Source: Promethearchaeum syntrophicum
GTDB lineage: Archaea; Asgardarchaeota; Lokiarchaeia; Sigyniarchaeales; Promethearchaeaceae
Length of the DNA: 32,000 bases
Reading direction: 5' to 3'
NCBI RefSeq assembly: GCF_008000775.2
Contig: NZ_CP042905.2
Span: 1,110,001-1,142,000 of the forward strand
Positions 1 to 32,000 of the stretch are shown here, one piece after another. A program made the translations under genes and the position numbers. Numbering within the stretch: position 1 is the stretch's first letter; each line of letters begins with the position of its first letter. The notes beneath the pieces were generated by a model. The model saw only the letters and a list, made by a program, of their open reading frames with translations, was not told where the DNA came from and did not search any database.

Positions 1-146
1 TATAATATGCATAAAAAAGTTTTACCAATTACATGTGTTGGATTTGTAATAATTGAAGGATTTATGAAAAGTAATATAATTAAGTATCGTAAATCAACCA
101 GGAGGAATTTAAAACGAGCTTAATTAGTTATACAGCAAGAAGAATT

Positions 147-1130
147 TTGGCAATGATTCCCATATTAATTGGAGTGTTACTGATCACTTTTATTTTATCA
201 TTAGAATTACCTGGGAGTCCTTTTAATCCAGAAGGAACAAAGATAAATCCTGAATCAACTAAAGTTGCTGAAGAATTGCTTGGTTTAGATAAACCCATAT
301 ACACTCAACTTTGGTTATATATAAAGAGAATATTGCAAGGAGAATGGGGAAATTCAATATCTTTGGCAGATGGAATTCCAGTATGGACTTATATCTGGCA
401 AAAAGCCCCTTTAACAATCGAACTCGCAGTACTATCACAAATTTTTGCAATAAGTATTGGAATTAGGGCGGGAGTGTTCTCTTCAGTCAATAAAAACAAC
501 CCAAAAGATACTATTGTACGTTTTATTGCTCTTCTCGGGGTATCAATTCCAATATTCTGGTTGGGGATGGTATTGAAATATCTTTTTGCATTAGAACTTA
601 ATCTTTTTCCAACTATCCACGGAATTTCCCCATATTATAACATAGCGCTCAATAAAGTAACTGGGTTCAACACGATAGATTCGATACTAATGGGGAGATT
701 TGATATATTATTGGATATAATCTGGCATATGATTTTACCGGTATTTTGTTTAGCTTTTGTCGGTTTAGCTTCAATTACTCGTCAAACTCGATCAAGTATG
801 CTTGAAGTTTTAGAATTAGATTATATTCGATCAGCAAGAGCAAAGGGATGTAAAGAAAAGGATGTAATTAATAAACACGCTTTGAAAAATGCCATGATTC
901 CCACAATTACAATAATTGGGATTAGAATAGGGGGATTATTAGGTGGTGCAGTGCTTACAGAAACCACATTTGCCCTTGATGGTTTTGGGAGTCTAATGAT
1001 TGGTGCCATACAAAATCGGGATTATTTTGTAATTAATGCTCTCGTACTATTAACCACTGGAATCTTCATGACCGCTAATTTAGTTAGTGATATTCTCTAT
1101 GGGATAATGGATCCACGAATTAGATACTAA
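147..1130 (+). CDS. ABC transporter permease, Opp/Dpp/Nik family (DppB/OppB-like)
   Basis: 327-aa multi-TM ORF. It carries the binding-protein-dependent transport EAA loop (LDYIRSARAKGCKEKDVINKHALKNAMIPTITIIG) and the family-typical C-terminus DILYGIMDPRIRY. The ORF-track start is TTG. The frame stays open upstream to 93, and the residues there (ISYTARRIL) resemble the usual N-terminus, so the true start is uncertain. Confidence 0.9.
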   Translation: MAMIPILIGVLLITFILSLELPGSPFNPEGTKINPESTKVAEELLGLDKPIYTQLWLYIKRILQGEWGNSISLADGIPVWTYIWQKAPLTIELAVLSQIFAISIGIRAGVFSSVNKNNPKDTIVRFIALLGVSIPIFWLGMVLKYLFALELNLFPTIHGISPYYNIALNKVTGFNTIDSILMGRFDILLDIIWHMILPVFCLAFVGLASITRQTRSSMLEVLELDYIRSARAKGCKEKDVINKHALKNAMIPTITIIGIRIGGLLGGAVLTETTFALDGFGSLMIGAIQNRDYFVINALVLLTTGIFMTANLVSDILYGIMDPRIRY

Positions 1131-1461
1131 GTAGATTTCATAAACTAACCATTATTTATTTTTGGATAAAAAATCCGGATTTTAGTGGATTTTGATAAAT
1201 TTCCTTCAATATTACCAAAGTTCGAAATTTTAACTATCATTTAATCATATAGTAATTTCCATTTTAACCAAATTACTTAAATAGTGGTTATTATACATTT
1301 TAGATAACTTCGGAAGATTAAGTTAAGATTTTTTTTATAATTTGATAGTGTCTTTCTTGACAGAATTATTTAATAATTAAGAAGGAAAAAATCGTTAAAA
1401 CATTAAATATTGATGGATCTATAACCAGATTTTATAACCTGAATTAGGAGCAAAAAATAAT

Positions 1462-2484
1462 ATGAGTGAAATCACATACGCAGAAATAGAGAAGGCTGAA
1501 TCTATTGATTTAGAAAAAGAATTAACGTTTAAAAATCAATTTAGTGAGTTAATTTCTCCACATTATTTAAAATATCAGTTTAAAAGAAATGAAATTGATG
1601 AAACGTTGAAGTTACGAAAGTTTGTTTTGAACAAATATAAGAGTAAACGAAGTTTATTACGAAGAATTAAATCTCCTTTAACTTATGTGGGAATAATAAT
1701 ACTAGTAGCAATTGTTACTTTTGCAGTTTTTGCCGCTTGGCTCTCGCCATATACAGTACAAGAACTTCAGGGCATTGATATGAGTCGATCAGAATATCAA
1801 CCCCCAGATGCGCAACACATTTTAGGTACGACAGAATTCGGTCAGGATGTATTTGGAAGATTAATGTGGGGAGGTAGGGTATCTTTAACTCTTGGATTAG
1901 GAGCAATTGGAATCAGCGTAGTAGCTGGAGTTATTATTGGAGTTTTTTCGGCTTATACCGGAGGAATTATTGATTCCATAATAATGCGCATCGCGGATAT
2001 CATCATGGCATTTCCAACCCTAATTTTATTAATTTTGCTAATAGCATCATTGGGCCAACAAGATATTAGCATGATCATGTGGATCTTAGGGATTTTAAGC
2101 ATTCCCTTTTATTCTAGATTAGTTCGCAGTTCGGTTTTACAGGAAAAGGATAAAATATATGTTGAAGCTGCATTAGTGTCGGGTGCTAAACCAGGTCGAG
2201 TTATGTTTCGTCATATTCTTCCCAATACTATGACACCAATAATTATATCGCTGACATTTAATTTAGGAACTATTATTCTGAGTTTTGCTGCTCTATCTTT
2301 TCTTGGCTTTGGGCCCTCTGGAGTAATTGAATGGGGAAATGATATCAATACAAACAGAATAAAATTAATGGATGCACCATGGGCGGCAATCTGGCCAGGA
2401 TTTATGGTTATGTTAGCCGTATTAGGATTCATGTTATTAGGGGATGGTATAGTAGATGCCCTTGATCCCCGATCAAAGGCATAA
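1462..2484 (+). CDS. ABC transporter permease, Opp/Dpp family (DppC/OppC-like) with a roughly 70-aa N-terminal extension
   Basis: 340 aa. An ATG start is preceded by AGGAG. Motifs: HILGTTEFGQDVFGRLMWGGRVSL, the EAA loop YVEAALVSGAKPGRVMFRHILPNTMTPIII, and the C-terminal DALDPRSK. Confidence 0.9.
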   Translation: MSEITYAEIEKAESIDLEKELTFKNQFSELISPHYLKYQFKRNEIDETLKLRKFVLNKYKSKRSLLRRIKSPLTYVGIIILVAIVTFAVFAAWLSPYTVQELQGIDMSRSEYQPPDAQHILGTTEFGQDVFGRLMWGGRVSLTLGLGAIGISVVAGVIIGVFSAYTGGIIDSIIMRIADIIMAFPTLILLILLIASLGQQDISMIMWILGILSIPFYSRLVRSSVLQEKDKIYVEAALVSGAKPGRVMFRHILPNTMTPIIISLTFNLGTIILSFAALSFLGFGPSGVIEWGNDINTNRIKLMDAPWAAIWPGFMVMLAVLGFMLLGDGIVDALDPRSKA

Positions 2485-3163
2485 TTTACGCCTTTGGGAG
2501 TCAAAAATAAAATTCAAGATAAAATTAGTTCAAAATACACGATTTTACTCCTAATGAGCAGATAACTGACTAAGAATAAGTAGGGCTTTCTTTCATTTTC
2601 ATTTTTTGAATAAAAATTGATAGCTGACAAATGATTTAAAGAAAGATTTTTTTTCGTAGGGACCTTCACTTTGTGGGAAGTATGAGTGTATTTTTAAAAG
2701 GCATATTATCTGGATAACCTGATTTCATTGGTGTAGAAATATGTAGATTTTTGGTTTTAAAGTGGTGCTATATTTTGGAAAACCGACAGTTTTTTAGTGA
2801 AAGTGATTTAAGGCTAAGTATCCCATTTTTTAACTAAGTTATAATAGTATTTATTAAGGTTTTCTTAGTATTGTTAGTTATCATGAAAATATAATGAAAA
2901 AATAATTAAAATGGCTTCATTCTTGACAATTTAACAAAATATCCAAAAATCCAACTGTCATATTTTCATAAATTTCCAACCTCTTTTTTTTCGATTTTTT
3001 TTTCTAAACAACGTTGATGAAATAGAAAACTTTTAGAATATTGTTGGATTTTGTTAATCGCGTTTAAAATGTTTTTTTTCCTTTAATTCATCATTTTAAG
3101 CGAATGACTGAAAAGAATTAGCTGGATTTGTAGAAATTTGGTTAACTTGGGTGCCAAAAAATA

Positions 3164-4612
3164 ATGGTAGATATTGATAAGAACGACGAATTAAACGAAA
3201 TAGTCGAGAATGATAAAGAGACTTCTAAAGATGAAATTAAATCTGAGGAAGTAAGTGAAACTGAAAAAACTCCTTCAAAGAAGAAGACAACGAAGAAGAA
3301 ATCTTCAAAGAAGACAACAAAAAAGACCGCTAAGAAGACTACTAAGAAGACTTCTAAGAAGAAATCTTCAAAGAAGACAACAAAAAAGACCACTAAGAAG
3401 AAGTCTGCGAAAAAGGAGCAAGAAACCCCTGAAAGTCTTGAAAAGAAAGAAATTTTAGAAGAGACTAAAATTGAGATCAATAAGGATGAAATTGAAAAAG
3501 AACAAGAGAAAATAGATTCTGAGGTAGAGAAATTATTAGAAAATGGTTCTGAATCCGAAGAGATTTCAGCTGATGAGTTATCTAAAGAAGTTAAAGAAAA
3601 GAAAAAAGAAGAAAAGAAGGAAACTGGAAAAAAATCATCAGAAGAGTCCCCTAAAGATAATGAAAAAAAACAAGATAAAAAGAAGAAGACAAGAAAATCT
3701 AAAACATTCAAGATAGATGTTAATAAATCTCCAAAATTGAAGAGAATTGTTCAAGATATTGAAAGAATTGAAGATGTAATTGATTTAAAAAGACTTCGGG
3801 ATGAATACAATCACGGCACTCGAGATTTAATTAATAAAATCAAGAAAACCCAAACCGAAATTTCCAATATACGATCTCAAGCAATGGAATACAGAAATAA
3901 AAGAGATAGTTTGAACAAAGATGTTCAAGGAATTAAAAAGAATAAACTTACTACTTCAAATAAGTTGAATGACTCACGAACTCAATTAAAAGAAGCTAAA
4001 GTCCAATCCCGAAAAAGTGATGATGGAAATAAACGAAAAGGAATTTCCACTCAAATTAGTAAAAATCGACGGAGAATTGATCAATTAGAAAAAAGAATTG
4101 AAACTGAAGACTTGGAATTGAAGGAAGAAAACCAAATTGTTGATGAAATTGACAAGTTAGAAAGAAATCTTCAAGAACTATTAGCTCAAAATAAAAAACC
4201 GGATCAATTCAATAAACAAATAACGGAAATACGAGCTTCGAGAGAGGAACTTAGAAATTTAAATAACACATTACGCGAGAAAGCCGAAGAGAGCCAAAAT
4301 TATCATTTACTTTACCTGGATATCAGTAAAGAAATGGAAGATTTAAGAACAGAAAAAAGATCTTTGCAACGTGAATTAAATGAAAATCGCTTCATTGCGG
4401 ATATTTACCATCAAAGATTAATTGAAATGAGCCAAAAGATGAATCGGCAAAAAAGAATAACTCGTAAATCCCAATATCAAAATAAAAAGAAAGTTAAGAA
4501 AGAAATCCAGAAAATGACTTTGGAAGACGCTAAGGTTAAAATGAAGAAAGGTGTAAAACTGAATATCTTCGAAGCCCGGGCATTTTTAGAAGAACAAGCT
4601 AATAAGAAATAA
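3164..4612 (+). CDS. Lysine-rich low-complexity tail fused to a long coiled-coil protein, function unknown (possibly the archaeal COG1340-type coiled-coil family, unverified)
   Basis: 482-aa ORF. Residues about 35-85 are a basic K/T/S tail (KKTTKKTAKKTTKKTSKKKSSKKTTKK). An E/K-rich segment follows, then about 300 aa of charged heptad-like helix (LEKRIETEDLELKEENQIVDEIDKLERNLQELL). An oligo-T run follows the stop codon. The family assignment is from memory only. Confidence 0.8.
   Translation: MVDIDKNDELNEIVENDKETSKDEIKSEEVSETEKTPSKKKTTKKKSSKKTTKKTAKKTTKKTSKKKSSKKTTKKTTKKKSAKKEQETPESLEKKEILEETKIEINKDEIEKEQEKIDSEVEKLLENGSESEEISADELSKEVKEKKKEEKKETGKKSSEESPKDNEKKQDKKKKTRKSKTFKIDVNKSPKLKRIVQDIERIEDVIDLKRLRDEYNHGTRDLINKIKKTQTEISNIRSQAMEYRNKRDSLNKDVQGIKKNKLTTSNKLNDSRTQLKEAKVQSRKSDDGNKRKGISTQISKNRRRIDQLEKRIETEDLELKEENQIVDEIDKLERNLQELLAQNKKPDQFNKQITEIRASREELRNLNNTLREKAEESQNYHLLYLDISKEMEDLRTEKRSLQRELNENRFIADIYHQRLIEMSQKMNRQKRITRKSQYQNKKKVKKEIQKMTLEDAKVKMKKGVKLNIFEARAFLEEQANKK
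3293..3401 (+). repeat. 63-bp tandem duplication inside the CDS, encoding KKKSSKKTTKKT(A/T)KK
   Basis: aagaagaaatcttcaaagaagacaacaaaaaagacc occurs at 3293 and again at 3356 (a 63-nt, 21-codon offset). There is a single g/a difference in the next 10 nt before the copies diverge. Confidence 0.85.
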
Positions 4613-4614
4613 CA

Positions 4615-4623
4615 TTTTTTTTT
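4615..4623 (+). terminator. Oligo-T tract (T9) three nt after the stop codon; archaeal-type termination signal
   Basis: The stop TAA is at 4610-4612 and T9 at 4615-4623. Archaeal RNA polymerase terminates at oligo-T tracts (established knowledge). Confidence 0.5.
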
Positions 4624-4675
4624 ATTCCTATCTCTTTTTTCCACATACTTATGTAAGATGAGAACTATAAGATTG

Positions 4676-4720
4676 ATCAAACGGATTTCTATAATTTATC
4701 AACTTTGAAATTCGTTTGAT
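4676..4720. repeat. 14-bp inverted repeat (1 mismatch) with a 17-nt spacer, in an intergenic region
   Basis: ATCAAACGGATTTC (4676-4689) faces GAAATTCGTTTGAT (4707-4720). The reverse complement of the right arm differs from the left arm at one position. Confidence 0.8.
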
Positions 4721-4812
4721 TAATTTTTGTGTTAATTTCATAGTAAATTTTGTTATTCATAGATTAAAAGTTGCAAATTTGTAAAATAAAGAAATAAAAG
4801 ATACTTAGCATA

Positions 4813-5385
4813 TTGAATTATATGTCTGATATTCAGCCTCCCCAAGCTTTTCTTCAAGGAAATGACATTGATTTAAAACCGATGACAAAAGAAATATTTA
4901 AGAAGCTTCATCCTTGGATGAATGATCATCGTTCTCGTCGTCTTGCCCGTCATGTTCTTCCTGTCTTGGAAGAAACAACGGCCTCTTGGATTCAAGAAGG
5001 AAAACTTACACCATCTGGTGTTGTTATGGGAATCTGGACTAAATCACAACATGATTCAGCTTCGAAAAATATTGGTTTTGTATCCATATTCAATATTGAT
5101 TGGATCAATCGTCATGGAGAATTGGGAATTAATATCCCGAATCCTTTATATTGGGGACAGGGGTATGGTCAAGAAGCTGTGAAACTTATGTGTCAATTTT
5201 CTTTTACAGAACTTAATTTAGAAAAAGTCACCGCCTATACTTTAGAGATCAATATTGGTTCTCAGAAATGTATGGAAAGAAATAAATTTCAAAAAGATGG
5301 AACATTAAGGAATCACCAGTTTGTTGATGGTAAATATGAGAATATGACGGTATTTTCTATATTACGAGATCAGTACACGGCCTAA
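4813..5385 (+). CDS. GNAT family N-acetyltransferase (RimJ/RimL-like)
   Basis: 190 aa. Motifs: the acetyl-CoA loop WGQGYGQEAVKLMCQFSF, LNLEKVTAYTLEINIGSQKCMERNKFQKDGTLR, and the tail DGKYENMTVFSILRDQY. The ORF-track start is TTG 4813; ATG 4822 is an alternative. Confidence 0.85.
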   Translation: MNYMSDIQPPQAFLQGNDIDLKPMTKEIFKKLHPWMNDHRSRRLARHVLPVLEETTASWIQEGKLTPSGVVMGIWTKSQHDSASKNIGFVSIFNIDWINRHGELGINIPNPLYWGQGYGQEAVKLMCQFSFTELNLEKVTAYTLEINIGSQKCMERNKFQKDGTLRNHQFVDGKYENMTVFSILRDQYTA

Positions 5386-6356
5386 TGCCTACCTCGCTGG
5401 AAGAATTAAGATGGCTCAAAAAAAAATTTAGGGAATTTAATATGAAAAAACGGACTTCTTATCTTCTTTCCATTATTACTATGATTTTCTGGGGAACTGC
5501 ATTTCCGTTTTCTAAATATATCATTGATAAATCAATAAATCCTGTTGTTTTTCTCGCATTAAGAATGTCCTTTGCTCTATTATTTTGTATTGGATATATA
5601 CTATTTACTAAACAAGCCAGAAAATGGTTCTTGATGTTCAAACGCAATTTCTGGCATCTACTAATAATAGGAATAATGTTATATGCATCTTCCTATATTA
5701 TTCAATATTTTGGGGTGAGTTATACCACTGCAATTAATCAAACCATTATCAGTAACACCACAACTTTTTTTGTTGTTGTGCTCAATTTCGTCCTTTATCG
5801 GCACAAACCTACAAAAATCTTTGTATTCAGCATGATAATCGGATTCTTAGGAGTTCTTCTTATCATGTTAAACGATAACTTACAGATTTCTTCAGAAACA
5901 ATAGTTGGAGATTTATTAACACTTCTTGCATTTTTCTTCTGGTCCTTGTATATCGTTTTCAATCGTAAAATTAGCATTAAAGAAAGCCCTCAATTTGTTA
6001 CTTTATCAGTTTTTATTTGGGTATGCTTCTTATTAGTGCCTCTATCATTTGGATTTGGGATGGTTGAGGAAATAAAGCTTCTGAACTTTTTAGACTGGAG
6101 TGTTATCGCATATTTGGGATTAATCTGTAGCGGAGCAGCTACTTTATTTTATACAATCGCTCTCTCTAATGAAGATATTCCATCTGAAAATCTAGCTCTA
6201 ATTGGTTTTTTAATTCCAGTAGTCGGTATTTTCACGAGTATTCTTCTTTTAGAAGGAGAAAACCTCAATTGGCGTATCGTCGTAGGCTGTATTCTCGTAT
6301 TAATTTCGGTTTTTATAATTGAATCTAAAAATAGTAGAAATTCTGATAAAAATTAG
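5385..6356 (+). CDS. EamA/DMT (drug/metabolite transporter) family membrane protein
   Basis: 323 aa with about 10 hydrophobic helices in two similar halves. An EamA-like segment, WGTAFPFSKY, sits in the first helix. The ATG overlaps the GNAT stop (TAATG). Confidence 0.8.
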   Translation: MPTSLEELRWLKKKFREFNMKKRTSYLLSIITMIFWGTAFPFSKYIIDKSINPVVFLALRMSFALLFCIGYILFTKQARKWFLMFKRNFWHLLIIGIMLYASSYIIQYFGVSYTTAINQTIISNTTTFFVVVLNFVLYRHKPTKIFVFSMIIGFLGVLLIMLNDNLQISSETIVGDLLTLLAFFFWSLYIVFNRKISIKESPQFVTLSVFIWVCFLLVPLSFGFGMVEEIKLLNFLDWSVIAYLGLICSGAATLFYTIALSNEDIPSENLALIGFLIPVVGIFTSILLLEGENLNWRIVVGCILVLISVFIIESKNSRNSDKN

Positions 6357-6382
6357 AGAATTCCATAAATGAGGGAATTCTC
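6356..6382 (+). terminator. Perfect 9-bp stem with 9-nt loop, overlapping and following the EamA stop codon
   Basis: GAGAATTCC (6356-6364), loop ataaatgag, GGAATTCTC (6374-6382). Its role as a terminator is inferred from position only. Confidence 0.4.
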
Positions 6383-6500
6383 AAATAACACAATACTGAT
6401 TTGAATTCATAATTTTTTAACAATTTTTCAAAAAGCTATTAAGAAACTTAAATTCGCATTGTTTAATTAAGAGAAAAACTTAGATTTTTCTTGATGTCTA

Positions 6501-7811
6501 ATGAATTTAATGAATGAAATAAGTATCTCTGATCCCAAAGTAGCTGACGCAATAAATCGTGAAATAAAGCGTCAAGAGGAAGGGATAGAATTGATACCAT
6601 CTGAAAATTATACTTCTCGTGCTGTTCTTCAAGCTGTTGGTAGTGTATTTACAAATAAATATTCCGAAGGATATCCAGCAAAAAGATATTATGGAGGAAA
6701 TGAGATTGTGGATGAAATCGAATCTCTTGCTATAGAAAGAGCAAAAGAACTTTTTGGATGTGAACACGTGAATGTTCAACCATATTCTGGTTCACCTGCC
6801 AATCAAGCAGTGTATTTTGCCCTACTAAATCTGAAGGATAAATTTCTTGGATTTAATTTGACAAGTGGTGGACATTTAACTCATGGAAGTCATGTCAATT
6901 TCTCAGGAAAAAACTATACTTGTGTTAGTTATGATGTCGATCCGAAAACGGAAATGCTCGATATGGATGCCGTCAGAAAACTTGCAATTAAAGAACAGCC
7001 AAAAATGATTCTCAGTGGTTTGACCGCATACCCTCGAAAAATAGATTTTAAAGCCTTCCAAGAAATTGCCGAGGAAGTTAACGCTTACCATATGTCTGAT
7101 ATTGCCCATATCGCAGGCTTGGTTGCGGGTGGCGTTCATCAAAGCCCTATTCCTTATGCTGATGTCGTGACTACTACAACTCATAAAAGTCTACGGGGAC
7201 CACGTGGAGCAATGATTATGTGTAAAACCGAAGATAGACTCCATGATTTATATCACTCTAATTCTAAGAAAAATTTGGCACAATTGATCGATTCTGCAGT
7301 ATTTCCGGGTCTTCAAGGAGGACCTCATGATCATGTAAATGCTGCAAAAGCAGTTTGTTTTGGAGAAGCATTAAAACCCGACTTTAAGGTATATGCACAA
7401 CAGATTGTTAATAACGCAAAAGCTTTAGCAGAAGAGTTAATGGCACTAGGAATAAAATTGGTCTCCAACGGAACCGATAATCATTTGATTCTTATTGATA
7501 TGCGCCCTGAAGGATTGACCGGCGAAGGTAAATTAATACAAAATGCCTTAGATCATGCTGGACTCACCGTAAATAAAAATACAGTTCCATATGAACCCTC
7601 AACTCCTTTTAATCCATCTGGAATTCGATTGGGCACACCTGCAATTACATCACGGGGAATGAAAGAGTCTGAAATGAAAGTTATTGCATCAGGTTTGGCA
7701 AGAGTTATTAAATCAAAGGGTGATCTGACTGTGAGTGCAAAGGTAAAAGAAGAAATTTTAGAATTAACAAAAGAATTTCCCGTTTATCCTGGATTAGCGA
7801 TATTTAAATAA
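6501..7811 (+). CDS. glyA: Serine hydroxymethyltransferase
   Basis: 436 aa. Motifs: SENYTSRAVLQAVGSVFTNKYSEGYPAKRYYGG and the PLP-lysine motif TTTTHKSLRGPRG. Confidence 0.97.
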   Translation: MNLMNEISISDPKVADAINREIKRQEEGIELIPSENYTSRAVLQAVGSVFTNKYSEGYPAKRYYGGNEIVDEIESLAIERAKELFGCEHVNVQPYSGSPANQAVYFALLNLKDKFLGFNLTSGGHLTHGSHVNFSGKNYTCVSYDVDPKTEMLDMDAVRKLAIKEQPKMILSGLTAYPRKIDFKAFQEIAEEVNAYHMSDIAHIAGLVAGGVHQSPIPYADVVTTTTHKSLRGPRGAMIMCKTEDRLHDLYHSNSKKNLAQLIDSAVFPGLQGGPHDHVNAAKAVCFGEALKPDFKVYAQQIVNNAKALAEELMALGIKLVSNGTDNHLILIDMRPEGLTGEGKLIQNALDHAGLTVNKNTVPYEPSTPFNPSGIRLGTPAITSRGMKESEMKVIASGLARVIKSKGDLTVSAKVKEEILELTKEFPVYPGLAIFK

Positions 7812-8122
7812 AAAAATAGATCTGTTCATTTCTACACCTTCCCTTTTGCGTTCATAGATGGTGTCGAAATTTCCAAAATATAACCTCTTTTTTTTCAAGT
7901 TTTATAAATAAAAATGGCGAAAATAAAAATTTTTTATTGCAAGCATAAGGCTACAACAAAAATCGGTTTTCATCTATAAAATAAAAATGAGATCGATTTT
8001 TTATTGCAAAATATTAGTCGATCCCTTTTTAAAGGACATATTCTAAAGGTTGATAGGATTAATGTAAAATTATTCCAATTTTTTATTGATAGCACAATTG
8101 AGGTGCTTCAATTTTGGTGTTC

Positions 8123-8143
8123 AGCACACGAATGTGCTTTTTT
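8123..8143 (+). other. GC-containing hairpin (6-bp stem, CGAA loop) plus a T-run, 17 nt upstream of the hydrolase start codon
   Basis: AGCACA (8123-8128), cgaa, TGTGCT (8133-8138), then T5 (8139-8143). AGGTGAG follows at 8148-8154 and the ATG at 8160. Confidence 0.5.
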
Positions 8144-8159
8144 AATTAGGTGAGATTTT

Positions 8160-10034
8160 ATGTCATTTACAGAAAAATTGAAAAAAAATTCAGTAGGAAT
8201 TTTGTTTGCCGGACTCATGATTTTGGCAATGTTCTCTACACTCATGCAAAATGGGATACAGACTGATTGGGGGAATGTCGATGTCACTACTATTGAAATA
8301 GTGAACGAGGACGGTATTAGAGTTGTTGGCAAACTTTATCGACCTGTGGACGTTACATCGGCAAATCCTGCACCAGGTGTCATAGCCATCCATGGGTACA
8401 ACAATGATAAGGACGTTCAACGTCCGAATGCAATTGAAATGTCGAAACGAGGGCTTGTCGTTTTGGCTATTGATGTCTTAAATCACGGTGATTCGGGATA
8501 TTTGAATACCACGACTTTTGGATCCCCTGCGCCGACCGCAGCATATGAATGGCTTCGGAATCAAGCTTTTGTTAACCCGAATAAAACTGGAAGTGTTGGG
8601 CATAGTATGGGGGCATATTATACTTTTGCCCTTGGACTAGCCTATCCTGAAATTGATGTTCTCGGTTTTCAAGCTTTTGGAACCGAATTTCCTGGTTTTT
8701 ATGGCTTTGGATCGGTGGATATGTGGAAACCGACTAACCAGAGTATCATCCAAGTGTGGTCAACGATGGAAGAATATGGTCCCGAACCCAACCAAACCCA
8801 AGATGATTGGATTGAACAAAATTTACTCCAGATCGGAATCAACGCAGGGTTACCTGCCGGAACTTTAGGCGAAGAGAGCCGTATATATGGTTCATTTGAA
8901 TCAGGATTTGCGCAAGAGTATGTCATGCACCTTGGTTCTCATCCTTCACAAACGCACAGTGAGAAGGGGACCAAAGCACTTGCTTCCTTCTTTCTTCAAG
9001 GATTAACTGGAATGGATCAAGCAGCAGCCGATCTTTCGGTAGAAGAAACTACCTATGCTTGGGCTGAAATTTGGGGTTTTATAGGATTGATTTCACTTCT
9101 TATCTCGATTATTCCCTTTGCACTATTGCTCCTAAAAACCAACTTCTTTGCACCCTTGAAGCAAGAAATGCCTGCTTATGACGATCGTTTCGTAAACAAA
9201 AAAGGTATGTGGTGGCTCTATGCCAGTATAAATACAGTTCTTGGTGGGGTTTTATATATGTTCTTCACCGATAACAAGAAAAATATCTTGGATGGAGATT
9301 GGTTGAAATTGACCTTTCCCAACTTCTTTACCAGTGGCATGTCAAATAATTTTAACATGTTCTATACTATGAATTGGATTATCGCCTTAACGTTCTTGAT
9401 AGTGATGTGGTTGATTTTAGGGAAGAAGAAAGGAATGAATTTCCTCTATGATTATGGGCTTGCATTTACTGAAGAAAAAAGTAAATATGATTGGAAACGT
9501 TTGGGAAAAACTATCCTTCTCATTGTGGCTGGTTTCTTATATATGTACGCAATGGCGATATGGGCTAAAGAAATGTACAGTCTTGAATTCAGGTCTGCAT
9601 GGTCGTTCCTTAAAACCTTCACACCCGAACGATGGATTAATTTCTGGAAATATTTCCCTGCTGTCTTAGCGTTCTGGTTTGTGAACGGTGGAATGCTATT
9701 ATTTGGAGCCTTCCGACAGAAAGAATATGATAGTGAAATCAAGACAGTTCTTATCTGGTGGATTAAAGCCTTATTCGCGATGTTATTAGGACTCGCCTTG
9801 TTAAACCTCATTATGTACCTTCCATATGTTTGGGGATGGAGTGGATTATTCATGATGAACTTAGCTTACGCCCCGATGATGACCTATCAACTCTGGTCGT
9901 TCTATCCATTTGCTGCGCTGTTGATCCTTTTTGCGATCATCTTGTATCGAAAAACAGGAAAAATCTATCTTGGATCAATATTAAGTGCGGTTCTTTCGAC
10001 ATGGTTTATGGTTACCTCACAAATCATCACATAA
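8160..10034 (+). CDS. Membrane-anchored alpha/beta-hydrolase fused to a C-terminal polytopic membrane domain, function unknown
   Basis: 624 aa. An N-terminal TM helix is followed by an alpha/beta-hydrolase fold with VIAIHGYNND (HG oxyanion region) and the nucleophile elbow GHSMG. Residues about 300-624 are hydrophobic with roughly 8-9 TM helices. Confidence 0.75.
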   Translation: MSFTEKLKKNSVGILFAGLMILAMFSTLMQNGIQTDWGNVDVTTIEIVNEDGIRVVGKLYRPVDVTSANPAPGVIAIHGYNNDKDVQRPNAIEMSKRGLVVLAIDVLNHGDSGYLNTTTFGSPAPTAAYEWLRNQAFVNPNKTGSVGHSMGAYYTFALGLAYPEIDVLGFQAFGTEFPGFYGFGSVDMWKPTNQSIIQVWSTMEEYGPEPNQTQDDWIEQNLLQIGINAGLPAGTLGEESRIYGSFESGFAQEYVMHLGSHPSQTHSEKGTKALASFFLQGLTGMDQAAADLSVEETTYAWAEIWGFIGLISLLISIIPFALLLLKTNFFAPLKQEMPAYDDRFVNKKGMWWLYASINTVLGGVLYMFFTDNKKNILDGDWLKLTFPNFFTSGMSNNFNMFYTMNWIIALTFLIVMWLILGKKKGMNFLYDYGLAFTEEKSKYDWKRLGKTILLIVAGFLYMYAMAIWAKEMYSLEFRSAWSFLKTFTPERWINFWKYFPAVLAFWFVNGGMLLFGAFRQKEYDSEIKTVLIWWIKALFAMLLGLALLNLIMYLPYVWGWSGLFMMNLAYAPMMTYQLWSFYPFAALLILFAIILYRKTGKIYLGSILSAVLSTWFMVTSQIIT

Positions 10035-10074
10035 GATCAATATATTGAATTTGTGAGCGGAAAGCATTGTAACC

Positions 10075-10085
10075 TTTTTTTTTTT
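10075..10085 (+). terminator. Oligo-T tract (T11) downstream of the hydrolase gene, in a convergent intergenic region
   Basis: T11 lies at 10075-10085. An A9 run at 10131-10139 gives the equivalent T-run on the minus strand, directly after the stop of the convergent gene. Confidence 0.5.
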
Positions 10086-10139
10086 ATACTTATTTTCTTA
10101 ATTTTCAGATATTAACTTATTGAAATATATAAAAAAAAA

Positions 10140-10988
10140 TTAATTATGTTTATCAGGTTCAGCTGGTAAGGGAACTTTCTTTAGTTTTTTCATCAATAAA
10201 GGTTTAAGGAGAGAAATTCTAATCTTTTTTAGAATATAGGGTATTTTTGGCCCCAATTTCTTCAAGATTAAATATGAATCAATTAAATTTGCAATACCTT
10301 CTAATCCTGAAGGCATCATTTCCATATTGATAATTCCTTTAAATTTTATTTTCTTTAGAAATTTTTCAAATAAATCCAACGGTAATGCTCCACCTTCAGT
10401 ACCAAAAGGCCAATGAGAATCTGAAACACCATCCAATTCTGAGATGTGAATGTAATTTAGATCTAATAGAAGAACTTCAGGAATATTGAATAAATCAACT
10501 GGACCATGGGTGAGAAAACTGTGTGGAACATCAAAGCATATACCCACTTTCGCTTTGGTTTTGTTTTTTGTATCTAAATACCAAGTTTTAAAATCTCCTA
10601 ATTTTTGTCCTGGAAGATTTTCTAATAAAACAGTAATTTTAATCCGATCCAAATTTCTAATATAATATTCTTCATCTTTATCCGGATCCATAGGTGGGTG
10701 GATGACAATTCCAATAGCTCCTAATGCGGTCGCATAATTTTCAAGATTAACCAAGTATTTCTCTACTTTTTCAGACTGTTTAATCGAGCTTAAATCATAT
10801 CCCCAATCAAAATAATAAGGAGCATGAAGAATTATAGATTTTTTCTGAACTAACGGTATTACTGCTTCTATATCATCGAATGCAGTAGGATCTAATTCCA
10901 GATGTTCAAATCCTAATAAATTTGCCATTGAAATTATGTGTGATGGCTTAAGCGGTCCTAAACTTTGTATTGTTTGCCCAACTTTCAT
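10140..10988 (-). CDS. Xylose isomerase-like TIM-barrel protein (sugar phosphate isomerase/epimerase, AP-endonuclease-2 superfamily)
   Basis: 282 aa. Ordered barrel motifs: HLELD, ILHAPYY, VIHPP, LLENLPG, CFDVPHSF, IHISELDG..DSHWPFG, NMEMMP. Confidence 0.65.
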   Translation of the reverse strand: MKVGQTIQSLGPLKPSHIISMANLLGFEHLELDPTAFDDIEAVIPLVQKKSIILHAPYYFDWGYDLSSIKQSEKVEKYLVNLENYATALGAIGIVIHPPMDPDKDEEYYIRNLDRIKITVLLENLPGQKLGDFKTWYLDTKNKTKAKVGICFDVPHSFLTHGPVDLFNIPEVLLLDLNYIHISELDGVSDSHWPFGTEGGALPLDLFEKFLKKIKFKGIINMEMMPSGLEGIANLIDSYLILKKLGPKIPYILKKIRISLLKPLLMKKLKKVPLPAEPDKHN

Positions 10989-11042
10989 GATTATATGTTT
11001 TCTTTAATAAATATTATATGTTTTCTTTTTTTCCATTGATTT

Positions 11043-11585
11043 ATGATAGCGGGGAGTAATATTTGTTTGGGACCAATGAAAAAAGAGTATCTTACACAAT
11101 ATACCAAATGGATGAATGATCCAGAAATGGTTCAATATTTAGGCATGATCCAACCAATGACTCGAGAAAATGAAGAGGAGTGGTATGAAAATGCCAGAAA
11201 AAACAAAAATGCAGTATATTTTGCGATTCTTCTAATCAATGGAGATATAGAGGAATTAATTGGAAATTGTGGTGTCGATATTGACTGGAAAAATAAATTG
11301 GGAGATTTAGGAATCACTATTGGAGAAAAAGATCAATGGGGGAAGGGATATGGAACTGAAGCAATGCAACTTTTAGTTAATTATTGCTTTCATACTCTGA
11401 ATTTGCATAAAGTTAAACTTAATGTCTATGATTTCAATACTCGGGCAATTAAATCCTACAGGAAAATCGGTTTTATAAAAGAAGGAAATCATCGGAAGTC
11501 ACACTATGTAAACGGTAAATATGTAGATTTATTCGCAATGGGACTTTTAAAGGATGAATGGAAGCAAAAGAGAGAAAATGCATAA
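11043..11585 (+). CDS. GNAT family N-acetyltransferase (RimJ/RimL-like), paralogue of 4813-5385
   Basis: 180 aa. Motifs: WGKGYGTEAMQLLVNYCFHTLNLHKVKLNVYDFNTRAIKSYRKIGFIKEG and NGKYVDLFAMGLLKDEW. The motif order matches the first GNAT. Confidence 0.85.
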   Translation: MIAGSNICLGPMKKEYLTQYTKWMNDPEMVQYLGMIQPMTRENEEEWYENARKNKNAVYFAILLINGDIEELIGNCGVDIDWKNKLGDLGITIGEKDQWGKGYGTEAMQLLVNYCFHTLNLHKVKLNVYDFNTRAIKSYRKIGFIKEGNHRKSHYVNGKYVDLFAMGLLKDEWKQKRENA

Positions 11586-11602
11586 AAAAAAATTAGGATT
11601 TT

Positions 11603-12445
11603 TTATACTTTTTGAGTAATTACAACTTTTTTCAGTTGATCCTCGAATTCATCAAGTTTTTCTAAGAATATTTCAATAGCTTTGCTTAGGATCTCTTTAA
11701 TTGGGAGAGCACCTGTTGCTTCGATTGTAAAAATAAATTTATTGGGAACATAATCTACTTTTATAGCTCCTGCTGGAGCGTATTTTTCACCAGATCCTGT
11801 AAAATCTGGACCATTCCAATATTTATCTACCATTGCTAATTTTCCATCAACTTTCGTAAATAATTTAGTATGATCGTGCTTAATTACATTATCGATATCG
11901 GCTTCAGTCATTTTCGAATTATCTATCTTTACATCTGGAAAATATTTATATCCAACTGAGCATACTGGTTGGAATTTTGCATGGTCCATACCGATTCCTA
12001 ATTGAGCATAAGCCTCAAAAACTATAGAAGATTTTTTTCCCAATTTTCCGATAATGATAGTATCGCTTACCGGACGTATTTTCTCATCCATTGATTTAAG
12101 ATCCCCAGAATAAACTATAGCCTCGTTATTCTTGGTTCGAACGTCACATTCCAGTTGAACTTGACAAAGGGTACAACCTTGACCCCCACAAGAGCATTCA
12201 TCAGGAAGATTATAGTTCTTTAAATCAGTAGTTAATGGAATAAGTGCTAATCTATGTGCAATCATTTCATCGAAAAGCACGCTATCATTTTCAACAAATA
12301 AAACTTCTGTTATTGCCATAGATGGAACTTCGGTTAGGATAATTCGACGGAAAGCATTAGCCAATTCAATGCTGACACCTTCAAGAATAAATTTCATCAA
12401 ATCTTCATTTTTAGTCTGAATATGTTCAATTACTTCAATTTTCAT
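11603..12445 (-). CDS. rpoD: DNA-directed RNA polymerase subunit D (Rpo3)
   Basis: 280 aa. Motifs: ELANAFRRIILTEVPSMAI, DEMIAHRLALIPL, and the Cys cluster CSCGGQGCTLCQ as in archaeal Rpo3 and eukaryotic RPB3/AC40. There are no cysteines in the region where some archaeal D subunits bind an Fe-S cluster. Confidence 0.93.
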   Translation of the reverse strand: MKIEVIEHIQTKNEDLMKFILEGVSIELANAFRRIILTEVPSMAITEVLFVENDSVLFDEMIAHRLALIPLTTDLKNYNLPDECSCGGQGCTLCQVQLECDVRTKNNEAIVYSGDLKSMDEKIRPVSDTIIIGKLGKKSSIVFEAYAQLGIGMDHAKFQPVCSVGYKYFPDVKIDNSKMTEADIDNVIKHDHTKLFTKVDGKLAMVDKYWNGPDFTGSGEKYAPAGAIKVDYVPNKFIFTIEATGALPIKEILSKAIEIFLEKLDEFEDQLKKVVITQKV

Positions 12446-12599
12446 TTTAACACCAGTTCTTTGCTAGTTAGAAAAATTCAGCATAAAATTTATGTTTTGC
12501 GAATTACTAAGATTTCTGAAAATTTAGGAAACTTTCCTTTACCTAGTTGCCGAAAATTCTTAGGAAAATTAAAATAGTTCATAATTTCCAAATAGATTA

Positions 12600-13373
12600 A
12601 TGAAGATTATTTTTGATAGTAAATATTTGGAAGAATACGATCATACTCCTGCAGGGGAAGCGGGTCGACTTGAGCCCGCTTTAAAAGCTTTAAAAGCTGA
12701 TCCGCAGTACATTTTTATAAATCCTAAACCTGCACCAATAGTAGCAATAGAAAGAGCTCATTCTATCAACCATATAAAAAATATTAAAAAAGAAAATCAT
12801 AGTTTTAAAAATAAATTGTTCGATATCGCTAGATTGGCGGCGGGTGGTTCAATTTTATGTGCAAATATCGCAAAAAATGGAAATCCTGCCTTTGGTCTAA
12901 TTCGTCCTCCGGGTCATCATGCTTCATACGATTCTTGTTGGGGATTTTGTTATTTCAATAATATTGCTGTCTCCTTACTTCATCTTCGTGAAACCAGTGG
13001 ATGTAAACGCGCATTTATCTTAGATTTTGATCTTCATGTGGGGGATGGGAATATAAATATATTGGAACCCCTTAAAGATTATGAAATTTTAAATCCTCAC
13101 GCGAATAATGAGGAAAGTTATTTAAAAATTGTCAAAAATAAATTAGATAATGCGCGTGATTGTGATATTATTGTCGCTTCTGCAGGTTTTGATCAAGGAA
13201 TTGATGATTGGGGTAGACTTTTGAGCCCAGATGCGTATTTTCAAATAGGAACAATGATGAAAGAATTTGCAGAAAAAAGATGCAATGGAAGAAGATATGC
13301 ACTACTCGAAGGGGGCTATAATTTTAAGAAAATGGCAATTAACATTAAATCCTTTTGTGAAGGGTTTAGGTAA
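12600..13373 (+). CDS. Histone deacetylase / acetoin-utilisation / acetylpolyamine amidohydrolase family protein (compact, 257 aa)
   Basis: Active-site motifs appear in order: RPPGHHA, DFDLHVGDGN, SAGFDQGIDD, EGGY. Confidence 0.85.
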   Translation: MKIIFDSKYLEEYDHTPAGEAGRLEPALKALKADPQYIFINPKPAPIVAIERAHSINHIKNIKKENHSFKNKLFDIARLAAGGSILCANIAKNGNPAFGLIRPPGHHASYDSCWGFCYFNNIAVSLLHLRETSGCKRAFILDFDLHVGDGNINILEPLKDYEILNPHANNEESYLKIVKNKLDNARDCDIIVASAGFDQGIDDWGRLLSPDAYFQIGTMMKEFAEKRCNGRRYALLEGGYNFKKMAINIKSFCEGFR

Positions 13374-13377
13374 ACTT

Positions 13378-13971
13378 CTAGATTTTTATGCTTTTCCATG
13401 CAATTTCGCTGGCTTGGTTAATTAAATTATCATCCATCTTGATTCCTGCTTCAAAATTAACCTTTAGCAGTGAAATTATTGGCATAAACGCAAAAGCTGT
13501 TAAAAATGGTAATGGTAATTCCTTTATGGATTTTTCTTTAATCCCTCGTTGAAGTAGATTAGTAATATATTTAAATAATTCAAAGTTTTCTTGACGAATC
13601 TTCTTCATCATGGATGTGCGTTCAAAATACTCTCGATAAATTAAAAAATCATTATGAGCAAGAGCATAGGTAAAAAAATTATGCCATATTAATTTAAATT
13701 GTTCTTTAATAGACTTAGCATCATCTAATCCTTGTAGAGCAGCTTGACTAATTTTTTTCCTGATATTAAGATAAATTTTTGTTAATAAATCTTCTTTGTT
13801 TTCAAAATAGATATAAATGGTTGCTGGAGATGTTTTCGCTTCATGAGCAATTTTTGCTATTGAGATTCCAGAAAATCCGAGCTCATTTATTAGTTGAATA
13901 GATGTCTGAACAATTGCGTTGTATTTTTTTTGATCTCTAATTCTCATTCTAATAAATAAATAAATACTCAC
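13378..13971 (-). CDS. TetR/AcrR family transcriptional regulator
   Basis: 197 aa. The N-terminal HTH reads GFSGISIAKIAHEAKTSPATIYIYFENKEDLL, followed by a helical C-terminal ligand domain. It is divergent from the MBL hydrolase gene. Confidence 0.88.
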   Translation of the reverse strand: MSIYLFIRMRIRDQKKYNAIVQTSIQLINELGFSGISIAKIAHEAKTSPATIYIYFENKEDLLTKIYLNIRKKISQAALQGLDDAKSIKEQFKLIWHNFFTYALAHNDFLIYREYFERTSMMKKIRQENFELFKYITNLLQRGIKEKSIKELPLPFLTAFAFMPIISLLKVNFEAGIKMDDNLINQASEIAWKSIKI

Positions 13972-14108
13972 TTATTAAAATTTATCTGGTCCTAAACGAA
14001 GTGTAGGTAAATATAAGTACATATTTTAATTTCAAAAAATATATAAATGAATGTTCACTTATTATTAATAATAAAAAATAAACATCCATATATATAAGGT
14101 GAATAGAG

Positions 14109-14828
14109 ATGTCAAAAAAAAAAAGAACGAGAAACAATTATATATTTGATGATATACCTGAAAACTTAACCATAATTGATTTAGTTGACGTAAATTGCTA
14201 TCTTTTAAAAAATAAAATTGGATATATCCTGATTGATAGTGGAATGCCGAAAAATAGAGCTGAAGTTGAAAAAAGAATAATTCAAGCGGGTTGTAATTAC
14301 GGTGATTTAAAGATAATCCTCTTAACTCATGGAGATTTTGATCATACCGGAACCTGTGCTTATCTTAGGACAAAATTTGATTCAAAAATAGCCATGCATT
14401 TTGATGATTCAGGTATGGTGGAATTTGGTGATTTCTCCTGGAATCGGAATATTGGTTTCCTTATGAAAATACTTGGGAAAATGATGATCAAAATATATGG
14501 ACTGAGTTTAAAGGAAAAAGATCGATTTAAACCCGATATCTATATTAGAGATGGGCAATCTCTTACCGATTTTGGTTTTAATGCAACTGTTTATTCTATT
14601 CCTGGACATTCAAAGGGATCGATTGGATTTTTAGATACTGAAGGAAATTTCTTTTGTGGGGACTTGCTTATGAATAAAGATAAACCTGCTAAATTTGAAA
14701 TGATTGTAAATTCTGATGATTTTGAGAATAGTATTAAAAATCTAAGAACTTTAGATATAAAAGTTGTCTACCCAGGACATGGAAAACCATTCTTAATAAA
14801 AAATTTTTTTGATTTATACTGTAAATAA
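14109..14828 (+). CDS. MBL-fold metallo-hydrolase
   Basis: 239 aa. It has the metallo-beta-lactamase motif LLTHGDFDHTG, then later IPGHSKGS and PGHG. Confidence 0.85.
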   Translation: MSKKKRTRNNYIFDDIPENLTIIDLVDVNCYLLKNKIGYILIDSGMPKNRAEVEKRIIQAGCNYGDLKIILLTHGDFDHTGTCAYLRTKFDSKIAMHFDDSGMVEFGDFSWNRNIGFLMKILGKMMIKIYGLSLKEKDRFKPDIYIRDGQSLTDFGFNATVYSIPGHSKGSIGFLDTEGNFFCGDLLMNKDKPAKFEMIVNSDDFENSIKNLRTLDIKVVYPGHGKPFLIKNFFDLYCK

Positions 14829-14926
14829 AATCAAAGAAGTAAACTCTTCAAATTTAAACTTTAAAACAATTAGGAATAAAAATTTAATTTTCAATGAAGA
14901 TTTGAAGAAATATTAAAAAAAAATTC

Positions 14927-14958
14927 ATAATGATTGCGAGAGTTCCCGAAATCATTAT
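14927..14958. terminator. Perfect 9-bp inverted repeat (14-nt loop) between the convergent MBL and uS9 genes
   Basis: ATAATGATT (14927-14935), loop gcgagagttcccga, AATCATTAT (14950-14958). Bidirectional terminator function is inferred from position. Confidence 0.4.
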
Positions 14959-14990
14959 TCAACAGAACAATTATTCTAATTACTTGATAA

Positions 14991-15392
14991 TTATCGATAA
15001 CTTTTCTGGAATCTGGCTCTGGCTTTTCGGCCACCCCATTTCTTTCTCTCTACTTGTCGGGAATCACCAGATAACATACTTCTATCATACGCTTTAATAT
15101 TTTTTACTACAGTCTTTTTCTTAAGGAATTGTGTGATAGCTCTGCTCAAAGCAATTCGAGCCGCGTCGATTTGACCCAAGGAACCTCCTCCGCTAACTTT
15201 AACATCAATATTGACAGTTTTAAGTTTTTCATCATGTACAATGATTAGAAGTTCTTCAATCTTCATTTTTGCGAGTTGAGGAGTTAATTTTGGAACCGGA
15301 ACACCATTAATTCTTATCACACCTGTTCCCGGTTTTACAGTAGCGCGAGCAATTGCACGTTTTCGTTTTCCACTTGTTTGTATTATTTTCAT
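14991..15392 (-). CDS. rps9: 30S ribosomal protein S9 (uS9)
   Basis: 133 aa. Motifs: GKRKRAIARA, GGGSLGQIDAARIALSRA and the C-terminal ARFQKSYR. Confidence 0.95.
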   Translation of the reverse strand: MKIIQTSGKRKRAIARATVKPGTGVIRINGVPVPKLTPQLAKMKIEELLIIVHDEKLKTVNIDVKVSGGGSLGQIDAARIALSRAITQFLKKKTVVKNIKAYDRSMLSGDSRQVERKKWGGRKARARFQKSYR

Positions 15393-15415
15393 TTTATTTT
15401 CACCTTATTTCTCCT

Positions 15416-15901
15416 TTAGATGAAATGTTTCCGGCTCTCTCCGGACCATCCCATATTTGAACAAACATCAGCAATCGTTACATATTTTCTACTGAGTCGC
15501 TCTGCTGAAGCATTTTGAAATACAATCGGTTCACTATCTAAATATTTATTCTTTTTTGCTTTAGGAATCCCTGCGATATAAACATGAACACGATGAAATG
15601 CATCTCTTCCACGTTGATTTTTCGGTAACATAAAGCGAATTTTTTGCCTAAGGAATGTGTCAGGTCTGCTTGAATGGAAAGGACCTCTCCTTGGATTCGA
15701 TAAATTTCTTATATCTCGGCGTAAATGTACATATTTTGCCAGAACCATGTTCCTTCGTCCAGAAATAACACAATCTTTTGAATTAATTATAACTACATGT
15801 TCGCCTAATAAAATATATTTAGCGATCTGTGAGCACAATCGCCCCATAATTTGTTCTGAGGCGTCTACTAATTTCCAATTTATTTTTGCCATTTTTTTCA
15901 C
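15416..15901 (-). CDS. rpl13: 50S ribosomal protein L13 (uL13)
   Basis: 161 aa with the motif MGRLCSQIAKYILLGEHVVIINSKDCVISG. It lies 23 nt upstream of uS9 on the same strand. The start may be the internal Met (MAKINW). Confidence 0.93.
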   Translation of the reverse strand: MKKMAKINWKLVDASEQIMGRLCSQIAKYILLGEHVVIINSKDCVISGRRNMVLAKYVHLRRDIRNLSNPRRGPFHSSRPDTFLRQKIRFMLPKNQRGRDAFHRVHVYIAGIPKAKKNKYLDSEPIVFQNASAERLSRKYVTIADVCSNMGWSGESRKHFI

Positions 15902-15913
15902 TGCTCATATAAT

Positions 15914-16267
15914 TTATACAATAATTCTTACTCCTTTTCCTGAAGGGTATTTTTTTACTAATTCTTCAATTGATATTCGTTTGCTCTCAGACGCTTCCAG
16001 CTTCTTCGCAGCCGATTTTGAAATGGCATAACAAGCAATAGTGATTTTCTTATCCAAAGCACCGTTTGCAAGAATTTTGCCCGGTACAATTATTACATCA
16101 CCATTTTTTGCTATTCTAGATAAATCGCCAAGATTTTTCTCGACTCGATTTTTCTGTGGCGCCATCAATCGTTTGGATACATCACGCCAAATTGGCCGTT
16201 TGGTTTTCCATAATTTCCGAGCTAGCATACGTTTTTGAACGTTACTCGGACCTGTTGGTGTCGTCAT
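15914..16267 (-). CDS. rpl18e: 50S ribosomal protein L18e (eL18)
   Basis: 117 aa. Motifs: KTKRPIWRDVSKRL, NLGDLSRIAKNGDVIIVPGKILANG. It lies 12 nt upstream of uL13. Confidence 0.9.
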   Translation of the reverse strand: MTTPTGPSNVQKRMLARKLWKTKRPIWRDVSKRLMAPQKNRVEKNLGDLSRIAKNGDVIIVPGKILANGALDKKITIACYAISKSAAKKLEASESKRISIEELVKKYPSGKGVRIIV

Positions 16268-16453
16268 TTTAAAAACCTAATTATTTTTGGAGTTAATCAT
16301 TGATATGATTCTCCTAATTTTTTAAAAATGGCATAATATTAATTTTTTTTCATTTTCTTTGTCATTTGTCCCTTACGTTAGAATTGTTGTAGGAAAAGAA
16401 TTAAAAGATAATTTCAAGATAATTAAAATAGAAAAAAGAATGAGGATTATTTT

Positions 16454-16765
16454 ATGAGTAAAATTAAAATCACAGTCATTAAAAAATTCAGCCCGGAAGA
16501 TGTTATTGGAGAACCTTTCATACGCCCTAATGGATTACCAATTGAAATATGTTCGTTGGAAGAAGGCAAGGAATTTTGGCTCAATGATTCAATGGATATG
16601 CCAGAAGGTTTTTGCCATCATGCTTGGTTCGGATTGTATAAAAATATCTCTATTCTTATGTATGGCGGAGGTTTTCCTACATGGACAGGGAAGGATATGA
16701 TTTATACTGCATGTCCTGACGGAATTCGACCAGTTTGTTTCAAAATTGAACGTATTGAAGAATAA
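16454..16765 (+). CDS. TIGR04076-like small Cys/His-containing protein
   Basis: 103 aa. KITVIKKF, PEGFCHHAWFGLYKNISILMYGGGFPTW and ACPDGIRPVCFKIERIE match my recollection of the TIGR04076 family pattern. This is unverified. Confidence 0.6.
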   Translation: MSKIKITVIKKFSPEDVIGEPFIRPNGLPIEICSLEEGKEFWLNDSMDMPEGFCHHAWFGLYKNISILMYGGGFPTWTGKDMIYTACPDGIRPVCFKIERIEE

Positions 16766-16824
16766 ATTCGCTCAATAATACATTTAAAATTTTGAAGTTG
16801 GTTCATCTCATTTTTTCCGCTGAT

Positions 16825-17340
16825 TTATTTAATATTTTTCGTTTTTAACATCAAGCTTGCAAGTATTGTCAATCCTCCTGCAATGACTTGTAAATACATA
16901 GAAAAACTAGGCATAAAATAGTTTTCTCCCCCAAAAGAGCCCCAATAAGTAGGATACCCTCTCCCTAAAGTGTAAATGATTTGCCACATGACTGCGAGCA
17001 AGATTGGGGTTATAATCATTAGTATTCCTCCAATAAAGGAAATTTTACTATTAAATTCATCTTCTTGCACAACTTTTATTGAAGCTCTCAAAATTAAACC
17101 CGAACTTAACAAGATTATAATCATTGAAGATAGAGCGGGGATTAAAAATTCTACTTCTGTATTAAAAGTAATATCAACTTCACTTGAACTTAATCCGAAC
17201 GTAAGAGTAAATCCCCATAACCAAAATTGATACAAATAATTCGGACTAACGTGATATATCACGGGAGTAAAAACTGATAAAAAACCTATAACAGCAGCCG
17301 ATAAAAGGATAATTTTATGAATTCTCATATTTTTCACCAA
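16825..17340 (-). CDS. Hypothetical integral membrane protein (about 4-5 TM helices)
   Basis: 171-aa ORF that is hydrophobic throughout. I see no recognisable family motif. Confidence 0.6.
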   Translation of the reverse strand: MVKNMRIHKIILLSAAVIGFLSVFTPVIYHVSPNYLYQFWLWGFTLTFGLSSSEVDITFNTEVEFLIPALSSMIIILLSSGLILRASIKVVQEDEFNSKISFIGGILMIITPILLAVMWQIIYTLGRGYPTYWGSFGGENYFMPSFSMYLQVIAGGLTILASLMLKTKNIK

Positions 17341-17586
17341 TTTCTTGATTTAATTATGAATGCACGAAAATTAAATCATTACATGTTTATTGAATTATAT
17401 CAAAATTTCAACGAATATCTTGTAGATGCAGATCATAGTGATTTAGAAAGAAGAGATTATCTTAATCGCTTAGTTCACACCGCAAACCCATCACTTCCTG
17501 AAGCACTAAACCTCGACCGGCTTACAAGATGGTTTTCCATTCCATTCGAATTATTAGCTAAAGCCAACAACTTGTTTTCTGCATAA
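17317..17586 (+). CDS. Hypothetical small protein (start more likely ATG 17356)
   Basis: 89-aa ORF. The first 13 codons overlap the divergent membrane gene, and the in-frame ATG at 17356 would give 76 aa. It shares the C-rich, G-poor coding strand of the next two genes. Only 24 nt separate it from the next ORF. Confidence 0.45.
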   Translation: MNSHIFHQFLDLIMNARKLNHYMFIELYQNFNEYLVDADHSDLERRDYLNRLVHTANPSLPEALNLDRLTRWFSIPFELLAKANNLFSA

Positions 17587-17610
17587 GCTAACAATGTAAA
17601 ATTCTCAGAT

Positions 17611-19002
17611 ATGCAAGGTCTCATCCACCCAGAAGAAACTTCCACTTTCGATAAAAAACTTAAGTTTAATGCCCCCGCAGACTACAGAGAACAATTCATG
17701 AACTGGCACACCGCTCAGAAAATCACCAAAGGAGTTGAAAATTATTACCTAGGAGATGCAATGCATATTAGATCCGTCCTAATCAACTATAAGTCTTCCG
17801 AACCTCTTAAAAAATTCGATAATACATGGTTGCGCAATAAAAAAGCAGGATTATATTACCTATTCTCCAAAAACTCCATCAGAAACAAGGAAAGTGTTAT
17901 ATCCGATTTTTCATATTTCGATCATCCAAATAATGGAAAATCATGGAAAACCTCGGGAAATGAACGAAATGGAAATCAACCCATCACCCAAAGAATGAAA
18001 TCGACAAACAATCATGTGAAATCCAGACTCGCTGTTGATTATGAATATGACTCCTTTCCGATCGGCCACCCTGAAAATCCATTCACCAACGCTTTCGTCA
18101 TCGACTTCTACGGAGAAATTCAAAATGATCCTATTAAAACTGCTGCAGGGACCCTAAGATCAAGAGTTTCGTATGAAGACTACATCAAATATATTAATGG
18201 AGTCAAAAATAAAATGCTTGACCTCAAAAAGGATTACGACTTTCTCAGTCACTCTCAAGTTTTACCTGACATGCCGGTAACTGAATTCGCCCGTCTTTTC
18301 AATTCTCACAGCCAAGTGAATTATTATGGAACCAGAGCAATGAAACGAATGAAAGGATGCTGGGCAGATACCTTCATCGAATTCAATAACCTTGGAACTC
18401 TACTTCGTTTCCAAATTGAATTCCTTGGAACCGATGAAAAAATCTATAAAAAGGTTAAACAGAACGACAACGAAGGAGGATTCAATCCGGAAAAAATGCC
18501 GACACTTTACGTCTGTGACTCTCCCACAGAAAAAGTCAAATTCTTAGAAGATCATAAAAATATCGGTTTTAACTCCCCGATACTCACGAAGGCCGAATAC
18601 TTCACCCTAATGAAAGCATGGTGGTACGCATACGCCGAAATGACCAACAACGGGCAGGATCGGAGCACTTTCAGTTTTCAATCCTTTATCACACAGCTCC
18701 ACGCTAAAGCCGATGATTGGCACATTGATGCCTTTACCGCCCAAATGGTTATGGGATCATTTGGATATGGAGTGAATGAACAAAATCTTGGAATTCGATT
18801 CAGTGGTAATCCTGCTGAAGAATTGGGAACATTTAAATGGAAGAGTGAAAATAAAAAGAACCCAAAATACGATTTCAATTATGAAGCCCAATCTTCCGAT
18901 ATCGCCCTCGATTTTACCACTTTCCTCTACCTATCCGGAGATCCCGAAATGCTCTCCTATATTCGATTCCACCTATGGAAACCCGAATGGGGTACAACTT
19001 AG
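17611..19002 (+). CDS. Hypothetical protein, no recognisable domain
   Basis: 463-aa uninterrupted ORF of ordinary globular composition, rich in W/Y/F/N. I recognise no motif. A T11 run lies at 19040-19050 downstream. Confidence 0.7.
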   Translation: MQGLIHPEETSTFDKKLKFNAPADYREQFMNWHTAQKITKGVENYYLGDAMHIRSVLINYKSSEPLKKFDNTWLRNKKAGLYYLFSKNSIRNKESVISDFSYFDHPNNGKSWKTSGNERNGNQPITQRMKSTNNHVKSRLAVDYEYDSFPIGHPENPFTNAFVIDFYGEIQNDPIKTAAGTLRSRVSYEDYIKYINGVKNKMLDLKKDYDFLSHSQVLPDMPVTEFARLFNSHSQVNYYGTRAMKRMKGCWADTFIEFNNLGTLLRFQIEFLGTDEKIYKKVKQNDNEGGFNPEKMPTLYVCDSPTEKVKFLEDHKNIGFNSPILTKAEYFTLMKAWWYAYAEMTNNGQDRSTFSFQSFITQLHAKADDWHIDAFTAQMVMGSFGYGVNEQNLGIRFSGNPAEELGTFKWKSENKKNPKYDFNYEAQSSDIALDFTTFLYLSGDPEMLSYIRFHLWKPEWGTT

Positions 19003-19145
19003 TCAACTTTTTGTATTTATTTTCGCTTTAATATTTCACTTTTTTTTTTTATAAAATTTAAGAGAAAATTAATCTGATTCATTATTATCAAGATAATAAT
19101 GCTTAAATATCTGTAATTCCCCTATATCTATAAGGAAAGCTAAAA

Positions 19146-20318
19146 ATGTCAGAATATATTAGAAATGTAATCCTAACTTCCAATCCGGCTTATAGTAAAT
19201 TACCTAAAAATGTACCTAATCTAAAAAAAATTTCAATTTGGTTCTATAATACTTCTGAAAAAATGAATAATAATAAAAATAGAACTCGATATAACATTCA
19301 ATCATTTAAAGATCTGCCTGAAAAATTACCCAACCTTGAATCTATAGAATTTCACAAATCAAATATCCCAAAATTCGATGATTTACCCAAAAAACTGCCA
19401 AATCTTAAAAATATCGAATTCAATAATTCAAATATCACTAATTTCGAAAATCTAACCGCAGAAATGCCCAAACTTAAATGGTTAAGTTTCTCTGATTGTC
19501 GCATCCACAATTTCCTTGGATTCCCCTCTAATATTGGATTATCCGCTCATCACACCCAAATCACCTCATTTGAAGGACTCAACCTTCCCGTCCCCCATGA
19601 TGTCTATATGGACGAAAATTCCAACACACTAATAAAAGAAAATCTCATTAATCTCACTAACTGCACTATCCGCTCATTGGGTGGTGTATCTCGCTCTACA
19701 CTACAAGCTCTTCTCATTGCCATCCTAAGCAAAGATTATCCTCCTTCAAATCCCAAATATCCCAAAAAAAATAAACTCGACTTACACCCAACTGGCTTTA
19801 AACTCATTCAAAAATCCATCAATCACGAAATTGAACGCAGGTACTCCCCAAAATACCACAAATCCTGGCCCAGAATTGAAGGTCAATCTCAACCGTTTCC
19901 CGAAGACCTCCCCCTTGAGCTAAGATCTCGGACATGCATCAGAATACCGGATTTCTTTGTCAATGATTGGAAACTTTTTCATTCAAGCAGTATGTATAAT
20001 CGCTACGAACAAATGGAACTCCACGCACAAAAGAATGATTGGATCTATGGCTTTAATCTAATGGACAGACTCTTCATCCCCGAAAAACTCGACCGCTTAT
20101 ACGAATACTTCAAAAAAACCACCCAACAACTCGCTCAAGATTATATTACCGCCCCTGAAAGCATTCCTCCCGAACAAATTGAACGCCTTGTGCATGAAAT
20201 AAATCCCAAAATCCGAAAAATACTCGAAAATAATTTACCGCCTTCAGACTCGATAATAAAAAGAATATCCACTAAATTTTCTTTCAGAACGGAAAATGGG
20301 CTCACTCTCCTAAAATAA
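19146..20318 (+). CDS. Leucine-rich repeat (LRR) protein with an unknown C-terminal domain
   Basis: 390 aa. The N-terminal half has about 6-7 LRR units of about 23 aa: LPKNVPNLKKISIWFYN, LPEKLPNLESIEFHKSNIPKFDD, LPKKLPNLKNIEFNNSNITNFEN, LTAEMPKLKWLSFSDCRIHNF, and more. The C-terminal 200 aa or so carry no recognised motif. Confidence 0.8.
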   Translation: MSEYIRNVILTSNPAYSKLPKNVPNLKKISIWFYNTSEKMNNNKNRTRYNIQSFKDLPEKLPNLESIEFHKSNIPKFDDLPKKLPNLKNIEFNNSNITNFENLTAEMPKLKWLSFSDCRIHNFLGFPSNIGLSAHHTQITSFEGLNLPVPHDVYMDENSNTLIKENLINLTNCTIRSLGGVSRSTLQALLIAILSKDYPPSNPKYPKKNKLDLHPTGFKLIQKSINHEIERRYSPKYHKSWPRIEGQSQPFPEDLPLELRSRTCIRIPDFFVNDWKLFHSSSMYNRYEQMELHAQKNDWIYGFNLMDRLFIPEKLDRLYEYFKKTTQQLAQDYITAPESIPPEQIERLVHEINPKIRKILENNLPPSDSIIKRISTKFSFRTENGLTLLK

Positions 20319-20427
20319 TGCTAAAACACTATTCGTTTTTTTCCATTATCTCTTATTACCAAAATATAGACCATTCATTTTTTTTTCCTAAAATGCAATT
20401 TTCGGCGTTTAAACGAATCTGGAGAAA

Positions 20428-20566
20428 AGATAACACAACCACTTTTGAAGATTTTTTTTTTTCGCAACGCTAACACAACCACTTTGTCTAAAAAAGGTCC
20501 AAAAAAAAAGATAAGGCACCCCACTTCGTCCAGAAAAAGGTCCAGAAAAAAGATAACGTAACCACT
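20428..20566. repeat. Four degenerate copies of a 16-17-nt motif (AGATAACACAACCACT-like) at about 41-bp spacing
   Basis: Copies: agataacacaaccact (20428-20443), cgctaacacaaccact (20468-20483), agataaggcaccccact (20509-20525), agataacgtaaccact (20551-20566). Units 3 and 4 also share aaaaaggtcca(g)aaaaaa upstream of the core. Confidence 0.85.
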
Positions 20567-20688
20567 AATATCCATATTTTTTAGAAGGATTATTTACACT
20601 TTTCACATTTATTGGTGTGATTCGTGTTAATCCTTTTTGTTTTTCCACTATATATTCTTTATTTTATTGTATAAAGAAGGAATCATAT

Positions 20689-20718
20689 AGAAGAGGGGAG
20701 GGAGAGGAGGAGGGGGAG
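20689..20718 (+). other. 30-nt uninterrupted polypurine tract with 20 G (potential G-quadruplex or triplex-forming element)
   Basis: The sequence is ag aagaggggag ggagaggagg agggggag. G-runs are GGGG, GGG, GG, GG, GGGGG. It is striking in very AT-rich, non-coding surroundings. Confidence 0.8.
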
Positions 20719-20942
20719 TAAAAAAAATTTTTATTTTTTATTTTCGAATTTTATAAACCCTCTTCTTAATGGAAGTTCATGAATAAAGACAAAATCGAAT
20801 CTTCCCAGATGAATCTAAAACGCTTCACATCTGATGATGGAGTAGAAATCGCCCATTATAAACCATCCTAAGTGCGGGAAATATCCCTTAATATCTCACA
20901 TCCCAATCAAGCAAGGCGGAAACAGGTGAGTTGGTGAATTAA

Positions 20943-21046
20943 GTTTTATCTGTTGGAATATTTTTATTTCGAAGTTGTTTTATCTTTTGGTAAGATCTCT
21001 TATCTTCTAACGTTTTGTATTGGTTAGAGATCAAACTTAATTATCT
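20943..21046. repeat. Cluster of four TTATCT-containing motifs, inverted relative to the AGATAA array
   Basis: TTATCT occurs at 20946, 20980, 21000 and 21041. gttttatctgttgg (20943-20956) and gttttatcttttgg (20977-20990) differ at 1 of 14 positions. By hand alignment, 20970-20985 matches the reverse complement of unit 1 (agtggttgtgttatct) at 12 of 16 positions. Confidence 0.6.
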
Positions 21047-21070
21047 ATAATCCAATTATAAATCAGTGTT

Positions 21071-22348
21071 TTGAAAAAATTTGAAAACTACAAAAATAAA
21101 AAAAATACTACAAAAAAGGTTTTTATTATGCTCGAAGAAAATAATGAAGAAGAAGAGGAAGAACCCGTCGAAGATTTTACTGACTTAGACGCGGTTGTGG
21201 ATGAAGTACAAGACCTAGAAATCGGAGTCGATGATGATTCGCTCGATTACGACGATTTCTCAGCCGAAGACATCGACGGAGAAAAGGAGGCAGTACTTAT
21301 GAGTAAGCAATGGTATAAACGAATCGAAGTCGATATGTGGATGACAAAAGCTCACATGGCAACCATGGGAATAAGGCAGCAGGACCAATACCGTGCCCAG
21401 AGCCGCCAGTACACAGCCAATATGGAAGTAAAAGGGGATATTACATTTTATGCGTATAGCCCTGAGGATTTGAACAAACCGTTTAAAGAAAGGAAAAGAC
21501 CTGTCAAAGTATTGGATTACAAAGAGATTGTCGGCTATAATAAAGGATTTTGGGATTATGATGACAAGAAATCATCTATATACAGACAAGCCGAGAAATC
21601 TGCAGAAGATTATGATCCAGCAGAATACGCAAAATTATTACGTCGTTTAGTGATAAAGACATTTTCTGAACTCAAACGTGATAAGAAGAAGAAAGGTCAT
21701 GCTGGGAGATGGCGTGGAACTATGGAAGAAAGTGTTGTACTAGGTATAAATGCAATGTTCGGAGAGAACAGGGGAAAACCTCGCCCATATTTCTTTTTAA
21801 ATTTACCTGGGTATAATTATCGGCTAGCACTTTGGCGTACAAACACCATTATTGGAGATAGGTATGTGTTTACCGTTCCACATCCAAAAACAGGGGAATT
21901 AACAACTTTCAGGATAAAAGGGCGCAGATTTACTCCAGGAAAAGATTTCAAAGTATTCAATGCGGAAACTGGGGAAAAAGTAGCAGAAATTGACGATCGA
22001 AAATTGAATATTGGTGGAAGAATGACTATAAGATTTAGAGGCGAAGAACAATTTGAGGATCTTAATCGCTCCACGGTATTTCGTAGGACTTTAATAATGT
22101 TCGCAATTATGGTTAAGTTTTTAAGACCAATCAACAGGAAATATAGAAGACTTTACCGGGGCTTAAAGAAGAAAAAGAAATATTTGAAGGCTCTAAACAG
22201 AGCTAAGAAAACTCAAGACACAGCAAAGGTAGATGCAGTTAAGTTGAAGTACCAAGATGTTCAGAGAGAATGCAAGATGCTCAAAGCTATAGAGGTAACG
22301 AACTCCGAATTGACATTGCACTTTAATCCACGTAGAATTAGAACTTAA
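21071..22348 (+). CDS. Hypothetical protein with acidic N-terminus, beta-rich core, hydrophobic helix and basic C-terminal tail (possible scramblase/LOR/Tubby-like fold)
   Basis: 425-aa ORF from TTG 21071. ATG 21129 (MLEENNEEEEEE) is the more likely start. The acidic D/E run is followed by repeated beta-hairpin-like segments (FKVFNAETGEKVAEIDDRKLNIGGRMTIRF). Next come a hydrophobic helix (TVFRRTLIMFAIMVKFL) and a K/R-rich tail. A T10 run follows the stop. Confidence 0.7.
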   Translation: MKKFENYKNKKNTTKKVFIMLEENNEEEEEEPVEDFTDLDAVVDEVQDLEIGVDDDSLDYDDFSAEDIDGEKEAVLMSKQWYKRIEVDMWMTKAHMATMGIRQQDQYRAQSRQYTANMEVKGDITFYAYSPEDLNKPFKERKRPVKVLDYKEIVGYNKGFWDYDDKKSSIYRQAEKSAEDYDPAEYAKLLRRLVIKTFSELKRDKKKKGHAGRWRGTMEESVVLGINAMFGENRGKPRPYFFLNLPGYNYRLALWRTNTIIGDRYVFTVPHPKTGELTTFRIKGRRFTPGKDFKVFNAETGEKVAEIDDRKLNIGGRMTIRFRGEEQFEDLNRSTVFRRTLIMFAIMVKFLRPINRKYRRLYRGLKKKKKYLKALNRAKKTQDTAKVDAVKLKYQDVQRECKMLKAIEVTNSELTLHFNPRRIRT

Positions 22349-22397
22349 TTCTAAGACATTTTTTTTTTCTGTCTTTTTTATTTCATTTCCAATAAAC

Positions 22398-23762
22398 TTA
22401 ATCCGAGATTTCAGCCCCGAGATATTTCAAATCTTTAAAAAAATCAGGATATGAATCATTTGCTATTTTGGGATTCACAATAGTTGTTTCTGAGCGCGCA
22501 TATAATGCTGCTATTGTTAAAGCCATCGCAATTCTATGATCATCTTCATGGTTAATTCTAATACCTTGAATTTGTTGCGGGCCTTCTATCACGATTGCAT
22601 TGTTATCTTCAATTAATTCAATTATTGCGCCCATTTTCTGCAGTTCTCTTATCATAATTGAAACTCTATCTGATTCTTTAGTTCTTACGTGGTTTAAATT
22701 GTATAAAATTGTATTGTTATTTGCGAATAGACCGATTACACATAGGATTGGAAATAGATCAGGGATTTCTTTGCAATCAATTTTTACCCCATCGAGAAAT
22801 TTTCCCCCTTTGATGACTACAATTTTAGATTTTTCATCAACCTCTATATTCGCATTCATTTTTTGGAGGATTTTAATCAACATTTTATCACCTTGTTTTG
22901 ATTTCGAGTCCAACTTAGAAATTTTGACCTCATTAGGAAAGGGGTTTAGGGCGGCAGCAGCAATAATAAAAGCGGCTGAGGAATAATCTCCTGGAATTTT
23001 AATTTTTTTACCTTTATATTTTTGATCTGCGGGTATAGTGTATCGCATGAGATTTTCAGAATTAGAATCCAATTGGAAGGAAATACCGAATTTATCCATA
23101 ATATCTTCGGTAATTTTTAAATACGGAGTGGATATTGTAGGTGTAGTTAAATTTATGATTGAGTTTGGATATGATGGAGTGGATTTTAAATTTGGGGCTA
23201 ATAATAATAACCCCGATATAAATTGACTGCTAATATTTCCTTGTATTTTAAATTCCGTTGCATTTGAATACCGAGTGTCAATTTTTATTCCAAAATTTTT
23301 ATCCAGATCTTCCCAAGAAATATCTAAAGGTGATAAGGCTTCTAATAATGGTTTTAAGGGACGTTTTAAATTAAAAAATCTTCCTGACATGGTAATATGT
23401 CCAGAAATGAGTGGGGTTAGAGCTGTCAACATACGGATGGATGTTCCTGAATTTTTTCCCTCGAGAAATTCGATTGGGGTTTTTAAACTTAAAGGTGGAA
23501 CAATTTCATAAATAGAATCTGTATCTGATATATCTGCAATAATTTTTTCATCTTTCACTCTAGATTTTTCAATTTTTTCGATTTTTGCCCCTAAAGATTT
23601 ACAAAAATTAATTGTTACCTCCAAATCGCCAGATATTAATGGATTTATAATATAGGATGGTGTTTTTGCCATTAAAGCAAAGAAAAAAGCTCTGTGAGAA
23701 TAACTTTTGGAAGGAGAAGAGGTAATATTTCCTTCAAAATTGATCAAAGGTTGAATTTTCAT
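22398..23762 (-). CDS. aroA: 3-phosphoshikimate 1-carboxyvinyltransferase (EPSP synthase)
   Basis: 454 aa. Motifs: SKSYSHRAFFFALMA, GNSGTSIRMLTAL, RTKESDR, DHRIAMALTIAAL. Confidence 0.95.
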   Translation of the reverse strand: MKIQPLINFEGNITSSPSKSYSHRAFFFALMAKTPSYIINPLISGDLEVTINFCKSLGAKIEKIEKSRVKDEKIIADISDTDSIYEIVPPLSLKTPIEFLEGKNSGTSIRMLTALTPLISGHITMSGRFFNLKRPLKPLLEALSPLDISWEDLDKNFGIKIDTRYSNATEFKIQGNISSQFISGLLLLAPNLKSTPSYPNSIINLTTPTISTPYLKITEDIMDKFGISFQLDSNSENLMRYTIPADQKYKGKKIKIPGDYSSAAFIIAAAALNPFPNEVKISKLDSKSKQGDKMLIKILQKMNANIEVDEKSKIVVIKGGKFLDGVKIDCKEIPDLFPILCVIGLFANNNTILYNLNHVRTKESDRVSIMIRELQKMGAIIELIEDNNAIVIEGPQQIQGIRINHEDDHRIAMALTIAALYARSETTIVNPKIANDSYPDFFKDLKYLGAEISD

Positions 23763-23809
23763 CTTTTTTACCTATATTAAGTTCAGATAAAAAAAGAAAG
23801 GGGAAAAAA

Positions 23810-24421
23810 TTAGGTTGTAGCAATGAATAAAATCATTTCCGCTGCTTTATCATTGAAAGATTCCATTCCCCCTACACTTTCTGCACTAACGGTATAGAAT
23901 TCTTTGACTACAATGTTTCTTTTTGCAAAAAATTCTATAACTTCTGATTTCATGGATTCTACAGTTTGGGTTCTTTGGTTATCTGGTATCAAATCGATTT
24001 TATTAAAGCAAACATAGATTTGTTTTGGGAAGAATCTAACATCTCTGAAAAATTGAAATTGTTCTTTGACTGGGCGATCACAAGCGAAAACTGCAATTAT
24101 TTGTTTAGCGATTCTTGAAATTGTAATAACTCCCATCCTAACTACTGCTCTTCCTCGATCCCCACCTGGAGCGAAAAGTGTGTGATTACGTTTTAGTTCA
24201 TTCTCACGAAAAACAACTCGATTAGGATGAATAGTCTTTGTTTCTTTTATTCCGGTTTCCGGATCTAAAACTGCTTCTCCTGAAAAGTCTGTTTTAACAA
24301 CCGTGCAACTTTTTCCTCCTTTAACTTCATCAATTTTATTTGTTTTCAAGTATTTTACGAATAATCTTAGAATTGTCGTCTTTCCTACTGATACTGCTCC
24401 TAAAAGTCCTATATTTGTCAT
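23810..24421 (-). CDS. Small Ras-superfamily GTPase, MglA/COG2229-like, with a non-canonical G3 motif
   Basis: 203 aa. G1 is GAVSVGKT (aa 8-15), G4 is NKID (aa 140-143) and G5 is VSA (aa 178-180). The G3 position reads LFAPGGDRG instead of DxxGQ or (T/G)xPGQ. The start codon lies 3 nt after the upstream gene's stop, with a GGAGAGGG Shine-Dalgarno-like sequence inside that gene. Confidence 0.85.
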   Translation of the reverse strand: MTNIGLLGAVSVGKTTILRLFVKYLKTNKIDEVKGGKSCTVVKTDFSGEAVLDPETGIKETKTIHPNRVVFRENELKRNHTLFAPGGDRGRAVVRMGVITISRIAKQIIAVFACDRPVKEQFQFFRDVRFFPKQIYVCFNKIDLIPDNQRTQTVESMKSEVIEFFAKRNIVVKEFYTVSAESVGGMESFNDKAAEMILFIATT

Positions 24422-24424
24422 GAT

Positions 24425-25258
24425 TTAACCCTCTCCTTCATCTATTTCTTCTATTTCTAATAATTTATTTAAAAATGTTTCATAATCGTCAACTAAAAAC
24501 TGCTCCAATATGGAATTATTATGGCAAACGATTAAAAGACCCAAAAGATCTTTGAAATTGGTTGATTCCCTAATAAATGTAAGTAAATTTTCTTCTGTTG
24601 GTTCAGCATCGAAGATTCGAGGGGGTTGCTCAAATCCAAATTTCTCTGTTGATGTTGGCAGCTTACTAAAGTATCCGAATGCCGTATTCCCTTCATGTTC
24701 AAAGAAAACAAAAAATCGTGATTTTAGATTGGGGACAAAATTAGAAAGAAACACAGTTGAATATAATTCTCCTAAAAATAAATCTTCATCTTGCCTCAAA
24801 GTATAGTATGGTGAAATTGGGCTTTTCAATCCCGGAGGAAACATTTCTGCCGGTGGTAGACTCACAAATGGTAATTTTTCTTCAATAATCATCCATAAGT
24901 CGTCACGTTCGTTGTGTAGCAAAATCTCCTTGACTTCTTCATATGCAAACTTAAAATCTGCTTGAAAGCTTATCAAACTTGATAAATATACAGATAAACA
25001 TGCAAAAGTTGCATCCAATTGGGGTTTTTTGGATGTTGAACTAGACGGTTTGACAGCCCCTCTCCAATCTCGAAGTGCGGTATAAGCCCACCCTCGTGTG
25101 TCGAAGAACTGTCCTGATAAAAGGATAAAGTTAATGTCTTGTTCTCTACCAAGCAATTCTCTAACTTTAAGGATTAAAGCCCTTTCGACTTTTTCATTAT
25201 TAAAACGTGAATGGATCTTTGGGTAAATAAGGATCGGTTTTTTTTTTTTTTTAGCCAT
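24425..25258 (-). CDS. Hypothetical 277-aa protein, translationally coupled to the GTPase (candidate GTPase partner)
   Basis: Uninterrupted ORF whose N-terminus MAKKKKKPIL is encoded by an A15 run. The C-terminal third alternates beta-like (RFFVFFEHEGNTAFGYF, LLGLLIVCH) and helical segments. I see no recognised motif. Confidence 0.7.
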   Translation of the reverse strand: MAKKKKKPILIYPKIHSRFNNEKVERALILKVRELLGREQDINFILLSGQFFDTRGWAYTALRDWRGAVKPSSSTSKKPQLDATFACLSVYLSSLISFQADFKFAYEEVKEILLHNERDDLWMIIEEKLPFVSLPPAEMFPPGLKSPISPYYTLRQDEDLFLGELYSTVFLSNFVPNLKSRFFVFFEHEGNTAFGYFSKLPTSTEKFGFEQPPRIFDAEPTEENLLTFIRESTNFKDLLGLLIVCHNNSILEQFLVDDYETFLNKLLEIEEIDEGEG

Positions 25259-25361
25259 TAATCTCGACTCTCTTTCTATAATTCAAAATGGTTGAGTTGT
25301 CCTTTAAAATTTTTGTTTCTGACAAATTATTAAATTTTTCTACAAATTTAAATTGATGTAC

Positions 25362-25898
25362 TTATTTATTGGTTAATTTTTCGACTGCTTTTGTTATAAA
25401 TTCGAAACTTTCATAAGATTTTACATTTTGTAGGCTAATAATTTCAATTATTTCATGATTCTCATATTTTTTCCGTGTTAGGTGAGTTCCTAGTTTTTCT
25501 TCTTTCTTTTTTAATTCCAGTAATACAGGTTTTACAAATTCATTAATATATTTTTCTTCAGTAATTTTTACAATTTCAGGGGACGGAAATCTAATCGATA
25601 TTGTGTCATTTTCAAATTTGATGACAGATAACAATTCTTCTGATTTTGAGAAAATTTTTTTAGTATAATCTACGTTGTTGAAACTTGATTTTGATTTAAA
25701 AGCAGCGGTTTCTGCATCAAGTAATGATGCAGCTGTCTTAAAACTCCCCGTTGAAATTAGAAGATTGAGTTTATCACTATTTTTAGTTAATAAAACAATT
25801 TCCTCATTAAGAACATTGATTTGATCTTTTTTTTGCTCGATAATTTTTTTCAGATCTTCTATTAGGTCTAATAGCTTTTTAATCTCGTTTTCCTTCAT
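25362..25898 (-). CDS. Hypothetical protein with an N-terminal coiled coil and a C-terminal alpha/beta domain
   Basis: 178 aa. The first 45 aa or so are heptad-like (IKKLLDLIEDLKKIIEQKKDQINVLNEEIVLL). The remainder is a mixed alpha/beta pattern with no recognised motif. It sits on the same strand as the GTPase cluster. Confidence 0.65.
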   Translation of the reverse strand: MKENEIKKLLDLIEDLKKIIEQKKDQINVLNEEIVLLTKNSDKLNLLISTGSFKTAASLLDAETAAFKSKSSFNNVDYTKKIFSKSEELLSVIKFENDTISIRFPSPEIVKITEEKYINEFVKPVLLELKKKEEKLGTHLTRKKYENHEIIEIISLQNVKSYESFEFITKAVEKLTNK

Positions 25899-25956
25899 CG
25901 ATCAATTATAGTGGTTAAAGTGTAAAAATAGTTTTTAAAAAAAAAATTAAGATTTC

Positions 25957-26280
25957 TTAATCTTTTAATTTTAATTTTTTAGCTTTACTTGGTCCTGAAT
26001 TTTCAGGATTAACTCCTTCTATTGTTTTGATTAAGGCTGGTACTTCATCTTCCATAAGCGCTTCTTGGAACTGTAAGTACATCTCGAAATCGGCAATAAA
26101 TAACCCTTTTCGTTTTTTTGGTTGCCCTGTAGTTTTATTTATCGGATTTACCTCTACCATGAGTTTTGCTTCACGGGTTTTTGTTGCTGGTATCTTAACA
26201 ACAAAGACTCCATCTATATCGGTTTCCATTTTCTCCCAGTCTTTAGCTGATTCTAAAAACTCTCTTAATGCGTTTTCCAT
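25957..26280 (-). CDS. Hypothetical 107-aa protein
   Basis: Uninterrupted ORF and the first gene of the minus-strand run 26280-23810. It has a K-rich C-terminal tail (SKAKKLKLKD) and no recognised motif. Confidence 0.6.
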   Translation of the reverse strand: MENALREFLESAKDWEKMETDIDGVFVVKIPATKTREAKLMVEVNPINKTTGQPKKRKGLFIADFEMYLQFQEALMEDEVPALIKTIEGVNPENSGPSKAKKLKLKD

Positions 26281-26300
26281 ATTTTTTCACGTATTTTTTT

Positions 26301-26368
26301 TTCAATTATAAAAAATTGAAAAATTTACTTTGTGACAATGTTCATTGTTATTTAACCATTGTCATTGT
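26301..26368. promoter_or_regulatory. Divergent promoter region with palindromes and a clustered CATTGT motif (operator-like)
   Basis: TTCAATT-ataaaa-AATTGAA lies at 26301-26320. ACAATG (26335-26340)-tt-CATTGT (26343-26348) forms a palindrome. A tandem CATTGTCATTGT lies at 26357-26368. The region sits between the divergent 107-aa gene and the RHH gene. Confidence 0.45.
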
Positions 26369-26502
26369 TGTAAGGTCTATGTGATATGACATAAACCGAC
26401 AAAAACGCTTGTAGAGCATGCAATACTTTTAAAATTATGCGTTTTCTATTAAAAATTAAGGGAATATTAAATATTCCTATAATTCTAAGGAAGTAAAAAA
26501 AA

Positions 26503-26709
26503 ATGAGAATGCTATCAGTGTTTATCCCCGAATCTTATATCGAATCTTTAGATATTCTTGTTGCTGAAGAAATTTTCCCGAATAGAAGTGAAGCAATTCG
26601 ATCAGCAATAAGAGATTTAATTCGAAATGAAATACTCTTAAAAGATGCCGTCACTAAAAGAAAAAACAAAAAGCAATTTGAGAAACAATCGAATCAAGAA
26701 CAAAATTAA
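26503..26709 (+). CDS. Ribbon-helix-helix (CopG/Arc/MetJ-type) DNA-binding protein
   Basis: 68 aa. An N-terminal beta-strand (LSVFIPESYIESLD) is followed by the typical RHH helices (FPNRSEAIRSAIRDLIRNE) and a basic tail. Confidence 0.8.
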   Translation: MRMLSVFIPESYIESLDILVAEEIFPNRSEAIRSAIRDLIRNEILLKDAVTKRKNKKQFEKQSNQEQN

Positions 26710-26718
26710 AAAAAAATC

Positions 26719-29700
26719 TTAATCTCCCAATAGTTTCTTCCGTGCTTCTCTTCTTCTCTTCTTTCTTTCTTCAATAATTAGATTTTTCCGCTCATTTTCT
26801 GATAAGAATGTTTTCTTTTCGGATTCTACACTTCTAGATTCCTGTCTTTGTTGATTTAATTGATGTCGTGTGTATTTTAATTTCCAACGAAGCATTTCTT
26901 GTTCAACTTTTCGTGCTTCCTTTTCGTTTCCTAACTGAATATAGATCTCTTTTGCCTTATTTGCAAGTTCTAAACCTTCTTCAAAATTATTATTTTTTAT
27001 ATTTCCTGAAGCTTCTTTCATCACTTTAAGTGCTTTACTTTCTGTAGGAGCGTACTTCTTCATTTCAATTTCTTTTCTATATTCTTCTTTTTCTTGTTCA
27101 AGAACTTCCTTAAAATCATCAAGTAATTTCAACGACTTTGGCCATTTCAAATTCTTTGCCATTTCGCTAACTGTATTCATTTCTGTTTGGGCTACTAGAA
27201 AATCCTTACGTTTCTGAGCAAGTAAGATTAACGAAAGAGAATTTGCGAAATGATATTCTAAATCCAGTTTGGGATTATTAAGAATTTCATTTATATCCAT
27301 TAAAGGATTAGTTATGAGGTTATAAACTTGTAAAAATCGCTTTTTTAGTGCCTTTGCTTCTCTAACCCACTCAATTTCAATGAAATTATTTAGTGCATAA
27401 TGGAAGTAATATAAACTTAGATAAAATTTTCTGCCTTTGACACATTTTTCTGCCTGATCTATATATTCATACGCTGCATCTTCAAGAGTCACTCGATAAT
27501 TAAATACAACTTGTTGCTGTTCTGTTAATTCCTTAACTTTTTCACCTTTGGATTTTCTTTCAGCTTCTTGTTTTTCTAAGAAGTCTTTAAAGGCTTTCTG
27601 GGCTTTTTCGTCTTTTTTCTGTTGTTCTTCTAATTGTTTTTCTAGTTTAATAAAATGCTTCTTTTTTGCTTTGACATCTTGAACAATAGATAAAACTTGC
27701 TTATATTTTAGATCCCAATCTATTTTCTTAAATAATTCAATGGATTTATCATAATATTCTAATGCTTTATCAAATTGATTATTATTGGTCAAATCACCAG
27801 CAATTTCCAATATAGATATAATTTCATTTTGGATGTGTGTTACCTTTTCCTTTTCTAATTGGGTTTTCAATTTCTTTTGTTCTGCCAATAATCTATTACG
27901 TTCATCTTTCTGTTTAGATTCACTAATTAGTCGTTCTAACCGCTTTTCTTCCTCTTCTCGTTCTTTAAGTGATTTTTGAGCAATTTCTATATCAAAATTA
28001 TGATCATCCCATAATTTTTGAACCTTTAAAATGGATTCGTTTGTTAATCTGATACCCTCGGAATAATTGATTTCATTGTATTTTTCTACAACATTTTTAT
28101 AAATATTTATTGCAGGTTCAAATTGTTGTTCAGTAACTAACGTTTTGGCTTGATCTAAAAGGTTTAAACAATCATTATAGACATTTTGATGTATCAAACC
28201 TATCTCTTGTTCTCTCTGGAATTGTTCTAATCTTTTTTGTTCTTCAATTTCCCTTTTCTTTCTGTCTTCTTCAATCTTTCTTTGAAATTCTAATTCCCAC
28301 TGTGATCTTTTCTCTTCAGTTTTACTTTGTTCGATTTCTAATCTTTTACGTTCTTCTTCAAACTTCTTCTCCCATGATAATTTTGCCTTCTGATCCATTT
28401 CTTCGATTTCTTTTTGTTTTTTAATCTTAAGTTCTTCTTCTTCTATTTTTTCTAATTCTTTTTGATCCTTTTGTTTTCTAAAAATAGAAATTTGAAGTAA
28501 TACTTTATCTAATTCTGCTAACCATTTAATTTCATCAAGGATATCCATGGCTTCTTGGAATTTTTCAATTGCTTCATCAAATTTAAAATTAGCAGCCAAT
28601 TTATTTCCTTCATCCATAAGATTGAATGCTTTATTCGCCTTATTTTGATCATTTTGATATTTATTCTGAATAGCTGCTTTTTCTTCTTCTTTTCGCCGAT
28701 TTTCTGCTTCTTTCTGTTTTTGAGCATTAAGAATTTGTTGTTCCAACTCTAATTTTGATAATTGGTCTTTCCTAATCTTTTCCTCTTCAAATTTTCGATT
28801 TTTTTCATCAAAAATTAGTTTATCTTTATATAGCAAATATCCATCATTCAATCTTGCAGATTGCTCTAATAATCCTATCTCCTTTAATTTTTCACTACCT
28901 GTCTTATAAACTTCAATAGCAATCGAATAAGGACATTTAGATAATAACATTTTTCCTAAACCAACTTGATCTTCATATTTTTTAACTTGTTTCTCTATTT
29001 TTTCTATTGCACTCAAAGCTTCGGTTAAAATTTCTCTTTGGGAACTTAATTTCTCTTGTTCTTTCTTTTTTTGTTCGCCCTTTTCTTTTAGTTTAATTTC
29101 TTTTAATTTTGCGGCCACTTGTGCTTGCATTTCAAGTTTTTCCCTGTCTATCTCTATTTTAGTCAATCTTTGTTTTTCAAGATCGCGAAGTCTCTTGTCC
29201 TCAATTATTTTCTTTTCGTATATTTTTCTGCCTTCATCTAACCTATCCGCTTGTTCAATTAAACCTATTTCTCTTAATTTATTTGTTCCAATATTATATA
29301 ATTCAACTGCTTTTGGATAGGGGCATTCAAGAGATAAAATTTTTCCTAAACTGACTTCTTTTGAATATTCATTAACAACATCTTCGATTTTACTAATATC
29401 ACCTAGGACATCCTTTAATCTAGATTCTTTTTGGGAAATTACCTCAAGTTCTTTTTGGCGTTTTTCTCTTAATTCTTGCTCTTTGAGTTCTTTTAACCTT
29501 TGAGCTTCGTATGTTTTCTTTTCAAATTCTTCCTTTTCCAACCTAGCTCTCTCTTTTTTCTGGTTTTCAAGATCTCGAAGGTCCTTATCCTCAATAATTT
29601 TCTGTTCGTAGGTTTTTCTACCTTCATCTAACCTATCAGCTTGCTCAATTAAACCTATTTCTCTTAATTTGTTTGTTCCAATATTATATAATTCAACAGC

Positions 29701-32000
29701 TTTTGGATAGGGGCATTCTAGTGATAAAATGTTTCCTAAGCTAACTCCCTTTGCATATTCACTTACTACATCTTCAATTTTACTAATATCACCTAGAACA
29801 TCCTTTAATCTAGATTCTTTTTGGGAAATTACCTCAAGTTCTTTTTGGCGTTTTTCTCTTAATTCTTGCTCTTTGAGTTCTTTAATCCTTTGCGCTTCTT
29901 CCGCTTTCCTTTCAATTTCTTCTTCATCTAACCGAGCTTTTTCTATTCTCTGAAATTCACGTTCGCGATGTTTCAGATCTTCAATAATTTTTCGTTCATA
30001 AGTTTTTCTACCTTCATCTAACCTGTCCGCCTGTTCAATTAGACCCGCTTCTCTTAATTTGATTGTTCCAGTTTTATAAAGCTCTACAGCTTTTGGATAG
30101 GGGCATTCCAGAGATAATATTTTTCCTAAGCCGACTTCTTTTACATAAGCATTTACCACATCTTCAATTTTACTTAAATCACCTAAAACATTCTTTAATT
30201 TTGATTCTTTCTTGGAAAGTACTTCAAGTTCTTTTTGGCGTTTTTCTCTTAATTCTTGCTCTTTGAGTTCTTTAATCCTTTGCGCTTCTTCCGCTTTCCT
30301 TTCAATTTCTTCTTCATCTAACCGAGCTTTTTCTATTCTCTGAAATTCACGTTCGCGATGTTTCAGATCTTCAATAATTTTTCGTTCATAAGTTTTTCTA
30401 CCTTCATCTAACCTGTCCGCTTGTTCAATTAAGCCAGCTTCTCTTAATTTAATTGTTCCAATTTTATAAAGCTCTACAGCTTTTGGATAGGGGCATTCCA
30501 GAGATAATATTTTTCCTAAGCCGACTTCTTTTATATAAGCATTTACCACATCTTCAATTTTACTTAAATCACCTAAAACATTCTTTAATTTGGATTCTTT
30601 CTTGGAAAGTACTTCAAGTTCTTTTTGACGTTTTTCTCTTAATTCTTTCTCTTTTAGTTCTATTAATCTTTGAGCTTCTTTAGCTCTTATCTCGATTTCT
30701 TCTTCTCCTAATCTATATTTTTCTATTCTCTGAATTTCACGTTCGCGATGTTTCTCATCTTCAATAATTTTTCGTTCATAAGTTTTTCTACCTTCATCTA
30801 ACCTGTCCGCTTGTTCAATTAGACCCGCTTCTCTTAATTTGATTGTTCCAGTTTTATAAAGCTCTACAGCTTTTGGATAGGGGCATTCCAGAGATAATAT
30901 TTTTCCTAAGCCGACTTCTTTTACATAAACATTTACCACATCTTCAATTTTACTTAAATCACCTAAAACATTCTTTAATTTTGATTCTTTCTTGGAAAGT
31001 ACTTTAAGTTCTTTTTGGCGTTTTTCTCTTAATTCTTGATCTTTGAGTTCTATTAATCTTTGAGCTTCTTTAGCTTTTATCTCGATTTCTTCTTCTCCTA
31101 ACCTATATTTTTCTATTCTCTGAATTTCACGTTCGCGAAGTCTCTTATCTTCAATTATTTTCTGTTCATAAGTTTTTCTTCCTTCATCTAACCTGTCTGC
31201 TTGTTCAATTAAACCCGCTTCTCTTAATTTGATTGTGCCAATTTTATAAAGCTCTACAGCTTTTGGATAGGGGCATTCCAGAGATAATATTTTTCCTAAG
31301 CCGACTTCTTTTACATAAACATTTACCACATCTTCAATTTTACTTAAATCACCTAAGACATTCTTTAATTTTGATTCTTTCTTGGAAAGCGTTTCAAGTT
31401 CTTTTTGACGTTTTTCTCTTAATTCTTGCTCTTTGAGTTCTATTAATCTTTGAGCTTCTTTGGCTTTTATCTCGATTTCTTCTTCTCCTAACCTATATTT
31501 TTCTATTCTCTGAATTTCACGTTCGCGAAGTCCCTTATCTTCTTCGATTTTTCGTTCGTATGTTTTTCTACCATCATCTAACCTATCTGCTTGTTCGATT
31601 AGACCTGCTTCTCTTAATTTCTTTGTTCCTATATTATAAAGTTCTACAGCTTTTGGATATGGACATTCTAAGGACAAAATTTTACCTAAACCAACTCCTT
31701 TTGCATAATCATTAACAACATCTTCGATTTTACTAATATCACCTAAAACATCCTTTAATTTCGATTCTTTTTGAGAAATTGCTTCAAGTTCTTTTTGACG
31801 CTTATCTCTCAATTCTTTCTCTTTTAATTCTTGAATTCTTTGTGCTTCTTCCGCTTTCCTTTCAATTTCATCTTCATCTAACCGAGCTTTTTCTATTCTC
31901 TTTTTTTCGCGTTCACGAATCTTCTTATCTTCAAGAATTTTACTTTCGTAAGTTTTTCTTCCTTCATCCAAACGATTGGCTTGCTCAATTAAACCCGCTT
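26719..32000 (-). CDS. Giant modular repeat protein (partial; N-terminus lies beyond the window): E/R/K-rich helices alternating with TPR-like helical hairpins
   Basis: The frame is open from the stop at 26719 to the window edge. The ORF-track Met at 31971 is really the Leu of the repeat motif AGLIEQANRLDEGRK, so at least 1760 aa are visible. There are eight 130-aa tandem modules, then about 700 aa of diverged modules of the same architecture. Confidence 0.9.
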   Translation of the reverse strand, partial: AGLIEQANRLDEGRKTYESKILEDKKIREREKKRIEKARLDEDEIERKAEEAQRIQELKEKELRDKRQKELEAISQKESKLKDVLGDISKIEDVVNDYAKGVGLGKILSLECPYPKAVELYNIGTKKLREAGLIEQADRLDDGRKTYERKIEEDKGLREREIQRIEKYRLGEEEIEIKAKEAQRLIELKEQELREKRQKELETLSKKESKLKNVLGDLSKIEDVVNVYVKEVGLGKILSLECPYPKAVELYKIGTIKLREAGLIEQADRLDEGRKTYEQKIIEDKRLREREIQRIEKYRLGEEEIEIKAKEAQRLIELKDQELREKRQKELKVLSKKESKLKNVLGDLSKIEDVVNVYVKEVGLGKILSLECPYPKAVELYKTGTIKLREAGLIEQADRLDEGRKTYERKIIEDEKHREREIQRIEKYRLGEEEIEIRAKEAQRLIELKEKELREKRQKELEVLSKKESKLKNVLGDLSKIEDVVNAYIKEVGLGKILSLECPYPKAVELYKIGTIKLREAGLIEQADRLDEGRKTYERKIIEDLKHREREFQRIEKARLDEEEIERKAEEAQRIKELKEQELREKRQKELEVLSKKESKLKNVLGDLSKIEDVVNAYVKEVGLGKILSLECPYPKAVELYKTGTIKLREAGLIEQADRLDEGRKTYERKIIEDLKHREREFQRIEKARLDEEEIERKAEEAQRIKELKEQELREKRQKELEVISQKESRLKDVLGDISKIEDVVSEYAKGVSLGNILSLECPYPKAVELYNIGTNKLREIGLIEQADRLDEGRKTYEQKIIEDKDLRDLENQKKERARLEKEEFEKKTYEAQRLKELKEQELREKRQKELEVISQKESRLKDVLGDISKIEDVVNEYSKEVSLGKILSLECPYPKAVELYNIGTNKLREIGLIEQADRLDEGRKIYEKKIIEDKRLRDLEKQRLTKIEIDREKLEMQAQVAAKLKEIKLKEKGEQKKKEQEKLSSQREILTEALSAIEKIEKQVKKYEDQVGLGKMLLSKCPYSIAIEVYKTGSEKLKEIGLLEQSARLNDGYLLYKDKLIFDEKNRKFEEEKIRKDQLSKLELEQQILNAQKQKEAENRRKEEEKAAIQNKYQNDQNKANKAFNLMDEGNKLAANFKFDEAIEKFQEAMDILDEIKWLAELDKVLLQISIFRKQKDQKELEKIEEEELKIKKQKEIEEMDQKAKLSWEKKFEEERKRLEIEQSKTEEKRSQWELEFQRKIEEDRKKREIEEQKRLEQFQREQEIGLIHQNVYNDCLNLLDQAKTLVTEQQFEPAINIYKNVVEKYNEINYSEGIRLTNESILKVQKLWDDHNFDIEIAQKSLKEREEEEKRLERLISESKQKDERNRLLAEQKKLKTQLEKEKVTHIQNEIISILEIAGDLTNNNQFDKALEYYDKSIELFKKIDWDLKYKQVLSIVQDVKAKKKHFIKLEKQLEEQQKKDEKAQKAFKDFLEKQEAERKSKGEKVKELTEQQQVVFNYRVTLEDAAYEYIDQAEKCVKGRKFYLSLYYFHYALNNFIEIEWVREAKALKKRFLQVYNLITNPLMDINEILNNPKLDLEYHFANSLSLILLAQKRKDFLVAQTEMNTVSEMAKNLKWPKSLKLLDDFKEVLEQEKEEYRKEIEMKKYAPTESKALKVMKEASGNIKNNNFEEGLELANKAKEIYIQLGNEKEARKVEQEMLRWKLKYTRHQLNQQRQESRSVESEKKTFLSENERKNLIIEERKKRRREARKKLLGD
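28849..32000 (-). repeat. Exact 390-bp-period in-frame tandem repeat array (8 full units plus the start of a ninth at the window edge)
   Basis: The landmark ttttggata(g/t)gg(g/a)cattc recurs at 29311, 29701, 30091, 30481, 30871, 31261 and 31651, with a diverged copy at 28921. Unit boundaries are 28849, 29239, 29629, 30019, 30409, 30799, 31189, 31579 and 31969. 29834-30030 is identical to 30224-30420. Confidence 0.95.

Follow-up and report, generated by a model that had tools for sequence, protein, structure and literature searches.

The window, a 32,000-nucleotide stretch of the chromosome of Promethearchaeum syntrophicum MK-D1, contains four minus-strand ORFs at the positions where a sequence-only reading had placed them (Table 1). 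These are real genes, not chance ORFs, and are identical to DSAG12_01606–01609, all four annotated as 'hypothetical'. Their locus tags, WP and QEE accessions and UniProt identifiers were not mentioned in the literature searched. Database relatives number 630 for the GTPase and 237 for the 277-aa protein encoded upstream of it (the partner), and a GTPase relative is encoded in 155 species-level genomes. Both cultured Lokiarchaeia, MK-D1 and Lokiarchaeum ossiferum, encode the module. The window is ordinary chromosomal housekeeping DNA in which the module locus is single-copy and syntenic. The next gene on the same strand, aroA (Pfam EPSP_synthase, 4.8e-84), starts 47 nt past the GTPase, beyond a T-rich tract and a TATA-like box.

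Table 1. Genes and candidate signals at the locus (feature, position in the window, strand, basis).
Orphan TRAFAC-class GTPase, DSAG12_01606, WP_147662679.1, 203 aa	23810..24421	(-)	ORF, family alignment, AlphaFold2, Foldseek
Orphan 277-aa partner, DSAG12_01607, WP_147662680.1	24425..25258	(-)	ORF, homologue alignment, AlphaFold2
178-aa coiled-coil putative adaptor, DSAG12_01608	25362..25898	(-)	ORF, similarity to upstream genes of other loci
107-aa gene, DSAG12_01609, neighbour outside the conserved module	25957..26280	(-)	ORF, homologue distribution
GGAGAGGG, Shine-Dalgarno-like site inside the end of the partner ORF	24429..24436	(-)	Sequence reading
T10 run (25946-25937), then TATA-like TATTTTTA (25930-25923)	25923..25946	(-)	Sequence reading
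T-rich tract directly 3′ of the GTPase stop codon	23789..23809	(-)	Sequence reading
TATA-like TTAATATA preceding aroA	23780-23773	(-)	Sequence reading

The partner stop codon (TAA, 24427–24425) is followed by the three nucleotides atc and then by the GTPase ATG at 24421, with GGAGAGGG positioned 7 nt 5′ of that ATG. The 3-nt gap and the ribosome-binding site within the upstream gene are thus exactly as first described, and the two ORFs are in the same reading frame. Across loci the gap between partner and GTPase ranges from −47 to +63 nt by our own ORF calls and is mostly −4 to +16 nt. Oligo-T terminators and TATA boxes are both found in archaea. The T10 run is likely to be the terminator of the 107-aa gene, and the TATA-like TATTTTTA, located ∼ 25–32 nt 5′ of the ATG of the 178-aa gene, probably serves as the promoter of a three-gene operon. 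The 3′ end of this operon is likely marked by the T-rich tract and TTAATATA.

The locus had initially been read as a four-gene unit. The conserved unit has three genes, and the 107-aa gene is a variable neighbour with promoter-like and terminator-like signals of its own. We rejected it as a fourth member since it occurs in only a few close relatives and is separated from the next gene by the T10 run and the TATA-like box. Homologues were found at five other loci (L008, L009, L010, L011 and L055), non-adjacent in L010, and no copy precedes the 178-aa homologue in L005, even though the GTPase of that locus is 97% identical. It is also unrelated to the family of ∼ 111-aa genes (120 aa in L003) seen in the main group of loci.

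Translation of the GTPase gene gave G1 GAVSVGKT, switch I KETKT, G3 HTLFAPGGD, G4 NKID and G5 SAE; the G1, G4 and G5 motifs are precisely those reported before. Phe83 stands in place of the Walker-B Asp, which in GTPases holds a Mg2+ water, and Gly87 in place of the catalytic Gln/His. A census of 196 distinct GTPase sequences (193 full-length) found G..[ST].GK[ST], KETKT, PGG and NKxD in essentially all of them. G3 reads H[TS]xF[AGSC]PGGD in 193/193 full-length sequences, with the P-loop and NKxD intact. Phe occupies the Walker-B Asp position of DxxG in every member, and the γ-phosphate-sensing Gly is retained. The atypical G3, first remarked on in the single sequence for its missing Walker-B Asp and catalytic Gln, is therefore borne out as a family-wide invariant and not as local degeneration. 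In the AlphaFold2 model (pLDDT 86.5, pTM 0.85) strand β3 extends as far as A84 and the loop after it carries PGG, so that F83 falls on the Asp position. When the model was compared with solved structures, Foldseek returned a probability of 1.0 to EF-Tu, Rab, Ran, Gtr1 and other GTPases. The protein is a complete G domain specific for guanine, its P-loop, switch-I Thr, NKxD and G5 all being intact. By its motifs and its Ras-like α/β fold it belongs to the P-loop GTPases of the TRAFAC class, the Walker-B Asp excepted. A HypB/UreG identity, at which some JGI names and the GGD motif hinted, was discarded: no CobW/HypB family matched at E ≤ 1, and the model has a β2–β3 hairpin and a switch-I Thr, which are typical of TRAFAC rather than SIMIBI proteins.

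Within the TRAFAC class the GTPase is an isolated G domain, and its best matches, which are weak, are to the G domains of translation factors. A family-profile search of the PDB matched eEFSec, aIF2γ, Rab and EF-Tu, and in Pfam GTP_EFTU (PF00009) came out best, matching over the full length of the profile with 24.3 bits where the cutoff is 26.5. For about half of the homologues listed, a PF00009 match had been precomputed. The N-terminus, (M)VNIGLLGxxSxGKT, aligns with VNVGVLGHIDSGKT of eEFSec and VNIGMVGHVDHGKTS of aIF2γ, both sharing its VNIGxxGxxxxGKT-type pattern. The xPG of G3 matches DxPGH, the G3 of translational GTPases, and the top query-normalised TM-score (0.62) is to EF-Tu. These observations would fit a G domain derived from a translation factor (EF-Tu / SelB / aIF2γ class) that now stands alone and acts on the ribosome, on tRNA or in translation control. 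We nevertheless consider such an origin very unlikely. The scores are marginal (best PDB E = 7e-4), and the Foldseek E-values are no better than those for Rab, Ran and Gtr1. The 203-aa protein ends after the G domain, so the β-barrel domain II and domain III are absent; neither the Asp nor the His of DxPGH is kept, with Gly in place of the ribosome-activated catalytic His; and the gene neighbours are non-translational.

No Ras, Arf or Roc family of Pfam matched at E ≤ 1, TIGR00231 scored 28.1 bits against a cutoff of 42.5, and the DxxGQ of the Ras superfamily is absent. Kinship to nearby Asgard small GTPases was sought and not found, hhalign against a neighbouring Asgard GTPase of the Arf/Ras type giving 16% probability over the G4 region alone. 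The label 'MglA/COG2229-like' given by the sequence-only reading did not hold, as MglA appeared neither in the PDB profile search at E ≤ 1 nor among the top 50 Foldseek matches, and a kinship of the GTPase to MglA is not demonstrable. Among GTPase groups, only MglA has been described as lacking the G3 Asp, its G3 being TVPGQ (group 1) or GTPGQ (groups 2–5), with the catalytic Gln (Wuichet & Sogaard-Andersen 2014, PMC4316618). All sequences of the present family have Gly at the Gln position, F[AGSC]PGGD. The family falls below the thresholds of the Ras, Arf, Rag and MglA models that surveys use, and its members are annotated 'hypothetical'.

The partner is an α/β protein, rich in Lys at the N-terminus and ending in an acidic tail. 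Its 50 invariant residues include Arg and Asp residues, His246-Asn247 and a loop (K128-LPF..PP.EM..SP..PY151) that is modelled at low confidence. Its 237 homologues are all from Asgard archaea and carry no Pfam domains. Among 1.84 billion representative proteins only 27 matched; these proteins contain a single full-length cluster at 50% identity, plus one divergent member. The AlphaFold2 model (pLDDT 73.9, pTM 0.72) gave no significant Foldseek match, the sequence matched nothing in the PDB, and no Pfam family, Robl_LC7 included, was hit even at E ≤ 5 across 49 members. By these searches the partner is an orphan protein. The earlier remark that no Roadblock pattern could be recognised in the neighbouring proteins also stood up to Pfam, PDB profile search, hhalign and Foldseek, none of which gave a Roadblock or longin signature. 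Roadblock by sequence was accordingly rejected: hhalign returned probabilities ≤ 0.3% when the partner and coiled-coil profiles were compared with an Asgard Roadblock domain and with one another (0.2% for the partner against Roadblock).

These results bear on the possibility that the locus is a cryptic MglA–MglB-type module. On that view, the 277-aa protein would act as GAP and/or exchange factor through a Roadblock/LC7-like (or longin/GAF-like) domain that has diverged strongly, and the GTPase would be a divergent MglA offshoot that has lost the catalytic Gln as well. Like MglA, the G protein is small, single-domain and without a G3 Asp, shares the xxPG core of TVPGQ/GTPGQ in its FAPGG (PMC4316618), adjoins an obligatory partner gene and would be expected to need that partner for its cycle. 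Residues 22–197 of the partner model run helix–strand–strand–long helix–strand–strand–strand(–strand), which is the Roadblock order, and several MglB chains are among its weak Foldseek matches (6hjm, target-normalised TM-score 0.34–0.41). However, those matches are at noise level (E 1.6–2.5, probability 0.06–0.09), the Gln that defines the MglA G3 is gone, and the searches for MglA and Roadblock relatives were negative as described. The 277-aa partner has no detectable Roadblock signature, no MglB co-occurs with the GTPase, and the locus has an extra third gene, the coiled-coil gene. We regard this explanation as distinctly unlikely.

The third gene encodes a fast-evolving member of the module. 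An N-terminal coiled coil of ∼ 55 residues is followed by a variable linker and a conserved C-terminal α/β domain. The original description of a 178-aa coiled-coil protein consequently stands for the N-terminal ∼ 55 residues; by alignment and PDB and Pfam searches, the remainder is the conserved α/β domain. The protein shows full-length, colinear similarity to the genes upstream in L001 and L003, and its searches against the PDB and Pfam returned coiled-coil noise only.

Linkage was assessed at 81 non-duplicate loci, the window included, of which 76 were testable for the partner and 70 for the coiled-coil gene. In 75 of the 76 loci with enough upstream DNA, the GTPase is directly preceded by the partner, encoded on the same strand. 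At the exception, L032, it was found neither within 860 nt upstream nor elsewhere in the 7.5 kb of the locus. The coiled-coil gene was located 5′ of the partner in 67 of 70 loci (66 by iterated HMM search, one by six-frame search), and within 3–5 kb none was found at the other three. The proposed coupling of the GTPase to the 277-aa protein is thus obligatory, and the expected co-occurrence of neighbours in other genomes was seen for the partner and the coiled-coil gene; it failed for the 107-aa gene, present at few loci. This cross-genome adjacency partly reflects shared ancestry.

Both coupled proteins evolve slowly. A comparison of the window with L001 gave 66% identity for the GTPase and 60% for the partner, but 35% for aroA. 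Averaged over 45 loci, divergence amounts to 0.23 for the GTPase and 0.25 for the partner; two small genes adjacent to an SMC gene diverge by 0.43 and 0.49. Distances of GTPase and partner co-vary with r = 0.87, or 0.68 after controlling for neighbouring genes; for the control pair, the SMC-adjacent genes, r was 0.73. The loci behind this mirror-tree correlation are not independent samples. The slow evolution of the G protein and its partner points to a core housekeeping role, not an accessory or defence one. A defence-system reading was set aside, as no PADLOC model matched any of the three module proteins at E ≤ 0.1 and the context is single-copy, syntenic and housekeeping.

The SMC genes raise the question of a role for the module with the SMC condensin machinery in chromosome organization or segregation. 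At 57–62 of the 81 loci, the GTPase gene is followed directly by SMC and two small co-directional genes (∼ 216 aa and ∼ 174 aa) that run towards it and end there. The convergent orientation implies that they are not co-transcribed with it. The synteny is missing from the MK-D1 group, which has aroA in this place, and may simply be the inherited gene order of one order-level clade. The two small genes match no Pfam family, their identity as ScpA/ScpB being putative, and we judge a functional tie to condensin highly improbable.

One divergent locus, L085, encodes a partner homologue followed by a G domain in which P-loop, G3 and NKxD are all destroyed. That the gene pair is kept despite the loss of these motifs argues that the pairing is structural, with the reservation that L085 is a single 4-kb metagenomic contig; a metagenome scan for a second variant of this type returned one marginal fragment and no further example. 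L085 bears on a further explanation, in which the G domain binds nucleotide but does not hydrolyse it, serving as a subunit (a GTP-loaded structural or sensor protein, or a pseudo-GTPase) of a stable complex, and the partner is a co-subunit and not a regulator of hydrolysis. In every member the two residues normally needed to hold the Mg2+ water and to position the water are replaced by non-functional Phe and Gly, and conservation of both proteins over nearly their whole length is consistent with a tightly packed complex. Against this, G1, the switch-I Thr, the G3 Gly, NKxD, G5, the adjacent invariant Asp88 and KxDFSGE are strictly conserved, which looks like selection for a working nucleotide cycle and not for binding alone, and the L085 evidence comes from the one contig. 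A purely non-hydrolysing subunit is, we think, unlikely.

We favour a model, to which we assign a probability of about 0.6, in which the three genes form a vertically inherited operon of Lokiarchaeia-type Asgard archaea, present Lokiarchaeia-wide, that most likely encodes one obligate GTPase–partner–adaptor complex, the partner completing or controlling the nucleotide cycle. Such a complex would appear to be a G-protein switch of a new kind. The G protein would bind GTP and be unable to hydrolyse it efficiently by itself. The 277-aa protein would bind the G protein stoichiometrically and either contribute in trans the catalytic or Mg2+-coordinating groups that the G protein lacks or lock the nucleotide state, in the manner of a GAP (GTPase-activating protein) or co-GTPase, as RapGAP does for Rap and MglB for MglA. 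The coiled-coil protein may dimerize the assembly and tether it to its target. We infer the GAP or co-catalyst role from the operon coupling and the crippled G3, the partner fold itself having matched nothing.

The closest mechanistic analogy to the favoured complex may be Rap, a Ras-family GTPase that lacks the catalytic Gln and keeps the Walker-B Asp, and for which RapGAP supplies a catalytic Asn in trans. In both cases a G protein without its own catalytic residue would have hydrolysis completed by a partner. The module differs in lacking the Walker-B Asp that Rap has, and no relation in sequence or fold was found between the partner and RapGAP. The Streptomyces conservons (CvnA-D) likewise are multi-gene operons whose central G protein has an atypical G3, but histidine-kinase-like, Roadblock (CvnB) and DUF742 (CvnC) genes are absent here and the three neighbouring genes match no Pfam family. 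The Asgard Rab-, Rag/Arf- and MglA-like small GTPases with Roadblock or longin domains (Tran et al. 2024, PMC10933270) are from the same organism, MK-D1, and share the general theme of many G proteins paired with small regulatory domains. The partners in the present module are not Roadblock or longin proteins by any test run, and neither WP_147662679 nor the locus tags and other identifiers of these genes occur in the searched supplement text of that study.

Of the lineage-specific gene sets seen here, the module is one of the most conserved, and it evolves far more slowly than aroA or the SMC-adjacent genes. A bolder and doubtful proposal is that the triad is a core Lokiarchaeia-specific machine, for example one that organizes cytoskeleton, membrane or chromosome. 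Its G protein would then use a chemistry undescribed for P-loop GTPases, handling nucleotide and Mg2+ without the Walker-B acid, with hydrolysis, or its deliberate absence, set by a partner of novel fold. The GTPase family joins MglA as a second natural group without the G3 aspartate, and in it the catalytic Gln/His is missing too. It offers a clean test case of how far the mechanism of a P-loop GTPase can be outsourced to a partner.

The four minus-strand ORFs proposed by the sequence-only reading are all present at the positions listed in the table. Exact look-up identified the products as DSAG12_01606-01609 (WP_147662679-82), each annotated "hypothetical protein"; DSAG12_01608 of Promethearchaeum syntrophicum MK-D1 matches the 178-aa protein at 100% identity. 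The ORFs of the GTPase and its 277-aa partner share a reading frame and their junction reads GAAGGAGAGGGTTAAATCATG; GGAGAGGG is followed by the partner stop TAA, a 3-nt spacer and the GTPase ATG at 24421. The suggestion that all four genes form one unit was not borne out. The 107-aa gene is sporadic: only five close relatives carry it, one of them at a non-adjacent site, and locus L005, whose GTPase is 97% identical, lacks it at this position. A T10 run and a TATA-like box set it off from the 178-aa gene. Between the GTPase and aroA there is a T-rich tract together with another TATA-like box. Given the patchy occurrence of the 107-aa gene and the signals flanking the module, we take the unit to be three genes. 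DSAG12_01609 is confined to close relatives of MK-D1, few in number and including Lokiarchaeum ossiferum; a TATA-like box of its own (TTTATAAT) lies upstream of 26280, and the T10 run comes after its stop. Its product matches no family, and the ~111-aa gene family (120 aa in locus L003) found farther upstream in the main group of loci, those with an SMC set after the GTPase, is unrelated to it.

Coordinates of features in the window and at loci of relatives (L numbers) that carry module genes
Locus	Feature	Position	Strand	Length
Window	GTPase, DSAG12_01606	23810-24421	-	203 aa
Window	Partner, DSAG12_01607	24425-25258	-	277 aa
Window	Coiled-coil protein, DSAG12_01608	25362-25898	-	178 aa
Window	107-aa ORF, DSAG12_01609	25957-26280	-	107 aa
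Window	GGAGAGGG	24436-24429	-	
Window	Ribbon-helix-helix regulator gene	26503-26709	+	
Window	Repeat protein	26719-31971	-	1750 aa
Window	Tandem repeat	29175-32000		
Window	ORF convergent to aroA	21071-22348	+	425 aa
Window	ORF, no Pfam match	3164-4612	+	482 aa
Window	ORF, no Pfam match	17611-19002	+	463 aa
Window	ORF, no Pfam match	16825-17340	-	171 aa
L003	RimK-type ATP-grasp gene	3472-4341	-	
L003	SMC gene plus two small co-directional genes	9128-12642	-	~216 and ~174 aa (small genes)
L007	GTPase-aroA read-through	1556-3589		678 aa
L052	C-terminal GTPase fragment	9290-9571		93 aa
L085	Partner homologue P0256	1543-2436		
L085	Degenerate G domain	2575-3984		

Upstream in the window lies a Glu/Lys-rich coiled-coil protein in which a unit of 390 nt (130 aa) is repeated in tandem at least 7.2 times with 88% identity, the array continuing past the window end; in Pfam the protein has weak DUF4904 and TPR matches only. 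A small (CopG-type) regulator gene sits between it and the 107-aa gene on the opposite strand. The 425-aa ORF has an acidic N-terminus and no Pfam match, and a related ORF of ~410 aa occupies the same position in nine loci of the MK-D1 group (loci close to the window, with aroA after the GTPase). The 3-4 kb region of the window shows a strong AT skew (0.35).

The GTPase alignment (44 sequences) has 62 invariant columns. In a motif census of 196 distinct sequences, every full-length relative retained an intact P-loop (G..[ST].GK[ST]), KETKT in switch I, NKxD and the G3 string H[TS]xF[AGSC]PGGD. The atypical G3 first noted in the window (FAPGGD) is thus a property of all full-length family members, and the motifs show a G domain that is predicted to be complete and guanine-specific, with a crippled G3. 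The AlphaFold2 model is confident (pLDDT 86.5, pTM 0.85) and has strand beta3 at residues 79-84 with PGG in the loop just after it; Phe83 therefore takes the Walker-B Asp position. In the model, Gly86 is the conserved G3 glycine and Gly87 occupies the catalytic Gln/His position. At L007, from one Promethearchaeum MAG with a GTPase 91% identical to the window's, the GTPase stop is lost and the frame stays open across the spacer as far as aroA, which reflects either faulty sequencing or a genuine stop-loss fusion. L052 carries a second, C-terminal GTPase fragment ~3 kb downstream, and in MAG ABR11 the partner-GTPase pair is present in full at two separate loci (L014, L015), which could be a duplication or a mixed bin.

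The GTPase has 630 database relatives; the best 120 of these are all at least 57% identical and, by the source names given, all Asgard or Lokiarchaeota-type. Automatic annotations of the relatives disagree (SAR1 family, EF-Tu-like, HypB/UreG-like, hypothetical). Full-length GTP_EFTU in Pfam (24.3 bits, cutoff 26.5) and TIGR00231 in NCBIfam (28.1 bits, cutoff 42.5) scored below threshold, and Ras, Arf and Roc gave no match at E ≤ 1 in these collections. Among PDB sequences the family profile matched eEFSec (selenocysteine-specific elongation factor, E = 7e-4), aIF2gamma (archaeal initiation factor, E = 0.007) and further Rab6, Rab22 and EF-Tu. The N-terminus, VNIGLLGxxSxGKT, aligns with the translational-GTPase signature VNxGxxGHxDxGKT. 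Foldseek against the PDB returned PH1320, EF-Tu, RABL3, eEFSec, Ran, RhoA and Gtr1 at probability 1.0 (E 1e-7 to 1e-6), which does not tell families apart; the best query-normalised TM-score was 0.62, to EF-Tu. By hhalign, no specific relation emerged to two further small GTPases whose genes lie close to the module in locus L001. We conclude that the GTPase is an isolated TRAFAC G-domain family, nearest translation-factor G domains if anything. The label "MglA/COG2229-like" could not be sustained: MglA was found neither by the profile in PDB sequences at E ≤ 1 nor among the top 50 Foldseek PDB matches. Loss of the G3 Asp, which has been treated as unique to MglA (PMC4316618), is the sole likeness upheld. 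The remaining window genes include those for ribosomal proteins S9, L13 and L18e, an Rpb3-like RNA polymerase subunit, SHMT, aroA and transporters, an ordinary chromosomal context. A ribosome-related role of the module is very improbable in our view.

One genome per GTDB species was scanned; 155 had a GTPase relative and the best 80 of these loci were compared. Nearly all GTPase loci are labelled Promethearchaeota, the NCBI phylum of the former Lokiarchaeota; a few are labelled Hod-, Hermod- or Thorarchaeota and one Woesearchaeota, labels that are uncertain. The GTPases of these oddly labelled loci have ~57-59% identity, equal to that of the main group, and the two Hodarchaeota contigs examined (L004/L023) have the same SMC neighbourhood as that group. 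The sequence-only reading had coupled the GTPase to the partner and named neighbourhood conservation as a check. When HMMs were run on all ORFs of 81 non-duplicate loci, window included, the partner directly preceded the GTPase, on the same strand, in 75, with gaps of -47 to +63 nt, mostly -4 to +16 nt by our ORF calls. Five of the six other loci have <400 nt of upstream sequence; at L032 no partner was found within 860 nt upstream of the GTPase or elsewhere in its 7.5 kb. In 67 loci the partner is preceded by the coiled-coil gene, usually at 75-200 nt and sometimes past a 0.5-3.5 kb insertion; three loci do lack it within 3-5 kb. The loci show tight coupling between the genes of the GTPase and its orphan partner, with the coiled-coil gene linked to them as a third.

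The partner has 237 relatives, all Asgard and none with Pfam domains (at least 52% identity among the matches listed), including NEF87_004038 of the cultured L. ossiferum; 50 columns are invariant among 49 aligned sequences. Run exhaustively against 1.84 billion representatives (50% identity), a HMMER profile gave only 27 matches: one full-length cluster, the divergent full-length P0256, and fragments. Searches of Pfam with 49 members (E ≤ 5) returned scattered noise, and PDB sequences gave no match at E ≤ 10. The AlphaFold2 model (pLDDT 73.9, pTM 0.72) runs strand, helix, two strands, long helix, helix, four strands, then helices. Its most conserved segment, K128-LPF..PP.EM..SP..PY151, has low confidence, as would be expected for an interaction loop. 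The proposed search for cryptic folds found nothing significant in the PDB (Foldseek, best E 0.15), with MglB, GAF and LuxR-ligand-domain matches at probability ≤0.16. A cryptic Roadblock-type partner, which would make an MglA-MglB-like module, appears quite unlikely. The last ~70 residues of another database protein, P0270 (257 aa), match the partner C-terminus; its first ~180 are unrelated to the partner and, by eye, presumably PanB-like enzyme sequence, and P0270 is probably an assembly or gene-calling chimera.

The 178-aa protein is fast-evolving. A word-indexed database search found close relatives only, and PDB and Pfam gave coiled-coil noise only; it is still colinear with same-position genes elsewhere and resembles them significantly (E = 3e-14 for L003, 4e-10 for L001). 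The alignment shows a coiled coil at the N-terminus and a strand/helix domain at the C-terminus, along with a conserved SFxSA motif and a linker that varies. Compared with the L001 genome, the window's GTPase is 66% identical, its partner 60%, its coiled-coil protein 29% and its aroA product 35%. Mean pairwise divergence over 45 loci is 0.23, 0.25 and 0.42 for the three module proteins in the same order, and 0.43 and 0.49 for two SMC-adjacent small proteins; sequence comparison indicates strong purifying selection. Distance matrices of GTPase and partner correlate (r = 0.87, 45 loci). With the SMC-adjacent genes controlled for, partial correlations are 0.68 for this pair, 0.61 when the partner is paired with the coiled-coil protein and 0.39 when the GTPase is (0.73 for the SMC-adjacent control pair), soft evidence because locus pairs are not independent. 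The values fit a complex whose GTPase and coiled-coil protein are linked by the partner.

In 57-62 loci the GTPase is followed directly by a convergent set, an SMC gene with two small genes in the same direction as it; in the MK-D1 group this position is taken by aroA. We regard an SMC-related role of the module as most improbable. The two small proteins have no Pfam match and are possibly kleisin/ScpB-like. Upstream of the module, 50 loci have a RimK-type ATP-grasp ligase gene in divergent orientation. The partner ends in an acidic tail (e.g. EIEEIDEGEG or LLEGEE), so that its C-terminal glutamylation is conceivable. No PADLOC model matches any of the three module proteins. L085, a single 4-kb metagenomic contig with GC visibly above the window's, encodes P0256, a divergent partner homologue with an added N-terminal zinc ribbon, followed by a G domain in which P-loop (GDAGLEIDRSPARD), G3 (FTPDDH) and G4 (TSFD) are all destroyed. 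This domain is fused to an extra domain also present in the upstream 425-aa ORF of L085; a search for a second example of the variant found none. Since the pairing apparently persists without nucleotide binding, L085 argues for a structural association of GTPase and partner. That the G protein is altogether a non-hydrolysing structural G subunit, with L085 on one side and the intact P-loop, switch I and NKxD of the family on the other, seems unlikely.

We suggest instead that the G protein binds GTP, that the gamma-phosphate would be sensed through Gly86, and that the GTPase may need the partner to hydrolyse GTP or to have its state fixed, with the coiled-coil protein dimerising or tethering the complex. 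The Walker-B acid might, speculatively, be replaced by the invariant Asp88 or by Asp45 of KxDFSGE. The observations of the sequence-only reading stand, and of its interpretation the coupling, not the MglA label or the four-gene unit. No mention of the module genes was found in the literature searched, nor of WP_147662679 in the accessible part of the supplement text of the MK-D1 small-GTPase survey (Tran et al., 2024). G-protein switches that work with accessory proteins are known as a kind of system; new here are the GTPase family, the chemistry of its G3 and the two partner proteins.

Follow-up and report, generated by a model that had tools for sequence, protein, structure and literature searches.

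A giant modular Asgard protein with predicted TPR/MIT-like three-helix bundles spaced along charged helices

MIT domains (Vps4, MITD1, ULK3, calpain-7, spartin and NRBF2; PF04212) are three-helix bundles of ~70-85 residues with a TPR-like A..Y..A signature in their first two helices, and the known MIT proteins carry one or two copies. Spectrin-repeat rods (spectrin, dystrophin and nesprins; PF00435) are giant proteins built of three-helix bundles, in which the last helix of each bundle runs on without a break to become the first helix of its neighbour. A related layout is seen in the FG-repeats of staphylococcal Embp/Ebh, whose solved structure shows repeats of 126 aa each, with two three-helix bundles joined via a shared helix; the resulting rods are rigid and hundreds of nanometres long, and Embp is a secreted or cell-surface adhesin (PMC7587433). 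Two further points of reference are the ER/K single-alpha-helix spacers of myosin VI/X and caldesmon, which hold domains at a fixed distance, and the TPR proteins (CL0020). Here we describe a locus that shares features with each of these systems.

Among known prokaryotes, Asgard archaea are the closest relatives of eukaryotes, and cultures exist for very few of them, Promethearchaeum syntrophicum included. The way in which Asgard cells build long protrusions and organise membranes is still a question for the field. We analysed a window of 32,000 nucleotides from this organism (NZ_CP042905.2, positions 1,110,001 to 1,142,000), for which a preliminary description, made from the sequence alone, had reported a giant modular protein whose frame was still open at the window edge. 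This proved correct. On the minus strand, the frame extends from a stop codon at 26719-26721 through 31998, which gives 1,759 residues within the window. Retrieval of the full gene identified it as DSAG12_01611, which encodes 2,547 aa and has its 5' 788 codons beyond the window edge; the window portion is 100% identical. An alternative full-length record from the same strain, MK-D1, is longer by two modules (QEE15784.1, 2,807 aa), with 14 ECPY modules in place of 12. The features of the locus are as follows.

26719..32000, minus strand: 3' two-thirds of DSAG12_01611 (1,759 codons plus stop), Ca. Prometheoarchaeum syntrophicum MK-D1
28651..31998, minus strand: array of 130-residue 'ECPY' modules, with eight complete bundles and, at the window edge, the tail of a ninth
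31381..31521, minus strand: example of a charged spacer of 47-48 residues (window residues 160-206), predicted helix
30352..30600, minus strand: representative three-helix bundle (window residues 467-549), the sequence modelled; AlphaFold2 pLDDT 94-95
28441..28641, minus strand: canonical (116-type) TPR/MIT-like bundle 1, FDEAIEKF
27982..28182, minus strand: canonical bundle 2, FEPAINIY
27634..27834, minus strand: canonical bundle 3, FDKALEYY, with the best TPR_1 and MIT matches in the window, both sub-threshold
26845..27486, minus strand: C-terminal 'head' without long internal spacers
27286-27486, minus strand: head bundle 4
27046-27285, minus strand: intervening TPR-like stretch of the head, a putative bundle
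26845-27045, minus strand: head bundle 5
26722..26811, minus strand: polybasic C-terminal tail (TFLSENERKNLIIEERKKRRREARKKLLGD), conserved in the congeneric ortholog
26503..26709, plus strand: convergent 68-aa ribbon-helix-helix (CopG-type) gene; PF01402 29.8 bits, cut-off 20.5

The 130-residue modular architecture that had been proposed for this protein is evident in both the DNA and the translation. Tandem Repeats Finder detected a 390-bp period at 29175-32000 (7.2 copies, 88% matches, 0% indels), and the autocorrelation of the protein peaks at lag 130 with 45% identity. 'CP[YF]' anchors in the full protein are spaced 130 residues apart in nine of ten intervals; the remaining interval, of 257 residues, covers one module without an anchor. 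We found the motifs quoted earlier (LGDLSKIEDVV...ECPYPKAVELY, FDEAIEKF, FEPAINIY and FDKALEYY) in the translation. The seven upstream modules of the ECPY array share 80-94% DNA identity and the eighth ~60%. The pN/pS ratio among modules is 0.34, which indicates that they are under purifying selection. The core motif had also been said to recur in diverged C-terminal FDxAIxxY modules, and these are indeed homologous to the 130-residue ones: ECPY modules align with canonical 116-residue units at an hhalign probability of 97.6% (E 4.6e-12), with a 13-14-residue insertion. The window's 130-residue modules are a lineage-specific, recently amplified form of the 116-residue unit that carries this insertion. 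Unequal recombination within the 390-bp DNA repeats would alter the number of modules and hence the length of the protein. Spacing in the head region of relatives is 75 and 68-82 residues, and the C-terminal head may contain three adjacent units.

To survey homologues and module counts, we used a profile of canonical subfamily ii members and found at least 180 protein clusters in which the unit is repeated 14-25 times, the named ones being Asgard throughout. A two-module profile gave only 178 matches among 1.84 billion representative proteins, and every named one was Asgard; a scan of the genome collection matched a congeneric MAG and a distant relative. Family members are 1,600-2,900 residues long and form discrete length classes, with 14, 18 or 20 bundles. 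The spacing mode is 116, and a position-specific pattern (116, 116, 116, 117, 114...) is kept at only 40-55% identity. Such strict spacing across the family would fit a ruler or scaffold. The giant protein (P0002) has 20 units by the family HMM, spaced 116 or 130 residues apart, and shows the traits that define the family: 14-25 TPR/MIT-like three-helix units per chain, spaced at a fixed 114-130 residues, no other domains, and occurrence in Promethearchaeota. The preliminary description could not place the module in any family. It is indeed uncharacterised, but belongs to a sizeable Asgard family whose members are annotated as hypothetical or TPR proteins. Literature searches with the locus tag, MIT together with Asgard or Lokiarchaeota, spectrin, and giant proteins returned no account of it. 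The family thus appears to be unstudied and has so far been found only in Asgard archaea.

We modelled the module with AlphaFold2. The single-bundle model contains three helices (2-27, 38-54 and 58-87; pLDDT 94.4, pTM 0.80), with a 13-14-residue insertion, 'VGLGKILSLECP', separating helices 1 and 2, and has the asymmetric three-helix form of ~70-80 residues that characterises MIT domains. This replaces the two-helix hairpin suggested before. The two-module model (pLDDT 95.5) has helices at 2-27, 38-54, 58-157, 168-184 and 188-215; its monomer pTM of 0.57 means that the relative orientation of the bundles and their stiffness are not fixed by the model. Each module is thus predicted to comprise a bundle of ~83 residues (helices 2-27, 38-54 and 58 to ~85) and, after it, a helical spacer of ~47-48 residues that lies exposed. 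The earlier division into a charged helix of 70 aa and a small domain of 55 aa does not hold, and part of the 'charged helix' is helices 1 and 3 of the bundle. A continuous helix of ~100 residues is predicted to combine helix 3, the 48-residue charged spacer and helix 1 of the next bundle; in the two-module model this helix (58-157) spans both bundles, as in spectrin. The conserved residues of the bundle are mostly core positions and therefore point to no ligand site.

In the MK-D1 spacers, charged residues make up 52-67% and hydrophobic ones 17-27%, and a stretch of 48 residues contains 6-16 opposite-charge pairs at i/i+4. Like ER/K single alpha-helices, they are rich in E, K and R and are predicted to form an isolated helix that sets a fixed inter-domain distance. 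They are less charged than the textbook ER/K helix, one of two spacer types named in the preliminary description, and have conserved hydrophobic positions. The charged helical spacer proposed there is supported. None of 17 MK-D1 spacers contains Pro or at least two Gly. In relatives, Pro occurs in 26% of the spacers of subfamily i and 9% of those of subfamily ii, and therefore the rod may be hinged.

Our preferred reading, in which we have moderate confidence, is that the locus encodes a cytoplasmic, all-alpha-helical rod, spacer or scaffold that carries docking bundles at regular intervals and has a polybasic C-terminus. According to the models, one chain would carry ~20 small three-helix bundles of TPR/MIT-like sequence, threaded on ~100-residue helices with spectrin- or Ebh-like connectivity plus an exposed spacer between bundles. 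At 1.5 Å per helical residue, each module would advance the rod by ~11-12 nm, and therefore the whole chain could span ~0.2 µm, a sizeable fraction of the cell. We infer a ruler, scaffold or cytoskeleton role, as had been suggested: the giant protein could act as a length-defining spacer, tether or scaffold, its bundles could offer, at regular intervals, docking sites of the helix-in-groove type known from TPR and MIT domains, and the compact C-terminal head with its polybasic tail could serve as the anchoring end. A signal peptide or membrane anchor was rejected, as the full protein has neither a signal peptide nor any hydrophobic or membrane segment (maximum KD19 <1.0).

The predicted rod is a variant of the known helical-bundle rod proteins, which it resembles. 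Spectrin-repeat proteins and, by prediction, the Asgard protein are both giant three-helix-bundle rods with a period of ~106-130 residues in which successive bundles share an unbroken helix, the last of one and the first of the other. However, the Asgard bundles are shorter and, instead of abutting, are separated by the exposed charged helix of ~48 residues. The protein lacks actin-binding or other terminal domains, and no Spectrin (PF00435) match was found in the window protein at E <= 1. The likeness to Ebh/Embp lies in the ~126-residue repeats and in three-helix bundles threaded on a shared long helix; in contrast to the tightly packed bundles of those exported adhesins, the Asgard bundles are spaced apart, and the protein has no export signal or anchor. 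FIVAR and GA domains were not matched in the window protein. DUF4904 (PF16247) was set aside as uninformative, since it passes its whole-protein cut-off (32 bits) only by summing ~14 bits per module; we found no literature on this family.

The spacers could instead pair between chains, parallel or antiparallel, to form a coiled-coil dimer or filament. The molecule would then be an intermediate-filament-like or golgin-like tether with the bundles as 'knobs', possibly recruited by small GTPases encoded nearby. We consider this unlikely, although it is the alternative that fares best. The hydrophobic residues of the MK-D1 spacers cluster in two enriched heptad registers, and among 138 canonical units several spacer positions are >90% hydrophobic. 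In both subfamilies, an Arf/Rag-like GTPase is encoded two to five genes upstream of the giant gene; in the window, the fourth gene downstream is GTPase-like. Asgard genomes are, however, rich in small GTPases, so that proximity alone is weak evidence. A 48-residue spacer has ~6 strongly conserved hydrophobic positions where a heptad seam needs ~14, and the charge content is 50-67%. Since the canonical spacers show no 3.5-residue periodicity, a classical heptad seam was rejected for them.

A second alternative is that the bundles are true MIT domains, with the C-terminal MIM helices of Asgard ESCRT-III subunits as their ligands. Such a multivalent array would decorate the ESCRT-III polymer, or template it, at fixed intervals, or would connect the polymer with the ubiquitin system. 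MIT is the most frequent Pfam family for single units, matched by 25 of 44 canonical units (best E 4.4e-8), and the canonical-unit profile matches the VPS4A MIT domain over 50 of 70 positions (E 1.4e-4). Relatives reach whole-protein MIT scores of 72-84 bits, but only by summing many weak units. For single MK-D1 units, the best MIT score is 25.5 bits (an N-terminal unit outside the window) against a gathering score of 30, with 17.2 bits as the best inside the window, and MIT is absent from a Pfam search of the whole window protein at E <= 1. The ECPY-unit profile has no significant natural match among PDB sequences (MITD1 E 0.12). Searches of the PDB with Foldseek gave no significant structural match for either the two-module or the single-bundle model; MIT structures recur among the weak matches, at TM-scores of only 0.4-0.5 and E >0.8.

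The genomic context bears on the same question. In five loci of subfamily ii, a ThiF/E1-like gene closely follows the giant gene on its downstream side, and a UQ_con/E2 gene is nearby. This synteny is, however, part of a long conserved block that also carries unrelated housekeeping genes, and the neighbourhood differs in the window's subfamily, where no E1, E2 or ESCRT genes were found. In addition, the published ESCRT surveys that could be searched do not mention the family. Taken as a class, the Asgard proteins also differ from MIT proteins in having 14-25 copies per chain on long helical spacers and no effector domain, and the window modules, putative MIM binders at most, have an insertion and below-threshold scores. 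We regard the array of true MIT domains as quite improbable. Its elaboration into an Asgard-specific cytoskeletal or membrane-skeletal ruler, whose MIT-like beads, ~11-12 nm apart on a stiff helix, would dock helical motifs such as ESCRT-III MIM tails, or ubiquitin-linked partners, is more speculative still. If true, this ruler would be a multivalent prokaryotic precursor of the eukaryotic MIT-MIM network, or a spectrin analogue.

A third possibility follows the database label 'tetratricopeptide repeat protein', under which the protein would be an ordinary TPR superhelix scaffold; we think this very unlikely. Some sources name the relatives TPR proteins, and the canonical-unit profile matches the helix A/B motif of designed consensus TPR proteins, which were also the only PDB matches of one canonical N-terminal unit. 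Yet the match is limited to one 23-residue stretch per unit, and all TPR scores in the MK-D1 protein are below the gathering thresholds (TPR_2 21.1 bits and TPR_1 19.9 bits in the window protein against cut-offs of ~27-28, and <=21.6 bits for single units). Contiguous stacking is impossible in the rod, because long helices separate the units, which recur only every 116-130 residues, and three or more adjacent stacking TPR motifs are not seen there. The Asgard unit is one TPR-like motif plus a capping helix, in contrast to the contiguous solenoid of TPR proteins. The TPR/MIT-like character proposed earlier is thus borne out by profile, but every such match in the MK-D1 protein falls below its curated threshold, and no characterised repeat family is matched above threshold.

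An assembly artefact or decaying satellite-DNA pseudogene can be dismissed, even though the two same-strain records differ by exactly two modules and one short-read assembly has a contig break inside the repeats, given 5.3 kb of open frame with 0% indels between copies, a pN/pS of 0.34, and intact orthologs and paralogs in many independent assemblies. No frameshifts were found among independent assemblies, so the interruption that would have undermined the preliminary description is not clearly seen. Judged by the pN/pS ratio, the intact ortholog in another Promethearchaeum species and the at least 180 clusters, the giant gene is real and selected.

Because it is conserved, selected, so far Asgard-only, predicted to form long rods and divided into discrete length classes, the family offers a concrete candidate for an element with a structural or organising role in Asgard cells. 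Binding of ESCRT-III or other helical motifs by the bundles would make the family, to our knowledge, the largest MIT-type array, with implications for how eukaryotic membrane-remodelling networks arose. If the protein is simply a spacer, it would still be a clear natural case of length control through module number.

Finally, we inspected the surroundings of the giant gene. The gene neighbourhoods of the window's subfamily gave no functional clue. The neighbouring genes of 107, 178 and 277 aa, and the conserved 131-aa gene upstream in relatives, had no Pfam, NCBIfam or PDB matches, and an Rfam scan of the window gave zero matches. The 3' end of the convergent CopG-type gene is 9 bp away from the stop codon of the giant gene, and a ribbon-helix-helix gene occupies the same position beside the giant gene in five subfamily i relatives.

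We observed that the giant gene on the minus strand has its stop codon at 26719-26721 and is still open at 31998, where the window's final complete codon lies. The resulting 1,759 residues match the C-terminal part of DSAG12_01611 (2,547 aa) from Ca. Prometheoarchaeum (Promethearchaeum) syntrophicum with 100% identity over their whole length. The window has a G+C content of ~31% and contains an archaeal Rpb3/RpoD gene. The preliminary description had read 130-aa modules in a frame still open at the window edge, and these are borne out: Tandem Repeats Finder detected a 390-bp unit at 29175-32000 (7.2 copies, 88% matches, no indels), CP[YF] anchors in the full-length protein are 130 residues apart in nine of ten intervals, and the sequence autocorrelation of that protein peaks at lag 130. 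The tenth interval, of 257 residues, covers one anchor-less module. All motifs quoted in that description are present in the protein. A unit HMM, seeded with FDxAIxxY units and then iterated on homologs, yielded a total of 20 units for the full-length protein of 2,547 aa:

Units of the 2,547-aa protein found with the unit HMM
3 N-terminal canonical units, 116-residue spacing
12 ECPY units, ~130-residue spacing, one of them without the ECPY motif
5 C-terminal canonical units

Profile-profile comparison (probability 97.6%, E 4.6e-12) showed that the ECPY unit is a canonical unit with 13 residues inserted between its first and second helices, which accounts for the period of 130 rather than 116 residues.

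To characterize the fold, we modeled two consecutive window modules with AlphaFold2 from 26 aligned module pairs, either paralogous or orthologous. The model (pLDDT 95.5) places helices at 2-27, 38-54, 58-157, 168-184 and 188-215, boundaries that make each unit a three-helix bundle, and a single-bundle model agrees (pLDDT 94.4, pTM 0.80). Helix 3 of each bundle is predicted to extend unbroken across the charged spacer and become helix 1 of the following bundle. The two-module pTM is 0.57, so the model leaves undefined how the bundles are oriented relative to each other. The exposed spacer comprises 47-48 residues, 52-67% charged and 17-27% hydrophobic, and is approximately neutral overall. None of the 17 spacers in strain MK-D1 contains proline or two or more glycines; in relatives, 9-26% of spacers contain proline. 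We predict with confidence that the giant protein is helical throughout, a chain in which continuous helices connect the three-helix bundles. The ~215 residues preceding the C-terminal tail consist of units without long spacers, and relatives show unit spacings of 75 and 68-82 residues at this position. This spacer-less region probably forms a compact head.

Next, we assessed the distribution of the family. An initial search returned 47 homologs, and a profile of canonical members matched at least 180 clusters at E <= 1e-10. When 1.84 billion representative proteins were scanned exhaustively with a two-module HMM, just 178 matched at E <= 1e-3. All named members are labelled Promethearchaeota, Lokiarchaeota, Hermod-, Hod- or Thorarchaeota, and we are confident that the family is restricted to Asgard archaea. 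These named members are all annotated as hypothetical or as a 'TPR repeat protein', and we found no description of the family in the searchable literature. The window's gene belongs to subfamily i, whose members have the ECPY insertion and spacings that are lineage-specific, at 120-130 residues. Subfamily ii (canonical; P0020-P0145) has 14, 18 or 20 units in three sharp length classes of 1,640-1,663, 2,100-2,127 and 2,320-2,349 aa. Its position-specific spacing (...116, 116, 116, 117, 114...) is common to proteins only 40-55% identical, an invariance that suggests a constraint on length, helical phase, or both.

The genes around the giant gene differ between the subfamilies. Subfamily i shows the order giant gene, convergent ribbon-helix-helix gene, ~107-aa gene, which in the window corresponds to:

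Genes next to the giant gene
26503-26709, plus strand: CopG-type ribbon-helix-helix gene, 68 aa, convergent, with 9 bp between its end and the stop of the giant gene
23810-26280, minus strand: 107-, 178-, 277- and 203-aa genes, downstream of the giant gene on the same strand; set kept in locus L010 of one relative

The ribbon-helix-helix gene also adjoins subfamily i giants in loci L001, L008, L009, L010 and L012. The 203-aa product is small-GTPase-like (GAVSVGKTT and NKID motifs); the 107-, 178- and 277-aa products had no Pfam or NCBIfam match, and the first of these also had no PDB match. Upstream, more distant subfamily i members have genes for an Arf-like GTPase, a proteasome-alpha and a 131-aa product. 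In five subfamily ii loci (L004, L005, L006, L007, L011), covering all three length classes, the giant gene lies between an Arf/Rag-like GTPase/RACo block, with the GTPase upstream, and a ThiF (E1-like) gene of 512-530 aa immediately downstream; a UQ_con (E2) gene follows after a few more genes. The subfamily ii giant may thus be linked to the Asgard ubiquitin system, or the block may simply be conserved; as it also holds unrelated housekeeping genes, we regard the ubiquitin connection as a lead and do not count it as evidence.

The most economical reading is a protein serving as spacer, tether or scaffold, in which the number of modules would set the length, with the bundles as evenly spaced docking sites and the head and polybasic tail as the anchoring end; we consider its chances about even. 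Helix 3 and the following helix 1 would begin 73 residues apart, which at 1.5 Å per residue would give ~11 nm per module. A straight chain of 20 units would span ~0.2 µm, comparable to the cell radius of P. syntrophicum, whose cell diameter is reportedly ~0.55 µm (Imachi et al. 2020). Alternatively, the protein might form a coiled-coil dimer or filament, possibly recruited by a GTPase such as those encoded nearby, but among the 48 residues of a canonical spacer only ~six positions are strongly conserved as hydrophobic, the 3.5-residue periodicity of a classical coiled coil is lacking, and we regard this as unlikely. The same spacer features speak just as much against a pure ER/K single alpha-helix.

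A further alternative, in which the protein would be a multivalent array of MIT domains for ESCRT-III, would draw on the units' similarity to that family. Pfam MIT matched 25 of 44 canonical units of the family (best E 4.4e-8), summed whole-protein MIT scores reach 72-84 bits in the wider family, and the VPS4A MIT domain aligned with 50 of the 70 positions of the canonical-unit profile (E 1.4e-4). In the window protein, curated-family matches were all sub-threshold (TPR_2 21 bits, TPR_1 20 bits) and MIT had no match; in a single-unit scan the best scores were 25.5 bits for MIT, from a unit outside the window, and 21.6 bits for TPR_1. MIT membership is not established for the MK-D1 protein itself, and we consider such an array improbable. 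An ordinary TPR solenoid is very doubtful. TPR_2 matched 10 of the canonical units, and the match of the canonical-unit profile to designed consensus TPR proteins covers a 23-residue stretch. We conclude from these profiles that the units belong to the TPR-like helical class, with closest resemblance to MIT domains. The module's match to a well-characterised family is at most marginal. Separately, Pfam DUF4904 (PF16247; 29041-29820, minus strand), on which we found no literature, scores ~14 bits per ECPY module and passes its whole-protein cut-off only by summing.

An artefact can be practically dismissed. In place of the frameshifts expected of a pseudogene we found an open frame, an intact ortholog in a congeneric MAG (1,898 aa, 72% identical, its N-terminus opening directly with a helical unit) and a summed pN/pS of 0.34 over the eight window modules, which share 58-94% DNA identity. 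Values of 0.30 for the bundle and 0.44 for the spacer indicate purifying selection on both parts. The reading frame itself is secure, and the protein is, with confidence, strictly periodic and under purifying selection. It is also confidently predicted to be cytoplasmic: it has no signal peptide, and no hydrophobic segment has a 19-residue Kyte-Doolittle mean reaching 1.0. Its net charge is approximately zero and its final 30 residues are polybasic. The module number is less certain, because an older record of the same strain (QEE15784.1, 2,807 aa) is exactly two 130-aa modules longer than the 2,547-aa record and a short-read Logan assembly of a public run (L001) breaks inside the repeat array (29175-32000). 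Heterogeneity within the culture is a possible alternative to one true count.

By architecture, the nearest analogues are spectrin-type rods and the FG-repeats of staphylococcal Ebh/Embp, which are rod-forming 126-aa repeats with three-helix bundles on a shared helix (PMC7587433). MIT and TPR domains are nearest by sequence signature. What sets the Asgard family apart from all of them is the exposed charged helix between bundles, the number of units, and its nature as a cytoplasmic archaeal protein without other domains. We rate it as a kind of helical-bundle rod protein, a well-defined, conserved, Asgard-specific giant whose function is testable.

Elsewhere in the window, a 482-aa ORF without a Pfam match (3164-4612, plus strand; local AT skew 0.35) has an acidic N-terminus, a lysine-rich low-complexity KKTTKK/KKSSKK run reminiscent of a histone H1 tail, and then a long charged helical region. 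ORFs of 463 and 425 aa (17611-19002 and 21071-22348, both plus strand) had no family match; the 390-aa protein between them (19146-20318, plus strand) shows weak leucine-rich-repeat matches.
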